DNA of 64,000 nucleotides from Acidimicrobiia bacterium (GTDB lineage Bacteria > Actinomycetota > Acidimicrobiia > IMCC26256 > PALSA-610): positions 7,870 to 71,869 of the forward strand of contig JBBQXS010000016.1 in assembly GCA_038209365.1 (NCBI GenBank), in the 5' to 3' direction. The position numbers were made by a program, and so were the translations under genes. The notes under the pieces were generated by a model, which searched no databases, was not told the DNA's origin, and saw nothing but the letters and a program-made list of their open reading frames with translations. Positions 1 to 64,000 of this stretch are shown piece by piece (position 1 is the stretch's first letter; the number at the start of each line of letters is the position of its first letter).

Positions 1-11
1 CGCGCGCGCGT

Positions 12-1097
12 CTACCCCCGATGAATTTCTCCTCGCTCGAACAGCCCCTGGAGATAGGTGCGGAGTCCGAGGCCGAAGGGTGTCGGCCTGCCGTCGTCCG
101 AGAAGACGAGCGAGGGGCCGCCTTCCCCGAGGGCGGGATCCCAGGACCAAGCCAGGATGGACAAGGAGCGACGGGAGCGCCACTGGACGTCGGCCCACTC
201 CATGTACCTGGTGATGAAGTTCGGTCGACGATCGAACTCGCCGAGCTCGCCCGTGACGATGGGCACCTTCTCGGCGACGGGGGCGAACATGCGATCCCAG
301 CAGGCCGCGTTGTTGCAGTAGTCGGGGGGGCCTTCGTTGTAGAGGTGTACGCCGGCCACGAGCTGGTTGCGCGGATCGCGCAGCGGATGCGAGAGCCAGC
401 CCGAGAGGTCGTTCCCGTGGCTGAGTCCCGAGGCGATGATCGGCTGCGTCGCGCCTGTTGCTCGCACGGCGTCGATCAGGGACTGCATGCCCGCCGTCCG
501 CCACCCGTCCTTGGTCTCGCAACCGGACTGCCAGCAGCTCCACGAGATGTCGTGCGGCTCGTTGTAGAGGTCGAACATCACCGCGTGATTGTCCAAGAAC
601 GTCGTCGCGACGGAACTCCAGAACGCGGGCGCGTGGTCCGCGTCCGCCATGACTTGTTGCCCCAGCGACATGAGACTCCCGGGCGCGTTCCAGTGAAGGT
701 CGAGTATCGCGATCAGGCCGGCGTCGTTGAGGCGGCGTACGTACCCGACGATGGCGTCCCGGTAGTTGTGCCCGCTGTAGGCCGGATTGACGTCGTTGAT
801 CGCGAGCCAGCAGTCCTCGTTGAGCGGGATCCGGACCGCGTTGATGTGCCAGGACGCCATGACGGCAATCGAAGCGTCGTCGCTCGGACCGCTGAAGATC
901 CCGACGCCCATACCCTCTTCGACGACGCAGCTGTATTCGGTCCCCGAACGGTTGACACCGAACAGACGCACGCTCTGCCCTGCCGCGTCGACGAGCTGGT
1001 TTTGCTGCACGTGGATCTGGGGGCCCGAGCGCGGCGTGCTGTTCGGCGACACGAGGAGCAATCCGACGAGGGCGACGGCCCACCCGAGGCGCCGCAC
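12..1097 (-). CDS. Secreted glycoside hydrolase family 5 (endo-beta-glycanase, cellulase-like)
   Basis: 361-aa ORF with N-terminal signal peptide MRRLGWAVALVGLLLVS. Clan GH-A/GH5 catalytic motifs are visible: acid/base FDLYNEPH and nucleophile TGELGE. It starts 12 nt downstream of the GT2/GT-C gene on the same strand. Confidence 0.8.
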   Translation of the reverse strand: MRRLGWAVALVGLLLVSPNSTPRSGPQIHVQQNQLVDAAGQSVRLFGVNRSGTEYSCVVEEGMGVGIFSGPSDDASIAVMASWHINAVRIPLNEDCWLAINDVNPAYSGHNYRDAIVGYVRRLNDAGLIAILDLHWNAPGSLMSLGQQVMADADHAPAFWSSVATTFLDNHAVMFDLYNEPHDISWSCWQSGCETKDGWRTAGMQSLIDAVRATGATQPIIASGLSHGNDLSGWLSHPLRDPRNQLVAGVHLYNEGPPDYCNNAACWDRMFAPVAEKVPIVTGELGEFDRRPNFITRYMEWADVQWRSRRSLSILAWSWDPALGEGGPSLVFSDDGRPTPFGLGLRTYLQGLFERGEIHRG

Positions 1098-1109
1098 GCC
1101 TGGTTCGCC

Positions 1110-4100
1110 TCAGCCCTGCTTGGTGGCGGCGTAGTGCTGCACTCCGGGGGCAGGCGCCTTTCCGCGAATGACGGCGCGGATCTCGATGCGTAGCGGGCCG
1201 TCACCGAAGCCGGCGACCACCCGAGAATGTTTGACCGCTTCGGCGGTCTCAGGGACCTGTTCGATGTCCTTCCGCATGCCCAGCGTGGACACGACGTAGT
1301 CCATGTCCCTCCACCCGTTCGGGAAGTGCTTCTGGACGGCCGGGTCGAAATCGAACGCCCAGTAGAACACGACCGTGCCGGAGTAGAACCCGCCGTCCAT
1401 GGGGCGGGCGTCGAAGCCATGGTCGATCAGATAGATCCAGAAGTCGTCGCTGACGAGGAGACGCTTGCTGTGGTCGACGTTGTGGATGAGCCAGTCCTGA
1501 GCGGCGCGCAGTTCCCCGTCGAGTCTCAAGGTCATCACCTCCCGATCGGCGGCGGCCCAGCCGGGGGCGACGACGAGCGCAGACGCGGTCACGACGAACG
1601 CGAGCGCCGCGGCGGCCGCGACGCGCATCGGCCATGCCAAGCGCGTGGACACCCGGCCGACGATCGCTCGCCAGCCTCCTCGATCCGATCCGAGGTGCCG
1701 TACGCGCCCGCGCACGGTGCGCCACAGGACGTCGGCGGTGCCGGCAACGACGATTGCGGCGAAGGGCAGGAGCCCGATCACGTACATGAAGGGGAGGTAC
1801 CCGGGGCGCAGAATCAGCGCGAATTGAATGACACAGGCCACTGCAGCAGCCCGCGTCGTACGCCAGGCGAGCGCGATCGGCGTGAGGAAGAACGCCGCGC
1901 CGAGGAGCCATGGATCGAGCCGCAGCCAATAGCCCACGATCTCACGCACGCCGCTCTGCGGGTCGAAGATGGAGCCGGTGGTCTCGCGCCCGAAGAGCTG
2001 CTCGACGAGCTCGTCCACCAGACTCACGTGGCCCGCACCGGGAATGAGCTCACCCTTCAAGAACGCGTACAGCGGGTACGCGAGGCATGTCAGCACGAAG
2101 AAGGACGCGAGGACCGTGAGGCAATAGCGGCGCGTGCGCCGGTCGAAGTTTTGTGTTGCGGCGACGAACAGCGCCGGCAGGAATACGAGTGCGGTCTCCT
2201 TCGAGAGCACGGCCCCGGCGAAGCACGCGCCGCTGGCAGCGAAGGTCCACAGGCGACGGCGCGGCGACAGCGCGAGGACGAAGGCCGCGAGCGTCCAGGT
2301 GATCGCGGGATTGTCGAGGAACACCAGGCGATGGAAATACATCGACAGCGGTGAGAAAGCGAAGAGCACCACCGCGGCAGCGGCAAAAGGGCGGCCCATG
2401 CCGAGCCTGCGCGCAAGCGTGTACAGCAGGGCGCAGCTCACGATGCTCAGCGCGACCATGAACTGTCGGCCCACCACTATCGAGGGGAGGGTCTGGCCGA
2501 GTCCGACTGCCCAGCTCCAAAGAGTCATCGTGACCCAGCCAAGCGGCGGGTGGCCGTAGCCGTAGGTGTAGTTAGAGAGGGCGCCGTGGGTCTGGACGGC
2601 CCACGCGTTGCTGAGGTAGGTGCCTTCGTCGGGGGAGGGGCCGGGCCAATGGGACAGGTTCGTGAAGCCCACGAGCCCGACGGACGCGAGGAGGAGCAAC
2701 TGCACTGCGACGTCGACGCGTGACGCGCGGAGAACCGCTCGGAATGCGCGCCGGCCTGTGCGCGGGCTCTGCCGCGAATCAGCCCGATCGATTGGCATCG
2801 GTGCGAGCGGCGGGAGCATCGGTGCGACGTTGTCGTCCGTTTGATGCGCTCGCCACGGCGCGCGACGCGGCGGGGCGACCACGTTTCCGTGCGCGCCCGC
2901 GCCATGGTCGGGCCCGCGATTCCCGTTGGAGTTCGCGCTGCCGTTCGACCGCTCGGGCGCAGAGGAAACGGCAACGCCGTTCCGAGTCACGGCCGAGCCG
3001 GAGACGGCCACGCGCCGGCGCATGAGGGGTTCGGACGTGCCCGCTGATCGGGCGGTGTACGGACCCCGGAATCGAGACCGTCGGCTCGTGGTGCCCGCGA
3101 ACACGCCGGCAACGGTCGTGTCGGCATGCGCGGTGGTGACGGTCGTGTCGGCGTGCGCGGTGGTGACGGTCGTGTCGGCGTGCGCCGCAACGCTCGTGTT
3201 GACGTGCATCGCCAGCCTGTCCGACACGGACACCGTTATCTCAGGCTGTGCTTCGCGCTCCGCGGGCTTGGCGGGTGAGTCGTGCCGTGCGAGATGCAAA
3301 CCGAAGTGCGTCGTCTTGTCCCACCCTCGCACGCCGCGCGCCTCGCGCACGACGGCCTGCACGGCTGCAAGCGCGAGAACAGCCTGGTAGACCGGCAGGC
3401 CGAGGGCGAGGCGTCCGTAGTCGCGGATCGACACACGTTCCCCGAACGATCGACCGAAGTCGCCCAGGCCCGCGATCTCTACGGCGAGGACGGCCAACAT
3501 GGGGAACGCGGGAAGGAACGAGAGCAACGTGACCGGTACCGGAGCCTTCACGAGGATCGCCGTCGCGATGGCTGCCGGAAACATGATCAGCACCAAAGCC
3601 ATCAGGTACGGCATTCCCAGGGCAAAGAGCCCGAGCGCGCGCTGTTTGAGCGGCAGACGTTGCCAGTACCTTCTCGACAGTGTCTGAAGGTATCCCTGGT
3701 TCCAGCGCGTGCGTTGACGGAGAAAGGCGCGGAGCGTCGGCGGCGTTTCCTCGCGCGTGACGATCTCGGGCTCGTAGAAGACAACCGTCTTGGCGCCGAG
3801 TGAGCTCAGCCGTACTCCGAGCTCGCAGTCCTCCGCCAAGCACTCTGCGTCCCAGCCTCCGACCTCCCGCAACACCTTGGTTCGTATGAACACCGTGTTC
3901 CCACCGAGCGGGATGAAGCCGACGCGCGCGTGGAAGTGAAGGCGGCTGCGGAACCAGAAGTAGTACTCGAGAACGTTGCGCAGCGCGAACCAGCTCGAGC
4001 GGAAGTTCATGAGCTGGACGCCGGCCTGGACGACGTCGGCACCCGTCTTCTGGAAGCACTGGTCGACCCGCTGCAGGAGTGCCGGATGAACATCGTCCTC

Positions 4101-4799
4101 GGCATCGAACACGCCGGTGATCTCGCCGCTGCAGTGCCGAAGTGCTGCGTTCAGCGCCTTCGGTTTGTTCTTCGGCTCGCTGTCGTCGAGGACAACCTTC
4201 ACGCGATCGGGATACGCACGCGCGACGCGTTCAGCCACTTCTTGCGTCCCGGAGTCGTCAGTTCCCACGACGACGAGCACCTCGAAGTTGGGATGCTCGG
4301 TCGCCACGATTCGGGACAGCGTCGTCTCGAGGACACTTTCCTCATGGCGCGCGGGGATGATCAACGAGAAGGAAAGGCGTGGGTCGAGCCGCTCGGTTCC
4401 GAGACCCGTTGCGTCGAACGCGGCCGGGTGCCGCCAGGTGTCGACCATCCACACGAGGGTCGTCGCACACACGGCGGCCATCACCATGGAGACGCCGACA
4501 TAGAAGAGGTACAAGAGCAACGTGATCTGGACATGCCACAGGTAGGCCGGGACGAAGATCCCGGCCGCCGCGAGCGACACCACGAGCCACAGCGTGGGCA
4601 CTCGACGGGCGCGGGAGCGGTCAGGCCCGGTCGCGAACGGCCCGGCCAGGCGCGCGTCCGTCAGGCCTCGTCTGCCTTGCTTCGCGTATGTGTCGACTGG
4701 CGCGAGTGGCGCGTGTGCGCCGTCGGGCGCATCGATCGCCACAATTACCCCTTCGGAAACCGGTGGAACCGCTTCCCCGTTGCTGCTACCCGACTGCAA
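1110..4799 (-). CDS. Fusion glycosyltransferase: membrane GT2 processive synthase + low-complexity linker + GT-C (PMT_2/ArnT-like) domain
   Basis: 1229-aa ORF. N-terminal half: TM helices, GT2 motifs IIPARHEE, DAEDD and QRTRWNQG (QxxRW processive-synthase signature), then more TM helices. Middle: ~200 aa Ser/Ala/Arg/Thr-rich linker with TTVTTAHAD repeats. C-terminal half: multi-TM domain opening with the PSPDEGTYLSNAW (DE loop-1) motif typical of GT-C/PMT-like enzymes, plus a soluble tail. Start uncertain: TTG at 4799, or alternative GTGs near 4742 and 4601. Confidence 0.75.
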   Translation of the reverse strand: MQSGSSNGEAVPPVSEGVIVAIDAPDGAHAPLAPVDTYAKQGRRGLTDARLAGPFATGPDRSRARRVPTLWLVVSLAAAGIFVPAYLWHVQITLLLYLFYVGVSMVMAAVCATTLVWMVDTWRHPAAFDATGLGTERLDPRLSFSLIIPARHEESVLETTLSRIVATEHPNFEVLVVVGTDDSGTQEVAERVARAYPDRVKVVLDDSEPKNKPKALNAALRHCSGEITGVFDAEDDVHPALLQRVDQCFQKTGADVVQAGVQLMNFRSSWFALRNVLEYYFWFRSRLHFHARVGFIPLGGNTVFIRTKVLREVGGWDAECLAEDCELGVRLSSLGAKTVVFYEPEIVTREETPPTLRAFLRQRTRWNQGYLQTLSRRYWQRLPLKQRALGLFALGMPYLMALVLIMFPAAIATAILVKAPVPVTLLSFLPAFPMLAVLAVEIAGLGDFGRSFGERVSIRDYGRLALGLPVYQAVLALAAVQAVVREARGVRGWDKTTHFGLHLARHDSPAKPAEREAQPEITVSVSDRLAMHVNTSVAAHADTTVTTAHADTTVTTAHADTTVAGVFAGTTSRRSRFRGPYTARSAGTSEPLMRRRVAVSGSAVTRNGVAVSSAPERSNGSANSNGNRGPDHGAGAHGNVVAPPRRAPWRAHQTDDNVAPMLPPLAPMPIDRADSRQSPRTGRRAFRAVLRASRVDVAVQLLLLASVGLVGFTNLSHWPGPSPDEGTYLSNAWAVQTHGALSNYTYGYGHPPLGWVTMTLWSWAVGLGQTLPSIVVGRQFMVALSIVSCALLYTLARRLGMGRPFAAAAVVLFAFSPLSMYFHRLVFLDNPAITWTLAAFVLALSPRRRLWTFAASGACFAGAVLSKETALVFLPALFVAATQNFDRRTRRYCLTVLASFFVLTCLAYPLYAFLKGELIPGAGHVSLVDELVEQLFGRETTGSIFDPQSGVREIVGYWLRLDPWLLGAAFFLTPIALAWRTTRAAAVACVIQFALILRPGYLPFMYVIGLLPFAAIVVAGTADVLWRTVRGRVRHLGSDRGGWRAIVGRVSTRLAWPMRVAAAAALAFVVTASALVVAPGWAAADREVMTLRLDGELRAAQDWLIHNVDHSKRLLVSDDFWIYLIDHGFDARPMDGGFYSGTVVFYWAFDFDPAVQKHFPNGWRDMDYVVSTLGMRKDIEQVPETAEAVKHSRVVAGFGDGPLRIEIRAVIRGKAPAPGVQHYAATKQG
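3112..3185. repeat. 27-bp tandem repeat, about 2.7 units, in frame inside the GT2/GT-C linker
   Basis: Units acggtcgtgtcggc(a/g)tgcgcggtggtg at 3112-3138 and 3139-3165, with a partial unit at 3166-3185. Translates on the minus strand to AHADTTVTT repeats. Confidence 0.9.
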
Positions 4800-5057
4800 A
4801 ATGGCCGACGAACCTGGCGGGGAGACGGGGTGAGATGCCGTCGCTCGGGTGCGTGGTCCAAAATACGAAGCAGTTCTTCACCCCGCCCTCCCCGGTTTGC
4901 TCTTCGGCGCAAGTGAACACGCCAACGCGTGCCGGGACAATGAACAATATTTGCCATGTCCGCGGAGTGACGGGTCAACCGCGCCAGGTTTTCCCAATCC
5001 AGAGCCCGAACTGCGCGCAGAGCCGTCGCAAGCCTCCCTCTATGGTGCTCGACGCCG

Positions 5058-5690
5058 ATGTCGAACATCCCGCCGGATCAGACGCCTTTCCCCCCGGAAT
5101 TCTTCGTGCGGGACGACGAGTCCGGGGACGCCGGGTTCTATGCGTCCCCGCGCTTCGTTACGCATATCGACGAAGGCGCGATCGCGGCTGTCGGCGCGCT
5201 CTATGAGGAAATGCGGCTCGGAGGCGCCGTCCTCGATCTCATGGGCTCGTGGGTCTCGCATTTCACCCGGACGCCGGACGCGCTGACCGTGCTCGGGATG
5301 AACGCGGACGAGCTCGCCGCGAACCGCCAGGCCCGGGCGTGGGTCGTCCATGACCTCAACGCGCAGCCCAGGATTCCCTTTGCCGACGACGCGTTCGACC
5401 ACGCGACCTGCTGCGTCTCGGTCGACTACCTGACGCGCCCGGTCGACGTGTTCCGTGACGTGGCTCGGGTCGTGCGACCCGGCGGCCTCTTCGTGTGCAC
5501 GTTCTCGAACCGGCTGTTCCCGACCAAGGCGATCCGGGGATGGCTCGCATCCGATGACGACGCGCACCAGCAGATCGTGGCCGAGTACTTTCGCCGCGCC
5601 GGCGGTTACGCCCCCGCGATCGCGCGCCGATGCACGCCCGACACGCATCGCGGCGACCCGCTCTTCGCGGTCTGGGCCACAGTGACCTGA
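5058..5690 (+). CDS. Class I SAM-dependent methyltransferase
   Basis: 210-aa ORF. FYASPRFVTHIDEGAI and VLDLMGSWVSHF (motif I-like) are followed by an acidic post-I residue and the FDHATCCVSVDYL / RPGGLFVCTFSN blocks typical of Methyltransf_11-type enzymes. Confidence 0.7.
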   Translation: MSNIPPDQTPFPPEFFVRDDESGDAGFYASPRFVTHIDEGAIAAVGALYEEMRLGGAVLDLMGSWVSHFTRTPDALTVLGMNADELAANRQARAWVVHDLNAQPRIPFADDAFDHATCCVSVDYLTRPVDVFRDVARVVRPGGLFVCTFSNRLFPTKAIRGWLASDDDAHQQIVAEYFRRAGGYAPAIARRCTPDTHRGDPLFAVWATVT

Positions 5691-6325
5691 CCGGACCGAG
5701 GGGGCGTGTGGTCTGCGGGGCCGAGGGCGAGGGCGTACTTGAGTGTCGACCCGATGGCGAGACCGAGGGCGGAGCCGCCGACGACGTCGAGCGGGTTGTG
5801 CGCGCCGACATAGATGCGCGCGAACCCGTTGAGCGCGGCGAGCACCCAGGGGACGAGCTTCCACCACCGGTGCAGATACGGACTGATCAACGCTGCGAGC
5901 GCGACCGCGAGTACTGCATGTCCCGACACGAAGCTGTTGCCGGCGGCAGGGACGTCACCCCGCAGGATGACGTCGCCGATCGTCGTCCCCGGTCGCTCGC
6001 GCTCGACGACGAGCTTCACGACCCGCTCGCCGAGCAGCTTCAGGACGGTCGCAGCGATCGCGGCGAGCGCGAGCCGCCGCCGGTGCACGACGAACGCGAC
6101 GATGGCGACAAGAGGTCCGACGAGGATCGTGCCGAGCTGCTGGAATGGCCATACCGGCCGGTACAGCCACCCGGGCAGGTCGTTGATGGCGTGGAAGACA
6201 TCTGCTTCCCACGACGGCACCGTGCCGTTGTGCGCGACGAGGCCGCACGCAACCAGTACCACGAGGCCCACTGCTGCGACGACAAGATCAGCAGTCCGCC
6301 GAGGAGTCGCCACGGCGCGGACCAT
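5606..6325 (-). CDS. PAP2 superfamily membrane lipid-phosphate phosphatase
   Basis: 239 aa, multi-TM. Three-part PAP2 signature: KLVVERERP, SFVSGH, ARIYVGAHNPLDVVGG. Its 3' end overlaps the convergent methyltransferase by 85 nt. Confidence 0.8.
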   Translation of the reverse strand: MVRAVATPRRTADLVVAAVGLVVLVACGLVAHNGTVPSWEADVFHAINDLPGWLYRPVWPFQQLGTILVGPLVAIVAFVVHRRRLALAAIAATVLKLLGERVVKLVVERERPGTTIGDVILRGDVPAAGNSFVSGHAVLAVALAALISPYLHRWWKLVPWVLAALNGFARIYVGAHNPLDVVGGSALGLAIGSTLKYALALGPADHTPPRSGQVTVAQTAKSGSPRCVSGVHRRAIAGA

Positions 6326-6343
6326 ACGTCACGCAGTACTGTC

Positions 6344-7465
6344 GTGACCATCGACAGCGGGGACACAGCATTCGCGGATACTGATCCGGAGCCGACGTCG
6401 ACGACGACGAAGGCGCGACCTCCGGCGTGGCGCAAGTACGTCGGCATCGCGCTTTCGCTCGCGGTCATCATCGCCGTGTTCTTCTACTTCCTCCCGAAGG
6501 TCGCGGACTACGGCGACGTGTGGGAAACCATCAAGGACATGACGCCCCTCGAGATCGTGACGCTGTTGGCCGTCGCGGCGTGGAACCTCATCAGCTACCA
6601 GCCGGCGATCATGGCCTCGCTCCCCGGGATGACGTTCGGGCAGGCGACGATCTCGTCACAGGCGTCGACCGCGGTCGCGAACACCGTGCCGGTCGGGGGC
6701 GTGTTCGGCATCGGCATGACTGCGACGATGTACCGGTCGTGGGGTTTCAAGCGCCGTCCGATCACGCTGTCGCTGCTCGTCTCGGGGATCTGGAACAACT
6801 TCGCGAAGCTGCTACTGCCCGTCGTGGCGCTCGTACTGGTCGTCATCAGCGGAAGCGCGAGCGCCAGTGTCGTGATTGCCTCGGCGACCGGCGTAATCGC
6901 CCTGGCGGTTTTCCTCGTGCTGTTCACCGCGATCCTGCGCAGCGAGAAGGCCGCGTTCGCGATCGGCGAGTGGGGCTCCAACCGCATGAACTGGCTTCGG
7001 CGGCGCCGCAACAAAGCGCCGATCAGCAGCTTCGGCCACACGCTGGTGAAGTTCCGGCGGGAGACGATCGATCTCGTCCGGCATCGTTGGGTGTCGCTCA
7101 CCGTCTTCACACTGATCAGTCATCTCTCGCTGTTCCTCGTGCTGCTGGTCGCGTTGCGGCACGTCGGCGTCTCCCAGGAAGAAGTGAGCTGGCAGGAGGC
7201 ACTGGCGGCCTTCTCGTTCATCCGCCTCGTCTCTGCCATCCCGTTGACGCCGGGCGGCCTGGGCGTGGTCGAGCTGGGTCTGACCGGGGGACTGGTCGCG
7301 GCCGGCGGAGACGACGCGCAAGTCGTTGCCGCGGTCCTCGTGTACCGCGCCCTCACGTATCTGCCGCCGATCCCGATCGGTGCGGTGTGCTACCTGCTCT
7401 GGCGCCGTCAGCTGGCCCGCCGGCCGTCGCCGGAGATGCCGACGCCGGTGATCGCCCCCACCTGA
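6344..7465 (+). CDS. UPF0104 / lysylphosphatidylglycerol-synthase-TM-region (flippase-like) membrane protein
   Basis: Only the downstream part of ORF 5630-7465 is used, since its 5' part is antisense to the PAP2 gene. GTG at 6344 precedes a polytopic membrane protein (KYVGIALSLAVIIAVFFYFLPKV ... LTPGGLGVVELGL). The family call is by resemblance only. Confidence 0.6.
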   Translation: MTIDSGDTAFADTDPEPTSTTTKARPPAWRKYVGIALSLAVIIAVFFYFLPKVADYGDVWETIKDMTPLEIVTLLAVAAWNLISYQPAIMASLPGMTFGQATISSQASTAVANTVPVGGVFGIGMTATMYRSWGFKRRPITLSLLVSGIWNNFAKLLLPVVALVLVVISGSASASVVIASATGVIALAVFLVLFTAILRSEKAAFAIGEWGSNRMNWLRRRRNKAPISSFGHTLVKFRRETIDLVRHRWVSLTVFTLISHLSLFLVLLVALRHVGVSQEEVSWQEALAAFSFIRLVSAIPLTPGGLGVVELGLTGGLVAAGGDDAQVVAAVLVYRALTYLPPIPIGAVCYLLWRRQLARRPSPEMPTPVIAPT

Positions 7466-8154
7466 GGCGCGGCTTCGGTCCGGTGTCGGCGCGCCCGAAC
7501 CTGTTCCAGGGCGGCGGGCCAGAACAGCGCGAGGCCGGCGCCGATCAGGCTCCCACCGACGACGTCGGTCAGCCAGTGCGCGCCGAGGTACGTGCGCGAC
7601 AAGGCGATCAGGAACGTCAGCAACGCGGCGAGGAGCTCCCACCGCAGCCGGCGGCGACCGGGCGGGAGCAGCGCGAGCACAACCCCGATCGCGGTGACCG
7701 CGATCGCAATCGCATGGCCCGACGGATACGACGCGCCGCTCGTGACAATGAGCGAGCCGGGCGGGCGGGGACGATCGATCGCCGCCTTCAACGGGCCGAT
7801 GCAGAGCTCGGACGTGACGACCGCGCCGACGAACGCGCTCAGCTGCAGGAACCGGCGGCGCACGAGCAGGATCACCACCGTTGCGCCGCGCACGCTCCAT
7901 GAGACCGTCGCCGATCCCAGCGTGGTGAGCCCCTCGAACACCCGTGTTGCCGGATGCCAGCGCGCGTCCTGCATGAGGTCCCGCCACCAGTCGTCGACGA
8001 CCTGTATGCCGGAACGGGTCGACGGGTTGGCGATGAGGACAGAGAGCACGACCGCGGCGAACAGCATGATCAGGGAGGCGACGAGCACTCGCCTGCGGTT
8101 CAACAGCATGTGCGGATGCGGCAGGTGCGGATGCGGCAGGTGCGCGTGTGGCAT
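7408..8154 (-). CDS. PAP2 superfamily membrane lipid-phosphate phosphatase with His/Pro-repeat N-terminus
   Basis: 248 aa. PAP2 signature KAAIDRPRP, SYPSGH, SRTYLGAHWLTDVVGG. Start overlaps the stop of the upstream lipoprotein gene by 1 nt. An alternative ATG at 8109 would remove the MPHAHLPHPHLPHPH extension. Confidence 0.8.
   Translation of the reverse strand: MPHAHLPHPHLPHPHMLLNRRRVLVASLIMLFAAVVLSVLIANPSTRSGIQVVDDWWRDLMQDARWHPATRVFEGLTTLGSATVSWSVRGATVVILLVRRRFLQLSAFVGAVVTSELCIGPLKAAIDRPRPPGSLIVTSGASYPSGHAIAIAVTAIGVVLALLPPGRRRLRWELLAALLTFLIALSRTYLGAHWLTDVVGGSLIGAGLALFWPAALEQVRARRHRTEAAPQVGAITGVGISGDGRRAS
8110..8154. repeat. 15-bp tandem repeat x3 (third unit diverged) at the 5' end of the PAP2 gene
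   Basis: gtgcggatgcggcag at 8110-8124 and 8125-8139, then gtgcgcgtgtggcat at 8140-8154. Encodes HLPHP repeats on the minus strand. Confidence 0.8.
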
Positions 8155-8720
8155 CAGGGCCCGTTCTCGATCACGCCGTGTGACTCCCGGTCCAGTGCTT
8201 CGCGAAGCTCGGCGCGGGTCGTGAAACCGACCATCAACGTCGCTTCGTTGACCAGGATGCTCGGTCGATCGGTGTCGAGCTCGAATCGATACGTGACACA
8301 GCCGCCGTCGAAGACATACGAGCGCGTGCCGGCGTAGTCGGGAGAGACCCGGTCAACCGTCTCGTACCGCTCGGTCTGTGGCTCGTCGGAGGGGATGCGC
8401 ACGGCACCGGCCGTGTCGCACGTGTGGGCCAGTGTGACTTCCAATGCGTGCTCACCGGCCCGGTCGGAGGCGAGCGTCATACGCGAGCGGTTTTGGCGCA
8501 CGTCGAGCTCGACGAAGCTCCAACCGGCGGGCATCCCTCGCACGCACGGGACGAGCGTCGCGTCCCGGACCGACTGCGCGATCAGCGTCAGCGTCGAGAG
8601 CTGCTCGGTGCCGCAGTCCGGTCGGGCCAGGGTGACGTCGGAGCCGCAGGCAGCGATCGTCGACCCCGCGAGCAATGCGACGGCCGACGCAGCACCAAGG
8701 CGAGCGGCCCTCCGCCTCAC
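8154..8720 (-). CDS. Lipoprotein of unknown function
   Basis: 188 aa with lipobox signal MRRRAARLGAASAVALLAGSTIAAC. Has a 4-nt overlap with the upstream PAP2-kinase gene and a 1-nt overlap with the downstream PAP2 gene. No recognisable family. Confidence 0.6.
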   Translation of the reverse strand: MRRRAARLGAASAVALLAGSTIAACGSDVTLARPDCGTEQLSTLTLIAQSVRDATLVPCVRGMPAGWSFVELDVRQNRSRMTLASDRAGEHALEVTLAHTCDTAGAVRIPSDEPQTERYETVDRVSPDYAGTRSYVFDGGCVTYRFELDTDRPSILVNEATLMVGFTTRAELREALDRESHGVIENGP

Positions 8721-10387
8721 GACGGCACGGTCAGTACGTTGCCCAACACGATCGACGCGACCACGACGCTCACCACGATGGTCGCCGTCACGAGGCCGAG
8801 GCGCCGGATGGTCCAGCGCTGGATGGAGATCACGGGCCGCGCCGGCGCGAGTGCCCGGAACTTCTCGATCAGCGCCCGGCCGTCCGCGCGCAGGAACCCG
8901 CGCAGCTGGGTCGGGCTCGTGACACCTCGAGTCGCGGCAAATGCCTCCGCGATCTCATCCGGCGTGAAGACGTTGCACGCCCGCGCGTAGACGCGTTCGG
9001 CGTCGGTCTTCAGGGCGAGGACGAGCATCATGTTGGCGAGGTCGACGGCCTCACGCCACGCGCTCGGACGGATCTGCGCGAACGCCACGTCGATCAGCAC
9101 GATGTGACCGTCGCGGACCATGATGTTCGCGGGCTTGATGTCTCGATGCGCGACGCCGGCGTTCCACATCGTGCGGATCGCCTGGAGTCCCTCGTCGACG
9201 AGCGCGTCGTCGACCTCGACTTCGGGATCGCCGATCTCCTTGGCGCCGTCGAGGAAGTCGGTGACGAGCACGTATTCACGTTCCGGCGTGATCTCGACGA
9301 TGCCGTAGGTTGCGACGACCGGCACGCCGGCGTCGTGCATCACGCGCATCAGGTAGTCCTCGTACTGGACCAACCGGCGAACCGTCGAGAAGCTGGATTC
9401 GTCCTCGAGGCGCCCGTAGAGAATCTCCCGCCCGAGCTTGTACCAACGGTCCGAACGAACGTGGTTGCGCGCGTAGAGCTTGGCGAACAGTCGAACCGGC
9501 GGATCACCTGCAACCGTGAGGCGCATCGGCGTCGATCCGGCCGAGCCCGCAAGACCGAACGGCTTGATCTCCTCGATGTCGAGGCCGAGCTGTTCGGAGA
9601 TCGCGGTGCGGATCGCGGTCTGCCGTTCCTCGTCGAGCGCGAGGTGCGCGCTGCGCCCCCGCCGATACTCGACCGGGAACACCTGCTCCGGAAGGAAGAG
9701 GCGGCAGACGAGCGCGACGATCGTGACGGTCAACAGCGTGCCGAACACCACATCCGACGGGTGGTCGCTGCCGAGGTACACGCGAGCGACGCCGACCGCC
9801 ACGATCGTGAGACCGCTCGCGGCCTGGACGGCGTACCTCAGACGCCCCCGCGGCACAACCGTGAGGCAGATACCGCAGAGCAGCCCCGCGAGCGCGACGA
9901 TCGGCAGGGAGGGATGCGAGTAACCGCTCCAACGGCCGAGGATCTCCACGCCGATCGGGCGCTCGCGCTGGAACAACTCGGCCAGGCCACTACCGACGAT
10001 CGCTGACACCGTCCATGCGATCAGCAGTACCGCGAGGAAGCGGAACCGCTTGAACGCGAGGAGCAGCAACGCCGCCGACCACCGCATGATGTGGATCGAC
10101 CAGGGCGATGCGATGCCCTCGACGTTCTTCGCGACGCGCGTCAGGCCGGGACCACGAAGGTCGAGGATCGGGTCCATCAGCGCGCGGTCGAGGCGCTCGA
10201 GCCACAACCCGCCGCCCTGCCACAAGCCGATGACGATGTAGAGGAGGAGCACGCCGCCCGAAAGTGCGAGCCGGACCCAGTCCCAGCGTTCGAGATGACG
10301 CGGCAGAGGCGGCGGCTCGCCCGACGGCCTGCGCACGCGACCACGTCGACTCCGCGTGCCGGCCGTCCTGAGCGGCACATTCACCAT
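8717..10387 (-). CDS. PAP2-like membrane domain fused to a eukaryotic-like (Kdo/WaaP/RIO-type) kinase domain with C-terminal TM anchor
   Basis: ATG at 10387 (MVNVPLRTAG) within ORF 8717-10912. The N-terminal TM region carries FQRERP, SHPSLP and ARVYLGSDHPSDV (PAP2-like, but the C2/C3 motifs are degenerate). The C-terminal half carries VRLFAKLY, HRDIKPANIMV and LIDVAFAQ kinase motifs, then the TM helix LGLVTATIVVSVVVASIVLGNVL. Confidence 0.7.
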   Translation of the reverse strand: MVNVPLRTAGTRSRRGRVRRPSGEPPPLPRHLERWDWVRLALSGGVLLLYIVIGLWQGGGLWLERLDRALMDPILDLRGPGLTRVAKNVEGIASPWSIHIMRWSAALLLLAFKRFRFLAVLLIAWTVSAIVGSGLAELFQRERPIGVEILGRWSGYSHPSLPIVALAGLLCGICLTVVPRGRLRYAVQAASGLTIVAVGVARVYLGSDHPSDVVFGTLLTVTIVALVCRLFLPEQVFPVEYRRGRSAHLALDEERQTAIRTAISEQLGLDIEEIKPFGLAGSAGSTPMRLTVAGDPPVRLFAKLYARNHVRSDRWYKLGREILYGRLEDESSFSTVRRLVQYEDYLMRVMHDAGVPVVATYGIVEITPEREYVLVTDFLDGAKEIGDPEVEVDDALVDEGLQAIRTMWNAGVAHRDIKPANIMVRDGHIVLIDVAFAQIRPSAWREAVDLANMMLVLALKTDAERVYARACNVFTPDEIAEAFAATRGVTSPTQLRGFLRADGRALIEKFRALAPARPVISIQRWTIRRLGLVTATIVVSVVVASIVLGNVLTVPS

Positions 10388-10433
10388 GTTGCACCCTCTG
10401 CCGTCCCGGATCGTCGTCGTTACGATACGCAGC

Positions 10434-11360
10434 ATGCGCTCGGCGCCGCAGGGCTGGCGGCACTCTCCGGTGCTCGGGCTGCTGCTCGTGCTCGCGCTCA
10501 GCGCCTGCGGAGGTGATGGGCCGGGTCGCACCCGGGAACAGGTCGACCCACGATTCGTGCGCGTCGCGTCCTTCGATTTCCCCGAGAGCGAGTTGCTCGC
10601 CGAGCTGTTCGCCCAGGCACTCGACGCCAGGGGTATCCCCGTACAGCGACGCTTCGGTCTCGGATCGCGGGAGATCGTGCAGCCCGCGCTCGAGGAGGGC
10701 CTCATCGATGTCGTGCCCGAGTACCTGGCGTCGTCGCTCGAATTCGCGAGCCTCGCGCCGTTGACCTCCCGAGCAGCTCCGGTCGTGGCCGAGCAGCTGC
10801 GCGTACGAATGGCCGGACGCAATGTCTCTGCGTTGTCGTTTGCGGCGGCGGTCGACCGCAACGCGATCGCGATGTCTGCCCGTACGGCCAGCCAGCTGGG
10901 GGTGACGAGCATCAGCGAGTTGGCGCCCGTCGCGTCGACGCTCGATTTCTTGGGCCCACCCGAATGCCCCGAGCGTCCGGCGTGTCTCCCGGTGCTCGAA
11001 CAGAACTACGGGATCAGGTTCCGTTCCTACACGGCGGTCCCGCTCGGGCTGATCGTGCAACAACTCGACGCCGGCGAAGCCGAGGTCGGCGTCGTGCTGA
11101 CGTCGGATCCGCTCGTGCAAGAGCACGGGCTCGTCCTTCTGAAGCCGGACCGGGACCAACCGCGCGCGGAGAACATCGTGCCGCTCGTGCGTACGTCTGT
11201 GCTGCAGACGAATGACGGCGTCAAGGATGCGCTCGAAACCGTCACGGCGAGGTTGAGGACCGCGGATCTGCGCGCGCTGAACAAGCGCGTCGCAAGCGGT
11301 GAGCCGATCGCCTCGGTTGCACGGGACTGGCTCCGCAACACCGCTCGGTCGACGCCGTGA
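10434..11360 (+). CDS. Glycine betaine/osmoprotectant-type ABC substrate-binding lipoprotein (OpuAC/ProX-like), no cognate permease or ATPase nearby
   Basis: ATG at 10434 gives lipoprotein signal MRSAPQGWRHSPVLGLLLVLALSAC. VRVASFDFPESELLAELFAQALDARG and IDVVPEYLASSLEF are typical of this family. Confidence 0.75.
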   Translation: MRSAPQGWRHSPVLGLLLVLALSACGGDGPGRTREQVDPRFVRVASFDFPESELLAELFAQALDARGIPVQRRFGLGSREIVQPALEEGLIDVVPEYLASSLEFASLAPLTSRAAPVVAEQLRVRMAGRNVSALSFAAAVDRNAIAMSARTASQLGVTSISELAPVASTLDFLGPPECPERPACLPVLEQNYGIRFRSYTAVPLGLIVQQLDAGEAEVGVVLTSDPLVQEHGLVLLKPDRDQPRAENIVPLVRTSVLQTNDGVKDALETVTARLRTADLRALNKRVASGEPIASVARDWLRNTARSTP

Positions 11361-11926
11361 ACGCTCGGCGTCTTGTGGTTGCGAGCGCCGGGTCGGGCGC
11401 GTTCTCGGTGCTCGCCCGGCACGCGCGTCGCGGAGAGGTCGGTGCACTGGAAGAGGAGGTGTTTCGTGGCATCAACGCGCTTCCCGAGGCCGCCGGCGGT
11501 CCGTTGTGGATCGCCATGCAGGCGGGCAGCCTTGCCGCGGTTGGTGTCGCCGCGGGTGGGATGGCACTCGCCGGACGCCGCGACACGGCCGTCCGTCTGG
11601 GCGTCGCGGGCTCGTCCGTTTGGGCGCTCTGCAAGGTAGTGAAGTCCCGGATCGGGCGTGGCCGGCCCGGCGCGCACTTGCAGAACGTCATCGTGCGGGG
11701 CGCCGCCCAATCGGGGCTCGGCTTTCCGTCCGGACACACCGCGGTCGCCTTCACCCTCGCCGGTGTCGCGTCACCGGTGCTCTCGCGCCGGGCTTCCGGG
11801 CTCGCGTGGACGGCGGCCGCGCTGGTCGGCGTCGCCCGTCAGTACGTCGGCGCGCATCTTCCCGCCGATGTCGCCGGCGGTGTGGCGGTCGGGCTCGTCG
11901 CGACCGCGGTGGCCGCGCAGTCGTGA
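11357..11926 (+). CDS. PAP2 superfamily membrane lipid-phosphate phosphatase
   Basis: 189 aa. Signature KSRIGRGRP, GFPSGH, ARQYVGAHLPADVAGG. GTGA start/stop overlap with the binding-protein gene. Confidence 0.8.
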   Translation: MNARRLVVASAGSGAFSVLARHARRGEVGALEEEVFRGINALPEAAGGPLWIAMQAGSLAAVGVAAGGMALAGRRDTAVRLGVAGSSVWALCKVVKSRIGRGRPGAHLQNVIVRGAAQSGLGFPSGHTAVAFTLAGVASPVLSRRASGLAWTAAALVGVARQYVGAHLPADVAGGVAVGLVATAVAAQS

Positions 11927-11933
11927 CCGGTTG

Positions 11934-13892
11934 TCAGTTGTAGCCGTCACGGATGATCGCGGCGATGACGCGCAATACCAACGACACGGAGAGCCCGAGT
12001 CCGACATAGCCGAACACTCGCGTGAGTGGCGTGTGGCCGAGCGTCCCACCCTCGTTCACCGACAACAACAACGCGGAGCCCGCGAAGAGCAGCCCGCCGA
12101 GCAATCCGAGCACCAGGCGGTTGACGAGCGTCGAGATGACGCGTGCGTCGTCCTCGGTCGCGAACAACGCCACCTGGTGCCGGAGCTCGCCTCGTGCGGT
12201 CAACGACGCGATGCGGTCGATCTGCGCGGGCAGGCGCCGGAGCCGCGGGAGCTCCTGCATGACTTCCTGCATGACCTGCTCTTGGAGCGTGCCACCTTCC
12301 GGTGTCGGGGCGGGGATCGCGGTGTCGAGCATCCGCCTGACGCCGTCGAGCAGCGAGTACCCAGGGCTGATGATGCGAGCGGTGCCGTCGAGGAGCACCA
12401 GCGCGCGCATGACGACGCTGAACTCACCCGGCATCTGGATGTCGTACGTCGCGAGCAACGGGAGGATGTCGCTGAGCGCGTTGACGTCGATCGGCTTGCC
12501 GGCCTGCACGTTCTCGCTGATCAGTCGATCGAGAGCGCGCTCCAGACCCCCTTCGCGCGCGTTCGGCCCGACGTGCGCGACCTGCTCGATGCTGTCGAGC
12601 AGCGCGGCGCTGTCCCCGCGGAGCGCGGCCGCGGTCATCTCCATCACCGCCACCCGTTGGCGCCCGTCGAGCCGGCCGGTGGAACCGAAGTCGATGAGAC
12701 CGAGTGTGCCGTCGCCGAGCACGAGCACGTTGCCGGGGTGCGGGTCGGAGTGGTAGTGCCCGTGCGAGAACATGTGCGTCACGACCGTGTGCACCAGCCG
12801 ATCGGCGAGCTCCTCCGGATCGATACCGAGCTCCGCAAGACGCTGCGCATCACCGACCTTCGGGCCGTCGAAGCGCTCCTGCACCATCACGCGCTTCGTC
12901 AGATGTTCGCTGTAGATGCGGGGGATCCGAACGCCGGAGTCGGGTGTGGTTGCGGCCGCGAGATCGATCGCGTTGGCGGCCTCGCGTACGAAGTCGAGCT
13001 CGTTGCGCAGGCTCGCTGCGAACTCCTCGGCCACGACCGAGACGTGAAGGTCCTTGCCCTGCGGTGTTCTTCGCTCGACTGCCAACGCCAAGTGCATGAT
13101 CGCGGCGATGTCGCGCTCTACGAGCTCGTCCATGTCGGGTCGTTGGATCTTCACGACGACCGGCTCCCCGGTCTTGAGTCGGGCCGCGTATGCCTGCGCG
13201 ATCGACGCGGACCCGATGGGCACCCACTCGAAGTCGTCGAACACGTCGTCCACCGACTGCCCCAGCTCCTTCTCGAGCTGCTCCTGCATCGGCTCGCGGG
13301 CCTCCGGCGCGACCCCGCTCTGCAGCTTGCCGAGCTCCTGGCGCAGATCGGGCGGCAGCAGATCGACGCGGGTCGACGCGAGCTGCCCGACCTTGATGAA
13401 CGCGACACCGCATTCCTCGAGCGTCTTGCGCAACGCGACGCCCATCGGCGCCCGGCGCGTGTTGCGCGACGGTCGCAACAGCCCGGGAACGATCAGCCCG
13501 TTCTTGCGTGCGATACCGAGGACCTGCCGATACCTGGCGAACGGCGCGAGCCGGCGGCGGATCTCGTAGAAGGGCCGGGGCAGAACCAGCAGTCCGGCGC
13601 GTTCCCCACGCGCGAGTGTGCCGGGCCGGGCCAAGAAGTCGAGGGCCAATGCCGCGAGCATCGTGAAGATGCCCGACAGCACGACCGTCGGCACGGTGAG
13701 CGTCGCCGCGTCCCAATCCCAGTCGCTCAGGCTGAGAGCGAGCAGGTTGCCACTGATCCACCCGATGGATCCGGCGATGCCGACGGCCACCCACGAACGC
13801 CGCACGCCGAGCATCCGCGCCGCGAGCAGCGTGGACGCGATCGCGAACGGGATCTGAAGGATCAGACCGAACAGGACCTCGATGACGCGCAC
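11934..13892 (-). CDS. ABC1/UbiB (AarF) family atypical kinase with N- and C-terminal TM segments
   Basis: FIKVGQLASTRVDLLPPDL, PIGSASIAQAYAARL, VVVKIQRPDM and HSDPHPGNVLV are hallmark ABC1/UbiB blocks. Start set at GTG 13892 so it does not run into the divergent ExoD gene; the ATG of MLGVRRSW is an alternative. Confidence 0.75.
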   Translation of the reverse strand: MRVIEVLFGLILQIPFAIASTLLAARMLGVRRSWVAVGIAGSIGWISGNLLALSLSDWDWDAATLTVPTVVLSGIFTMLAALALDFLARPGTLARGERAGLLVLPRPFYEIRRRLAPFARYRQVLGIARKNGLIVPGLLRPSRNTRRAPMGVALRKTLEECGVAFIKVGQLASTRVDLLPPDLRQELGKLQSGVAPEAREPMQEQLEKELGQSVDDVFDDFEWVPIGSASIAQAYAARLKTGEPVVVKIQRPDMDELVERDIAAIMHLALAVERRTPQGKDLHVSVVAEEFAASLRNELDFVREAANAIDLAAATTPDSGVRIPRIYSEHLTKRVMVQERFDGPKVGDAQRLAELGIDPEELADRLVHTVVTHMFSHGHYHSDPHPGNVLVLGDGTLGLIDFGSTGRLDGRQRVAVMEMTAAALRGDSAALLDSIEQVAHVGPNAREGGLERALDRLISENVQAGKPIDVNALSDILPLLATYDIQMPGEFSVVMRALVLLDGTARIISPGYSLLDGVRRMLDTAIPAPTPEGGTLQEQVMQEVMQELPRLRRLPAQIDRIASLTARGELRHQVALFATEDDARVISTLVNRLVLGLLGGLLFAGSALLLSVNEGGTLGHTPLTRVFGYVGLGLSVSLVLRVIAAIIRDGYN

Positions 13893-13946
13893 AGCGGCCG
13901 AGGCTAGAGCCCATCGCGTCCGTCCGTCCCGAGCGGGGACGCGAGA

Positions 13947-14561
13947 ATGGGTGCCGAGATGAAGGCCGAACGAGATTTCAGCGACGAGCTCGAGCAGTGG
14001 CTGCGCAGCGACGGGCCCAAGACGATCGGCGGCCTCGAGCAGGTCTTCGAGACGAAGACGTTCGCGGTCGCGATCCTGCTGCTGATGTTCCTGCCCGCGA
14101 TCCCTGCACCGACAGGCGGCGTCACGCACGTGTTCGAAGCGATCACGATCATCATCGCCGCACAGATGGTGATCGGCCGGCGCGGGCTCTGGATCCCGAA
14201 GCGCTGGCGCAACCGGGAGCTCGGCGCGCTGTCAACCGGCAAGGCGCTCCCGTTCGTCATTCGACGCATCCGGTGGTTCGAGAAGTTCTCGCGTCCGCGA
14301 ATGTCCTACCTGTTCGACAACACGACGTTCCTGCGGCTGCTCGGCGTCGTCATCATCGCGTTCACCCTCGGCGCCTTCGTCGCACCCCCCTTCTCCGGAC
14401 TGGACACACTGCCGGCGCTCGGAGTCGTCATAATCGCGCTCTCGATCATCCTCGAGGATGTTGTCGTGCTCGCGATCGGTGTGTTCATCGGCATCGGCGG
14501 CATCGTGCTGATCGTCACGATCGGGCGCGCACTCGCGAACTTCCTACGGAACCTGTTCTGA
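13947..14561 (+). CDS. ExoD family exopolysaccharide-synthesis membrane protein
   Basis: 204 aa. FAVAILLLMFLPAIPAPTGGVTHVFEAITIIIAAQMVIGRRGLWIPKRW matches the ExoD family pattern as I recall it. Confidence 0.7.
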   Translation: MGAEMKAERDFSDELEQWLRSDGPKTIGGLEQVFETKTFAVAILLLMFLPAIPAPTGGVTHVFEAITIIIAAQMVIGRRGLWIPKRWRNRELGALSTGKALPFVIRRIRWFEKFSRPRMSYLFDNTTFLRLLGVVIIAFTLGAFVAPPFSGLDTLPALGVVIIALSIILEDVVVLAIGVFIGIGGIVLIVTIGRALANFLRNLF

Positions 14562-14988
14562 CGGCCGCGGTGTCGAAGGTGCGTCCTGCCGGCGTGTCGC
14601 CGGTGAGTATCTCCAACCCGCGATCCGCGCCGTCGTGGGCGAGCGCGAAGTAACGCCGGAGGCGGCGCCGGCTCCATCGCTCGGGATGGCGGGCGACGGG
14701 ACGCACGGTCAGCTCGCTCGCGTCGGCCGACCAGGCGGAGACCTCGAGCTCGACCCGCGCGACGGCGCGTGAGCCGCGGGCGAACAGCCGGGCCGTCGCC
14801 CGCCAGGACGGCGACGGGTACGCCACGATCAAACGGAACGGCGTATCGATCGTGAGTGCACCCTCGGTGCCGACGCCGTAGGTGTCACCGGGCCGGAACG
14901 AGCTCGGGTCGAACAGCACCGACTGCACCGCGGGCAGCGGGCGGTTGACGCGCCGGGATACCACGAAGCTGGGCCAGGAAAGCGGCAT
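14515..14988 (-). CDS. Hypothetical protein
   Basis: Only the last 157 codons of ORF 14515-15978 are used, because the rest is antisense to the cyclase gene. ATG at 14988 is preceded by GGAGGAGAAC. No family recognised. Overlaps the ExoD 3' end by 47 nt. Confidence 0.35.
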   Translation of the reverse strand: MPLSWPSFVVSRRVNRPLPAVQSVLFDPSSFRPGDTYGVGTEGALTIDTPFRLIVAYPSPSWRATARLFARGSRAVARVELEVSAWSADASELTVRPVARHPERWSRRRLRRYFALAHDGADRGLEILTGDTPAGRTFDTAAVRTGSVGSSRVRARS

Positions 14989-15162
14989 CGGTTCTCCTCC
15001 GGGGTGGACGGATCTGCCGCGCCCATCATCGGGACCCGGGGTCACATCACGACGACGGCGGCGCGAAGTCTGCGCGAACCCCTGCTGAGGAATGGCTGAC
15101 GGGTATCCGTGAAGTGCCGGCGGTAACTCGTCAGGACCCGGCGGCCGGGTACGGTCGCCGGC

Positions 15163-15987
15163 ATGCCGCCGCGACCGAGGCCGGAGAAGGTGCGGCGCGT
15201 CGGTGCGGACGCGGTGCAGCGGCTGCGACGCACCGGCGCCGAGCAGTTTGCCGCACTTCTGCAACGTGACCCGCAGACGATGGCGCGCGCGGTCGAGCTC
15301 GGCCTCGTCCGGCGGGAGTGGCTCGAACGCCCGGGTCAGGGGCCGCTGGCCGCGGCGACTCCGGTCGAGGTCCTCGAGCGGTTCCTCGAGCGTGAGGTCG
15401 AGCGGCGTCCGTCGGCGATTGCGGCGCTCGGCCTCTCGACGGTCCAGATCCTCTCCGCGAACGCGACCGCCCGGACCGTGGACGCCGCGTCGGAGGGCGT
15501 CGCCGACACGATGACCGTGGTGTTCACCGACCTGGAGGGCTTCACCTCCTATACCGAGCGCGAGGGCGACGAGACCGCGGGCCGTTTGCTCGCCGAGCAC
15601 CAGCGGGTCGTCGGCCCGATCGTGCGGGGCCGCGGCGGACGCATCGTCAAGCACCTCGGCGACGGGCTCCTCGTCACGTTCCCGAGCGCAGAGGCGGCGG
15701 TGCTGGCCGGGCTCGAGCTGGTCGAGGCGCACGACGACCCGCTTCGCATGCGGGCCGGGATGCACACCGGCGAGGTCCTCGTGATGCGCAACCACGACGT
15801 CATCGGCCACGTCGTCAACGTGGCGGCGCGGGTCGTCGAGTCCGCACGAGGCGGTGAGGTACTCGCCACCGCCGAGGTGCGCGATGCGGTGGGCGCGCTT
15901 CCGGGCGTGCGATTCGGCCGCTTGCGCCGTCGGGGCTTCAAGGGGCTCGACGAGTCCGTCGGGGTCTGTCCGGTTCATCGGTCATAG
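15163..15987 (+). CDS. Class III adenylate/guanylate cyclase domain protein
   Basis: VVFTDLEGFTSYTE, IVKHLGDGLLVTF, MRAGMHTGEV and GHVVNVAARV are canonical class III cyclase blocks. Confidence 0.8.
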   Translation: MPPRPRPEKVRRVGADAVQRLRRTGAEQFAALLQRDPQTMARAVELGLVRREWLERPGQGPLAAATPVEVLERFLEREVERRPSAIAALGLSTVQILSANATARTVDAASEGVADTMTVVFTDLEGFTSYTEREGDETAGRLLAEHQRVVGPIVRGRGGRIVKHLGDGLLVTFPSAEAAVLAGLELVEAHDDPLRMRAGMHTGEVLVMRNHDVIGHVVNVAARVVESARGGEVLATAEVRDAVGALPGVRFGRLRRRGFKGLDESVGVCPVHRS

Positions 15988-16008
15988 CGTCGGGTATTTC
16001 CTCGGGAC

Positions 16009-17037
16009 ATGCGACGGTGGCTCCCGCGCACATTGCTCGTCGTCGCCCTCGGCGTCGCCGCGTATCGCGTCGCGGGGCAACTCGGCGGGGCGCTCCGGAG
16101 CATCGCCGCGGCGGATGCCGGCCGGCTCGCGCTGGCCGCGGGGTTCGAGGTCGTGAGCTATCTGTTCATCGGAAGTGTCCTGCGGCGGCTCGCCCGGGAC
16201 CGGGGCCGCAGCATCTCGCGCGCCCACGCCTTCCGGATCGGCCTCGTGGCCGTCGGGCTGGGCAACCTCCTTCCGGCCGCGCCCGTGGAAGGCATGGTGA
16301 TGGGCGCCCGTGCGCTCGAGGGCCGCGGCGTCGCCAAGCGGCGGACGTTCGTGGCGGTCGGGCTCGTCCAGTGGTACTGCGGCCGCGCACTCTTCGCAGT
16401 CGCCGCGCTGACGACGATCGGCGTCGCGGCGTTCGCGGGTGAACGCGCGTCCCCGTTCCACGACAGCTGGCCCGCGTTGCTCGGCGCCGGCGCAGTGCTC
16501 GCGCTGGTGTTCGTCGTGATGGGCACCCTCGCTGCTCGCGCCGGACTCCACGAGAAGCTTGGCCTGCTCGTCCGGCGCGTGCCCCTTTCCAGGTCCCGGC
16601 GTGAGCACCTCGCGACGTGGTGCAACGCGTGGTCGGCAGAGATGCGCGCCGCGATCGGTTCGCGCCGCGACCGCGCGCTCCTGATCGCGCTGGCGCTCGG
16701 TGCGAGCATCGCCGAAGCCTCGTGCTTCGTCTTCGCCCTACGCGCCGCGGGCGTGCACGCCCACCCGGCCCTGCTGTTCTTCGCGTACACGGTCGGGATG
16801 ATCGGTGTGTTCGTCCCGTTGGTCCCGGCCGGGCTGGGCTTCGTCGAGACGGCCGTCCCCGCATTGCTGCACCAGGCGCACGTCCCGATCGCGGCCGCCC
16901 TCGGGGGAGTGCTCGCGTACCGAGCCCTCGCCACATTGCTGCCGGCGTTCGTCGGGGCGGGCGCCCTCGGGCATGCCCGGCTCTTCCCCCTCGGCCGTCG
17001 CCGGGGCTCGCCACCCTTGCAGGCTCCCGACGGCTGA
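16009..17037 (+). CDS. UPF0104 / flippase-like polytopic membrane protein (second copy in window)
   Basis: 342 aa, about 8 hydrophobic segments, with a PAGLGFVETAV block analogous to the PGGLGVVELGL block of the first copy. Family call by resemblance. Confidence 0.5.
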   Translation: MRRWLPRTLLVVALGVAAYRVAGQLGGALRSIAAADAGRLALAAGFEVVSYLFIGSVLRRLARDRGRSISRAHAFRIGLVAVGLGNLLPAAPVEGMVMGARALEGRGVAKRRTFVAVGLVQWYCGRALFAVAALTTIGVAAFAGERASPFHDSWPALLGAGAVLALVFVVMGTLAARAGLHEKLGLLVRRVPLSRSRREHLATWCNAWSAEMRAAIGSRRDRALLIALALGASIAEASCFVFALRAAGVHAHPALLFFAYTVGMIGVFVPLVPAGLGFVETAVPALLHQAHVPIAAALGGVLAYRALATLLPAFVGAGALGHARLFPLGRRRGSPPLQAPDG

Positions 17038-17140
17038 GAAGTCGGTCAAGTCGAGGTACGCGCCGGACGAGATGACGGACGGACAACGAGCGCGACCGCC
17101 GAGAGATCGACGAACGATGCCGAGACGCTGAGATGCTGCG

Positions 17141-17521
17141 ATGCTGAGTGAGGACATCAGGCTCAGGCCGGGCAGTGCCCGCAGGGCACGTGCGCTGCTG
17201 CGGCGCCGGCTCGCTGATCTCGGCGTGGACGGCGACCACATCCTCTCCGTCGAGCTCGTGGTTGCCGAGCTGGTGGCCGCCGCGCTGGAGCGCGAAGGAC
17301 CCGCCGAGCGCGGGTCCGGCCGGCTCTCGCTCGAGCTGTTCCCATTGCTCACGAGCGTACGGTTGCGCTGTCCGCACGACGTCGAGCTGCTCGACGAGCC
17401 TTCCGCCCTGCGCGAACGGATGCTGGGCCGGCTCACAGTGGCCGTCGGGCGCCGCCACAACACCGACGGCACGGTCGACCTGTGGGCGGAGGTCGCGCAC
17501 CCAGTCGTGCGCGCGTCGTAG
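17141..17521 (+). CDS. Hypothetical protein (weak resemblance to RsbW-type anti-sigma regulatory proteins)
   Basis: 126-aa ORF. ARALLRRRLADLGVDGDHILSVELVVAELVAAALE resembles the N-terminal helix region of HATPase_c_2 proteins, but no ATP-lid motifs are seen. Confidence 0.35.
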   Translation: MLSEDIRLRPGSARRARALLRRRLADLGVDGDHILSVELVVAELVAAALEREGPAERGSGRLSLELFPLLTSVRLRCPHDVELLDEPSALRERMLGRLTVAVGRRHNTDGTVDLWAEVAHPVVRAS

Positions 17522-17555
17522 ATCCGCAGCAGCCGCCACGGCGAACATCACGTGT

Positions 17556-18296
17556 ATGGGCACATCGGCACTCGCCCTCATGCGCGCGTCGGGCAAGCAC
17601 GCAACCTCCGGGCTCGGCGTACCGCTCGCGCTCGTGCTCCTCGTTCCGATGGAGGCGGGTATCCCGATCCCGATTCCCGCCGACCTCGTGATGCTGCTGA
17701 TCGGCGAACGCGCGGCGGACGGCAGCTTCCCGCTGTGGGCCGCGATCATCGCCCTCGAGGTGGTGGCGGTCGTCGGCAGCGCGGCCTTGTTCTTGATCGC
17801 GCGCGGGCCCGGACACGCGCTGCTCGAGCGAGCCGGACCACGTATCGGGTTGACGCGCGAGCGTCTCGGCCGCGCAAGCACCCTCGTCGAGCGGCGCGGC
17901 ACTGCCGCCCTGGCCATCGGGCGCGGGACGCCGGGGCTGCGCACGGTCACCTGTATCGCGGCCGGCGGCTCGGGTCTGCGCCTGCGGCGCGCGCTTCCCG
18001 CGCTCGCTCTCGGCGCCAGCGTGTTCCTCCAGCTCCACCTCGTGCTGGGCTATTTCCTCGGACCGGCCGCGCGGGACGTGCTGGAGAACGCGAAGGGCCC
18101 CGCGATAGCACTGTTCGGCGCGCTGTTGGTCGGCGCGGCGGTGTACTGGTTCGTGCGCCGAGGTCGTCACCGAGAAGGCGCGCAGTCGATGACGGAGGCC
18201 GCGTGCCCGTTGTGCCTCGCGCTCAACTGGGTCGTGGAACGGGAGCTGACCGATCGTCGAGCTTCCACTCCTCGCCCCGCTCGCGCAGGCGGTTGA
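17556..18296 (+). CDS. DedA family (SNARE-associated) membrane protein
   Basis: ATG at 17556 within ORF 17148-18296. EAGIPIPIPADLVMLLIG and GRGTPGLRTVTCIAAG correspond to the two re-entrant DedA motifs. Its 3' tail overlaps the convergent gene by 74 nt. Confidence 0.7.
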   Translation: MGTSALALMRASGKHATSGLGVPLALVLLVPMEAGIPIPIPADLVMLLIGERAADGSFPLWAAIIALEVVAVVGSAALFLIARGPGHALLERAGPRIGLTRERLGRASTLVERRGTAALAIGRGTPGLRTVTCIAAGGSGLRLRRALPALALGASVFLQLHLVLGYFLGPAARDVLENAKGPAIALFGALLVGAAVYWFVRRGRHREGAQSMTEAACPLCLALNWVVERELTDRRASTPRPARAGG

Positions 18297-19452
18297 GGAA
18301 CGGCACCGCGTCGAAGGCTTCGGGTCCGAGCACGCCCGCGCCCGACCACCCGCCGGTCGCAAGCAGCTCGAGCGCGACCGTCGCGTTGATCGCCGTTTGC
18401 CACACGACCGCCTGTGCGTGGTGGCGCGCCATCGTCTCGGCGTTGTCGGCGACGTGGTACAGGTACACCTCGCGTGGTTGCCCGTCGATCCCGGTGCCGC
18501 GGACCCACGTGCCCGCGCACGTGCGACCATGCATGCTCTCGCCGAGCTGCGCAGGATCCGGGAGCACGGCGGCGACCAATTCGCGCGGTGACACCTCGAC
18601 GCCGCGGACGCGTACCGGTGTCGTCGACGCAAGCCCGGTCGTCGCGAGCATGCGCAAGATCTCGATGAACTCCTCGCCGAGCCCGTACTTGAACGTGACG
18701 CGCCCGCAGTCGACGCGCCGCGGGATCAGCACCACCTCTTCGTGCTCGACGTGCACGCAATCGACCGCGCCGATGCCTTCGGGGAAGACGAACCGTTCCG
18801 GCTCCGAGAACGGCGGCAACGTGAACCAGCCTCGAGCGCGCTCCCACACGAGCGGCGGATTGAGGCACTCCTCGATCGTCGTCCAGACCGAGAACGTCGG
18901 CGCGAAGTCGTAACCGTCGATCGTGAGGTCACCGCCGTCACGTACGCCGATCTCGTCGATCGTCGTGAAGAGATGGTCGGCGGCGTAGCGGGCGAACACG
19001 TCGGAGAGGCCGGGATCGACGCCCATCCCGACCAGGGCGAGCAGTCCTCGATCCTCCCATTCACCGTTCGCCGAGAGCTGTTCCTCGCCGAGCATTCGCC
19101 CCGGGACCTCGTGTGGGTGCTCGGGATGCGGCTCCGAGAGCGTCATCGCCATGTCGACGTAGTGGCATCCGGCCGCGAGCGCGGCCGAAAAGATGGGCGG
19201 GTTGAACCGTGGATCGCACGCATTGACGACGACGTCGATGTGCTCCGCGGACGCCAACGCCTCGAGACCGGCTGCGTCCGACGCGTCGGCGACCCGGGCG
19301 ACGAACCGACGGTCATCGAGGCCGGCGATGGCACGTGCGGCGCGCCCGCCATCGAGGTCCGAGACCACCACTCCCGCGAGCACGTCGGATTCGCCGGCCG
19401 CGGTGGTGATCGCGCTCCCGACTCCGCCCGCGCCGACCACCAACACGCGCAC
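18223..19452 (-). CDS. Saccharopine dehydrogenase family NAD(P)-binding protein
   Basis: 409 aa. Rossmann start MRVLVVGAGGVGSAI, plus length and layout typical of the saccharopine/carboxynorspermidine dehydrogenase family. It is the last gene of the pot-like string. Confidence 0.75.
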   Translation of the reverse strand: MRVLVVGAGGVGSAITTAAGESDVLAGVVVSDLDGGRAARAIAGLDDRRFVARVADASDAAGLEALASAEHIDVVVNACDPRFNPPIFSAALAAGCHYVDMAMTLSEPHPEHPHEVPGRMLGEEQLSANGEWEDRGLLALVGMGVDPGLSDVFARYAADHLFTTIDEIGVRDGGDLTIDGYDFAPTFSVWTTIEECLNPPLVWERARGWFTLPPFSEPERFVFPEGIGAVDCVHVEHEEVVLIPRRVDCGRVTFKYGLGEEFIEILRMLATTGLASTTPVRVRGVEVSPRELVAAVLPDPAQLGESMHGRTCAGTWVRGTGIDGQPREVYLYHVADNAETMARHHAQAVVWQTAINATVALELLATGGWSGAGVLGPEAFDAVPFLNRLRERGEEWKLDDRSAPVPRPS

Positions 19453-19458
19453 CGCGGA

Positions 19459-20289
19459 TCAGCCGAGCGCGGTTGCGTCGATGCCACCGCGGCCGCGTTT
19501 CGCGGCGCGGGCGCTGAATGCCGCGCCGATCCCGAGCGCAATGAGCGAGAACGCCAGCACGAAGCTCGAGAGCGCGTTGATGCGTGGTGAGACACCGACG
19601 CGAAGCTGCCCGAAGATGTACAGCGGCAGCGTGTTGGCGCCCGGTCCCGCCGTGAAGAACGTGATCACGACGTCGTCGAGCGAGATCATGAACGCCAGCA
19701 TCGCCCCGGCCGCGATGCCGGGTGCCGCGAGCGGAAGCACGACGCGCAGGAAGCTCTGCACAGGCGTCGCGCCGAGATCGGCGGCGGCTTCGACGAGTCG
19801 GTTGTCGAACGACGAGAGCCGCGCCTTCACGACCACGACGACGAACGCGATGCAGAACGTGATGTGCGAGAGGATCACCGTACGCAGCCCGAGCTTCATG
19901 TGTGCGAACTGCACGAAGAACGCCAGAAGCGCGATGCCCAGCACGACCTCAGGGATCACCAGCGAGATGAACACCAATGTCGAATACGCCGAGCGGCCCC
20001 GGAACTGGAACCGAGTGAGCGCGAACGCGGCGAGGGTGCCCAGCAGCGTGGCGACCAACGTCGCAACGATCGCGACCTTGAGCGTCGTGCGGAACGCCCG
20101 CAAGGCGTCTTCGTTGTGGATGAGATCGTCGTACCACTTCGTCGAGAACTTGGTGAAGGTCGTGCCGCTGCGCGCCTCGTTGAAGCTGAACACGACGAGC
20201 ACGATGATCGGCGCGAACAAGAACGCGTACACGAGCAGCGCGTGCAGCTTCAGGTAGCGCGGTCGCAGCGCGCTCTTGCTGCGGCTCAC
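19459..20289 (-). CDS. potC: Spermidine/putrescine-type ABC transporter permease (PotC-like)
   Basis: 276 aa, 6 TM, with an EAA-like loop (LVEAAADLGATPVQSFLRVVLP). Has a 4-nt overlap with the upstream permease gene. Confidence 0.8.
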   Translation of the reverse strand: MSRSKSALRPRYLKLHALLVYAFLFAPIIVLVVFSFNEARSGTTFTKFSTKWYDDLIHNEDALRAFRTTLKVAIVATLVATLLGTLAAFALTRFQFRGRSAYSTLVFISLVIPEVVLGIALLAFFVQFAHMKLGLRTVILSHITFCIAFVVVVVKARLSSFDNRLVEAAADLGATPVQSFLRVVLPLAAPGIAAGAMLAFMISLDDVVITFFTAGPGANTLPLYIFGQLRVGVSPRINALSSFVLAFSLIALGIGAAFSARAAKRGRGGIDATALG

Positions 20290-21203
20290 AGCGCGTCCTC
20301 GCCGACACGTCGCAAGTAGACGTAGACCCCGATCAGGATGAAGGCCATCAGGACCACGGCCATCGCCGAACCGAGTGGCCAGTTCTGCCCGCTGCCGAAC
20401 TGGTCCTGGATCGTGTTGCCGAACATCTGCGTCTTTACGCCACCGAGGAGCTCGGGCGTGACGAAGTCACCGGTCGCGGGGATGAACACGAGCAGGGTGC
20501 CGGCGACGAGCCCCGGCGCGACCGTGGGCACGATCACACGGAAGAACGTCGACACCTTGCCGTGCCCGAGGTCGTAGCTCGCCTCGACGAGCGACGGATC
20601 CATGCGTTCGATCGATGCGTACAGCGGCAGCACCATGAACGGCAGGAATCCGTACGTGAGCCCGAGGATGACGGCGAACGACGTGTTGAGGAACACGTGG
20701 TGGTTCCCGAGGTGCAGCGCGCCGAGCGTGTCGTTCAGCAGTCCGTCTCGTTGGAGGATGAACTGCCAGGCATACATGCGTATGAGATAGCTCGTCAGAA
20801 ACGGGATGATCACCAGCACGAGAAAGATGTTGCGTAAGCGCCCGGTGAACCGGGCGATCCAGTACGCGAGCGGAAAGCCCAGCGCGACGCACGCGATCGT
20901 CGTGGCGGCGGAGTAGTAGATCGAGCGTAGGAAGATCCGCAGGAAGCGACTCCCGAGCGCGTCCTGGTAGTTGTGCCACTGGAGGTTGCTCCAGCTGAAT
21001 CGGACGGGCTTGATGATGCCGCGACGCGCCAGGCTGTACTGGATCACGATGAGCATCGGGATGACCAACAGCGCGAGGAACCACACCGCGGTCGGCAGGA
21101 GCAACAAGTTGGCCTTCAGCCATTCCGGCAACGTGCGTCGGGCGCGAGGTGGCTCCTCGACCGGCTCAGGTGCAGGAGGCGCGTCCGCCAGCGTTCTGCT
21201 CAA
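20286..21203 (-). CDS. potB: Spermidine/putrescine-type ABC transporter permease (PotB-like)
   Basis: 305 aa with EAA loop LVEASYDLGHGKVSTFFRVIVP. Has a 4-nt overlap with the binding-protein gene. Confidence 0.8.
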   Translation of the reverse strand: MSRTLADAPPAPEPVEEPPRARRTLPEWLKANLLLLPTAVWFLALLVIPMLIVIQYSLARRGIIKPVRFSWSNLQWHNYQDALGSRFLRIFLRSIYYSAATTIACVALGFPLAYWIARFTGRLRNIFLVLVIIPFLTSYLIRMYAWQFILQRDGLLNDTLGALHLGNHHVFLNTSFAVILGLTYGFLPFMVLPLYASIERMDPSLVEASYDLGHGKVSTFFRVIVPTVAPGLVAGTLLVFIPATGDFVTPELLGGVKTQMFGNTIQDQFGSGQNWPLGSAMAVVLMAFILIGVYVYLRRVGEDAL

Positions 21204-22348
21204 GCAGTCTTCACCTCGGTCCAGCGGTCCGCGTACTTGATCTCGTCCTCGCCGAGGTCCTTGGCGAAGGGGAGCTTGGCGAGCTCGTCGGGCGGTGGAT
21301 AGATCAGCGGGTCGCCGGTGATCGACTTCAAGATGAACGGCTCGGCCGCTTTGTTCGGGCTGCCGTAGTTGATGAAGTTCGTGAGCGCCGCCCCGACCTT
21401 GGGCTCGAGGATGTAGTTCATGAACTCGTGCGCGTTCCCCGGATGCGGCGCGTCCTTGGGTATTGCCATCGCGTCCGTCCAGGAGTTCGCGCCCGACTTC
21501 GGGATCACGTACTCGAGCTTCTTGTTGACGGCCTGGGCCTGGAACACGTCACCCGAGTACGCGTGGCAAAGGATCAGCTCACCGCCCTTCAGCGGGTCCT
21601 GATAGTCGGACGTGATCGACTTCACCTTCTTCTTCAGGTCGATGAGGTAGGCCTTCGCGTCGTCGAGGTCGCCGTCGTCGAGCGTGTTCGGGTCACGACC
21701 GAGCGAGAACAATGCCAGGGCGAACGCGTCGCGCGCCTCGTCGAGGAACGAGCTCTTGCCCTTGACGGAGGGAAGATCGAACGCGTTCCAGTCAGTCACC
21801 TCGCCGTCGATCTTGGTCGGGTCGAAGCCGATGCCGGTCGTGCCCCACTGCCACGAGATCGAGTACTCGTTTCCCGGGTCGAATTCCGCGTTCCGGAAAC
21901 GTTCGTCGAGGTTCGTGACGTTCGGAATCTTCGCGAGATCGAGCTTTTGCAGGATGCCGGCCCGCTTCATCTTCACGAGCGTGCTGTCGGTGGGCACGAT
22001 GATGTCGTAGCCCGTGCCCCCCGTACGCATCTTCGCGAAGAGCTCGTCGTTGGAGGCGTAGTTGTCGTAGGTGACCTTGATGCCCGTCCGCTTCTGGAAG
22101 TTGGGAATCGTCTTGTCGTCGATGTACTCGGTCCAGTTGTAGAAATTCAGCTGCTTGGGCTCGGGGGCGGTGGTGGTGGCCGGACCGCTGCTCGCGGGCT
22201 TGTTGCTGTCACCGCCGCATGCCGCCGCGGCGAAGCCTGCGGCGGCGGCGAAGCCCATCGTCTTCATGAACGTGCGACGGTTCCAGCGCGGCGAATTGAC
22301 GTCCCACAGGAACGCCATCGACACGCGATCGGGATCGGGACCGGTCAT
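21200..22348 (-). CDS. potD: Spermidine/putrescine ABC transporter substrate-binding protein (PotD-like), Tat/lipoprotein signal
   Basis: ATG at 22348 forms an ATGA overlap with the potA stop. Signal is RRTFMKTMGFAAAAGFAAAAC. The LNFYNWTEYID and ISWQWGTTGIGF blocks are typical of PotD/PotF. Confidence 0.8.
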   Translation of the reverse strand: MTGPDPDRVSMAFLWDVNSPRWNRRTFMKTMGFAAAAGFAAAACGGDSNKPASSGPATTTAPEPKQLNFYNWTEYIDDKTIPNFQKRTGIKVTYDNYASNDELFAKMRTGGTGYDIIVPTDSTLVKMKRAGILQKLDLAKIPNVTNLDERFRNAEFDPGNEYSISWQWGTTGIGFDPTKIDGEVTDWNAFDLPSVKGKSSFLDEARDAFALALFSLGRDPNTLDDGDLDDAKAYLIDLKKKVKSITSDYQDPLKGGELILCHAYSGDVFQAQAVNKKLEYVIPKSGANSWTDAMAIPKDAPHPGNAHEFMNYILEPKVGAALTNFINYGSPNKAAEPFILKSITGDPLIYPPPDELAKLPFAKDLGEDEIKYADRWTEVKTA

Positions 22349-23538
22349 ACCTTCAGCTCCTTCTCGTTGTCTTCTGTGTCCTGTGTCCCCGCGTGCCGCG
22401 TCGCGGCGCGATCGGTGTCGAGACTGGGTTCGTCGGCGAACACGACATTGAATTCGGGATTCCACACCAGCCGGGCGCGGGTACCGGGCACGCCCGCGTC
22501 ACTGACGCGCTCGCTGTTCTGACGGAACGCGACGAGCGTCGAGCCGTCGTCGGTGCGGACGACGAGTTGAGTCGACACGCCTTGGTAGACGACGTCGACG
22601 ACGGTCCCCGCCGCGCTGCACAGCCCGTCGGCGACGGGCGCGTCGATCGCCACCACGCGCAGCTTCTCGGGCCGGACGGTGAATGCGAGCCGATCTCCGT
22701 TGCGGAGGGCGCGTTCCGGTGGCGGCGTCACGAGCATGCGGTCGCCTGGAGGAGCCGATACCTCGAGCCAGTCACCGTTGCGTCCGGTCACTTCGGTTTC
22801 GACGATGTTGGAGGTACCGATGAAGCCGGCCACGAAGCGGGTCGCGGGTCGCTCGTAGATGTCCTCCGGGTAGCCGATCTGCTCGACGTGACCGAACGAC
22901 ATCACCGCGAGGCGGTCGCTCATCACGAGAGCTTCTTCTTGGTCGTGGGTGACGTAGATGAACGTCACGCCGACCTCGCGCTGGATACGCATGAGCTCGA
23001 GTTGCATCTGCTTGCGCAACTTGAGGTCGAGCGCGCCGAGCGGCTCGTCCAGCAGGAGCACCGCAGGCTGGTTGACGAGCGCGCGCGCCAGCGCGACACG
23101 CTGCTGCTGACCGCCCGAGAGCTGCTGCGGCCGGCGGTCGTCGTATCCCTCGAGCTGCACGAGGCGGAGATACCGCTGCACCCGGTCGCGGACCTCGTGC
23201 TTCGGCACCTTCTTGCGGCGGAGACCGAACGCGACGTTGTCGAACACCGTGAGGTGCGGGAAGAGCGCGTACGACTGGAACACCGTGTTGACATTGCGCT
23301 TGTAGGGCGGCACGCCGACGATGTCGCGACCGGTGAGCATCACCTGCCCGGATTCGGGTTCCTCGAAGCCGGCGATCATCCGCAACGACGTGGTCTTGCC
23401 GCAACCGGATGGGCCGAGCAGCGAGAAGAACTCGCCGCGGGCGACCTCGATCGTCACATTGTCGACGGCGACGATGTTGTTGAACCGCTTGGTCACACCG
23501 TAGAGGCCGACCTCGACCGGCGCGTTGTGTTCGGTCAT
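22345..23538 (-). CDS. potA: Polyamine-type ABC transporter ATP-binding protein (PotA-like)
   Basis: 397 aa with Walker A GPSGCGKTT, signature LSGGQQQRVALARAL and Walker B LLLDEP, plus a C-terminal TOBE-like regulatory domain. Confidence 0.9.
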   Translation of the reverse strand: MTEHNAPVEVGLYGVTKRFNNIVAVDNVTIEVARGEFFSLLGPSGCGKTTSLRMIAGFEEPESGQVMLTGRDIVGVPPYKRNVNTVFQSYALFPHLTVFDNVAFGLRRKKVPKHEVRDRVQRYLRLVQLEGYDDRRPQQLSGGQQQRVALARALVNQPAVLLLDEPLGALDLKLRKQMQLELMRIQREVGVTFIYVTHDQEEALVMSDRLAVMSFGHVEQIGYPEDIYERPATRFVAGFIGTSNIVETEVTGRNGDWLEVSAPPGDRMLVTPPPERALRNGDRLAFTVRPEKLRVVAIDAPVADGLCSAAGTVVDVVYQGVSTQLVVRTDDGSTLVAFRQNSERVSDAGVPGTRARLVWNPEFNVVFADEPSLDTDRAATRHAGTQDTEDNEKELKV

Positions 23539-23554
23539 CGCGTGGCCCCTGTCG

Positions 23555-23594
23555 GGCGTGTTTGAGGGCGCGTTTTCCGCACCCTACACACGCC
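23555..23594. repeat. Diverged, inverted copy of the ~40-nt palindromic intergenic repeat (probable terminator hairpin after the aminotransferase gene)
   Basis: The reverse complement, ggcgtgtgtagggtgcggaaaacgcgccctcaaacacgcc, matches the copy at 26899-26939 at about 80 percent. It shares the left arm GGCGTGTGT and the TGCGGAAAACGC core. The stem has mismatches and one bulge. Confidence 0.6.
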
Positions 23595-24909
23595 TCCAGG
23601 CATCGGTCAGCACACCTCGGAGCACTTGCTCGATGTAATCGAACTCCGATTGGCCGACGATCAACGGCGGCGCGAGCTGCACGACGGGCTCGCCGCGGTC
23701 ATCCGTCCGACAGATCAGCCCCGCGTCGTACAACGCGGGTGAGATGAAGCCGCGCAACAATCGCTCGGCCTCGTCGTGGTCGAACGTCGCACGAGTGGCT
23801 TTGTCCTTCACCAATTCGATGCCGTAGAAATATCCGTCGCCGCGCACGTCCCCGACGATCGGAAGGTCGTGCAGCCGTTCCAGGGTCGCGCGGAACGCGT
23901 CCTCGTTCGCGCGCACATGTTGGAGGAGACCTTCGCGTTCGATGAGGTCGAGGTTCGCGAGCGCGACCGCGCAGCTCACCGGGTGGCCGCCGAACGTGAT
24001 GCCGTGCAGGAACGTGTGGGTGTCTTGCAGGAACGGCTCCACGAGGTACGGCCGCGCGATCATGCCGCCGACCGGGGAGTACCCCGAGGTCATGCCTTTC
24101 GCCATCGTGATGATGTCGGGCAGATAGTCGTAGCGCTCGGAGCCGAACCAATGGCCGAGGCGGCCGAAGGCGCAGATCACCTCGTCGGACACGAGCAACA
24201 CGCCGTACTGGTCGCAGATCTCGCGCACCCGTTGGAAGTAGCCCGGCGGCGGCGGGAAGCAGCCGCCCGAGTTCTGCACCGGTTCGAGGAACACCGCCGC
24301 GACGGTCTCCGGTCCCTCCATCTCGATCGCCAGCGCGATCGCCTCGGCGGGGTCGATGGGCGGCGGGCGGTACGGATTGGTGTTCGGCACTTTGACCGCG
24401 CCCGGCACGAGCGGCTCGAACGGCGCCTTGATCGCGGGAACGCCCGTCAGCGACAGCGCGCCCATCGTGGTGCCGTGATATGCGATGTACCGGCTCAGCA
24501 CCTTGTACCGGCGCGGCTGACCGGTCGTCTGGAAGTACTGCCGGGCGAGCTTCCACGCCGACTCGACGGCCTCGCTGCCGCCCGTCGTGAAGAACACGCG
24601 CTCGAGGTCGCCGGGCGCGAGGTCGGCGAGCCGTTCCGCCAGCTCGATTGCGCGCGGGTGCGCGTAGCTCCACACGGGGAAGTACGCGAGCTCACTCGCC
24701 TGCTTGGTCATGGCCTCGACGAGCTCGGTGCGTCCGTGTCCGACTTGCGAGACGAACAGGCCCGCGAGCCCGTCGAGATACCGCTTGCCGCGGTCGTCGT
24801 AGACCCACGCGCCCTCGCCGCGCACGATGACCGGGACGTCGTGGTCGCCGGACATGCGCGTGAAGTGCATCCAGAGATGGCGGCGTGCGGTGTCGGAAAG
24901 AGTGCCCAT
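23584..24909 (-). CDS. Class III (omega) aminotransferase, putrescine/beta-alanine:pyruvate-transaminase-like
   Basis: ATG at 24909 within ORF 23584-25851. HLWMHFTRM, the DGLAGLFVSQVGHGR block, SDEVICAFGRLGHWF and ITMAKGMTSGY (PLP lysine) are class III aminotransferase motifs. Confidence 0.85.
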   Translation of the reverse strand: MGTLSDTARRHLWMHFTRMSGDHDVPVIVRGEGAWVYDDRGKRYLDGLAGLFVSQVGHGRTELVEAMTKQASELAYFPVWSYAHPRAIELAERLADLAPGDLERVFFTTGGSEAVESAWKLARQYFQTTGQPRRYKVLSRYIAYHGTTMGALSLTGVPAIKAPFEPLVPGAVKVPNTNPYRPPPIDPAEAIALAIEMEGPETVAAVFLEPVQNSGGCFPPPPGYFQRVREICDQYGVLLVSDEVICAFGRLGHWFGSERYDYLPDIITMAKGMTSGYSPVGGMIARPYLVEPFLQDTHTFLHGITFGGHPVSCAVALANLDLIEREGLLQHVRANEDAFRATLERLHDLPIVGDVRGDGYFYGIELVKDKATRATFDHDEAERLLRGFISPALYDAGLICRTDDRGEPVVQLAPPLIVGQSEFDYIEQVLRGVLTDAWRRV

Positions 24910-25418
24910 CACGTTCCCCAGGTATAGGTCTGCTTCTCGAGCCGGAGGTACACGAACGTGTCGGTCGAGCGGACGCCGGGGATCGCCCGGATCTGGCCGT
25001 TGATCACGTCGAGGAGGTGCTCGTCGTCCCGCGCGGTGAGCTCGACGAGAAGGTCGTACGCGCCCGAGCAGATCACGACGTACTCGATCTCGTTGCTCGC
25101 GGCGAGCTTGGCTGCGAGCTCGCGCACGTCGCCGTCGACGCGGATGCCGATCATCGCTTGGCGGTGCAGTCCGACGCGCAGCGGGTCGGTGACCGCGACG
25201 ATCTGCATGACGCCCGCGTCGAGGAGCCGTTGCACGCGCTGGCGCACGGCCGCTTCGGACAGCCCGACGGTCTTGGCGATCGTCGTGAACGGTCGCCGGC
25301 CGTCGATCTGGAGCTCGTGGATGATGCCGAGCGACACCTCGTCGAGCAGCGGTTGGTTGCGAATATCGTGGTCGGAAGACGCTTCGACAACGATCTGACG
25401 GCCCTGGCGGCGGTCCAC
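24909..25418 (-). CDS. Lrp/AsnC family transcriptional regulator
   Basis: 169 aa. HTH GIIHELQIDGRRPFTTIAKTVGLSEAAVRQRV followed by an RAM/ACT-like ligand domain. Its stop shares 1 nt with the aminotransferase ATG. Confidence 0.85.
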   Translation of the reverse strand: MDRRQGRQIVVEASSDHDIRNQPLLDEVSLGIIHELQIDGRRPFTTIAKTVGLSEAAVRQRVQRLLDAGVMQIVAVTDPLRVGLHRQAMIGIRVDGDVRELAAKLAASNEIEYVVICSGAYDLLVELTARDDEHLLDVINGQIRAIPGVRSTDTFVYLRLEKQTYTWGT

Positions 25419-25439
25419 CTGCGAATACTAGGGTCGCAG
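25419..25439. promoter_or_regulatory. Candidate operator: 6-bp inverted repeat with AT-rich 9-nt spacer in the lrp / aldehyde dehydrogenase divergent region
   Basis: ctgcga-atactaggg-tcgcag lies immediately upstream of the Lrp GTG and 17 nt upstream of the dehydrogenase ATG, whose SD is aggagg. Confidence 0.3.
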
Positions 25440-25455
25440 TGACAGGAGGTGCCAG

Positions 25456-26880
25456 ATGGAGAAGGTCACGAATTTCGTCAACGGCAAGGCTGCCGAGACC
25501 CGCGACGGCGAAACGACGCCGCTGGTCGACCCGTGCACGGGCACGGAGTACGGCGCCGCCGCAAGGTCGGGCGCGGCCGACATCGACGACGCGGTCGGCG
25601 CGGCGAGCGCCGCGTTCGACGGTTGGGCCGCGGCGACGCCGTCGGATCGCGGCCGGGCGTTGCTGCGCATCGCCGACGCGATCGAGGCCGATGCCGCACG
25701 GTTCATCGACGCCGATTGCCGGAGCACCGGCAAGCCGAAGGCACGGATGGCGGCAGACGAGATCCCGCCGATGGTCGACCAGTTGCGGTTCTTCGCGGGC
25801 GCGGCGCGCATGCTCGAGGGCCGGGGCGCGGCGGAATACATGGCCGGCCACACGTCGTACGTCCGGCGGGAGCCGATCGGTGTGTGCGCGCAGATCAGCC
25901 CGTGGAACTACCCGCTGATGATGGCGGTGTGGAAGGTCGCGCCCGCGTTGGCCGCCGGGAACACGGTGGTGCTCAAGCCCGCGGAGACGACGCCCGCGAC
26001 GTCAGTCATGCTCGCCGAGCTCGCGGCGGAGTTCCTGCCGCCCGGCGTGATGAACGTCGTGTGCGGTGATCGCGAGACCGGTCGCGCGTTGGTCGCGCAC
26101 CCCGGACCGCGCCTCGTGTCGGTGACCGGCTCTGTGCGCGCCGGTATGGAAATCGCGGCATCGGCGGCGAGCGACTTGAAGCGCGTGCACCTCGAGCTGG
26201 GCGGCAACGCGCCGGCGATCGTGTGTGACGACGCCGACGTCGAGGCCGCGGCGGAGGGCATCGCGATGGCCGGCTTCTACAACGCGGGCCAGGACTGCAC
26301 CGCGGCGACGCGCGTGATCGCGGGCGCGGCGGTGTACGACCGTCTGGTCGAGCTGCTGGTGGAACACGCGGCCGGCAAGGTCGTCGGTGGCCTCGACACG
26401 GCCGATGCCGACCTCGGCCCGCTGAACAGCGCGACCCAGCTGGACCGCGTGACCGGATACGTGGGCCGCATCCCCGACCGGGCGGAGGTGCTCACCGGCG
26501 GCGCGCAGTCCGGGAACACAGGCTTCTTCTACATGCCGACCGTGATCACGGGTGTCGCCCAGGAAGACGAGATCGTGCAGCAGGAAGTGTTCGGACCGGT
26601 GATCACCGTGCAGCGTTTCACCGACGAGGCCGACGCGATCGCGTGCGCGAACGGCGTCGAATACGGGCTCTCGTCGAGTGTGTGGACGCGCGATCACGGT
26701 GCCGCGATGCGCTTCTCGAACGCGCTCGAGTTCGGATGCGTGTGGGTCAACACGCACATTCCGCTGGTCGCGGAGATGCCGCACGGCGGCTTCAAGCATT
26801 CGGGTTACGGCAAGGACCTTTCGATGTACGGGCTCGAGGACTACACCCGCGTCAAACACGTCATGTCCGCCATCACGTGA
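25456..26880 (+). CDS. NAD-dependent aldehyde dehydrogenase, gamma-aminobutyraldehyde dehydrogenase-like
   Basis: 474 aa. ISPWNYPL, VLKPAETTP, the ELGGNAP glutamate motif and a catalytic-Cys block NAGQDCTAATR. Sits in a polyamine catabolism context. Confidence 0.9.
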   Translation: MEKVTNFVNGKAAETRDGETTPLVDPCTGTEYGAAARSGAADIDDAVGAASAAFDGWAAATPSDRGRALLRIADAIEADAARFIDADCRSTGKPKARMAADEIPPMVDQLRFFAGAARMLEGRGAAEYMAGHTSYVRREPIGVCAQISPWNYPLMMAVWKVAPALAAGNTVVLKPAETTPATSVMLAELAAEFLPPGVMNVVCGDRETGRALVAHPGPRLVSVTGSVRAGMEIAASAASDLKRVHLELGGNAPAIVCDDADVEAAAEGIAMAGFYNAGQDCTAATRVIAGAAVYDRLVELLVEHAAGKVVGGLDTADADLGPLNSATQLDRVTGYVGRIPDRAEVLTGGAQSGNTGFFYMPTVITGVAQEDEIVQQEVFGPVITVQRFTDEADAIACANGVEYGLSSSVWTRDHGAAMRFSNALEFGCVWVNTHIPLVAEMPHGGFKHSGYGKDLSMYGLEDYTRVKHVMSAIT

Positions 26881-26898
26881 GGTAGGGGACCGCGGGAT

Positions 26899-26939
26899 GG
26901 GCGTGTGTGAGGTGCGGAAAACGCACCTCACACAAGCCC
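26899..26939. repeat. Palindromic intergenic repeat, copy 1: 18-bp stem (1 mismatch), 5-nt loop; probable bidirectional terminator
   Basis: gggcgtgtgtgaggtgcg-gaaaa-cgcacctcacacaagccc lies between the convergent stops of the aldehyde dehydrogenase (26880) and gabT (26953). No U-tract. Confidence 0.85.
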
Positions 26940-26952
26940 CCTCCTCGTCTCG

Positions 26953-28248
26953 TCACACCTTGAGGATCGCGGTGTGGAGGATGTCGAGGGCTTCGTCGAG
27001 GAGGTCGTGCGCCAGCACGAGCGGGGGGAGCAGGCGCACGACGTTGCCATGCGTGCCTGCGGTGAGGATCAGCACCCCGGCTTCGTGACACGCGGCCGTG
27101 ATCCGCTTGGCGCGGTCGGCGTCGGGGCTGCCGTCCTCGTGCACGAGCTCGACGGCCACCATCGCACCCCGGCCCCGCACGTCGCCCACACCGGTCGCGG
27201 CGTCCTGCGCGGCACGCAGCTGCTCGAGCATGCGGTCACCGAGCTCCCGGGCGCGTGCGTTGAGCTCTTCCCGCTCGATCACGTCGATGGCGGCGAGCGC
27301 GGCCGCGCACGACACGGGATTGCCGCCGAAGGTGCTGCCCAGCCCGCCGACGTGCACGGCGTCCATGATCTCGGCGCGTCCGGTCACGCCCGCGACCGGC
27401 ATGCCGCCGCCGAGCCCTTTCGCGGTCGCGACGAGATCGGGCACGACGCCCTCGTGCTCGCACGCGAACCACGCACCGGTACGGCCGAAGCCGGTCTGCA
27501 CCTCGTCGGCGACGAACAGCACGCCGCGTTCAGCGCACCAATGCGCCAGGCCTTCCATCCAGCCTGCTTCCGGCACCACGAACCCGCCCTCGCCGGCGAT
27601 CGGCTCGACGACCACGCACGCGATCTGACCGGGATCGACACTCGCCTCGATCCACGCCAGTGTCTCGGCCAGCCTCCCGGTACCGCGGAACGGATATGAG
27701 AACGGGGCCCGGTAGATCTCGGGTGCATACGGGCCGAACGACTTCTTGTACGGCGACACCTTGGCGGTGAGCGACAGGCCGAGCAGCGTGCGGCCGTGAA
27801 ACGCCTGGTCGAACGCGATGACGGCCGGCCGACCGGTCGCCGCGCGCGCGATCTTCACGGTGTTCTCGACGGCTTCCGCGCCCGAGTTCACGAGCATCGA
27901 CCGCTTCTCGTGCGCGCCCGGGGTCAATTCGTTCAACGCTTCGCACACCGCGACGTAGGCCTCGTACGGCGTCACCTGGAAGCACGTGTGCAAGAACCTG
28001 CCGGCCTGACGAGTGATCGCCTCGACGACGGCCGGATGCGCGTGCCCGACGTTCACGACCGCGATGCCCGCTCCGAGGTCGATCAGGCGGTTGCCGTCGA
28101 CGTCCTCGACGATCCCGCCCTGGGCGTCGGCGACGAAGACGGGCAGCGTCGTGCCGACCGCGTCGGGGATCGCGCGGGTGCGTCGTGCCCAGAGCTCGCG
28201 CGAGCGCGGGCCGGGGATCTCCGTGCGCAGGTTCCGCCGTTGTTCCAC
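26953..28248 (-). CDS. gabT: 4-aminobutyrate aminotransferase
   Basis: GTG at 28248 within ORF 26953-28629. EIPGPRSRELWARR, DVDGNRLIDLGAGIAVVNVGH, FLHTCFQVTPYE, VADEVQTGFGRTG and ATAKGLGGGMP are GabT-type blocks. Confidence 0.85.
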   Translation of the reverse strand: MEQRRNLRTEIPGPRSRELWARRTRAIPDAVGTTLPVFVADAQGGIVEDVDGNRLIDLGAGIAVVNVGHAHPAVVEAITRQAGRFLHTCFQVTPYEAYVAVCEALNELTPGAHEKRSMLVNSGAEAVENTVKIARAATGRPAVIAFDQAFHGRTLLGLSLTAKVSPYKKSFGPYAPEIYRAPFSYPFRGTGRLAETLAWIEASVDPGQIACVVVEPIAGEGGFVVPEAGWMEGLAHWCAERGVLFVADEVQTGFGRTGAWFACEHEGVVPDLVATAKGLGGGMPVAGVTGRAEIMDAVHVGGLGSTFGGNPVSCAAALAAIDVIEREELNARARELGDRMLEQLRAAQDAATGVGDVRGRGAMVAVELVHEDGSPDADRAKRITAACHEAGVLILTAGTHGNVVRLLPPLVLAHDLLDEALDILHTAILKV

Positions 28249-28312
28249 GGTGCCACGCGTACTGCAAACGCTCGCCGGGCGCAACCACACCGGCCGGTGC
28301 GAGACTGCGAAA

Positions 28313-30445
28313 GTGCGGACGCAATGGTTCTGTGGCGTGTTCGTGGCGATTGCCATGCTGTTCGGTGCCGGCGCGTGCAGCTCGGACAACAAGGGAGCGC
28401 GCAGCAAGCCTGGGAAGGACGCGACCGTGAACGTTGACGCCGACATCGACGCCCGCCAGCGCGCGTACCTCGATGTCGCGACGCAATCGCTCGCGCCGGG
28501 CGATGCGCTCAGCGTCCTCGCGCACTTCGAGCGAGCGGCTCGTGACCCGCAGTTCGAATTCGACCCGGCAGCCGTCACGCCCGAGGCGTTCGCATCGACG
28601 TTCGAGGCCATCGACTCCTTCGACGACACGACCGACTTCGACGTCCTTTACATGATCAACCTTTGGTACGCGTACGGCGACAAGCTGCCGGCCGCGACTC
28701 GGGATGCGATGGCGAAGCGCTTCCAGGCGTTCAAGTACTGGTACACCGAGCCGACGCCCAAGGGCATCGTCGACAACAAGTACTACTGGTCCGAGAACCA
28801 CCGCATCATCTACCACGTCGACGAATACCTCGCCGGCCTTGCGTTCAAGGACGCGACCTTCACGAACGACGGCCGCACCGGTGCCGCACACGCAGAGACG
28901 GCGAAGAAGCGCATCCTCCAGTGGCTCGAGGAGAAGGTGCGCTTCGGCTTCACCGAATGGCACTCCGACGTCTATTACCAAAAGGACGTCACGCCGCTGC
29001 TCACGCTCGTCGAGTTCGCACCCGACCCGGACCTCGCGAACCGGGCGGCGATGGTGCTCGATCTCTTCCTGCTCGACATCGGCCTCCACTTGCACAAGGG
29101 CGACTTCGGCGCGACGCACGGCCGCTCGTACATGAAGGACAAGAGCATCGCCACCGACCAGAACACGTTCACGTTCTCGAAGCTGTTGTTCGACGACACC
29201 ACGCTGCCGTATGAGCCCGGCGCCGACCCCGGCGGCACGCTGTTCGCCCGGGCAAAGAAGTACGCCCTTCCCCCGGTGATCCGTGCCATCGCAAAGGACG
29301 ACACGCCGATGGTCGACCAGGAGCACATGAACGTGCCACTCGACCCGAAGGAACCGGTCGTGTCCGACCCCGAGCCACCGTTCGGCATCTCCTACGACGA
29401 TCCGGAGAACGTGCCGTTCTGGTGGGAGCGGGGAGCGCAAACCGCGTGGCAGACCGTGCCGCTCACGATTCGCGCGCTCGACAAGCACGAGCTCTGGGAC
29501 AGCCAGTTCTACAAGGCGTTCAAACCGCTGCGCGACGCGGTCGGCAACGACATGCAAAACGCGCGCAATCTCGCCCAGCAACTGTCACCGGTGCTCGCGT
29601 TCGCGTTGCTGAGCGAAGTGCACTCGTACACCTATCGCGACCGAAACGTCATGCTCTCCACCGCCCAGGACTACCGGCCGGGCGTGTTCGCCGAGCAGGA
29701 ACACGCGTGGCAAGCGACGCTCGACGAGAAGGCGATCGTGTTCACGACGCATCCCAAGAACGAGCCGCAACAGGGCACGGAGTGGCCCGACGACGACGGC
29801 TACTGGACGGGTACCGGGTCCATCCCGCGTTCTGCGCAGTACCGCACGGTCGGTATCCACATCTACAGTCCGCAGTTCGAGCCGATGGGGCCACCGTTCG
29901 ACGCGTTCTCGTACCTCGCCTACACGCACGCCTACTTCCCGCAGGAATATTTCGACGAGGTGCGCCAGGTGGGCAACTGGACGTTCGGCCGCAAGGGCGA
30001 CGGCTACGTCGCGCTCTGGTCGGAGCGCGCGCCCGAGTGGCGCACGCACGATCCGGCGAAGGTGTTTACGCACGGGTTGACCAAGCCGTTCGACCTCGTT
30101 GCCAAGGGCGGTCCCGACAACGTATGGATCGTCGAGGTGGGCGACGCGGCCAAGTGGAAGACGTTCGACGCGTTCCGCCGCGCAATCACCGACGCGCCGG
30201 TGAAGGTCGCGGCCGGCGCCGAGCACGCCGTCGACTACACGTCACCGACCGAGGGCCGCATGACGTTCGGGTTCTCGAAGCCCTTTACCGTTGCCGGGAA
30301 GGGCATCGACCTGCATCCTGCGTCCCGGCTCGACAATCCGTATGTGCACGTGCCGTTCGAGGGGAAGCGTTACGACGTAAGGGCCGGCGACACGTCGCTG
30401 CTCCTCGACTTCGACGCCTGGACGCGCAAGGTCGGCGGTGGATGA
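28313..30445 (+). CDS. Large secreted lipoprotein, unknown function
   Basis: GTG at 28313 gives signal VRTQWFCGVFVAIAMLFGAGAC (lipobox). Mature protein is about 690 aa and Trp/Tyr-rich (YYWSENHRIIYH, TEWHSDVYYQKD). I cannot assign a family by eye; it may be a glycan-active alpha/alpha-toroid plus beta-sandwich enzyme. Confidence 0.6.
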   Translation: MRTQWFCGVFVAIAMLFGAGACSSDNKGARSKPGKDATVNVDADIDARQRAYLDVATQSLAPGDALSVLAHFERAARDPQFEFDPAAVTPEAFASTFEAIDSFDDTTDFDVLYMINLWYAYGDKLPAATRDAMAKRFQAFKYWYTEPTPKGIVDNKYYWSENHRIIYHVDEYLAGLAFKDATFTNDGRTGAAHAETAKKRILQWLEEKVRFGFTEWHSDVYYQKDVTPLLTLVEFAPDPDLANRAAMVLDLFLLDIGLHLHKGDFGATHGRSYMKDKSIATDQNTFTFSKLLFDDTTLPYEPGADPGGTLFARAKKYALPPVIRAIAKDDTPMVDQEHMNVPLDPKEPVVSDPEPPFGISYDDPENVPFWWERGAQTAWQTVPLTIRALDKHELWDSQFYKAFKPLRDAVGNDMQNARNLAQQLSPVLAFALLSEVHSYTYRDRNVMLSTAQDYRPGVFAEQEHAWQATLDEKAIVFTTHPKNEPQQGTEWPDDDGYWTGTGSIPRSAQYRTVGIHIYSPQFEPMGPPFDAFSYLAYTHAYFPQEYFDEVRQVGNWTFGRKGDGYVALWSERAPEWRTHDPAKVFTHGLTKPFDLVAKGGPDNVWIVEVGDAAKWKTFDAFRRAITDAPVKVAAGAEHAVDYTSPTEGRMTFGFSKPFTVAGKGIDLHPASRLDNPYVHVPFEGKRYDVRAGDTSLLLDFDAWTRKVGGG

Positions 30446-30848
30446 CGCGATGATGCGACAGCGCGTGCGTGACGCGCGTGTCGCCCGCCTCGCCACCGTC
30501 ACGTCCGCGGGGCGGCCGCACGTCGTCCCGTGCTGCTTCGTGCTCGGCGGCGACGGTGAGGTCGTGTACTCGGCCGTGGACGGCAAGCCCAAGTCGACAC
30601 TCGAGCTCCGCCGCCTCGCCAACATCCGCGCGAACCCGCATGCGTCTCTGCTGATCGACCACTACGCCGACGACTGGTCGGCACTGTGGTGGGTCCGCGT
30701 CGACGGGTCGGCTCGCGTGATCACCGAAGGTGCCGAGCGCGACCGCGCGATCGCCACGCTCACGACCAAGTACCCCCAGTACGTGCAGTCGCCGCCCGCG
30801 GGCGCGGTCGTTGCCATCGACGTCTTGCACTGGCGCGCCTGGCCGTGA
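30438..30848 (+). CDS. PPOX-class (pyridoxamine 5'-phosphate oxidase-like) probable F420-dependent protein
   Basis: 136 aa. ARVARLATVTSAGRPHVVPCCF and NPHASLLIDHYADDWSALWWVRVDG match the actinobacterial PPOX/F420 family pattern. Confidence 0.7.
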   Translation: MDDAMMRQRVRDARVARLATVTSAGRPHVVPCCFVLGGDGEVVYSAVDGKPKSTLELRRLANIRANPHASLLIDHYADDWSALWWVRVDGSARVITEGAERDRAIATLTTKYPQYVQSPPAGAVVAIDVLHWRAWP

Positions 30849-30852
30849 GTGG

Positions 30853-31644
30853 TCAGGCGCGACGCGGTTCGTAGATCGCGGTGTGGTGGACGTGTGTGAC
30901 CGGCCGCTCATCCACCGCCACGAGGACGTCGAGCGAGACGAACTTGTGACCGCTGCGTTCCCACACGCGTGCGACCCGTCCTCTGGTGGACACCACGTCG
31001 TCGTCGCGCACCAGCCCGAAGTTCGTGACGTCGCTCTCGACGTGGATCCACGGACCGAGCTCGACGTTCGCGGCGAGCAGCCGGTTGGCGCGCCGCAACA
31101 GCCATCCCGGATGCGCAATGCCTTCGTCCTCGTAGATGGGCAGGCGCTCGCCGATCTCGTCGAGGTAGTTCTTTGCCGCGGCCGCGTCGAATCGCTTGGT
31201 CACGGTGCCGAGCGGGTCGGCGCCCGCGAGCACGGCGGCCGACGCGGGCCGCCGCGGCTGGGGGAGGGGAGCGACGCGAAACGCGCTGCTGTCGACCGGC
31301 GGCCGCGCCCCGGCGGACAGCGCGGTGGCTTCGGCGCACAGCTCGCCGGTGTCGTCGTGCAATGCGAGCTCCAGCGCGCCGTTGTCGTTGCCGGCGAGCC
31401 TGGTCGTGACCGACACGTCCCGCCCGTCGTACACCGGTCGCCGCAAGCGCACGTGCATGCTTCCGCAGGAGAGCCAGTCGCGCCCGAAGTGCCGGACGAC
31501 CGGATGCGTCATGTACGCGTACACTTCGACGCCGGAAACCAGTCCGCCGGCGAACCCGTAGTCCTTCGCGACCGCGTCGTCATGGATCTTGTTCGCGGAG
31601 GTCGTCGCCATGTTGTGCGCGCGCACTCGGTACCCCTCGACCAT
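30853..31644 (-). CDS. MaoC-like / double hot-dog dehydratase family protein
   Basis: 263 aa. NKIHDDAVAKDYGFAGGLV in the N-terminal half and IAHPGWLL in the C-terminal half suggest two hot-dog folds. Confidence 0.65.
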   Translation of the reverse strand: MVEGYRVRAHNMATTSANKIHDDAVAKDYGFAGGLVSGVEVYAYMTHPVVRHFGRDWLSCGSMHVRLRRPVYDGRDVSVTTRLAGNDNGALELALHDDTGELCAEATALSAGARPPVDSSAFRVAPLPQPRRPASAAVLAGADPLGTVTKRFDAAAAKNYLDEIGERLPIYEDEGIAHPGWLLRRANRLLAANVELGPWIHVESDVTNFGLVRDDDVVSTRGRVARVWERSGHKFVSLDVLVAVDERPVTHVHHTAIYEPRRA

Positions 31645-31785
31645 CCGCGCAGCCTCCCACGGATGGAGTTTTGGCTGTCACCCGGCGCGAGCGCGCTTGA
31701 ACAGTCCGTCCGGAACATGCGGCGAGAGCGGCTTGTGTGCCCAATGTCCGGCATTCCACGCTCGCATGCCGGGTACGCCTGGTGG

Positions 31786-32118
31786 ATGACATACGAACGT
31801 GAACCCAACACACCCGGACCATCACCCGCACTGAACGATGCGCCGGTGGTCGACACGCAACTCCAGCCCGTCGGCAGAGTCACGGACGTGTTGTTCGACG
31901 ACCGTGAGTTCTCACCGCGCTGGGCCGTGGTGAAAACCGGGTTCTTCGGTGGCGAGCGTTTCGTCCCACTGCAGAATGCATATCTCGACGACGCGGGCCG
32001 TCTCGTCGTGCCGTTCGACAAGACGAGCATCAAGCGTGCGCCGAAGACGCGCGGCGACCATGTGGTGTCGCCCGAGATCGCCAAGGAGCTGCGCGACTAC
32101 TACGGCATCGCGGCCTGA
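31786..32118 (+). CDS. PRC-barrel domain protein
   Basis: ATG at 31786 within ORF 30730-32118, giving 110 aa. GRVTDVLFDDREFSPRWAVVKTGFFGGERFVPL and LVVPFDKTSIKRAP are PRC-barrel-like. Confidence 0.6.
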   Translation: MTYEREPNTPGPSPALNDAPVVDTQLQPVGRVTDVLFDDREFSPRWAVVKTGFFGGERFVPLQNAYLDDAGRLVVPFDKTSIKRAPKTRGDHVVSPEIAKELRDYYGIAA

Positions 32119-32127
32119 CGCCCTGAC

Positions 32128-32168
32128 AGGCGTGTGTGAGGTGCGAAAATCGCACCTCACACACGCCT
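32128..32168. repeat. Palindromic intergenic repeat, copy 2: perfect 18-bp stem, 5-nt loop; probable bidirectional terminator
   Basis: aggcgtgtgtgaggtgcg-aaaat-cgcacctcacacacgcct lies between the convergent stops of the PRC-barrel gene (32118) and the GyrB-like gene (32174). Confidence 0.9.
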
Positions 32169-32173
32169 CACTC

Positions 32174-34138
<1,965 letters not shown>

Positions 34139-36256
34139 CTAGGTGACGGCTGCGCCACCCTGGTGTCTTCCGCGCTGGCGACCGCGGAGGAAGTCCCGCA
34201 CCTGCGCGGGTGGAATCGTCGGTCCGAACGCTGCACCCGAGCCGAATTCGCAACCGAGCTCGTGGAGGCGCGCGGCTTGGACACCGTTCTCGACGCCGTT
34301 GGCCGCGACGACACGTCCCAGCGCACGCGCATACTTCACGATCGCGCCGAGCAATGCTGCGCTCACCTCGTCGTGCGTCGTCCGCAACGCGGCCACGAGC
34401 GGACCGGCGATCGTCAGTGTCGGCGTCGGCAACGTGCGCAGCTGTTCGAGTGACGACACCGCCGATCCGAAATCACGCAATGCGACACCCAGCCCCAGCT
34501 CGTTGAGCGCGACGACGACGCGAGATGCGGCATCGAAATCGTGCGCCACCGCAGACTCGGGAACGCCGATCCAACACAACGACGGCGAGACACGGCTGCG
34601 CGACAGCATGTCGCGCACCAGCTGCGGGAACACCGGCGACAGCGCGCCGGTCGCGGTCAGCAGCACGCCGAGACCGGGTATCACCGGGCCCCAGGGCTCG
34701 CGCTCCCACTCGGCGAGCTGGGCGAGCAGGGTTCGCACCATCGCCGTGTCCAGCGCACGGGAGAGACCTGCATCCTCGAGCACCTTGCCGATCGCTTCGG
34801 CGTCGTGAAGACCCGTCGTCTCCCAGTCGACCGCGCAATCGAATCCCACGATTTCGTGCGTCGCGAGGTCCGCGATCGGCGTGCACAGGATCGGAAGCCG
34901 CGGCTCTTCGAGCAGGCGGCCCGCGGTGCGTGCGATCCGCCGCCCTTGCGCGAGCTCCCGCCGCAGGTCTTCGTCGAAGAGCTCCACGCGACCTCGACCC
35001 AGCCGCTTGGCGCGATACGCAGCGACGTCGGCGTTCGAGAGGACCTGGTCCGCCGACAGCGGGTCGTCACCGCGTGCCGTCGCAATACCGATGCTTGCGC
35101 CGATCACCACCTCGTGACCGTGAATGTCGTACGGCTCGCTCACACGTGCAAGAAGGCGGTCCGCGAGCATCGACGACTGCGTGACCGAGTCCATCGCGGG
35201 GCAGCAGACGATGAACTCGTCTCCACCGAGCCGCACACACACGTCTCCTTCGCGGACCCCGCTGCGCAACCGTTGTGCGACCTGCACGAGCAGATCGTCG
35301 CCTGCCGCATGCCCCAGCATGTCGTTCACGCGCTTGAAGCCGTCGAGATCCATGAAGAGCAACGCAACGCCACCCGCCCCGCGGCGCGTGCGTGCGAGCG
35401 CCGCGTTGAGCTCCTCGACCAGGAGCGCGCGGCTCCCGAGGCCCGTGAGGCGGTCGTGGGTCGCGTCGTACTCGAGGCGCTCCTCGAGCAGGTGCCGTTC
35501 GGTGACGTCCTCGAACGATCCGAGGAAGCCCGAGAGCGTGCCGTCCACACGCCGGAGCGCCGCCCACCGCGCGCTCACCCACCGCAATGCCCCCGTCGGC
35601 GTCGTCAGGCGCACCTGCGACGGCCGCGTCTCACCGCCGTCGGCCGCTCCTCGCATCTGGACACGCAACGACTCGACGTCGTCGGGATCGAGGGCGCGGC
35701 ACCACCCGACACCCAAGGCGTCCTCGGCGGGCACCTGCGTGAGCCGCTCGAACGCGGGGTTCACGAAGACGCATCTGTCGTCCACGTCGATCTCGCAGAT
35801 GCCGATGGGGCTCTCGGTGACAAGCGTGCGCCAGCGCGCCTCGCGTTCGTACACCGTGTGGTCGATGACCCGCACGACGATGCCCTGCACGTCGGGATGA
35901 CCGAGCAGGTTCCGGAACGCGAGCGTCTGGGAGTGCCAGCCGTCGAGATCGTTGCGCACCCGCGCCCGCGCCTCGATCTCCCGACCGGGCACGCTCCGGC
36001 ACTCGACCAGGGCGTCCCCGAGCGCCGGATGATCGTCGGGATGCACCCAATCAGCCATGCGGGTCGTCAGGTCGCGGGCCCGGCTGAACCCGGCCCGCAA
36101 GCCGAGGTCGCCGAGCACGATGCGGGGCCGGAAGTCGGCGTCGAGGATCGCGACGGCGTCGGCGAGCGCACCCAGGACGTCCGGATCCCGGACGTCGAGT
36201 GGTGGAGTCTGCGTGCTGACCGCTCCGACCGCGGCGACGTCGGGCACCGGGGCCAT
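34139..36256 (-). CDS. PAS-PAS-GGDEF-EAL signalling protein (intact GGDEF with I-site; degenerate EAL)
   Basis: 705 aa with two PAS-like segments. The GGDEF region reads REGDVCVRLGGDEF (RxxD five residues upstream of GGDEF). In the EAL domain, EAL is replaced by DCA, DDFG by RDFG and EGVE by NGVE. Confidence 0.85.
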   Translation of the reverse strand: MAPVPDVAAVGAVSTQTPPLDVRDPDVLGALADAVAILDADFRPRIVLGDLGLRAGFSRARDLTTRMADWVHPDDHPALGDALVECRSVPGREIEARARVRNDLDGWHSQTLAFRNLLGHPDVQGIVVRVIDHTVYEREARWRTLVTESPIGICEIDVDDRCVFVNPAFERLTQVPAEDALGVGWCRALDPDDVESLRVQMRGAADGGETRPSQVRLTTPTGALRWVSARWAALRRVDGTLSGFLGSFEDVTERHLLEERLEYDATHDRLTGLGSRALLVEELNAALARTRRGAGGVALLFMDLDGFKRVNDMLGHAAGDDLLVQVAQRLRSGVREGDVCVRLGGDEFIVCCPAMDSVTQSSMLADRLLARVSEPYDIHGHEVVIGASIGIATARGDDPLSADQVLSNADVAAYRAKRLGRGRVELFDEDLRRELAQGRRIARTAGRLLEEPRLPILCTPIADLATHEIVGFDCAVDWETTGLHDAEAIGKVLEDAGLSRALDTAMVRTLLAQLAEWEREPWGPVIPGLGVLLTATGALSPVFPQLVRDMLSRSRVSPSLCWIGVPESAVAHDFDAASRVVVALNELGLGVALRDFGSAVSSLEQLRTLPTPTLTIAGPLVAALRTTHDEVSAALLGAIVKYARALGRVVAANGVENGVQAARLHELGCEFGSGAAFGPTIPPAQVRDFLRGRQRGRHQGGAAVT

Positions 36257-36294
36257 CCCACTTCATCGGCACCGCATCCGCCGCCCCTTATAGC

Positions 36295-36759
36295 GTGCTT
36301 CGCATGACGACGACGTTTGCCTCCCCCAAGGACCTGCTCGACGCGACCGGCACCCAGCTCGGTCCGACCGACTGGATCACGATCACCCAGGACCAGATCA
36401 ACAAGTTCGCCGACGCCACGCTGGACAATCAGTGGATCCACGTCGACGCCGAGCGCGCCAAGGCCGGACCCTTCGGGGCGCCGATCGCCCACGGCTACCT
36501 GACGATGTCGCTCGCGTCGCACTTCCTCGGCGAGCTGGTGCGCGTCGGGGGGATCTCGATGGGCATCAACTACGGCGCCGAGAAGGTTCGCTTCCCGTCT
36601 CCGGTACCTGTCGGCTCCCGTCTTCGGGGCCGGGGCGAGCTGCTCGATGCCAAGGAAGTGCCGGGCGGGGTCCAGGCGACGACCCGCATCACGATCGAGC
36701 GCGAGGGCAGCGAGAAGCCCGCCGCGGTCGTCGAGGCCGTCTCCCGCTACCTCACATGA
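36295..36759 (+). CDS. MaoC family (R)-specific enoyl-CoA hydratase/dehydratase
   Basis: 154 aa. TQDQINKFADATLDNQWIHVD and GAPIAHGYLTMSL are canonical MaoC hot-dog motifs. Confidence 0.8.
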   Translation: MLRMTTTFASPKDLLDATGTQLGPTDWITITQDQINKFADATLDNQWIHVDAERAKAGPFGAPIAHGYLTMSLASHFLGELVRVGGISMGINYGAEKVRFPSPVPVGSRLRGRGELLDAKEVPGGVQATTRITIEREGSEKPAAVVEAVSRYLT

Positions 36760-36772
36760 GCGGGTTGAAGAC

Positions 36773-37564
36773 GTGAGCGCGCTGGACGCGTTCCGGCTCG
36801 ACGGCAAGGTCGCGATCGTCACCGGCGCCGGGCGCGGCATCGGCGCGTCGATCGCCCGCACGTTCGCGGACGCGGGTGGGAACGTCGCGCTCGCCGCGCG
36901 CACGAAGGAGCAGCTCGACGAGGTCGCAAGCGACATCCGGGCCGCGGGCCGCGACGCGTTGGTCATTCCGTGCGACGTGAACGACAACGACGCCGCGGAA
37001 CGCATTGTCGCGCAGACGGTCGCGGATCTCGGTCGGATCGACGTGCTCGTCAACAACGCGGGCGGCTCGATGCCAAAAGCATTTCTCGACACCAGTGCCG
37101 GTGCATTCGAACGCGCCTTCCACTTCAACGTCACGACCGCGTTCGTCCTCAGCAAGGAGGCGACGCCTCATCTGCTGGCGTCGGGCGCGGGGGCGATCGT
37201 CAACATCTCGTCGGCCATGGGTCGCCTGCGCGACCGCGGCTTTGTCGCGTACGGAACCGCGAAGGCCGCCCTCGCGCACATGACACGCCTCCTGGCGGCC
37301 GACCTCGCCCCCAAGGTGCGCGTCAACGGGATCGCGGTGGGCTCGGTCGCGACCAGCGCGCTCGAGATCGTCCTCGGCAACCCCGAGATCCACGACGAGA
37401 TGGTTCGCCGGACGCCGCTCAAGCGGCTGGGCCGGCCCGAGGACATCGCGCTCTGCGCCCTCTATCTCGCCTCCGATGCCGGCAGCTTCGTCACCGGCAA
37501 GCTCTTCGAGGTCGACGGCGGTATCGAGGACGCGAACCTGGATCTCGGCCTCCCGGATCTGTAG
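36773..37564 (+). CDS. SDR family oxidoreductase
   Basis: GTG at 36773. TGAGRGIGASIA (TGxxxGxG), NNAG and YGTAKAA (YxxxK). Confidence 0.85.
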   Translation: MSALDAFRLDGKVAIVTGAGRGIGASIARTFADAGGNVALAARTKEQLDEVASDIRAAGRDALVIPCDVNDNDAAERIVAQTVADLGRIDVLVNNAGGSMPKAFLDTSAGAFERAFHFNVTTAFVLSKEATPHLLASGAGAIVNISSAMGRLRDRGFVAYGTAKAALAHMTRLLAADLAPKVRVNGIAVGSVATSALEIVLGNPEIHDEMVRRTPLKRLGRPEDIALCALYLASDAGSFVTGKLFEVDGGIEDANLDLGLPDL

Positions 37565-37605
37565 GAGCGCCCCCATCGTCGCTCCGACGGTGAGTCGCGA
37601 CCCGG

Positions 37606-37986
37606 TCAGCCGTCGAGCAGATGGCGGATGCCCTCGGGCAGGGCGAAGCCGTCGTCACCCCGGGTCCACGGCACGGCCGCGAGCACGGCGCCGGTGTCGA
37701 TGGGGCCGTAGACGTGGGGAAAGTCCCCGGCGAACTCGTCGGCCGAGGGTTCCCATCGCAGCTCGCTGCGGAGCAGGCCCGGGTCGATGCACAGCAAGAC
37801 GAGATCGGGCACGTCCCGGTAGAACCAGTCCGCGACGTGGGTCACCTGGGTGGGCAGCGAGCAATGGATGAACCCTTCGCGGTCGAGGCTCGGCGCCCGG
37901 TACTCGCCGGTGGCTCGCGCGTGGTCCCATTCGGGCGCGGTCGTGATGTGCAGGATCAGTCGCGTCACAGCGGCCCAGCATGACAC
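37606..37986 (-). CDS. DUF952 family protein
   Basis: 126 aa. LILHITTAPEWD ... EGFIHCS ... LVLLCID ... FPHVYGPI matches the DUF952 pattern as I recall it. Confidence 0.6.
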   Translation of the reverse strand: MSCWAAVTRLILHITTAPEWDHARATGEYRAPSLDREGFIHCSLPTQVTHVADWFYRDVPDLVLLCIDPGLLRSELRWEPSADEFAGDFPHVYGPIDTGAVLAAVPWTRGDDGFALPEGIRHLLDG

Positions 37987-38038
37987 GATGACGGAGTGGA
38001 ACCGAAGGTCCGCTACGGCGCAGCGACGAGTGGCAGAT

Positions 38039-39217
38039 CTACGAGGCGCGCGGCTGAGAGAGCGCGAGCCCGTTCTCTCGCATGACGAGCCGCACTTCCT
38101 CCTCGGAGAAGCCGGGAAGATCGTCCACGAACGACTTGGGATCCGCGAGTCCTTCGGCGTGCGGGTAGTCGGAGCCGAAGATCATGCGTTGCGCGCCCAG
38201 CTCGTCGCGTAGCTCGGGGAGGTCGTCCTCGTAGTACGGCGACACCCACATCTGCGCGCGCACCTGCTCCACCGGGTCGACGCGGTCGTACGCGGCCGGG
38301 AGCTGACCGTAAGACTTCTTCAACGCCTTCAGGAGCTGCGGCACCCAGTCCGAGCCGCTCTCGATCGTCGCGACACGCAGGTTCGGGTGACGGCGTAGCA
38401 CGCCGTGACACACGAGCGCGGCGATCGTGTCGTAGATCGGCCGGTGGCCCGAGGTGACGCTGCGGAAAGGATCGTTGCGGAAGGCCTGGAAATCGCCGCC
38501 GCCACCCCACTCGTCCGCGTAGCGGTTGTAGCCCGCGTCACCAGAGTGATACGCGGCCACGATGCCGGCTTCGGCGATGCGCGCCCACACGCCGTCGTAG
38601 ACGGGATCGCCGGGCGTGCGGGAAAAGCCCGGACCGCGCACGGGGCCGGCGCGCAGCACAATGACGTGTGCGCCGTTTGCGAGGGCGTACTCCACCTCTT
38701 GCTCGGCACGCTTCGGATCCTGCAACGCGATGTACGGCGCGGCGTAGATCCGATCGTCGTAATTGAACGTCCAGTCGTCGAGCATCCACTCGTTGAACGC
38801 GTGGAACACGTCATGCACCGCTTCGGGGTCGTGCAGCAACGCTTCTTCGACGCCGACACCGAGCGTCGGAAAAAGGAAACAGCCCAGCAGTCCTTGGGTG
38901 TCCATCAGCTTCACGCGCGCCTCGGGATCACGGTACGCCGGATTGATCGGCTCGAGCTCACCGAACGCCTCGCGGATGTCGTCACCGGCGCTCTTCCCAC
39001 GGAAGTACTCGTCGAGGCAGCCCGGACGCGCGACCGGGTCGAAGGTGGGGTTCGGGATGAACCGGAACAGCTTGTTGTCGACGATCATTCGCTGTTTGCC
39101 GTCGACGTTCGCCCATTGCACCAGCTTCGACCGGTGCGGCGGAAGATGACGGATGAAGGCGTCGGTCGCCTCGTAGTAGTGGTTGTCAGCGTCGAAGACG
39201 TCGAAGTCGATCTTCAT
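38039..39217 (-). CDS. Amidohydrolase_2 family metal-dependent hydrolase/decarboxylase
   Basis: 392 aa with N-terminal DADNHYYE (metal-binding HxH-like region) and C-terminal FGSDYPHAEG. Confidence 0.8.
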   Translation of the reverse strand: MKIDFDVFDADNHYYEATDAFIRHLPPHRSKLVQWANVDGKQRMIVDNKLFRFIPNPTFDPVARPGCLDEYFRGKSAGDDIREAFGELEPINPAYRDPEARVKLMDTQGLLGCFLFPTLGVGVEEALLHDPEAVHDVFHAFNEWMLDDWTFNYDDRIYAAPYIALQDPKRAEQEVEYALANGAHVIVLRAGPVRGPGFSRTPGDPVYDGVWARIAEAGIVAAYHSGDAGYNRYADEWGGGGDFQAFRNDPFRSVTSGHRPIYDTIAALVCHGVLRRHPNLRVATIESGSDWVPQLLKALKKSYGQLPAAYDRVDPVEQVRAQMWVSPYYEDDLPELRDELGAQRMIFGSDYPHAEGLADPKSFVDDLPGFSEEEVRLVMRENGLALSQPRAS

Positions 39218-39262
39218 GATGGCTCCCTCGCTCCGCTACTTCCGCAGGGCGACATGCTCCCG

Positions 39263-39283
39263 AAATAGAACGGCATTCTATTT
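39263..39283. promoter_or_regulatory. AT-rich palindrome, candidate TetR-type operator upstream of the amidohydrolase gene
   Basis: aaatagaa-cggca-ttctattt lies 46 nt upstream of the ATG at 39217. It shares the core AGAA-YGNCA-TTCT, in the same orientation, with the two sites at the TetR promoter (53120-53136 and 53163-53179). Confidence 0.45.
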
Positions 39284-40701
39284 TATCCCCGGACCCGCTC
39301 GGCCCGCAATGCCGACCTCCGGAGCTTGCCGGCGTCGTCGCGGAGGGGCTCGGTCGTGAACTCGAACGTCCGGGGGACCTTGTAGCGGACGAGCCGCTCG
39401 GCAAGGTGGTTGCGCAGCTCGTCCACGTCGATCTTGCTGCCGTCGTCGGTTTGCAGAATCGCGTGCACACGGCTGCCGAGGTCGTCGTCGGGCATGCCGA
39501 TCACGGCGCTCGAACGCACGCGCGGATGCTCGTCGAGCGCGGCCTCCACCTCGGCGGGATAGATGTTCGCGCCGCCAGTGAGGATCATGTCGGTCTGACG
39601 GTCGCTCAAGTAGAGGTAGCCGTCGGCGTCGATCATGCCCATGTCACCGAGTGACTCCCACCCACCCTCGATGCGACGCGCCTGCGCGCCGACATACCGG
39701 TAGGTGTGCACGCTTTCGTCTGCCGAGGGTCGCATGTACACCTCGCCGACCTCGCCCGGCGCGGCGTCGTCGCCTCCCGCGCTCACGATCTTGAACTGCT
39801 CGGGATTGACCTTCCCGACGGAACCTCGGTGCTCGAGCCACTCTGCACCGTTGATGATCGTCGCGGCCTGTGCCTCTGTTCCCGCGTACAGCTCCCAGAT
39901 CGTCTCGGCCCCGAGCCAGTTGATCCATTCCTCTTTCAACCACGGTGGGCACGGCGCCGCGAGATGCCACACGACTTTCAACGACGAGACGTCGTAGCGG
40001 TCGCGCACCTCGCGCGGCAGCTTCGAGATTCGCGCCATCATCGTCGGCACGACGTAGATCGAGTCGGGTCGGTAGCGGTCGATGAGCGCAAGCGTCTTCT
40101 CGGCGTCGAACTTTCCACCGAGCACGACATGGTTCCCCGCGAGCAGCGCGGTCACGGTCCACATGAACGGGCCGTTGTGGTACAGCGGGCCCGGCATCAG
40201 ATGCGTGCCGTCGATCTGCATCAACAGCAGCGGCGGAAGGTCGGGGTCGATCTCGCCGGCCTGGTTGGCCTCGATGAGCTTCGGGCGCCCCGTCGAACCA
40301 CCGGACGTCATCGCCTTCCACGGGTTCGAACGCGCGTCCGGCAGGGATCCGTCGTCGAAGCGGTCGACGGCGAGCGGTTCGTGCAACACGACGCGCGGCT
40401 GTGCAAGCTCGATGATCGCGTCGAGCTCTCGCGTGGGCAATCGGGCCGACACGGGTTGCGGCGTTGCGCCGATCTTCCAGCAGGCGACGGCCGTCGCGAC
40501 GAACTCGACAGAGTTCGGAAGCGCGATCGTGACCCGATCACCTTGCAGAACGCCGTCGTGTTGCAACGCGCGCGCCGCGCGATTTGCCAGCTGTTCGAGC
40601 TCGATCCGCGTCACCGTACGGTGCTCATCCGTGATTGCGGGGCGGTCCGGATCGACAACCGCGTGGTCGCGGAGCCGCTGCGCGTAGGAGATCAGTGCCA
40701 C
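39283..40701 (-). CDS. AMP-dependent acyl-CoA synthetase/ligase
   Basis: GTG at 40701 within ORF 39283-40851. MTSGGSTGRPK (A3 motif), YAGTE, GDMG..DADGYLYLSDR and PRTFEF..PLRDDAGKLRR. Confidence 0.8.
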   Translation of the reverse strand: MALISYAQRLRDHAVVDPDRPAITDEHRTVTRIELEQLANRAARALQHDGVLQGDRVTIALPNSVEFVATAVACWKIGATPQPVSARLPTRELDAIIELAQPRVVLHEPLAVDRFDDGSLPDARSNPWKAMTSGGSTGRPKLIEANQAGEIDPDLPPLLLMQIDGTHLMPGPLYHNGPFMWTVTALLAGNHVVLGGKFDAEKTLALIDRYRPDSIYVVPTMMARISKLPREVRDRYDVSSLKVVWHLAAPCPPWLKEEWINWLGAETIWELYAGTEAQAATIINGAEWLEHRGSVGKVNPEQFKIVSAGGDDAAPGEVGEVYMRPSADESVHTYRYVGAQARRIEGGWESLGDMGMIDADGYLYLSDRQTDMILTGGANIYPAEVEAALDEHPRVRSSAVIGMPDDDLGSRVHAILQTDDGSKIDVDELRNHLAERLVRYKVPRTFEFTTEPLRDDAGKLRRSALRAERVRG

Positions 40702-40892
40702 AACGGGGATTCTGGCGCAGCTGCGCAGCGGCGGACAGCCGCCTTCAACCAGCGGAGCATCTCGAGCTCTTCGACGCAGGCGCCGCACCGGTCGAGGTGG
40801 GCCGCAATCGCAAGCATCGTCCACGCGTCGCATTCGACGTCGACGTAGCACTGGATGACGGCGAGCACGTCATGACACGAGGTCTCATCCAT
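40692..40892 (-). CDS. RsrA-like zinc-binding (ZAS, HxxxCxxC) anti-sigma factor, no adjacent sigma gene
   Basis: 66 aa: MDETSCHDVLAVIQCYVDVECD...AAHLDRCGACVEELEMLRWLKAAVRRC. Has the HxxxCxxC motif plus the upstream and downstream Cys residues placed as in RsrA/RshA. Overlaps the ligase start by 10 nt. Confidence 0.6.
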   Translation of the reverse strand: MDETSCHDVLAVIQCYVDVECDAWTMLAIAAHLDRCGACVEELEMLRWLKAAVRRCAAAPESPLWH

Positions 40893-40930
40893 GCCGCGAG
40901 AACGGCTCCGTCTCGACCACGTGGAGGGGA

Positions 40931-40956
40931 AACGACCGAAGCTGCGGCTGCATTCC
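40931..40956 (-). promoter_or_regulatory. SigR/SigH-type promoter (GGAAT-N18-GTT) upstream of the RsrA-like gene
   Basis: The minus strand reads GGGAAT gcagccgcagcttcggtc GTT, with GGAAT at 40956-40952 and GTT at 40933-40931. This is about 40 nt upstream of the ATG at 40892. Confidence 0.5.
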
Positions 40957-40978
40957 CGGTGTCGTAAGGTCGGCCGCC

Positions 40979-41737
40979 ATGCTGAACAACACCACGGCCA
41001 TCGTCACGGGCGGAGCCTCCGGTATGGGCGAGGCCACCGCCCGGCGGCTCTCGGACGCGGGGGCCACCGTCGTCATTCTCGACCGCGACGCAGGGAAGGG
41101 CGAGAAAGTCGCCTCGGACCTCGGCGGCCGGTTCGTCCAAGCCGACGTCACGAACGAGTCCGACGTGAGCGCCGCGGTCGCGGCCGCCACGGCGCTCGCG
41201 CCCCTTCGGACGTGCATCCACTGTGCCGGCATCGGATGGGCGGAGCGGACGATCAACCGCGACGGCGGTCCCCATGGCCTCGCGTCGTTCCGGACCGTGA
41301 TCGAGATCAACTTGATCGGCACGTTCAACGTGTTGCGGCTCGCGGCGTCCGGGATGTCGGCCAACGAGCAAGACGACCAAGGGCAACGCGGCGTGATCGT
41401 CAACACCGCATCGATCGCGGCGTTCGACGGCCAGATCGGTCAGGCCGCGTACTCGGCGTCCAAAGGAGGCGTCGTGGCGCTCACGCTCACCGCGGCGCGC
41501 GACCTCGCAGCCGCGGGCATCCGCGTGTGCACGATCGCGCCCGGCCTCATCGATACGCCGTTGCTCGGCGGCCTCCCGCAAGCACAGCGCGACGCCCTTG
41601 CGCAGTCGGTGCTGTTCCCGAAGCGCCTGGGGGTGCCGGAGGATTTCGCGTCTCTTGCGATGGAGATCGTGCGCAACAGCTACTTGAACGGCGAGGTGAT
41701 CCGGATGGACGCGGGCATCCGCATGCCGCCAAAGTAG
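40979..41737 (+). CDS. SDR, 3-hydroxyacyl-CoA dehydrogenase type-2 (HSD17B10/FabG3-like)
   Basis: 252 aa. TGGASGMGEA, NTASIAAFDGQIGQAAYSASKGG and the C-terminal YLNGEVIRMDAGIRMPPK are typical of this SDR subgroup. Confidence 0.85.
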   Translation: MLNNTTAIVTGGASGMGEATARRLSDAGATVVILDRDAGKGEKVASDLGGRFVQADVTNESDVSAAVAAATALAPLRTCIHCAGIGWAERTINRDGGPHGLASFRTVIEINLIGTFNVLRLAASGMSANEQDDQGQRGVIVNTASIAAFDGQIGQAAYSASKGGVVALTLTAARDLAAAGIRVCTIAPGLIDTPLLGGLPQAQRDALAQSVLFPKRLGVPEDFASLAMEIVRNSYLNGEVIRMDAGIRMPPK

Positions 41738-41741
41738 AACC

Positions 41742-42956
41742 ATGCCGGATCACCCCAAGCGCGACGACATCGATCTGCTCGAGGGAGCGTTCTACGTCGA
41801 TGCCCGCGAGCCGTACGCATGGATGCGCCAGCACGCGCCGGTCTACTTCGACGACCACACAGGGCTCTGGGGCATCGCAACGTACGCCGCGGTGCTCGCG
41901 GCCGAAAAGGACGCGAGGACGTTCTCGAACGCGGGCGGGAGCCGGCCCGAGAGCGGCCCGATCCCGATGATGATCGACATGGACGACCCGGAGCACTGGA
42001 AGCGCCGGAAGCTCGTCAACAAGGGTTTCACACCGCGACGCGTGCGCGACAGCGAACAGGCGATCCGGCACGCGTGCGACGAGATCATCGACGCGGTGTG
42101 CGAACGCGGCGAGTGCGACTTCGTCACCGACGTTGCCGCGCCGCTGCCGATGATGCTCATCGGCGACATGCTCGGCGTCGCTCCGGAGGATCGCGGTGAC
42201 CTGCTGCGGTGGTCGGACGACATGGTGAGCTCGCTGAGCGGGAGCGCGACCGAAGCGCAGATCCTGCGCTCCTTCCAGGCGATGGAGGGCTATACCGCGT
42301 TCTGCACCCACGCGGTGGCCGAGCGCCGGGCGACGCCGACCGATGACCTGATGAGCGTGCTCGTCCACGCCGAGGTCGACGGCGACCGGCTGTCACCGGA
42401 CGACGTGCTGCACGAGTCGCTCCTCATTCTCGTGGGCGGCGACGAGACGACGCGCCACGTGATCACCGGCGGCATGGAGCAACTGCTGCTGCATCCCGAG
42501 CAACGCAAGCTCCTCGTCGAGGATCTCGGGAAGATCACGGTCGCGGTCGAGGAGATGCTCCGCTGGGTGACCCCGATCAAGTCGATGTGTCGCACGGTCA
42601 CGCGCGACGTCGAGTTCATGGGACAAGCGATGACGGCCGGACAGAAGTGCTTGTTGCTGTTCGAATCGGCCAACTTCGATGCCGCGAAGTTCCGCGACCC
42701 TTTCCGCTTCGACGTCGAACGCCAGCCGAACGAGCATGTCGCTTTCGGGTTCGGTTCGCACTACTGCCTGGGTCAGGCGCTGGCGCGCCTGGAGCTGAAG
42801 GTCATGTTCGAGCAGCTGCTCACGCGTATGCCGGACATCGAGCTCGCAGCAGACCCCGCTTCGCTCCCCCGCCGGCGCGCGAACTTCATCACCGGCCTCG
42901 AGGCGATGCCGATCACGTTCAGCCCGTCCAAGCCGCTCGAAGGGACGTCCGTGTGA
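41742..42956 (+). CDS. Cytochrome P450, CYP142/CYP125-like (steroid side-chain monooxygenase-like)
   Basis: 404 aa. Heme loop FGFGSHYCLGQALAR, EETTR-like GGDETTRH, and N-terminal NAGGSRP...PMMIDMDDPEHWKRRKLVNKGFTPRRV. The N-terminal block closely resembles my recollection of M. tuberculosis CYP142. Confidence 0.9.
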   Translation: MPDHPKRDDIDLLEGAFYVDAREPYAWMRQHAPVYFDDHTGLWGIATYAAVLAAEKDARTFSNAGGSRPESGPIPMMIDMDDPEHWKRRKLVNKGFTPRRVRDSEQAIRHACDEIIDAVCERGECDFVTDVAAPLPMMLIGDMLGVAPEDRGDLLRWSDDMVSSLSGSATEAQILRSFQAMEGYTAFCTHAVAERRATPTDDLMSVLVHAEVDGDRLSPDDVLHESLLILVGGDETTRHVITGGMEQLLLHPEQRKLLVEDLGKITVAVEEMLRWVTPIKSMCRTVTRDVEFMGQAMTAGQKCLLLFESANFDAAKFRDPFRFDVERQPNEHVAFGFGSHYCLGQALARLELKVMFEQLLTRMPDIELAADPASLPRRRANFITGLEAMPITFSPSKPLEGTSV

Positions 42957-43390
42957 CCGGGCATCGCGAGCTCGTCGAGCGGTTCTGGTCGGACCTCTAT
43001 CGCCGCGACTTCGACGCGGTCGGCGCGTACTTCGCGGACGACGGCGAGTACACCGACATGCCGACGCCCGGTGAAGACGTCGCGCGTGGGCCCGCGCAGA
43101 TTACGGCCCGCCTGCGGGTCGGCCTCGGCCCGCTCGCCGGCATCTCCCACGACGTCCGGGCGATGGTGTGCGAGGGCGACACCGCGATGACCGAGCACGT
43201 CGAGCACTGGGAGTGGCCGACCGGCGAGCGCGCGAGCCTCCCCTTCGTCTCGGTGCAGCAGGTCCGTGACGGCAAGTTCGTGCGCTGGTGGGACTACTGG
43301 GACCTCGCCACACTGATGAACGCCGCGCCGGCGTGGTGGGTCGAGCACATCATGCGCGAGTCCGCGCGCGTCGGCCTCCGCGAGCCGTAG
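42953..43390 (+). CDS. SnoaL/NTF2-fold protein, limonene-1,2-epoxide hydrolase-like
   Basis: GTG at 42953 forms a GTGA overlap with the P450 stop. Gives 145 aa. LVERFWSDLYRRDFDAVGAYFADDGEYTDMP and VRWWDYWD are typical of LEH/SnoaL proteins. Confidence 0.7.
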   Translation: MTGHRELVERFWSDLYRRDFDAVGAYFADDGEYTDMPTPGEDVARGPAQITARLRVGLGPLAGISHDVRAMVCEGDTAMTEHVEHWEWPTGERASLPFVSVQQVRDGKFVRWWDYWDLATLMNAAPAWWVEHIMRESARVGLREP

Positions 43391-43790
43391 CGCGGGAACG
43401 CGAGCTCTCGCGCTTCGCGATCGCCTGGCCGAGCTCCATCTTCGTCATGCGAGAACGCCCGGTGATGCCGAGCTTCTCGGCACGGGCGAGGAGCTCCTGC
43501 CTCGTGTGACCTTCGACATCGACGCCGCCCGCCGACCGACCCCGATTGCCGCGTCCACCGACCCTTGCCCGTTCGTCCGACGGTCCCTTGCGACCGCCCT
43601 TCTTGGGCTCCCAGTGGTCGCCGACCTTCTCGAAGGAATGCTTCACCGATGCGAACGCCGCCCGGTGCGCCCGCTCCTCGTCGCCGCCGTAGGTCTTCTC
43701 GGTCGACTCGAGCGTCTCGGCGTATGTGCGTTGCGCTTTGGCCGGCGACTTCTCGAGTGTTCGCGGCATTCGCGTTCTCGACGCAGGCAT
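43350..43790 (-). CDS. ChaB-like domain + Rho-N/HeH-like domain protein
   Basis: 146 aa. PAKAQRTYAETLESTEKTYGGDEERAHRAAFASVKHSFEK is ChaB-like. TRQELLARAEKLGITGRSRMTKMELGQAI is a Rho termination factor N-terminal-like helix-extended-helix. Confidence 0.6.
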   Translation of the reverse strand: MPASRTRMPRTLEKSPAKAQRTYAETLESTEKTYGGDEERAHRAAFASVKHSFEKVGDHWEPKKGGRKGPSDERARVGGRGNRGRSAGGVDVEGHTRQELLARAEKLGITGRSRMTKMELGQAIAKRESSRSRATARGGRRARTRA

Positions 43791-43876
43791 CGCTACCCTC
43801 CTCTGGGTACTCCCTAGCTGTCAGGCTTACCCACGATGCAGCGGGTGGTATTCGGTCTCGGCGACGGGAGAATTTC

Positions 43877-44239
43877 ATGGCGAGCGAGGGTTTCCACGAG
43901 CCGCTCGATCGGCTCTCTGCGGCGGTGCTCGAACGGCATCGTGCCATCACGTCCTTGAAGGAGGAGCTGGAGGCGGTCGACTGGTACGACCAGCGAGTCG
44001 ACGCGTCCGCCGACAACGAGCTGCGCGCCGTGCTCGCACACAACCGCGACGAGGAGAAGGAACACGCAGCGATGGCGCTCGAGTGGCTTCGTCGCAACGA
44101 TGCGAAGTGGGACGAGGTGCTGCGCACGTATCTCTTCAAAGACGCACCGATCACCGAGATCGAGAAGGAGGCCGAAGCCGCCGGTGACCCGCCGACGGAT
44201 CTCTCGCTCGGAGACCTACGGAAGGAGCCGCCGCGATGA
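43877..44239 (+). CDS. Encapsulated ferritin (EncFtn, ferritin-like cargo) with C-terminal encapsulin targeting peptide
   Basis: ATG at 43877 with SD gggag. ELEAVDWYDQRVDAS...LAHNRDEEKEHAAMALEWLRRNDAKW is the EncFtn core (ExxH iron site). The C-terminal DLSLGDLRK resembles family-1 cargo-loading peptides. ATGA overlap with the shell gene. Confidence 0.85.
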   Translation: MASEGFHEPLDRLSAAVLERHRAITSLKEELEAVDWYDQRVDASADNELRAVLAHNRDEEKEHAAMALEWLRRNDAKWDEVLRTYLFKDAPITEIEKEAEAAGDPPTDLSLGDLRKEPPR

Positions 44240-45039
44240 ACCACCTTCGCCGCGAGTTGGCGCCCATCTCCGAGGCCGCGTGGTCCCAGATCGACGCCGA
44301 AGCCTCCCGCACCCTGAAGCACTTCCTCACTGCCCGCCGGCTCGTCGATTTTGCCGGCCCCGACGGTTGGACCAAGGACGCGGTCGCGAGCGGCCGGGTC
44401 GAAGAGGTCACCCAGGCGCCCGCGGGCATCCGCGCACGCATCCGTACCGTGCAGCCGCTCGTCGAGTACCGCGCCGAGTTCTGGCTTGATCGCGTGGCGC
44501 TGGATGCCATCGACCGGGGCGCGCGCGACGCCGACATCGACGCCGTCCGCGACGGCGCCCGGCGACTGGCGATCGCCGAGGACGAAGCAGTGTTCCTCGG
44601 AAATCGCTCCGCGCTGGTCACCGGTATCGCCGAAGGCACGCCGAACGCCAAGCTCGCGATCGGTGACGACTATCGGGACTACCCGCAGAGCGTGGCTCGC
44701 GCGGTCGCGACGCTCCAGACGATAGGGATCGCCGGTCCGTATGCAGTCGCGCTCGGGCCGCGTTGCTATACCGGTGTCGTCGAGACCACGGAGATGGGCG
44801 GCTACCCCGTCCTCGAGCATCTGCGGCTCATCGCCGGCGGTCCCGTGTTGTGGGCTCCCGCAGTGGACGGCGCCATCGTGCTGTCGTTGCGCGGGGGCGA
44901 CTTCGAGCTGACCGTGGGCCAGGACACCTCGATCGGATATCTGGATCACGACGACACGAACGTGCATCTCTATCTGGAGGAGTCGTTCACGTTCCAGATC
45001 TTCACTCCGGAAGCGGCGGTCCACCTCAGCTACGCCTAG
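44236..45039 (+). CDS. Family 1 encapsulin nanocompartment shell protein (linocin M18-like)
   Basis: 267 aa. MNHLRRELAPISEAAWSQIDAEA...RRLVDFAGPDGW parallels the conserved N-terminus of T. maritima-type encapsulins. The HK97-fold length is typical. Confidence 0.9.
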   Translation: MNHLRRELAPISEAAWSQIDAEASRTLKHFLTARRLVDFAGPDGWTKDAVASGRVEEVTQAPAGIRARIRTVQPLVEYRAEFWLDRVALDAIDRGARDADIDAVRDGARRLAIAEDEAVFLGNRSALVTGIAEGTPNAKLAIGDDYRDYPQSVARAVATLQTIGIAGPYAVALGPRCYTGVVETTEMGGYPVLEHLRLIAGGPVLWAPAVDGAIVLSLRGGDFELTVGQDTSIGYLDHDDTNVHLYLEESFTFQIFTPEAAVHLSYA

Positions 45040-45049
45040 TCTCCGCGGC

Positions 45050-45340
45050 GTGGCGATCCTGATCGACGAGCCTCGGTGGCGCCGGTCCGACGACGCTCGG
45101 TTCGCGCACCTCGTCAGCGACACATCGTTCGAGGAGCTACACGCGTTCGCCTCGGCGTTGACGTTCGGGCGCCCGTTGCGCTTCCACCGCGATCACTACG
45201 ACGTCCCGGCCGCCTCTTGGCAACCGACGGTCGACGCCGGAGCGCGCGTCGTCCCCACTCGCGAGATCGTCGAGCGGCTGCTCGCGGCCGGGATGCGTGC
45301 TACTTCGGCGAGAAGCGCACGGCTCCGTCCAGGCGGATGA
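45050..45340 (+). CDS. DUF4031 domain protein
   Basis: 96 aa. MAILIDEPRW...FAHLVSDTSFEELHAFA...HYDV matches the DUF4031 pattern. Its 3' end overlaps the convergent SDR by 41 nt. Confidence 0.6.
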   Translation: MAILIDEPRWRRSDDARFAHLVSDTSFEELHAFASALTFGRPLRFHRDHYDVPAASWQPTVDAGARVVPTREIVERLLAAGMRATSARSARLRPGG

Positions 45341-46046
45341 CCTCGCCGTTCAGGTAGGGATTCTCGATGATGTGCTGGGCGAGCGCGGCGAACTCGTCGG
45401 GCTCACCCAGGCGTCTCGGGAACGGCACGTTCGCGGCAAAGGCGTCCCGCATCGCCGGAGGCACCATCAGCATGGGTGGCGTCGCGATCGTTCCCGGCGC
45501 GATCGTGCACACCCGCACGCCGACCGCGGCCAGGTCACGCGCCGCGATGATGGTCATGCCGATGACGCCGGCTTTTGCCGACCCGTAGGCGATCTGGCCG
45601 ATCTGGCCCTCGTAGCCGGCGATCGACGCCGTCTGTACGCAGACGCCCCGCTCCGCACCTCCGTCGGGTGTGTTGTGTGCCATCTGCGCCGCGGCCAACC
45701 GCAGCACGTTGAACGTGCCGACGAGATTGAGCTCGACGACGCGCCGGAACGAGTCGAGCGCGTGCGGAGTGCCGTCGCGCGCAAGCGTCCGCGACGCAAT
45801 CCCACCACCTGCGCAGTGTACGGCGATCGCGAACCGTCCGAGCGCGCCTGCCTGTTCGACCGCCGCTTGTACGTCGGGCTCCGACGTCACGTCGCAACGC
45901 ACGAAGCGATCACCTTCGGGCGCGTCGACGTCCGCGATGTCGGCGAGCACGACGCGGGCGCCGGCCGCGCGCAGACGCGCCGCGCTCGCGGCGCCGAGGC
46001 CCGATTCGGCACCGGTTACGAGAGCGACATTGCCGGCGATTTGCAC
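45300..46046 (-). CDS. SDR, 3-hydroxyacyl-CoA dehydrogenase type-2-like (paralog of 40979-41737)
   Basis: GTG at 46046 preceded by GGAGGG. TGAESGLGAA, QTASIAGYEGQIGQIAYGSAKAG and the C-terminal YLNGEVIRLDGAVRFSPK. Roughly half the residues are identical to the other copy by eye. Confidence 0.85.
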   Translation of the reverse strand: MQIAGNVALVTGAESGLGAASAARLRAAGARVVLADIADVDAPEGDRFVRCDVTSEPDVQAAVEQAGALGRFAIAVHCAGGGIASRTLARDGTPHALDSFRRVVELNLVGTFNVLRLAAAQMAHNTPDGGAERGVCVQTASIAGYEGQIGQIAYGSAKAGVIGMTIIAARDLAAVGVRVCTIAPGTIATPPMLMVPPAMRDAFAANVPFPRRLGEPDEFAALAQHIIENPYLNGEVIRLDGAVRFSPK

Positions 46047-47062
46047 AGTCCCTCCACGAGCTCGGGCGCTCCCGCAAGCATGACGTACTCGACGTTGCGT
46101 ACGTGCGAGACGCGTCCCACCTTCTTGCCGTTCGGATCGTGGATCCCGATCAATGCGCCCACGTACCGGCGCGAGTCGAACGCGAGCACGCGCACGACGC
46201 CCCCGCGCCGTGCGCACGCAGCCTCAAGCTCTTCGACCGTGATCCACGCTTCGTTGTTGTACGAGACCACGACGAGCGCGGCGTCGACGTCCCGGATGGC
46301 CTGCGCGAGCGCACCGGGCATCGCGCGCCGTTCGTTGAACACGCTCTTGGTGACTGGATCCCGTGCGTCGACCCGCTTGCACGCGACGCCGTAGTGCTCG
46401 GGTGCGTCCCACGCCACGATGGTCTCCCACACGTGGTAGTTGGTGAAGTACCGATGCTGGTTGTACGGCGGATCGAGGTAGGCGAGGTCGAACGGTGTTG
46501 CGGTCTTCGCCACCTCGCACGCGTCTGCCCGGAGGGCGACACCCTCGCCGCCGACGAGCTCGGGGACGCGGAGCGTCAACGGCTGGAACGACCGCGGGGC
46601 CCATTGCTTGACGTACGCCATTTGCACGCCAGTCGTCGAGTCGACACGGTCGGCCGCCTCGAGCAGGCTCGTGAGCAGCACCGGATACAGCCATGAGCCG
46701 CGATAGTCGCGCTCGATCGCGTCGCGGATCGCGTCGATGCGCCGGCCGTTGTGCGGTTGGAAGAAGCGCGATCGAATGCAGAAGGTCTCCGTGGCGTAGC
46801 CGTTGACGTCCGGCCGGGCCGCGAGATCCGCGAGTGCCTCTGCGATCTCGTCGTGGTCGGCCGCATCTCCGTCGAGCGCGACATAGCACTGGGCGAACAC
46901 CTCGGCATACCGGGCGGTGTCGACCGCGGTGACGTGGGCACCCCGGCGCTTGAATTCCTGCGCGACGCGTGTCGTGCCGGTGAACAGGTCCAGCGCCCGC
47001 CGCGCTCCCGCGTCGGCGCAAATGGCGCCCAACACGGGTACCAGTCGTCGTTTCGATCCCAA
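46016..47062 (-). CDS. D12-class N6-adenine DNA methyltransferase (Dam-like), orphan
   Basis: 348 aa with the DPPY motif (LAYLDPPYNQHRYF), SYNNE and an N-terminal (KY)LGSKRRL block. The only in-frame start is TTG at 47062, which falls inside the conserved KYLGSK motif. No endonuclease gene is adjacent. Confidence 0.8.
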   Translation of the reverse strand: MGSKRRLVPVLGAICADAGARRALDLFTGTTRVAQEFKRRGAHVTAVDTARYAEVFAQCYVALDGDAADHDEIAEALADLAARPDVNGYATETFCIRSRFFQPHNGRRIDAIRDAIERDYRGSWLYPVLLTSLLEAADRVDSTTGVQMAYVKQWAPRSFQPLTLRVPELVGGEGVALRADACEVAKTATPFDLAYLDPPYNQHRYFTNYHVWETIVAWDAPEHYGVACKRVDARDPVTKSVFNERRAMPGALAQAIRDVDAALVVVSYNNEAWITVEELEAACARRGGVVRVLAFDSRRYVGALIGIHDPNGKKVGRVSHVRNVEYVMLAGAPELVEGLCKSPAMSLS

Positions 47063-47099
47063 GTACTTGATCAGGCGCGATGACCGTAGTCTGGGCGCC

Positions 47100-47351
47100 G
47101 TGGCAAAGGTGGTATCTCACTCCGACGGCCGGCACGTCTTGGTGCAGATCGAGCTGGCCGGCATCGACCCCGATGCCGACGTGCGGCTCGAGGTGCGTGA
47201 GCAGGTGCTCGAGATCGAGGTCCACCATGTCGACGACGGCCGTAGCGAGCGCGTGTCGCACCAAGTGTCGATACCGTCCGGTGTCACCAGGAACGACCTT
47301 CGCCTCACCCTTGCCGGCGACGTGCTCGAGATTCGAGCCGACGCCCCGTAG
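47100..47351 (+). CDS. Short Hsp20/alpha-crystallin-like protein (83 aa)
   Basis: GTG at 47100. VLVQIELAGIDPDADVRLEVREQVLEIEV and TLAGDVLEIRADAP resemble the beta3-beta4 and C-terminal strands of alpha-crystallin domains. The middle of the domain is much shorter than usual. Confidence 0.4.
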   Translation: MAKVVSHSDGRHVLVQIELAGIDPDADVRLEVREQVLEIEVHHVDDGRSERVSHQVSIPSGVTRNDLRLTLAGDVLEIRADAP

Positions 47352-48434
47352 TCAGTAGACGATCACGCTCCGGGCGACCTCGCCCGCCTGCATCGCCGCG
47401 AAGGCCGCGTTCAGATCGTCGAGCCCGACGCGGCGCGTGACCAGCTGTTCCAGATCGAGACGTCCGGCCTGCTGCAACCGCACGATCTCCGGAAAGTCGC
47501 GCGCGGGATCGGTTGCGCCGTACACGCAGCCCCGCATCGTCTTGGCGTCGACCATCAGCTGCATCGCGCCGAACTGCACCATGTCCGCGAAGCTGCCCGC
47601 TCCCACGATGGTGCACGTGCCCGCGCGGCGGGTCATGTCGAACGCCTGGCGGATCGTCTCCGAACGGCCGACGACCTCGAACGCGTAGTCCACCCCACGG
47701 CCGCCGGTCAGCTCCCGAACGGCGGAGACAGCGTCGGTTGCCGAGGCGTCGACGACTTCGGTTGCGCCGCACCGGCGCGCCAGTGCGAGCTTCGATGCCA
47801 CGCGGTCGACCGCGACGATCGGGACCGCGCCCGCGAGGCGCGCGCCCTGGATCGCGGCGAGGCCCACTCCCCCGCACCCGATGACGGCCACGCTCCCGCC
47901 CGGCTCGACGCGCGCGCTGTTGCAAACGGCGCCGACCCCCGTGACCACGCCGCAGCCGACGAGCGCGCCGAGCTCGAGCGGAAAGTCGGCGTCGATGCGG
48001 ATGCACGCCCGGTCGGGGACGATCGTCTCCTGCCCGAACGTCGCAGTGCCGAACGCCGCGAGCAGCGGAGTGCCGTCGCTCGCGTGTGCATAGGGCATCG
48101 CGAACGCGTGGTCGAGGCCGTGCTCACACAACTCGGGATGACCACGCAGGCAGAAGAAGCACTGACGGCAAGGCGCGACCCACGACAGCACGACATGGTC
48201 GCCGGGATCGACGCCGGAGACCTCGGCGCCCGTCTCCAGCACGACTCCGGCTCCCTCGTGACCGAGCACCGCCGGTAACGGGTGCGGGATCGTGCCGTCC
48301 TGGATCGACAGATCCGAGTGGCACACTCCGCTCGCCGCGACGCGTACGTGCACGTCGTGCGGCCCGAGCGGGCGCAACGTCAGGTCGTCTACAGCGAACC
48401 GCGCGCCCGCGGCGCGCAACACGGCCGCGCGCAC
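47352..48434 (-). CDS. Zinc-dependent alcohol dehydrogenase (MDR family, class III-like)
   Basis: 360 aa with GVCHSDLS, GHEGAGVV, the structural-zinc Cys cluster CRQCFFCLRGHPELC and the Rossmann motif GCGGVGLAA. Confidence 0.85.
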   Translation of the reverse strand: MRAAVLRAAGARFAVDDLTLRPLGPHDVHVRVAASGVCHSDLSIQDGTIPHPLPAVLGHEGAGVVLETGAEVSGVDPGDHVVLSWVAPCRQCFFCLRGHPELCEHGLDHAFAMPYAHASDGTPLLAAFGTATFGQETIVPDRACIRIDADFPLELGALVGCGVVTGVGAVCNSARVEPGGSVAVIGCGGVGLAAIQGARLAGAVPIVAVDRVASKLALARRCGATEVVDASATDAVSAVRELTGGRGVDYAFEVVGRSETIRQAFDMTRRAGTCTIVGAGSFADMVQFGAMQLMVDAKTMRGCVYGATDPARDFPEIVRLQQAGRLDLEQLVTRRVGLDDLNAAFAAMQAGEVARSVIVY

Positions 48435-48439
48435 GATGG

Positions 48440-49648
48440 CTACCTCGTCGCGCGGAAGACGAGCGGCAGCTGGTCGGCCTGGCGAATCCCCGTCGAGAAG
48501 TGAATGTTTTCGTGCGCGAGCTCGTACTCGGGAATGCGGCGGTGGAACTCCTCGAGCGCGACGCGCAGCTCGAGCCGGGCGAGGTGCGAGCCCAGGCAGC
48601 GGTGCGGCCCGCCACCGAAGGCAAGATGGCGATTCGTCTCGCGGTCGAAACGTACGTCGCCCCAGTCCTCGAATTCGGCAACATCGGCGTTCGCCGCGCC
48701 GATCAGCAACGTCACGCTGTCACCGGCTTTCATCTGCACACCGCCCATCTCGTGATCCTGGGCGAGGACACGCGGCACCATCATCACCGGCGTCTGGTGA
48801 CGGAGCAGCTCCTCGACCGCGTGCGGGATGCACGACGGGTCGGCGACGAGCGCGTCGCGGCGTTCGGGGTGGCGGGCGAGATACACGATCATGCAGTCGA
48901 GCGTCGCAGTGACCGTATCGAGGCCACCGAGCAACAGCAGGTGGCACGCGCCGAGCATCTCGGCACGCGTGAGCGGCCTCCCGTCGACCGTGCCGTTCAC
49001 CATTCGTGTGAACAGGCGGTCGTCGGGGTTGCGTCGCTTCTCGTCGAGCGCCGACTCGAAGTACTCCTCGATCGCCGCGCCCGCCGCTTTGCGGATGCGC
49101 TCCCCTTCCTCGAACGTCGCGGCGTCGGGCCTGATCGTGTCGTCGCGCCACTTCAAGAACATCGGGAGATCCTCGTGCGGCAAACCTGTCAGCGCGAGGA
49201 AGAACGTCGACGGCAGCGGCGACGCGAACTCCTCGTGGAAGTCGCACTCGGCGCGGTCGATGAAGACGTCTATTGCCTCGTTCACGAACTTGCGCATCTC
49301 GTCTTCGAGCTCGGCCATCTTCCTCGGCGAGAACTCGGGGTCGAGAAGGCGCCGGTACTTCGCGTGCTCGGGCGGGTCCACGGACAGCGGGATGAGCGGG
49401 TACTCCCCACCGATGTCGACCACGCCCTTCGACGAGAAGACCTGCGGGTGCTTCAGGGCCCAGAGCACGTCCTCGTAACGCGAGATCACGACGGCGTCGT
49501 TTCCGAACATCCCCGTGTGGCGCGAGACCGGACACTGCGCGAGCAGCTCCGCGTAGACGTCGTGCGGCGCGTCGGCGCAAACCGGCGAAAAGACCTTGTC
49601 CATCAGGTGCATCTCGCCGTGGGGCGCGGGCGTCTCTTCGCCGTACAT
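48440..49648 (-). CDS. Cytochrome P450 (P450cam/CYP101-like I-helix)
   Basis: 402 aa with heme loop FGGGPHRCLGSHLAR, I-helix LLLLGGLDTV and EELLR. Confidence 0.9.
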   Translation of the reverse strand: MYGEETPAPHGEMHLMDKVFSPVCADAPHDVYAELLAQCPVSRHTGMFGNDAVVISRYEDVLWALKHPQVFSSKGVVDIGGEYPLIPLSVDPPEHAKYRRLLDPEFSPRKMAELEDEMRKFVNEAIDVFIDRAECDFHEEFASPLPSTFFLALTGLPHEDLPMFLKWRDDTIRPDAATFEEGERIRKAAGAAIEEYFESALDEKRRNPDDRLFTRMVNGTVDGRPLTRAEMLGACHLLLLGGLDTVTATLDCMIVYLARHPERRDALVADPSCIPHAVEELLRHQTPVMMVPRVLAQDHEMGGVQMKAGDSVTLLIGAANADVAEFEDWGDVRFDRETNRHLAFGGGPHRCLGSHLARLELRVALEEFHRRIPEYELAHENIHFSTGIRQADQLPLVFRATR

Positions 49649-51375
49649 CAGAACTCCTTGGAGTGAACGGTGTCGGTGTCGCGGCCGGAGCGCACAACGA
49701 CGCCGGGCGTCGCGCCTGTGTACGAGCCGTCATGAACGATCTCGGTCCCGGCGACGAGCACGTGGTGCACGCCGCGTGAGTCGGCAACGATTCGGCTCGC
49801 CCCGCCGGGCAGGTCGTCGTGGGTCCGCTCGCCGGCCGGACCGACGGTCTCGGGGTCGAAGGCCACGATGTCGGCGTACGCCCCGACGACGATGCGGCCG
49901 CGATCGCGCACGCCGTAGAGCCGCGCGGGCACGTCGGTCAGCAAGTGGACAGCTTCCTCGAGCTCGATATGGCCGTTGCGCACCGCGTCACCGACGACGA
50001 ACGTCGAGTAGCTCGCGCCGGACATCATGTCGAGGTGCGCGCCGGCGTCGGAGCCACCGACGATCGCACGCGGGTCGCGCCACACCGCGGTGCGCACCTT
50101 CCACACTTCGTCGGACTCCGGACCACCGAAGTCGGGCCGGAGACCCGTCCGAAGGCCGTCGGCGATGACGACATCGCAAAGTACGTCGAAGGGTTCGGCG
50201 TTCCGTGCACGGGCGATGTCACCGATCTTCCTTCCTTCGAGGCGGCGGGTGTCGTCGGTGAAGCCCTCGACGATCTCGAGACGTTCCCAACGGGCGAGCC
50301 CGGCCAGAACGCCGGCTTCCGGTGAGTGCGCGTTCGCGTCGAGCCGGCGCCGGGTTTCGGGGTCGGAGAGTGCCCGCATGCGTTCTTCGATCGGCAGGGC
50401 GAACGTCTCCCGCCAGCCCGGAAGCCCGTCGAGCACGAAGCCGGAGTGGAACGACAGACGGATCCGCATCCCCTGCGGCAGGGTCAGGGCGACGACCCGC
50501 GCGCCCTTGGCCGCCGCACGACTCCCCGCGTCGAGCTGGCGCTCGTGATTGCCGCCGGGAGCGACACCGAGCACATTCCAGTTGAGCGGACGGTCGGCCG
50601 CGAGTGACATGCCCGCCATCAGGTCGATCTCGTCGTCGGTGAAGCCGTTCAGGCAGCCCGGGATGATCAGCTCGAGCTGCGTACCGGGGTGGTCGGACAC
50701 GACTGTGGCGAGCCGCAACAGCTCTTCGCTGGTCGCCGAGCGCGAGGGGACCGGGTTGCCGTCGCCGTCGTTGTGCGTCGGCGCCTGCGAGGTCGAAAAG
50801 CCCATCGCCCCGGCGTCGAGGGCATCGTGCAGGAGGCGTTCCATCTGCGCGAGCTGACCGTCGCTCGCCTCGTTGCCGACCGCGTTGTCGCCCATCACGA
50901 CGCGCCGGAGCGCGGAATGACCGCACAGGAAGCCGGCATTCACCGCGATGCCGCGCTGCTCGACCCGATCGAGGTAGTCGGCGAACGTCTTCCAATCCCA
51001 CGGCACGCCCTGCTGCAACGCGGGCAGCGGGATGCCTTCGACCCGCGCCATCAAGCGCGACAGGTAGTCGACGTGCTCGTCGCCCCCCGGCGCGAGCGTG
51101 AAGCCGCAGTTGCCGCCGAACACCGTCGTGACGCCGTGAAGCGGTGACGGACTCGCGGTCGCATCCCAGAGCAGCTGGGCGTCGTAGTGCGTGTGCAGGT
51201 CGACGAACCCGGGCGCCACCACCAGGCCATCGGCGTCGATCGTGCGAACCGCGGCGTCGTCGACATCGCCGATCTCCACGATGCGTCCGTCCGCGATTGC
51301 CACGTCGGCTCGTCGCGCCGGCGCACCTGTCCCGTCCACCAGCGTTGCGTTCTCGACGACGAGGTCGACGGTCAC
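49648..51375 (-). CDS. N-acyl-D-amino-acid deacylase (D-aminoacylase) family amidohydrolase
   Basis: GTG at 51375 forms a GTGA overlap with the upstream gene. VENATLVDGTGAP, APGFVDLHTHYD and GVTTVFGGNCGFTLAP are typical of the family. Confidence 0.8.
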   Translation of the reverse strand: MTVDLVVENATLVDGTGAPARRADVAIADGRIVEIGDVDDAAVRTIDADGLVVAPGFVDLHTHYDAQLLWDATASPSPLHGVTTVFGGNCGFTLAPGGDEHVDYLSRLMARVEGIPLPALQQGVPWDWKTFADYLDRVEQRGIAVNAGFLCGHSALRRVVMGDNAVGNEASDGQLAQMERLLHDALDAGAMGFSTSQAPTHNDGDGNPVPSRSATSEELLRLATVVSDHPGTQLELIIPGCLNGFTDDEIDLMAGMSLAADRPLNWNVLGVAPGGNHERQLDAGSRAAAKGARVVALTLPQGMRIRLSFHSGFVLDGLPGWRETFALPIEERMRALSDPETRRRLDANAHSPEAGVLAGLARWERLEIVEGFTDDTRRLEGRKIGDIARARNAEPFDVLCDVVIADGLRTGLRPDFGGPESDEVWKVRTAVWRDPRAIVGGSDAGAHLDMMSGASYSTFVVGDAVRNGHIELEEAVHLLTDVPARLYGVRDRGRIVVGAYADIVAFDPETVGPAGERTHDDLPGGASRIVADSRGVHHVLVAGTEIVHDGSYTGATPGVVVRSGRDTDTVHSKEF

Positions 51376-52559
51376 GGGAGCCGTAGCTCCTCGGGCACGG
51401 GATGGCGGAAGAGCTTGGACGCGTTCTCCCACGTGACCTTGCGGATATCGGCGTCGGAGACACCCTCGAGGCCATCGGCGGCGAGGAGCTGCGTGTCGGG
51501 CCAGGTGGAGTCGGCGTGTGGGTAATCGCTTTCCATGCAGATGTGCTCGATGCCGATGTGGTCGCGCAAGGCGAAGGTCGAGCCGAGATCGATCGTGCAG
51601 AACCAGAAGTTGCGGCGCAGCGCATCGATCGGCGACACGTTCGGGTCGTCCCACCCGTGCGACCCGACTGCAGAGTGATCGAGCACGTAGGTGATGCGAT
51701 CGATCAGCATCGGCACCCAGCTGATGCCACCCTCGGAGAACGCGATCTTGAGGTCCGGGAACCGAGTCGGCACCTGCGCCCACAGCCAGTCGGCGGCCGT
51801 GACGAGCGCGTTCACCGGGAACAGGCTCGTGTACAGCTCGAGCGGAGCGCCCGGCGAACGCGCCGCGGTCCATGACGACGAGCCGTTGTGCAGGCACACC
51901 ACCGTGCCGGTCTCCTCGCACGCCCGCAGGAGCGGGTCCCAGTGTGCGTCCATCATCGGCGGGAGCTTCAGATCGACGGGATTCTCGGGAAAGCTCAGCG
52001 CCTTGGACCCACGGGCGGCGTTCTCGTACACGTCGTGGGCCGCGATCTTCGGATCGTTCACCCACGCGAGCTGGAGCGGGATGATCCGATCGGGATGCGC
52101 GCCGGCCCACTCGTCGATGTGCCAATCGTTCCACGCACGAAGGGCGGCGAGCCCGAGCTCATCGTCTTTGCTCTTGGCGAAGATCGTGCCGGCAAAGCCT
52201 GCGATCAACGACGGGAAGCACAAGCTCGCGTAGACGCCGTCGAGGTCCATGTCGGCGACGCGCGCGTCGATGTCGTAACAGCCACGGCGCATCTCGTCGA
52301 AACGCGCGGGCTCCATGCTCCACTCTTCCTTGGCACGGCCCGCAACGGCGTTCAAGCCGACTTGCGGATAGAAGCCGTCCTCGTACACCCACGTCTCCCG
52401 GCCGTCGGGAAGCGTGACGACACGCGGCGCCCTGTCCTGGAGGTGGTGCGGCATGCGCCCTTCGAAGAGGTGCGCGGGCTCGATCAGGTGATCGTCGACG
52501 GAAATGATCGTGTAGTGGCGCGGACGCGCCTCAGGGTCGGGCAGCAGTGTGGCGCTCAT
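51372..52559 (-). CDS. Amidohydrolase_2 family metal-dependent hydrolase
   Basis: 395 aa with IISVDDHLIEP (HxH-like region) and MESDYPHADSTWP. Has a 4-nt overlap with the TetR gene. Confidence 0.8.
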   Translation of the reverse strand: MSATLLPDPEARPRHYTIISVDDHLIEPAHLFEGRMPHHLQDRAPRVVTLPDGRETWVYEDGFYPQVGLNAVAGRAKEEWSMEPARFDEMRRGCYDIDARVADMDLDGVYASLCFPSLIAGFAGTIFAKSKDDELGLAALRAWNDWHIDEWAGAHPDRIIPLQLAWVNDPKIAAHDVYENAARGSKALSFPENPVDLKLPPMMDAHWDPLLRACEETGTVVCLHNGSSSWTAARSPGAPLELYTSLFPVNALVTAADWLWAQVPTRFPDLKIAFSEGGISWVPMLIDRITYVLDHSAVGSHGWDDPNVSPIDALRRNFWFCTIDLGSTFALRDHIGIEHICMESDYPHADSTWPDTQLLAADGLEGVSDADIRKVTWENASKLFRHPVPEELRLP

Positions 52560-53131
52560 CGAGCTCGGACTCCGCGAGCACAGAAATCATGGAGATACTC
52601 GGCGAGCTCACGGGGATCGGTGGCACGTCCGACCACGAGCTCGTGGATACCCCCGAGCAGCACGCCGAACATCGTGAGTGCGTCTCGGTAGGGCTGTTCG
52701 CTTTCGAGGTGGCCGGCAAGGAGATCGAGCAGCGGCGCGAGCGCAGCGAGCTGTTCTTCGCCGTAGTGCTCGTTCAGTCGCAGGTACTCGCGCACGAGCA
52801 CGCCGGCGTACCCGACGGCGCCCGGCAACGAGAGCATCTCGAACAGCTCGACGACGTAGGCGTGGAGACCATCGGCGCCCGTGCGATCGCCGATGCGCGC
52901 GCGCAGGACCTCCGCGCCGAGCCGGCTGTCCGCCTCGATCAAAGCCAGCAGCAGCTCGTCCTTGCCGCGGAAGCAGCGGTAGAAGCTCTTCAGCGAGAGC
53001 TCGGCCTGCGCGGTGACCTGGGCAACGGTGAACGCCGCGCTCCCGGTGTCGTTCGCGAGCTCGCGTGCTGCTTGGACGAGACGGTCGGGGCGGGCATCGA
53101 GCTCTTGCGCGGCGAGGGGGGAGAACGTCAT
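52556..53131 (-). CDS. TetR family transcriptional regulator
   Basis: 191 aa. The N-terminal HTH FTVAQVTAQAELSLKSFYRCFRGKDELL is canonical TetR_N. It is the first gene of a 5-gene overlapping string. Confidence 0.85.
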   Translation of the reverse strand: MTFSPLAAQELDARPDRLVQAARELANDTGSAAFTVAQVTAQAELSLKSFYRCFRGKDELLLALIEADSRLGAEVLRARIGDRTGADGLHAYVVELFEMLSLPGAVGYAGVLVREYLRLNEHYGEEQLAALAPLLDLLAGHLESEQPYRDALTMFGVLLGGIHELVVGRATDPRELAEYLHDFCARGVRAR

Positions 53132-53136
53132 TCTCC
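53120..53136. promoter_or_regulatory. Palindrome ggagaa-cgtca-ttctcc overlapping the TetR start codon; candidate autoregulatory operator
   Basis: Perfect 6-5-6 palindrome. The TetR ATG (53131-53129) lies in the spacer/right arm. It has the same core and orientation as the sites at 39263-39283 and 53161-53181. Confidence 0.5.
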
Positions 53137-53160
53137 GACAGTCTTACCCACCTGGAGGCG

Positions 53161-53181
53161 CCGGACAATGGCATTCTCCGG
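53161..53181. promoter_or_regulatory. Second candidate operator ccggacaa-tggca-ttctccgg upstream of the TetR gene
   Basis: 8-5-8 palindrome with one mismatch, 30-50 nt upstream of the TetR ATG. It shares the GGCATTCT right half with the site at 39263-39283. Confidence 0.45.
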
Positions 53182-53240
53182 AAATGGGTTCGCGGGCCCG
53201 GGCGCCGGCCTGGGCACCGCTCGCAGGACCTCCCCGTCAA

Positions 53241-53636
53241 TCAGGCCACGTCGTAGCCGCGTTGCAGGAACGCGTTCCGCAGCACCACGTCGTGATTCGG
53301 GACATACAAGATGCCATCCATCAGGGGGTAGCCGAACCTTCGCCGTCGACCGACCAGTGCGATGGCGCCGACGACCTCGATGCGAATCGTCACCGAGTGC
53401 TTCGGGAGGAAGAGACGGCGCCCAAACGGGAATACGAGGTCAACGCCGTCCGCCCTGATCGTGAACCTCCAAGGAAGCCACCGGCCGTGAATGTACGCGA
53501 CGACCGCCAACAGAGTCGCGAACTGCACCGAGTGATTCCAGCGTGTGGCGAGGGTAAGCACCGCCATCCCGATCGTCACCTTCGGTGACCAACGAAGAAA
53601 CCGGCTCGTGCCCCGGTAGTCGCGAGCATCCGGCAC
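53241..53636 (-). CDS. Hypothetical membrane-associated protein
   Basis: 131-aa ORF with two hydrophobic segments, then FTIRADGVDLVFPF..RLFLPKHSV (possibly a bacterial PH-like fold). No confident family. Confidence 0.4.
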   Translation of the reverse strand: MPDARDYRGTSRFLRWSPKVTIGMAVLTLATRWNHSVQFATLLAVVAYIHGRWLPWRFTIRADGVDLVFPFGRRLFLPKHSVTIRIEVVGAIALVGRRRRFGYPLMDGILYVPNHDVVLRNAFLQRGYDVA

Positions 53637-53702
53637 ACACGCAGGCTACGACGCTCTCGTCGAGTGCCGCGCGCGGGACTTCTCGCGCGCTCGAGGATGC
53701 AA

Positions 53703-53789
53703 CTACACCGTTCGACCGCGGAGGAACATGATCAGCAACACGATGAGAAGAATGAGAACGACAGTACCGATGCCGATATACATGAACAT
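53703..53789 (-). CDS. Candidate 28-aa hydrophobic micro-protein
   Basis: MFMYIGIGTVVLILLIVLLIMFLRGRTV forms a single TM helix. It lies in an unusually AT-rich island and is followed by a GC hairpin (gcgcgcg-agaagtc-cgcgcgc on the minus strand). Not in the ORF track because it is under 60 aa. Confidence 0.25.
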   Translation of the reverse strand: MFMYIGIGTVVLILLIVLLIMFLRGRTV

Positions 53790-53792
53790 CAG

Positions 53793-53855
53793 CTACCCAT
53801 TGATGGCGCACGCGAAGCACTTCCAGAGATAAACACGTTCGTTTGCCATCACCAT
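53793..53855 (-). CDS. Candidate 20-aa Cys-containing micro-ORF, in frame with and 3 nt upstream of the 28-aa ORF
   Basis: MVMANERVYLWKCFACAING followed by TAG, then CTG, then the ATG of the next micro-ORF in the same frame. Confidence 0.2.
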   Translation of the reverse strand: MVMANERVYLWKCFACAING

Positions 53856-53979
53856 GGGAAGAATGTTGCGGGGGCTGCGCAGACACATCACCCGCCCCGT
53901 GTCTGTTCAGCCCTCCCTTTTCTGCCCAGGTCAGACCGCGCGACGTCGCGCGATCGAATCGGACTGAAACACGCCTCGC

Positions 53980-55125
53980 CTAGGTCGGCTGCGATCGCAG
54001 CACTCCCATCGCGAAATATTGCGCGCCGCCGCCGTATGCCTGGGCGAGCGCGGTGCGCGCACCGTCGACTTGGTGCTCGCCGGCGAGGCCGCGCACCTGA
54101 AGCGCGGCTTCCGCGAACCGGAGCATGCCTGACGCGCCGATCGGGTTCGACGACAGCACGCCCCCCGACGGGTTGACGGGGAACGATCCGGTGAGCTCGG
54201 TCTCGCCGCTCTCGACCATCTTCCAGCCCTCGCCGGGGCCGGCGATGTCGTGTCCCTCGAGCCACATCGGCTCGTACCAGCTGAACGGCACGTACAGCTC
54301 GGCGACGTCGATCTCCTGGCGCGGCACGCCGATGCCTGCTTGGCGGTAGACGTCATGTGCGCACTCGACGCCTGCCTGCGGGCGCACCGGGTTCCGCCCC
54401 GGGAACATGCCGAGCTCGCTACGCACAGCCGTTGCTTCCACCCACGCCGGCGGCTTCGCAGCGCGGCGGCCGCCTGCTTCGTCGGTGAGGACGACCGCGC
54501 ACGCGCCGTCAGACGACGGGCACGACTCGAGGAATCGCAGCGGGTCCCAGAGCATCGCCGACTCCTTGACCTTCTCGATGCTGATGTCAGCGATCTTCAG
54601 ATGCGCGTACGGGTTCTTCAGCGCGTTCAGCCGGTCCTTCACGGCGACCTGCCAGCCGATGTACTCGGGCGCTCCAGTCTGCTCGATGTACGCGCGGATC
54701 CACGGCGCGAAGGCACCCCCGGCGCCGATACCGCGGGACCGCCCTCCCGCGAGGCCCCACTGGGCGTTGCCCTCGCTCTGCTTCTCCCACGCGACGGCCA
54801 GCACGCGCTCGTGGATGCGTGACTCCACGAGGTGGGCACCGACGATGAACGTCGAGCCACCGACGCTGCCGGCGGTGTGCACGCGGAGCATCGGCTTGCC
54901 GGCGGCGCCGAGCGCGTCCGCGAGGAACAGCTCGGGTTGCACGATCCCCTCGAACGCATCGGGCGCCTTGCCGATGACCAGCGCGTCGATGTCCGCGAAC
55001 GTCATCTCCGCGTCCTCGAGCGCCCGCAATGCGGCTTCCCGCAGCAAGCCGGGGATCGAAACGTCGTCGCGACGCTTCTTGTGGTGCGTCTGACCGATGC
55101 CGACTACCGCACAGCGCTCGGCCAT
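53980..55125 (-). CDS. Thiolase-like protein (SCP-x / Ltp-type, non-acetoacetyl thiolase)
   Basis: 381 aa. MAERCAVVGIGQT, CPSSDGACAVVL (active-site Cys region) and the C-terminal NPSGG/GASG blocks typical of lipid-transfer-protein-type thiolases. Confidence 0.85.
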   Translation of the reverse strand: MAERCAVVGIGQTHHKKRRDDVSIPGLLREAALRALEDAEMTFADIDALVIGKAPDAFEGIVQPELFLADALGAAGKPMLRVHTAGSVGGSTFIVGAHLVESRIHERVLAVAWEKQSEGNAQWGLAGGRSRGIGAGGAFAPWIRAYIEQTGAPEYIGWQVAVKDRLNALKNPYAHLKIADISIEKVKESAMLWDPLRFLESCPSSDGACAVVLTDEAGGRRAAKPPAWVEATAVRSELGMFPGRNPVRPQAGVECAHDVYRQAGIGVPRQEIDVAELYVPFSWYEPMWLEGHDIAGPGEGWKMVESGETELTGSFPVNPSGGVLSSNPIGASGMLRFAEAALQVRGLAGEHQVDGARTALAQAYGGGAQYFAMGVLRSQPT

Positions 55126-55127
55126 GA

Positions 55128-56189
55128 CTACTCCCCCTCCATGACGCAGACGAGGTTGTGCTGCAGCACCTGCCCGCCCGTCGCGTGCGCGAGGCCGCGG
55201 TCGGCGGAACCGGCAATGATCCGCTGCGCGACCTCGACGATGCGGATGAGCCCGGTCGCCATCACAGGGTTCGCGGCGAGCGGGCCACCCGACGGATTCA
55301 CACTGGTGTCCTGCGGGAGCCCCAACGCCTCCCGCAGGATCAGCTCCTGCGGGCTGAACGTCGCGGAGAGCTCGGCGACGTCGAGCGGGCCACCGTCGTA
55401 TCCCGCCTTACGCGCCGCGAGCGTCGTCGACGACGAGGTCGCGAGGTCGCGCATCCCGGGTTGGTGCACCTCGATGCGATGGTCCAGGCCGCGTATCCAC
55501 GCCGGTCGTGCACACAGACTCCGCGCCCGATCTCCGCCCGCGAGCACAACGGCGACCGCGCCGTCAGAGATCGGCGGGAGGTCGTGGCGGCGCAGAGGGG
55601 CGCGCACGTATGGCTCCGCGAGCAGCTCGTCGACCTTCGATGCCCCGCGCACCTGCGCGTTCGGGTTGTCGAGCGCTTGGCCGCGGCTGCGGACGACGAC
55701 TTCGGCGAAGTCGCGTTCGGTTGCCTTGCCGCGATCGAGCAGCACCCGCGCTTGCAGCGCCGCAAGGGAGACCGGGTCCACACCCAGTGGCGCGAGGTAA
55801 TAGGGATCGAGTTGCTGCGCCCATAGCTCGGCGGGCTTCGACGGCGACGACTTTCCGGAGCCGAACACGAGCGCGGTATCAATGTCACCGTGCTGCAACC
55901 GCACCCACGCCTCGTAGAGCGCCCATGCGCCGTCCATCTCGACGTGCGACTCCGAGATCGGCGGCCAGGCGCCGGCGGCCTCGAGGTTCGACACGAACGC
56001 GAACGGTCCCCCGGTGAGGTAATCGCAACTGCCGGCACAGGTGAAGCCGATCTCGCGACGATCTATGCCGGCCTGCTGCAACGCCGCTGCAACGACGGGC
56101 ACCAGCATCTGCACTTCATTGTCGGCCGCGCGCCGAACCGACGGCGTCTGCGCATATCCGACGACAGCGATATCGGTCGTGCCGCTCAT
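55128..56189 (-). CDS. Thiolase-like protein, second subunit (Ltp-type)
   Basis: ATG at 56189 within ORF 55128-56408. IAVVGYAQTP, PISDGAVAVVL and NPSGGPLAANPVMATG. Separated from the downstream thiolase gene by 2 nt. Confidence 0.8.
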   Translation of the reverse strand: MSGTTDIAVVGYAQTPSVRRAADNEVQMLVPVVAAALQQAGIDRREIGFTCAGSCDYLTGGPFAFVSNLEAAGAWPPISESHVEMDGAWALYEAWVRLQHGDIDTALVFGSGKSSPSKPAELWAQQLDPYYLAPLGVDPVSLAALQARVLLDRGKATERDFAEVVVRSRGQALDNPNAQVRGASKVDELLAEPYVRAPLRRHDLPPISDGAVAVVLAGGDRARSLCARPAWIRGLDHRIEVHQPGMRDLATSSSTTLAARKAGYDGGPLDVAELSATFSPQELILREALGLPQDTSVNPSGGPLAANPVMATGLIRIVEVAQRIIAGSADRGLAHATGGQVLQHNLVCVMEGE

Positions 56190-56205
56190 CACAACAACGC
56201 CCTCA

Positions 56206-56718
56206 TCAGAAGATGTGCTCCTCGAACTGTTCTCGCGGCATGTCCGGCTCGCCGCTCGGCTCGAATGCCTCGACCGCCGAGCCGACGCCGCCCCAACCGC
56301 GATTCGACACGCCCTCGGCGCTGCGCTCGTCCTTCGGCTTCCACACCGCGCGCACCCGCAATCCCGAACGAACCTCGTCGTGCGGGATGCCGACGATGTC
56401 CTGGCCACCGAGGTTGCTGTTGGCGCCGTCCAGCAGCACCGACGCGTACACGAACGGCTCCGTCTCCTTCTGGCCGTAGTAGGCGACCGGCGTGATGATC
56501 GTGAAGCCGGTCACGGTCCCGGTGTCGGCCACCGTGACCTCGTCGTCGTCGTCGGTCGCGACCACGCACAACGGGCAGTAGCCCTTGCCGGGCACGTACA
56601 CCCGTCCACACTCGGGACACTTGTGGCCGAGGATTCGGCCGTCGATCAACGCATCGACGTACCGCTCGAGAATCGGCGTGAGCTCCTCTTCATAGGTCAG
56701 CGAGACGAGGTGTTCCAT
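56206..56718 (-). CDS. DUF35 Zn-ribbon + OB-fold protein (thiolase-associated)
   Basis: ATG at 56718. The rubredoxin-like GHKCPECGRVYVPGKGYCPLC is followed by an OB-fold segment (TGTVTGFTII...YASVLLDG). Confidence 0.75.
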   Translation of the reverse strand: MEHLVSLTYEEELTPILERYVDALIDGRILGHKCPECGRVYVPGKGYCPLCVVATDDDDEVTVADTGTVTGFTIITPVAYYGQKETEPFVYASVLLDGANSNLGGQDIVGIPHDEVRSGLRVRAVWKPKDERSAEGVSNRGWGGVGSAVEAFEPSGEPDMPREQFEEHIF

Positions 56719-56750
56719 GACCAGCGTCTCCTTCGGGGTATCACTCCCGG

Positions 56751-57182
56751 TCACGGTGCAGGCTCCCAGGCTTCGAGGTCGTCGATCCGGTTCCGCGGAT
56801 CGGCCCGCCAGCGTGGCGTGACGCGCATGCCCGTGGTCATCTCGGCGGCACTGCCCGCGTCGACGGCGTGCACCATCGCCGTGTCCGCACCATCGGGCCG
56901 GATCAGCGCGAACGCGAACGGGCGCGACAGCGGGTGCTTCGACGTGGGCTCGCCGACCCACGTCCACGACTCGACGGTCCCGACCGGGCCGACCTCGACC
57001 AATTCGCCGAGTGTCTCGCCGGTAAGCGGGTCGTACTCCAACGGCGGCACGAGCACCTTGCCGTCGCTCGTGCGGGAACCGACGATTCGGTGCTCGCGCA
57101 GACCCGCGAAGAACGCACCGACGACGGGTCCGACGGTGCGGGAGTACGGAAACTCGAGCGTGCTCTTTGTGATCCGGGTCAT
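56751..57182 (-). CDS. DUF35 OB-fold protein lacking the Cys4 zinc ribbon
   Basis: 143 aa. FFAGLREHRIVGSRTSDGKVLVPPLEYDPLTGE takes the place of the zinc ribbon (no Cys pairs), followed by the OB-fold GTVESWTWV...FALIRPDGAD. Confidence 0.7.
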   Translation of the reverse strand: MTRITKSTLEFPYSRTVGPVVGAFFAGLREHRIVGSRTSDGKVLVPPLEYDPLTGETLGELVEVGPVGTVESWTWVGEPTSKHPLSRPFAFALIRPDGADTAMVHAVDAGSAAEMTTGMRVTPRWRADPRNRIDDLEAWEPAP

Positions 57183-57198
57183 GCGGCCGAAAACCTAA

Positions 57199-58656
57199 TC
57201 ACCCACCGGCGAGGAGCGCACGCTTGTCGACCTTGCCGACCGAGGTGAGTGGCAGCGCATCGATGATCTCGAGGCGATCGGGCGCCTTGTAGTCGGCCAG
57301 CGCGGCGCGGCAATGCGCACGCAGGTCGTGCAGGTGGGGCGTCGCGCCGGCCACGGGAACGACGAACGCGAGGCCGATCTCGCCGAGGACGGGATCGGGG
57401 ATGCCGACGACCGCCACCTGTCCAACGGCCGCGTGCTCGGACAGCACGCGCTCGATCTCGGCGGGATAGACGTTGTAACCGCCGCGGATGTACATGTCGC
57501 TCTTGCGACCGACGAGTGTCAGATACCCGCGCTCGTCGAGAAAGCCGGCGTCGCCCGTCGAGAGCCAGCCCCGGGCGTCGAGCACCTCCGCAGTGCGCTG
57601 CGGATCTCGCCAGTACTCCCGCATCACCGCGCCCGACCGGCAGCGCACGCGTCCGACCTCGCCCGTCGCACACGCCCGTCCTTCGTCGTCGACCACTTCG
57701 AGCTCTACGTTCGCACGCGCCCGGCCAACCGTGCGCGCGATCATCTCGGGCGAATCGCCGGGCACAGTGCCAGTCGTGATCGCGGCTTCGGTGCTCGTGT
57801 AGCCGATGACGACGAGGCAGCCGAGCCGGCGTTCCATCTCCCTCACGAGGTCCGGCGGCACCGTCGCTGCGCCCGTGCCGGCGATCCGCAGCGACGACAG
57901 ATCGGCCGTTTCGAATGCTGGGTGGTCGAGCACCAGCCGCCACTGCGTGGGCACTCCTTGGCCGACCGTCACCCGCTCGCTCTCCATCAGGTGCAACGTC
58001 TCACCCGCGTTCCATGGCGTCGAGGTGATCACCGTCGTGATCACCTTCTCGATCTCCTCCCACGGACGCGACATGAACGCGACGTGCGCGAACGGCAGTG
58101 GCGACAACCGCCGGTCGAATCGCTCGCCGAGTGCGCCGGCGCCGACGGCAACGGCCGCGAGGCTGTCGTGATCGAAGACTGCACCCTTCGGCATGCCCGT
58201 CGTGCCGCTGGTCCAGACGATCGCGACCGCGTCGTCGCTTCGCACGCGTGGCATCTTGACCGGAGGATCGAGCGCGTACGCCTCGCGCACCGCGTCGAGG
58301 TCCTCGTCACGGACGATGACACGCGGTGATGCCCGCTCGAGGATGCTTGCGACCTCGGCGGGCCCGAGCCGGATGTTGATACCGGTGGTGATCGCCCGGA
58401 CCCGCATCGCCGCCTGGTAGCAGACGGCGTAGTCGATCGACGACGGCAACATCAGCGCGATCACGTCACCCGCGCCGACACCCGCATCGACCCAGTGTGC
58501 TGCGAGTCCGTCGGCGGCCCGGTCCCAGGCGCCGAATGTGACCCGCCGTCCCGCCTCCACGAACGCGTCGCGGTCGCCGTCGACGTCGGCGACGGCGCGC
58601 AGCAGGTCAACCGTCGTGCGGGCGCGACTCACGGCTCTCCCGTTTGCGGTACGCAC
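57199..58656 (-). CDS. AMP-dependent acyl-CoA synthetase/ligase (FadD-like)
   Basis: 485 aa. WTSGTTGMPKG, GYTSTEA, TGDAGFLDERGYLTLVGRKSD and PLTSVGKVDKRAL. The GTG at 58632 is an alternative start. Confidence 0.85.
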   Translation of the reverse strand: MRTANGRAVSRARTTVDLLRAVADVDGDRDAFVEAGRRVTFGAWDRAADGLAAHWVDAGVGAGDVIALMLPSSIDYAVCYQAAMRVRAITTGINIRLGPAEVASILERASPRVIVRDEDLDAVREAYALDPPVKMPRVRSDDAVAIVWTSGTTGMPKGAVFDHDSLAAVAVGAGALGERFDRRLSPLPFAHVAFMSRPWEEIEKVITTVITSTPWNAGETLHLMESERVTVGQGVPTQWRLVLDHPAFETADLSSLRIAGTGAATVPPDLVREMERRLGCLVVIGYTSTEAAITTGTVPGDSPEMIARTVGRARANVELEVVDDEGRACATGEVGRVRCRSGAVMREYWRDPQRTAEVLDARGWLSTGDAGFLDERGYLTLVGRKSDMYIRGGYNVYPAEIERVLSEHAAVGQVAVVGIPDPVLGEIGLAFVVPVAGATPHLHDLRAHCRAALADYKAPDRLEIIDALPLTSVGKVDKRALLAGG

Positions 58657-58660
58657 GTCG

Positions 58661-58678
58661 TCGTCGTGCGCACGACGA
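58661..58678. promoter_or_regulatory. Perfect 18-bp palindrome in the fadD-like / FKBP divergent promoter region
   Basis: tcgtcgtgc|gcacgacga has no spacer. It lies 5 nt upstream of the GTG at 58656 and 34 nt upstream of the FKBP ATG. Confidence 0.35.
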
Positions 58679-58711
58679 GTCGATGCCCGACATGGGCGAT
58701 AGCGTGACCGG

Positions 58712-59338
58712 GTGCCTCCGTCGAAGCAAGCACGGTCTCGTCAGGCGCGCCAGAAGGAACGTCTCGCGGCCGCCGCCGCGCGCCGTCATCGAGTGCAGCG
58801 TCGCCGTCGCCAGGCTGGTGCAGGTGTCGCGGCGTTCATGATCATCGTCTTGCTGTTGCTCGTGTTCGCGTTCGCCGCAACCGGCGGGAATGGCGGCAAG
58901 ACAACGTCGACGACGGCGGTTCCCGAGGTCGTTTCGGCAAAGGGCAAGCCTTGCGTCGCCCTCGCCGATCCGTTGCCGAAGGGCGCGCCCGCTGTCCCCG
59001 TGCAGATCGGTCCACCCCCGACGAAGCTCGTGAAGAAGGACCTCAAGGTCGGCACCGGGCCGGTCCTACCGGCGGGAGCGAAAGTCGCGGTCAACTACAT
59101 CGGCGTTGCCTGCTCGACCGGCAAGATCTTCGGCGCGTCGTACGGCCAGAAGGCGATCGACGCAGACCTGAACGGCGGAGTCATCCCCGGATGGGCCAAG
59201 GGCCTTCCGGGGATGAAGGTCGGCGGTCGCCGCTTGCTCGGCATTCCCTCCGCAGAGGCATACGGGCCCGACGGGCAAGGGTCGATCCAACCCGACGAGG
59301 CGCTCTGGTTCGTGGTCGACGCGGTTTCGTTGAAGTGA
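58712..59338 (+). CDS. Membrane-anchored FKBP-type peptidyl-prolyl cis-trans isomerase
   Basis: 208 aa. A basic N-terminus and TM helix (AAFMIIVLLLLVFAFAA) precede the FKBP core VAVNYIGV...GKIFGASY...VIPGWAKGLPGMKVGGRRLLGIPS..AYG. Confidence 0.8.
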   Translation: MPPSKQARSRQARQKERLAAAAARRHRVQRRRRQAGAGVAAFMIIVLLLLVFAFAATGGNGGKTTSTTAVPEVVSAKGKPCVALADPLPKGAPAVPVQIGPPPTKLVKKDLKVGTGPVLPAGAKVAVNYIGVACSTGKIFGASYGQKAIDADLNGGVIPGWAKGLPGMKVGGRRLLGIPSAEAYGPDGQGSIQPDEALWFVVDAVSLK

Positions 59339-59355
59339 GCCCGCCGGCCCGAGCG

Positions 59356-59781
59356 TCAGAACGTGAGGTCGCGTCCGACAGCTGCCCACACCGTCTTGCC
59401 GTGCTCACACGGTTCCGTGCCCCACCTCGAAGCGAGCGCGTTGACGAGATTCAATCCGTACCCGCCATCGACATGTGCCGGTGCGCGCGCGAACGCGTCG
59501 CCATCACCGGCGTCCGTCACTTCCACGAACGTCTCGTCCACGTCCATCTCGACGGTGAGCCGGTACGGCGATGTCGCATGCATCAGCGCGTTTGTTGCCA
59601 ACTCGCTCAACAAGAGGCCGACGACGCGAACGTGGTCACGCGTGCGTCCGTGCTCCTCCAGCGCGGCAATCGCCCCCGCGCGCAAGCGGCCGAGGTCAGC
59701 TGGGTGCGCGAACGCCGAGTCATACACCGCGGGTAGATGGCGTCCGTCATGTAGCCTCGTCGAGGCCTCGACATGGGGCAC
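59356..59781 (-). CDS. RsbW/SpoIIAB-like anti-sigma regulatory Ser kinase (HATPase_c_2)
   Basis: 141 aa. LLLSELATNALMHA (N-box), VTDAGDG (G1-like) and GYGLNLVNALASRWG (G2-like). Confidence 0.65.
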   Translation of the reverse strand: MPHVEASTRLHDGRHLPAVYDSAFAHPADLGRLRAGAIAALEEHGRTRDHVRVVGLLLSELATNALMHATSPYRLTVEMDVDETFVEVTDAGDGDAFARAPAHVDGGYGLNLVNALASRWGTEPCEHGKTVWAAVGRDLTF

Positions 59782-59886
59782 GTACCCCGCGATACCCGCG
59801 TTGTCGCGACGGTAAGCGCCAGCATCCGGGGGGGCGCGATTCCCTCGGACCTCCTGCCCGGCACCTGTTCAGGACGCCGAGCACCG

Positions 59887-60114
59887 TCATTCATGCAGAT
59901 CGCAGCGGTGCAGCTCGTGCCGGCCGACTCGGAGCACGTAGACGTTCGGCTTGCCCGAACCGGCCTCAATCGCCGCGCGCGGCTCGGCCGCCCGCTCGAT
60001 CTCGATTGTGTGCCCGCAATGAGGGCAAACAACATCCCGCATTTCGTCCAAACCCTCCGCCGAGGCTGCAGCGCCAACCACGCCGACGGTAGATCGGCCC
60101 GGACTGGCCGTCAA
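59887..60114 (-). CDS. Hypothetical small protein with CPHCGH...HRC motif
   Basis: 75-aa ORF beginning 3 nt after the stop of the upstream small ORF. May be a zinc-ribbon-like protein. The internal ATG (MRDVVCPHCGH) is an alternative start. Confidence 0.3.
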   Translation of the reverse strand: MTASPGRSTVGVVGAAASAEGLDEMRDVVCPHCGHTIEIERAAEPRAAIEAGSGKPNVYVLRVGRHELHRCDLHE

Positions 60115-60117
60115 TCA

Positions 60118-60354
60118 TCAGCTCACGGGCCGGGCGGGCAGGATCGCTTCGATGCGCAACACGTCGTCGGTGCTGGTGCCGTAGAAATGCGCGAGCTGAT
60201 CGGAGAGGCTTCGGATCGTACGCAGCAGCGTCGTCATGAGCGCGAGCGCGTCGCCGTCGAACGCCTCGTATGCGAGGCGACGAATGTACTGGTCATCGAT
60301 CGGTTCGTCATCGACGGCATGGAACAACTCCATGAGCCGATCGGTGTGGACCAT
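60118..60354 (-). CDS. Hypothetical acidic helical small protein (78 aa)
   Basis: ATG at 60354 is preceded by AAGGAG 7 nt upstream. MVHTDRLMELFHAVDDEPIDDQYIRRLAYEAF... No family recognised. Confidence 0.4.
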   Translation of the reverse strand: MVHTDRLMELFHAVDDEPIDDQYIRRLAYEAFDGDALALMTTLLRTIRSLSDQLAHFYGTSTDDVLRIEAILPARPVS

Positions 60355-60559
60355 CCTGTCACTCCTTCTGGTTGTGGTGGACGAGCGGACGATGGTATAG
60401 CGCGCACCCGGTGAGTTCGTCGCCCCCGAAGACCCCGGGGGTCCAACAATCCACATCGTGTCTCGTGTGTGAGTGACACTCGGCGCGCATTCGTGCACGA
60501 AGCGGTGTTGGACTGTGTCGCAGGAGGCCAGCCGGTGTCGTCAACGGCTTGGTCATTCT

Positions 60560-61681
60560 CTAGACGTACGCGCGGCGAAGGCGCGGGCCGATGGAGCAGA
60601 CAATTTCGTCGGCAATCGTGCCGAGGCGGTTCGCCCATTCGATGGCACTGATCTCCTGGTCGCACTGTTTGCCGAGGAGCACCGCTTCGTCGCCGGCACG
60701 GACGTCGATCTCTCCCGCGTCGACAAAGAGGCGGTCCATCATGATGTTTCCGGCGATCGCGCAGCGTTGCCCGTGAAGGAGAACCTGACCGCTCGTGGCG
60801 AGGGCCCGGGGCACGCCGGACGCGTATCCGATCGGAAGGGTGGCTATGTGTGCCGCGCGCGCGAGCTCGTAGTGCAGCCCGTACGAGATGCGTGTCCCGG
60901 CCGGGAAGCGTTGCACGCGCGTGACGCGGGCCTTCACAGCGAGGGCAGGACGCAACGCCGTTGCGCCGGTGAGCGCGCCGGCCGGTTCGATGCCGTAGAT
61001 GCCACTCCCGCAGCGAATCATGTCGAGATGTGTGTGAGGCATTGTCAGCGATGCCACCGTGTTCGCGACGTGCACGACACCCACCGTCACGCCGTTCGCA
61101 CGGATCTTTTCGAGGAGTTGTATGAACTGATCGAGCTGGTGCTGCGTGACGGGATGTGCCAACTGGTCGGCGACGGCAAAGTGCGTGCAGATGCCTTGGA
61201 GTGAGAGTTCGGGTTGCTCGGAAATCTCGGTGCTGAGAGCAACGGCACCGTCGACGGGACAGCCGACGCCGTGCAGCCCGGTGTCGACACCGAGATGCAC
61301 GGGCAGCTGCCGCAGCCCGGGCGACGGGCCGACCAGACAGGCGAGGGCGCGCACGCCGGCCGGCGTAGAGAGCACGGGGGTCAGCTCGAACTCGACGATT
61401 TCGCAGAGGTCGTCGCGATGCGGTTCCGACAGCACGAGGATCTGCGTGTCGATTCCCGCGCCTCGCAGGTCGAGGGCTTCGTCGACGGTTTCGACCGCCA
61501 GTGTCGACGCACCACCTCCGAGGGCTGCTTCGGCAACCGGCACTGCGCCGTGGCCGTAGGCGTCCGCTTTGACAACCGCGCAGAGTTTCGCGGGCGACGC
61601 GAGCGCGGCGAGCGTCCGCACGTTGTGGCGAATGGCACCGAGATCGATTTCGGCCCATCGCCGCGTGGAAGCAGGGATCAT
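60560..61681 (-). CDS. alr: Alanine racemase
   Basis: ATG at 61681 within ORF 60560-61744. AVVKADAYGHGAV (PLP lysine motif), the YG..W..L block and the C-terminal GTIADEIVCSIGPRLRRAY. Confidence 0.85.
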   Translation of the reverse strand: MIPASTRRWAEIDLGAIRHNVRTLAALASPAKLCAVVKADAYGHGAVPVAEAALGGGASTLAVETVDEALDLRGAGIDTQILVLSEPHRDDLCEIVEFELTPVLSTPAGVRALACLVGPSPGLRQLPVHLGVDTGLHGVGCPVDGAVALSTEISEQPELSLQGICTHFAVADQLAHPVTQHQLDQFIQLLEKIRANGVTVGVVHVANTVASLTMPHTHLDMIRCGSGIYGIEPAGALTGATALRPALAVKARVTRVQRFPAGTRISYGLHYELARAAHIATLPIGYASGVPRALATSGQVLLHGQRCAIAGNIMMDRLFVDAGEIDVRAGDEAVLLGKQCDQEISAIEWANRLGTIADEIVCSIGPRLRRAYV

Positions 61682-61724
61682 TCGAAACCGCGCGTTGCGA
61701 GGTGAATCGCGAAGGCGCTCACCG

Positions 61725-63551
61725 TCACACGACGGGCCCGGCACGATCGAGCAGCGTGAGGGCGGTACCGACGGCCCCCACCATTTCCCGGATCTCGCCG
61801 AATCTCGTCAGTGGCCTGGAGCTTCGGGCGTACCGCCGCAGCTTCTTCATGTCGCACACCGCGCCCATGTCGGTCCGCTTCGAGGCTTCCCTGAACAATT
61901 GGTCGATCGCTTTGCCTTCGATCTCGAAGAACCGCCAGCCCGGATTTCCCTGATGAAGCACGCGGCCGGTCGGCTTGACAGCAGTCGCAAAGGGGCTCTG
62001 CGGCAGCTCGAACGATGAGCCGGCCGCCAGCTCCGGCGCCCAGACGTCGTTCAGGAACGGAACGAGCACGAGCTCGGGGGCCGCCCTGCACATCACTTCG
62101 AAATGGAACCGCTCACTGCGGCGCGCAGCCGCGGACAACTCCAAGTTCTTCGCCGCTGCGCCGCGCGAGACGAGGGGGTTGATGTTGACGCGCTGCGGCG
62201 CACATTGAAGAAGCGGACCGCTCCAGTGCGCGAGCGCCGTGTCGACATGGAACTTCTCGTGCACGACGTCGAGACGCATCTCCCGCGCGGTCTCGTGCAC
62301 CCAGCTCTCGAGCCATTGCGCCTGGTACGCAGCCTCCGCCGGCCGAATGATGCCGAGCCGGTCCATCTCGAGGTGACCCGTCGCGAACCGGGATGCGAGC
62401 TCATCGACGCTCGGCACCTCCTTCTCGCGGTAGCGCCCGTCGCTGCCACGCCGGAAGAACTCCCCGCCAAAGCCCTTGATGTTCACGAACGGCGGGAACG
62501 TCGGGTTCTGGAGCGCAGCCCACGGAGGAACCATGGCCTCGTATCGAGTGACGTTGCATCGAAGGCGCTGCCACACCTTCGCGACGTCTACGTCGGGTTG
62601 CGTCGTCTTCTTTCGGGCCGCGACAGCAGGCGCGGGCGGAGTGTTCATCCCCGCTCCGTGCGTGCGGTGCGTATAGCCCGCTGCCTCGGCGACCGCGCGT
62701 GCAACCTGAGCCTCCGGACTGTCGGACACGCCATTGGTGTACACGTCGACGCAATCCCGGAGACCGGCAGCCTTCACGATGGCGAGGCACAGCCGTGAGT
62801 CCTTGCCGCCGGTCAAGGACAGGCGTAACGGCGCGTCGACCGCCTCGAGCGCGCGCACGTTTCCCACGAGCTCGGCGGTGACGTCGTCCCATTCTGTCGA
62901 CGTGAGGTTGTCTCGTCCGGCATCGTCCGACGTGGACGGCCAGATCCATGACGAGTTGCGGTGGAGCTCGAGTGCACCGGTGCCCCATGCGGCGCGCGCT
63001 TCTGTGCCCGACGGGAGGTGGCGCACATTGCGCAAGGGAAGTCCATCGCCGGCGAGGTTCGCGCGCGCGATGACCCACGCGAGCGCACGCGGATCCCATT
63101 CTCTTGATCCGATCAGATCGGAGATCGTCAGGGACCGGTTGGAGAGCACTGCGAAATCTGCACGCGAGTGCCAGTAGAGCGGGTACATGCCGGAGAAGTC
63201 GCCGAATGCGTGCAACCCGATGCCCGGCGCAACACCCACGAAGTTGTACGCACCCTCCAAGGAATCAGAGACTTCGGTGGAACCACCGTCGCGATACTTC
63301 TTCAGAAGGTTCGCAGCGAGTCTGGACTGATCGCCGTCGGCGGCGAGCGCCGGCCCGTTGACCACGACGAAAGCCTCGTCGTCACTGGCGAAGCGGCACG
63401 CGCACGTCGGATCCGGTTCCTCGATCGCAGCGAATGCCCAGGTATGTCCAGCACCAATCCGCTCGATGCGCGGGCCGTCGACGATCCGACTCTTTTCGAG
63501 TGCGTCGAGCAGTTGGGGCGCGAGACGGTCAACCTCCGCACGCTTCCCCAC
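61725..63551 (-). CDS. Asparagine synthase B-like PP-loop ATP pyrophosphatase lacking the N-terminal catalytic Cys
   Basis: 608 aa with a GTG start. The N-terminal domain carries GAYNFVGV...GDFSGMYPLYWH...FAVLSNRSL, paralleling the AsnB GATase-fold blocks, but the protein begins MGKRAEV with no Cys2. The PP-loop reads LSLTGGKDSRL. Confidence 0.65.
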   Translation of the reverse strand: MGKRAEVDRLAPQLLDALEKSRIVDGPRIERIGAGHTWAFAAIEEPDPTCACRFASDDEAFVVVNGPALAADGDQSRLAANLLKKYRDGGSTEVSDSLEGAYNFVGVAPGIGLHAFGDFSGMYPLYWHSRADFAVLSNRSLTISDLIGSREWDPRALAWVIARANLAGDGLPLRNVRHLPSGTEARAAWGTGALELHRNSSWIWPSTSDDAGRDNLTSTEWDDVTAELVGNVRALEAVDAPLRLSLTGGKDSRLCLAIVKAAGLRDCVDVYTNGVSDSPEAQVARAVAEAAGYTHRTHGAGMNTPPAPAVAARKKTTQPDVDVAKVWQRLRCNVTRYEAMVPPWAALQNPTFPPFVNIKGFGGEFFRRGSDGRYREKEVPSVDELASRFATGHLEMDRLGIIRPAEAAYQAQWLESWVHETAREMRLDVVHEKFHVDTALAHWSGPLLQCAPQRVNINPLVSRGAAAKNLELSAAARRSERFHFEVMCRAAPELVLVPFLNDVWAPELAAGSSFELPQSPFATAVKPTGRVLHQGNPGWRFFEIEGKAIDQLFREASKRTDMGAVCDMKKLRRYARSSRPLTRFGEIREMVGAVGTALTLLDRAGPVV

Positions 63552-63678
63552 GACAGCGACAAAGAAGATCAGAACTCAATCGATTCCGCAGACGATTCTT
63601 CGAAGATAAGACCATCGGGCGGAGACGCGGTCAAGGCCTTCCGTTTCGCCGCGGTCGCGATTTCCAGTTTTCGGTGGA

Positions 63679-64000
63679 TCAGACGACGTCGACGACCGGT
63701 GCCACGAACTGTGAGTTGTAGAGCCGGGAGTACGGCCCGTCGTGGGCGAGCAGCGCGTTGTGCGACCCCTGTTCGACGATGCGGCCGTTCTCCATCACGA
63801 GGATGATGTCGGCGCCGCGAATGGTCGACAGGCGGTGGGCGATCACGAAACTCGTGCGCTCTCTGCGCAGCGCGTTCATCGCCTCTTGGATGAGGACCTC
63901 GGTGCGGGTGTCGACGGAGCTGGTGGCCTCGTCGAGGATGAGGATGGCCGGGTCGGCGAGGAAGGCTCGTGCGATGGTGAGCAGTTGCTTCTGCCCGGCG
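63679..64000 (-). CDS. ABC exporter (fused permease/ATPase type), C-terminal NBD fragment; gene continues beyond the window
   Basis: The reading frame is open to the window edge. [29 protein letters not shown] (signature end and Walker B), [10 protein letters not shown] (H-loop) and the C-terminal [11 protein letters not shown]. Confidence 0.85.

Follow-up and report, generated by a model that had tools for sequence, protein, structure and literature searches.

A Possible Receptor-type Membrane Kinase with a Degenerate PAP2 Domain, Encoded in a Conserved Operon of Acidimicrobiia

The first gene of a three-gene operon in the DNA analyzed here (64,000 nucleotides from an Acidimicrobiia bacterium, referred to as the window) encodes a six-helix PAP2 fold followed by a predicted cytoplasmic kinase resembling Bud32, RIO, and Hanks kinases and by a seventh helix. 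The explanation that we favor, giving it about an even chance of being correct, is that this product is a receptor-type membrane kinase in which a dead PAP2 domain acts as sensor and which transmits an envelope-lipid signal through the membrane. The operon is widely conserved and is one of soil and sediment Acidimicrobiia; a literature search did not find a description of the pseudo-PAP2-kinase family.

RESULTS

ORF analysis places three genes on the minus strand at 10387-8717, 8720-8154, and 8154-7408, exactly as described in the earlier note, with consecutive overlaps of 4 and 1 nt; the stop codon of gene 1 and the GTG start of gene 2 share GTGA (8717-8720), and the stop codon of gene 2 and the ATG of gene 3 share one nucleotide of TGATG at 8154. 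Gene 1 (8717..10387, minus strand) encodes a 556-residue fusion of a pseudo-PAP2 domain, a kinase, and a C-terminal transmembrane helix, based on the ORF, its start, Pfam, homologs, and an AF2 model. Gene 2 (8154..8720, minus strand) encodes a 188-residue lipoprotein with a four-cysteine extracytoplasmic α/β domain (lipobox, homology, AF2), and gene 3 (7408..8154, minus strand) a 248-residue intact PAP2 lipid phosphate phosphatase (Pfam PAP2, catalytic residues). The ATG of gene 1 at 10387 is also the start used by an ortholog with 86% identity; a longer ORF of 731 residues from 10912 was rejected, being antisense to a strong OpuAC gene. GC3 is 0.83-0.89 across the three genes, and comparison with orthologs gives 125 synonymous versus 48 nonsynonymous changes for gene 1 and 48 versus 32 for gene 2. 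The gene 1 product has Pfam matches to PAP2, Pkinase, Kdo, and RIO1, and its architecture is found in >8000 database proteins (418 clusters at 50% identity).

The PAP2-fold domain of gene 1 (residues 34-231; 9695..10288, minus strand), delimited by hhalign, a PgpB 5jki profile, Foldseek, and column counts, scores below the Pfam PAP2 cutoff. It aligns with intact PAP2s in hhalign (probability 98.5%, E 3.8e-15) and with Bacillus subtilis PgpB (5jki) by profile (E 4e-14) and by Foldseek (TM 0.80, rmsd 2.9). In the hhalign alignment, motif C1, previously read as present, retains Arg143-Pro144, but its Lys is lost (Ala136); C2 retains Pro159-Ser160, with Leu-Pro replacing Gly-His, so that the His of PSGH is absent as had been noted. 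C3 retains Arg202 and Asp212; its nucleophilic His is gone from its place, as also noted, but through substitution rather than a shift in spacing: Asp208 occupies the position, and a His follows at +1. Across 63 close and 60 diverged homologs, the same three residues (the Lys of C1 and the His of C2 and of C3) are lost; a single homolog has a His in the C2 place, and no homolog has both. Because all three residues are missing, the phospho-histidine mechanism is impossible, and the view that the phosphatase half is catalytically compromised is upheld family-wide by profile alignment. The retained Arg and Asp drift in diverged members (C3 Arg in 34/55), a pattern that could fit a scaffold role as well as a ligand pocket.

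The dead domain has its closest paralog in the PAP2 encoded by gene 3 of its own operon (30% identity over residues 72-246 of gene 1, E 4e-10), and the term cognate phosphatase is therefore apt. The gene 3 product is fully intact, as claimed, scoring 64.8 bits against Pfam PAP2 and having the complete catalytic set (K123, R130-P131, S145-G146-H147, R187, H193, and D197). The locus counts support its role as a functional partner, an intact PAP2 lying ≤2.5 kb downstream of the fusion gene in 34 of 55 loci.

The kinase domain (residues 232-526; 8810..9694, minus strand), defined by invariant columns, Foldseek, and a Bud32-type alignment, contains a glycine-rich loop (GSAGST), Lys303, the catalytic loop HRDIKPAN (414-421), D433-V-A, and AVDL (447-450), together with a strongly conserved insert after β3, HxRSDRWYKLGRxxLYGRLEDE. 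The β3 Lys, HRDIKPAN loop, and DVA that had been picked out by eye are confirmed, K303, H414-R415-D416-x-K418-x-x-N421, and D433-V-A being invariant in 63 homologs; in diverged representatives (38-53% identity), K303 and D416 are each retained in 59/61 and N421 and D433 in 57/61. The kinase half is under stronger constraint than the PAP2 half. Foldseek matches are to ePKs, PRPK/Bud32 (6wqx), and Rio1 (1ztf), which, with the complete catalytic set, substantiates a kinase fold in the C-terminal half. The domain was aligned to the Bud32-type structure 8k20_B; the AVDL motif in its C-lobe is Bud32-like, and it has no activation segment or APE motif. Pfam Pkinase scores 29.8 bits, under the cutoff of 31.7, and Kdo, the sole kinase model above its curated cutoff, scores 27.1 (cutoff 21.3); Kdo/WaaP is matched by 35 of the 63 family members, and NCBIfam Bud32 scores of gene 1 are far under their cutoffs (30.8 versus 125). 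The domain is no closer to Hanks kinases than to those of the Bud32/RIO and Kdo groups. An HRDxKPxN loop with its Lys is of the protein-kinase type, and lipid and small-molecule kinases of the PKL fold usually do not have that Lys; the HRDIKPxN loop of gene 1 is of the Ser/Thr protein-kinase type. Given this loop, the Bud32-like AVDL, and the receiver, receiver+GerE, and STAND-TPR fusions described below, the proposal of a Kdo/WaaP-like small-molecule kinase is not sustained.

A cytoplasmic N-terminal motif, R19-R-P-S22-G-E-P-P-P-L-P29 (10301..10333, minus strand), is marked by its conservation as a candidate phospho-acceptor or docking site: R19, R20, P21, G23, P26, and L28 are invariant among 63 sequences, position 22 is Ser/Thr in 41 of the 46 diverged representatives aligned there, and the motif persists as an internal linker in relatives extended at the N terminus. 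In the AF2 model of gene 1 (pLDDT 82.6), it is disordered and not docked to the kinase. The C-terminal transmembrane anchor recognized earlier corresponds to an AF2 helix at residues 527-552 (8732..8809, minus strand), which is also indicated by hydropathy and charge, has RWTIRR just before it, and in long-form relatives leads into a gene-2-type domain. PAP2 enzymes have their active site outside, and Arg/Lys clusters of the gene 1 product occur in the N-tail, FKRFR, PRGRLR, and RWTIRR. In the topology that we infer, the N terminus and kinase would be cytoplasmic, the degenerate PAP2 pocket would be at the outer leaflet, and helix 7 would take the chain back out.

The lipobox IAAC (Cys25) bears out the description of the gene 2 product as a lipoprotein. 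Its residues C36, C59, C101, and C141 are invariant, its AF2 model has a pLDDT of 88.6, and Pfam and NCBIfam searches found no family for it. It is 42-48% identical to the C terminus of fusion proteins of ~725 residues (E 6e-41 and 8e-39). The functional partnership suggested for it is well founded, since a gene-2 domain follows the kinase in 67 of 68 related loci and, in 30 of those, is part of the same chain at the kinase C terminus. From these relationships, gene 2 encodes a C-terminal domain that has split off from the kinase, or else its obligate partner, and this domain is predicted to face outward. The split-off origin had been overlooked in the earlier note.

The divergent neighbor of gene 1 (10434..11360, plus strand) encodes an OpuAC-fold substrate-binding lipoprotein (LSAC lipobox; Pfam OpuAC 129.5 bits), beside which no transporter genes were found. 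An OpuAC protein is encoded directly upstream of the fusion gene in 35 of 58 loci (26 codirectional, 9 divergent), and one relative, P0258, combines an OpuAC C terminus with a kinase. The classic aromatic cage is kept only in part, the subfamily having invariants of its own, so that the cage does not point to a particular ligand. The OpuAC gene has a 4-nt overlap (GTGA) with a gene for an intact PAP2 (11357..11926, plus strand; ORF, Pfam), a pairing that recurs in loci L005 and L026. An MprF-type flippase-like membrane protein consisting of LPG_synthase_TM only (6344..7465, plus strand; Pfam 80.7 bits, TIGR00374, start codon) is encoded convergently with gene 3, with a 58-bp overlap, and such a protein is a few kb away at most in 13 of 26 loci with long flanks. 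Divergent from it is a third intact PAP2 (5606..6325, minus strand; Pfam PAP2 70.2 bits), of a type that turns up repeatedly near the module. The OpuAC-type and flippase-like proteins of this conserved neighborhood had previously escaped notice. An ABC1/UbiB lipid-associated kinase is encoded near the operon in the window and also in loci L055 and L070; FHA proteins and PP2C phosphatases were not seen in the annotated neighborhoods examined.

Relatives with N-terminal receiver (REC), receiver+HTH (REC+GerE), or STAND/AAA_16+TPR domains retain the module, and these fusions suggest a signaling role. In P0193, an N-terminal intact PAP2, a dead PAP2, and the kinase form one chain, and in a sister family a paralogous pseudo-PAP2-kinase cassette is fused to an LPG_synthase_TM flippase-like domain, with a degenerate HRD that has lost its Asp.

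DISCUSSION

In the favored explanation, the PAP2 fold of gene 1 is unable to form a phospho-histidine intermediate but retains the Arg, Ser, Arg, and Asp that contact phosphate, and the dead pocket would bind, without hydrolysis, a lipid (pyro)phosphate like those on which the active PAP2s encoded alongside it act; or else the first step would be a pairing of the dead domain with these PAP2s. The 4-Cys domain, to which helix 7 would lead out and which is here split off as gene 2 and probably made by translational coupling, may add outside input, often together with the OpuAC-type binding lipoprotein. Pocket occupancy would reach the kinase by way of the helices on either side of it, 6 and 7, and would set its activity; the targets would be the kinase protein itself, with Ser22 of the RRPSG motif as the candidate site, cytoplasmic regulators, or both. 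The output would in turn adjust how the PAP2s and the flippase-like protein handle envelope lipids. The earlier idea of a futile cycle of kinase and phosphatase on one lipid fares poorly, since the predicted topology has the kinase in the cytoplasm but the PAP2 pocket and the gene-2 domain outside, where homology also places the active site of the intact PAP2; this opposite-face arrangement disfavors a simple one-lipid cycle and favors transmembrane signaling.

A lipid kinase/phosphatase cycle could take another form, in which an inner-leaflet lipid or polyprenol is phosphorylated while the PAP2-like helices hold its tail, the flippase-like protein exports the product, and the intact PAP2s dephosphorylate it outside. 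This is unlikely, although it is consistent with the Kdo/WaaP matches, the tethering of the kinase to the membrane at each end, the lipid enzymes and flippase-like protein among the partners, and the nearby ABC1/UbiB kinases, and although Segetibacter has been suggested to have a lipid module of separate PAP2 and PKL-kinase proteins (bioRxiv 10.64898/2026.09.18.752743). The degenerate pocket for phosphate binding is predicted to be on the face opposite the kinase, however, the REC, HTH, and STAND-TPR fusions suggest signaling, the Lys of the catalytic loop is of the protein-kinase type, and such a cycle leaves the obligate 4-Cys outer domain and the binding protein without a role.

Bud32 and RIO proteins are often ATPases, and in Bud32, RIO, and UbiB ATP hydrolysis serves as a conformational switch. 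It is conceivable, but quite improbable, that the kinase domain of gene 1 similarly hydrolyzes ATP and so regulates or powers the translocation or extraction of lipid phosphates along a path that the dead PAP2 helices, the flippase-like partner, or both would form. Bud32 and RIO are its nearest small-kinase relatives, the sister-family cassette, its HRD Asp lost, is joined to a flippase-like domain, and in vertebrates the dead PAP2s of the PLPPR/PRG group have lipid-related roles that are not enzymatic; but the full, invariant phosphotransfer set of gene 1, including the HRD Asp and Lys418, exceeds the needs of such a switch, and the signaling-domain fusions also speak against it.

We regard as very improbable a purely regulatory pairing in which the dead PAP2 mainly heterodimerizes with the gene 3 PAP2, the kinase tuning the phosphatase or vice versa, with no sensing of free ligand. 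The paralogy with gene 3, the single chain of P0193, and the drift of the retained pocket residues are in its favor, whereas an adjacent intact PAP2 is present in only 34/55 loci as against 67/68 for the gene-2 domain; it is also compatible with the receptor-kinase explanation and hard to tell from it. That gene 1 is an artifact, two genes merged through misassembly or a missed stop codon, has a negligible probability, given that thousands of proteins from separate assemblies, as well as four MAGs at 82-91% identity, show the same continuous architecture, that its DNA was recovered in independent metagenome runs, and that AF2 models a single chain in which helix 6 runs into the kinase; the fusion reported earlier stands.

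With PAP2 phosphatases (B. subtilis PgpB/YodM 5jki, LpxE, and Escherichia coli PgpB), gene 1 shares the six-helix fold, the C1 Arg-Pro, C2 Pro-Ser, and C3 Arg and Asp, and a predicted outer-leaflet pocket, but it lacks the Lys of C1 and the His of both C2 and C3, and it is fused to a kinase. The vertebrate PLPPR/PRG proteins are membrane proteins of the PAP2 fold in which catalytic residues have been lost; they function in non-enzymatic lipid-phosphate-related signaling and have a cytoplasmic extension; they are eukaryotic, have no kinase domain, and lost catalysis independently, so that the likeness is one of principle only. Bud32/PRPK and RIO are the best small-kinase structural and sequence matches (6wqx_D, 1ztf, 8k20_B) and share the compact fold without an activation segment and the AVDL after the metal-binding Asp. 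The gene 1 kinase differs from them in its Hanks-type HRDIKPxN loop in place of HGDLxxxN, its unique conserved insert after β3, its location between membrane helices, and the absence of a KEOPS or ribosome context.

Mycobacterium tuberculosis MviN, in which a MurJ flippase is followed by a pseudokinase, also has a further single transmembrane helix and an outer domain, giving the same order of parts as here: polytopic lipid domain, cytoplasmic kinase fold, helix, and outer domain. With a kinase-like domain placed after a polytopic part that handles lipid, in an envelope-lipid context, it is a precedent (PMC12599244). The roles are swapped, however: the kinase of MviN is dead and its lipid domain active, whereas gene 1 combines a dead lipid domain with a kinase that looks active. 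The membrane and outer domains are unrelated; a closer parallel to MviN is the sister family, with its LPG_synthase_TM fusion and lost HRD. In the actinobacterial GlnH-GlnX-PknG system, a Ser/Thr kinase is encoded together with a membrane protein and a substrate-binding lipoprotein, and the signal of an outside ligand is carried to the cytoplasmic kinase (PMC6069109, PMC9769921), much as is proposed here. The likeness shown is one of arrangement: PknG is soluble and canonical, GlnX has four transmembrane helices and is unrelated to PAP2, and GlnH is an amino-acid binder, not of the OpuAC type. In the proposed lipid module of Segetibacter SEAE1 (bioRxiv 10.64898/2026.09.18.752743), a PIK-like kinase of the PKL fold is linked to a PAP2 and a secreted protein of unknown function, but the genes are separate, the kinase has a soluble PI-kinase-like fold, the PAP2 is presumed active, and the module is lineage-restricted within the Bacteroidota.

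Gene Organization and Genomic Context

The gene for the pseudo-PAP2-kinase fusion (gene 1, 10387-8717, 556 aa) is followed on the same minus strand by ORFs for a lipoprotein of 188 aa (gene 2, 8720-8154) and an intact PAP2 of 248 aa (gene 3, 8154-7408). The overlapping three-gene layout proposed in the earlier note is thus confirmed, with a 4-nt overlap (GTGA) at the junction of genes 1 and 2 and a 1-nt overlap (TGATG) at that of genes 2 and 3. An ortholog of gene 1 with 86% identity has the same MV(N/D)VPLR beginning. A 731-aa ORF starting from 10912 was considered as an alternative form of gene 1, as many relatives have ~725 aa, but it is not real, because the relatives owe their extra length to the gene-2 domain at the C terminus, and the added upstream part of this ORF runs antisense to a strong OpuAC gene. 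GC3 is 0.83-0.89 in genes 1, 2, and 3, and in genes 1 and 2 synonymous changes relative to orthologs exceed non-synonymous changes; the possibility that the fusion is an artefact of assembly or annotation was rejected. At the presumed N terminus of gene 3 (8110-8154) there is a His/Pro-rich repeat, MPHAHLPHPHLPHPH, of which the orthologs share only the EHPLL core.

The window has a GC content of ~68%, and its nearest relatives are MAGs of Acidimicrobiia or uncultured Actinomycetes, with 82-91% protein identity. One scan of a genome collection gave four close MAGs only; the DNA is also found in soil and sediment metagenomes, and the runs with the sequence are all DNA. A scan for promoters and terminators between 7000 and 11000 gave nothing above chance. 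Two divergent intergenic regions are very short: 46 bp (10388-10433) separate gene 1 from the OpuAC gene, and 18 bp (6326-6343) separate a PAP2 gene (5606-6325) from a flippase-like gene. Such spacing leaves little space for a pair of promoters plus leader sequences and suggests that the transcripts are leaderless.

The PAP2 Half of Gene 1

The product of gene 1 has a six-helix PAP2 core, although its score with the Pfam PAP2 family (PF01569, 23.2 bits) is below the cutoff of 27.2; some homologs pass this cutoff, and 62 of 63 match the family at E≤1e-3. The profile of the 63 homologs aligns with nine intact PAP2s from the window and related loci (hhalign 98.5%, E 3.8e-15) and with PgpB of Bacillus subtilis (5jki, E 4e-14), and the AF2 model (pLDDT 82.6) superposes on 5jki in Foldseek with a TM score of 0.80 and an rmsd of 2.9 Å. 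Within the window, this domain has its nearest paralog in gene 3, the intact PAP2 (30% identity, E 4e-10).

All three catalytic motifs are degenerate. In C1 (K-x6-R-P), the position of the Lys is occupied by Ala136 and is variable across the family, but Arg143-Pro144 is retained. In C2 (P-S-G-H, containing the general acid His), the sequence is P159-S160-L161-P162, in which Ser160 is retained and Gly-His is replaced by Leu-Pro; the His position is Pro in 55 of 63 close homologs and His in none. C3 (S-R-x5-H-x3-D, containing the nucleophile His) is represented by A201-R202...D208...D212, with retention of Arg202 and Asp212 and replacement of the His by Asp208; this position is Asp or Glu in 62 of the 63 close homologs. 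In a set of 60 more diverged representatives, the C3 His is absent throughout and a His occurs at the C2 position in a single sequence. With the catalytic His residues lost across the family, the protein cannot carry out the phospho-histidine chemistry of a PAP2 enzyme.

The Kinase Half of Gene 1

Residues 232-526 form a bilobal kinase fold in the AF2 model, matching many protein kinases with a Foldseek probability of 1.0, as well as PRPK/Bud32 (6wqx) and Rio1 (1ztf). Lys303, H414-R-D-x-K-x-x-N421, and Asp433 are invariant in the 63 homologs and, in representatives with 38-53% identity, Lys303 (the β3 Lys), the catalytic Asp416, and the Mg-binding residues Asn421 and Asp433 are each present in 57-59 of 61 sequences. 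The Arg of C3 is retained in 34 of 55, so that the kinase is more tightly constrained than what is left of the PAP2 motifs. Both parts of the initial proposal of a compromised PAP2 joined to a kinase are therefore sustained: proper alignment does not restore the catalytic His residues of the former, and the fold, β3 Lys, catalytic Asp, and Mg-binding Asn and Asp of the latter are all present.

The assignment of the kinase to a family is less clear. The loop H414-R-D-I-K-P-A-N421 conforms to the Hanks-type HRDxKxxN pattern, aligns with the loops of TTK and MSK1, and is, by its sequence, of the Ser/Thr protein kinase type. However, the DFG...APE activation segment is absent, with DVA replacing DFG and no APE; only ~15 residues separate Asp433 from the helix bearing Asp449, and this short segment runs into an AVDL helix, which is the part aligned with the Bud32-type kinase 8k20_B. 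The score with Pfam Pkinase (PF00069) is 29.8 bits versus a cutoff of 31.7, in a match confined to residues 395-438, and that with RIO1 is just under its cutoff at 21.4 bits, whereas that with Kdo/WaaP (PF06293), 27.1 bits, exceeds the gathering cutoff of 21.3. Among the 63 members, 55 match Pkinase, 36 match RIO1, and only 35 match Kdo at E≤1e-3, and the family assignment is ambiguous. Scores with the NCBIfam models for Bud32 are far below their cutoffs (30.8 bits versus 125 for TIGR03724 and 29 versus 188 for NF011463), and no gene for Kae1, the KEOPS partner, was seen in the neighborhoods that were read. A strongly conserved insert after β3, HxRSDRWYKLGRxxLYGRLEDE, is a signature of the family.

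Topology and the N-terminal Motif

There are 8 Lys and Arg among the 33 residues of the N-terminal tail of the gene 1 product, and further basic clusters lie between helices 2 and 3 (FKRFR), between helices 4 and 5 (PRGRLR), and before helix 7 (RWTIRR). The C1-C2 and C3 loops of PgpB-type PAP2 enzymes are outside the membrane. The pattern of basic residues points to a similar arrangement, with the N terminus and the kinase inside and the C1-C2 loop, C3 loop, and C terminus outside; this predicted topology draws on the sequence, the model, and established knowledge of PAP2 enzymes.

The N-terminal tail, which is predicted to be cytoplasmic, contains an invariant motif, R-R-P-S-G-E-P-P-P-L-P, that is disordered in the AF2 model and is retained as an internal linker in proteins in which other domains are fused in front. 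Of 46 diverged sequences, 41 have Ser or Thr at the Ser position of RRPSG. Such a basic-x-x-Ser/Thr site beside a kinase is a plausible candidate for a phospho-acceptor.

The Lipoprotein Partner

Gene 2 matches no family of Pfam or NCBIfam. From its signal peptide and lipobox ([LVI][ASTVI][GAS]C; MRRRAARLGAASAVALLAGSTIAAC, ending in TIAAC), the product is predicted to be a bacterial lipoprotein, and the lipobox Cys is conserved in the forms of this domain that are encoded by separate genes. Four Cys are invariant, which fits an extracytoplasmic, disulfide-bonded domain. Alignment with the C-terminal ~170 residues of ~725-aa, long-form relatives of gene 1 gives 42-48% identity (E 6e-41 and 8e-39); in these relatives, the domain comes after helix 7, the transmembrane helix that is C-terminal to the kinase. 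Of 82 loci surveyed in metagenomes and MAGs, 68 had enough downstream sequence to be scored, and the domain directly follows the kinase in 67 of these, as an in-frame fusion in 30 and a separate gene in 37. The fusions and this co-occurrence indicate that gene 2 is a domain split off from the kinase and its obligate partner. The partner domain seems not to be intact in one MAG alone (L005:9698-10238), where the homolog is broken across two frames by a frameshift or sequencing error; another homolog, downstream of a relative fused to STAND-TPR, has a mid-domain insertion of ~100 residues (L089:9143-9994).

The AF2 model of gene 2 is confident (pLDDT 88.6) but has no match in the PDB at E≤0.001. 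The best weak matches (E 0.008-0.1, TM 0.3-0.4) are to 3hlz, a Bacteroides protein with no named function, and to PsbP-, LpqN-, and DcrB-like sandwiches, and on these we base no assignment to a fold family.

Linked Genes

An intact PAP2 is encoded within 2.5 kb downstream of the module in 34 of 55 loci, and an MprF-type flippase-like protein, with the LPG_synthase_TM domain only, within a few kb in 13 of 26. An OpuAC-fold binding protein is encoded immediately upstream of the gene 1 homolog in 35 of 58 loci, co-directionally and often overlapping in 26 and divergently, as in the window, in 9. In the window, the OpuAC lipoprotein gene (10434-11360) has no adjoining permease or ATPase genes and has a 4-nt overlap (GTGA, 11357-11360) with the next intact PAP2 gene (11357-11926); the same pair is found in two other loci (L005 and L026). 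Its product is related to the binding proteins ProX, OpuBC, OsmF, and EgtUC. Of positions 97, 143, and 222, which we take to correspond to the aromatic cage, only Tyr97 is invariant, 143 being an invariant Asn and 222 being Phe in most members but Leu in the window; the subfamily also has an invariant Cys pair of its own. The cage comparison may serve as a lead, and we claim no ligand from it.

The flippase-like gene of the window (6344-7465) converges on gene 3, with a 58-bp overlap of the 3' ends (7408-7465), and the PAP2 gene at 5606-6325 is the third intact one. A predicted membrane protein with an ABC1/UbiB-type atypical kinase domain (216 bits) is encoded on the minus strand at 11934-14129, and a homolog directly follows the gene 2 homolog in two loci (L055 and L070). 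Other nearby genes encode a 1255-aa fusion of GT2 and PMT-like (GT-C) domains (1110-4877, minus strand), followed by a GH5 glycoside hydrolase (12-1109, minus strand) and, on the plus strand, an ExoD-family protein (13947-14561), an adenylate/guanylate cyclase-domain protein (15127-15987) and, starting 21 nt past the stop codon of the latter, a second LPG_synthase_TM flippase-like protein (16009-17037). The GH5, GT2 and GT-C fusion, ExoD, and cyclase genes were rejected as pointers to a lipid pathway because other loci do not conserve them alongside the module. Conservation of the ExoD, cyclase, and second flippase-like genes is mostly limited to the nearest MAGs: L001-L004 have ExoD, L001 and L003 have the flippase-like gene, and L001, L003, and L004, together with the metagenome loci L013 and L022, have the cyclase.

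Domain Fusions and a Sister Family

Some relatives of gene 1 carry additional N-terminal domains: a receiver domain (P0210), a receiver and GerE HTH (P0213, on five contigs), STAND/AAA_16 and TPR (P0189, P0192, and P0197) or, in P0193, an intact PAP2 ahead of the dead one. These fused relatives retain the downstream gene 2 homolog and, in one case, also the flippase-like gene and PAP2. Some genomes encode, within a few kb, another full-length pseudo-PAP2-kinase paralog with 36-43% identity (L014:10995-12590 and L044:4143-4871).

In at least nine loci, the module adjoins a gene for a ~790-aa protein of a sister family (L037:10852-13221, L018:4178-6577, and L035:6920-9280; also L031, L034, L050, L056, L063, and L073). 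The alignment of this family with gene 1 (hhalign 97.8%, E 6.6e-13) spans the degenerate PAP2 helices and the kinase, but the Asp of its HRD motif is usually Ser, Gly, or Ala (HRS/HRG/HRA); its C terminus is an MprF-type LPG_synthase_TM domain (107-119 bits).

Discussion

The pseudo-PAP2-kinase family is real, conserved, and uncharacterized. Its members are named in databases as "phosphatase PAP2 family protein" or "Bud32," both of which are misleading, and the fusion is not described in the literature found by searches that paired PAP2 with kinase, Bud32, or pseudokinase. The evidence favors the view that the module is a transmembrane signaling device. Its outward-facing inputs would be the 4-Cys domain, the pocket of the dead PAP2 and, in many loci, the binding protein, and the output would be from the cytoplasmic kinase located between helices 6 and 7. 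The fusions to signaling domains and the protein kinase-type loop argue for signaling rather than metabolism, and the presence of active PAP2s and of a flippase-like protein as partners suggests that its subject is envelope lipid phosphates.

Two other models, in which the module acts as an ATPase switch or in transport or is purely a pseudoenzyme regulator, are kept as rivals to the signaling model. The futile cycle suggested in the earlier note fares less well, as it requires the kinase and phosphatase to meet the same group, whereas the predicted topology places them on opposite sides of the membrane; a version in which the flippase-like protein acts as a shuttle is kept as a third rival.

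For the transmembrane signaling device, we tentatively put forward, with more doubt than conviction, the specific proposal that it represents a new class of bacterial receptor kinase, in which the dead lipid phosphatase would read the level of a lipid (pyro)phosphate in the outer leaflet, for example a polyprenyl carrier or a phosphatidic or lyso-lipid, and, with the obligate disulfide-bonded ectodomain, signal it through phosphorylation to the cytoplasm; a kinase-dead version of this cassette would have been adopted for the control of an MprF-type flippase. More generally, we regard the family as bacterial eukaryotic-like kinases of the membrane whose input module, a pseudo-phosphatase, is unprecedented, and the mechanism proposed for them is credible. 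To our knowledge, the sensing of envelope lipid state by bacteria, and in particular of the carrier lipid and phospholipid phosphate pools of the outer face, is largely an open question, and we know of no stimulus for most bacterial eukaryotic-like kinases. The family provides a concrete candidate for an envelope lipid sensor, an inactive, putatively phosphate-lipid-binding PAP2 fold joined to an intact kinase, whose outer partner domain is obligate and whose linked genes encode active phosphatases, a binding protein, and a flippase-like protein.

Gene 1 shares the fold of PgpB-type PAP2 enzymes, but its chemistry is dead. The vertebrate PLPPR/PRG proteins also have a dead PAP2 in a non-enzymatic use, a principle common to both. 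The kinase is nearest in shape to the small Bud32 and RIO kinases, although the cutoffs for membership are not reached. A recent preprint describes a PAP2 and PIK-like neighborhood in Segetibacter (bioRxiv 10.64898/2026.09.18.752743), a module that is unrelated to the present family. In GlnH-GlnX-PknG, a kinase is combined with a membrane protein and a binding protein (PMC6069109, PMC9769921), and this system has only a working resemblance to the module, in that a binding lipoprotein is encoded with a membrane component and a kinase without transporter genes. In MviN of Mycobacterium tuberculosis, the parts are in the same order as in gene 1, with the kinase as the dead part (PMC12599244). The live and dead domains are therefore exchanged, the kinase being dead in MviN and the PAP2 in gene 1, and the sister family parallels the flippase-pseudokinase layout of MviN. 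The gene 1 family is a mirror of MviN and a clean bacterial case of a pseudoenzyme domain recruited as a signaling input.
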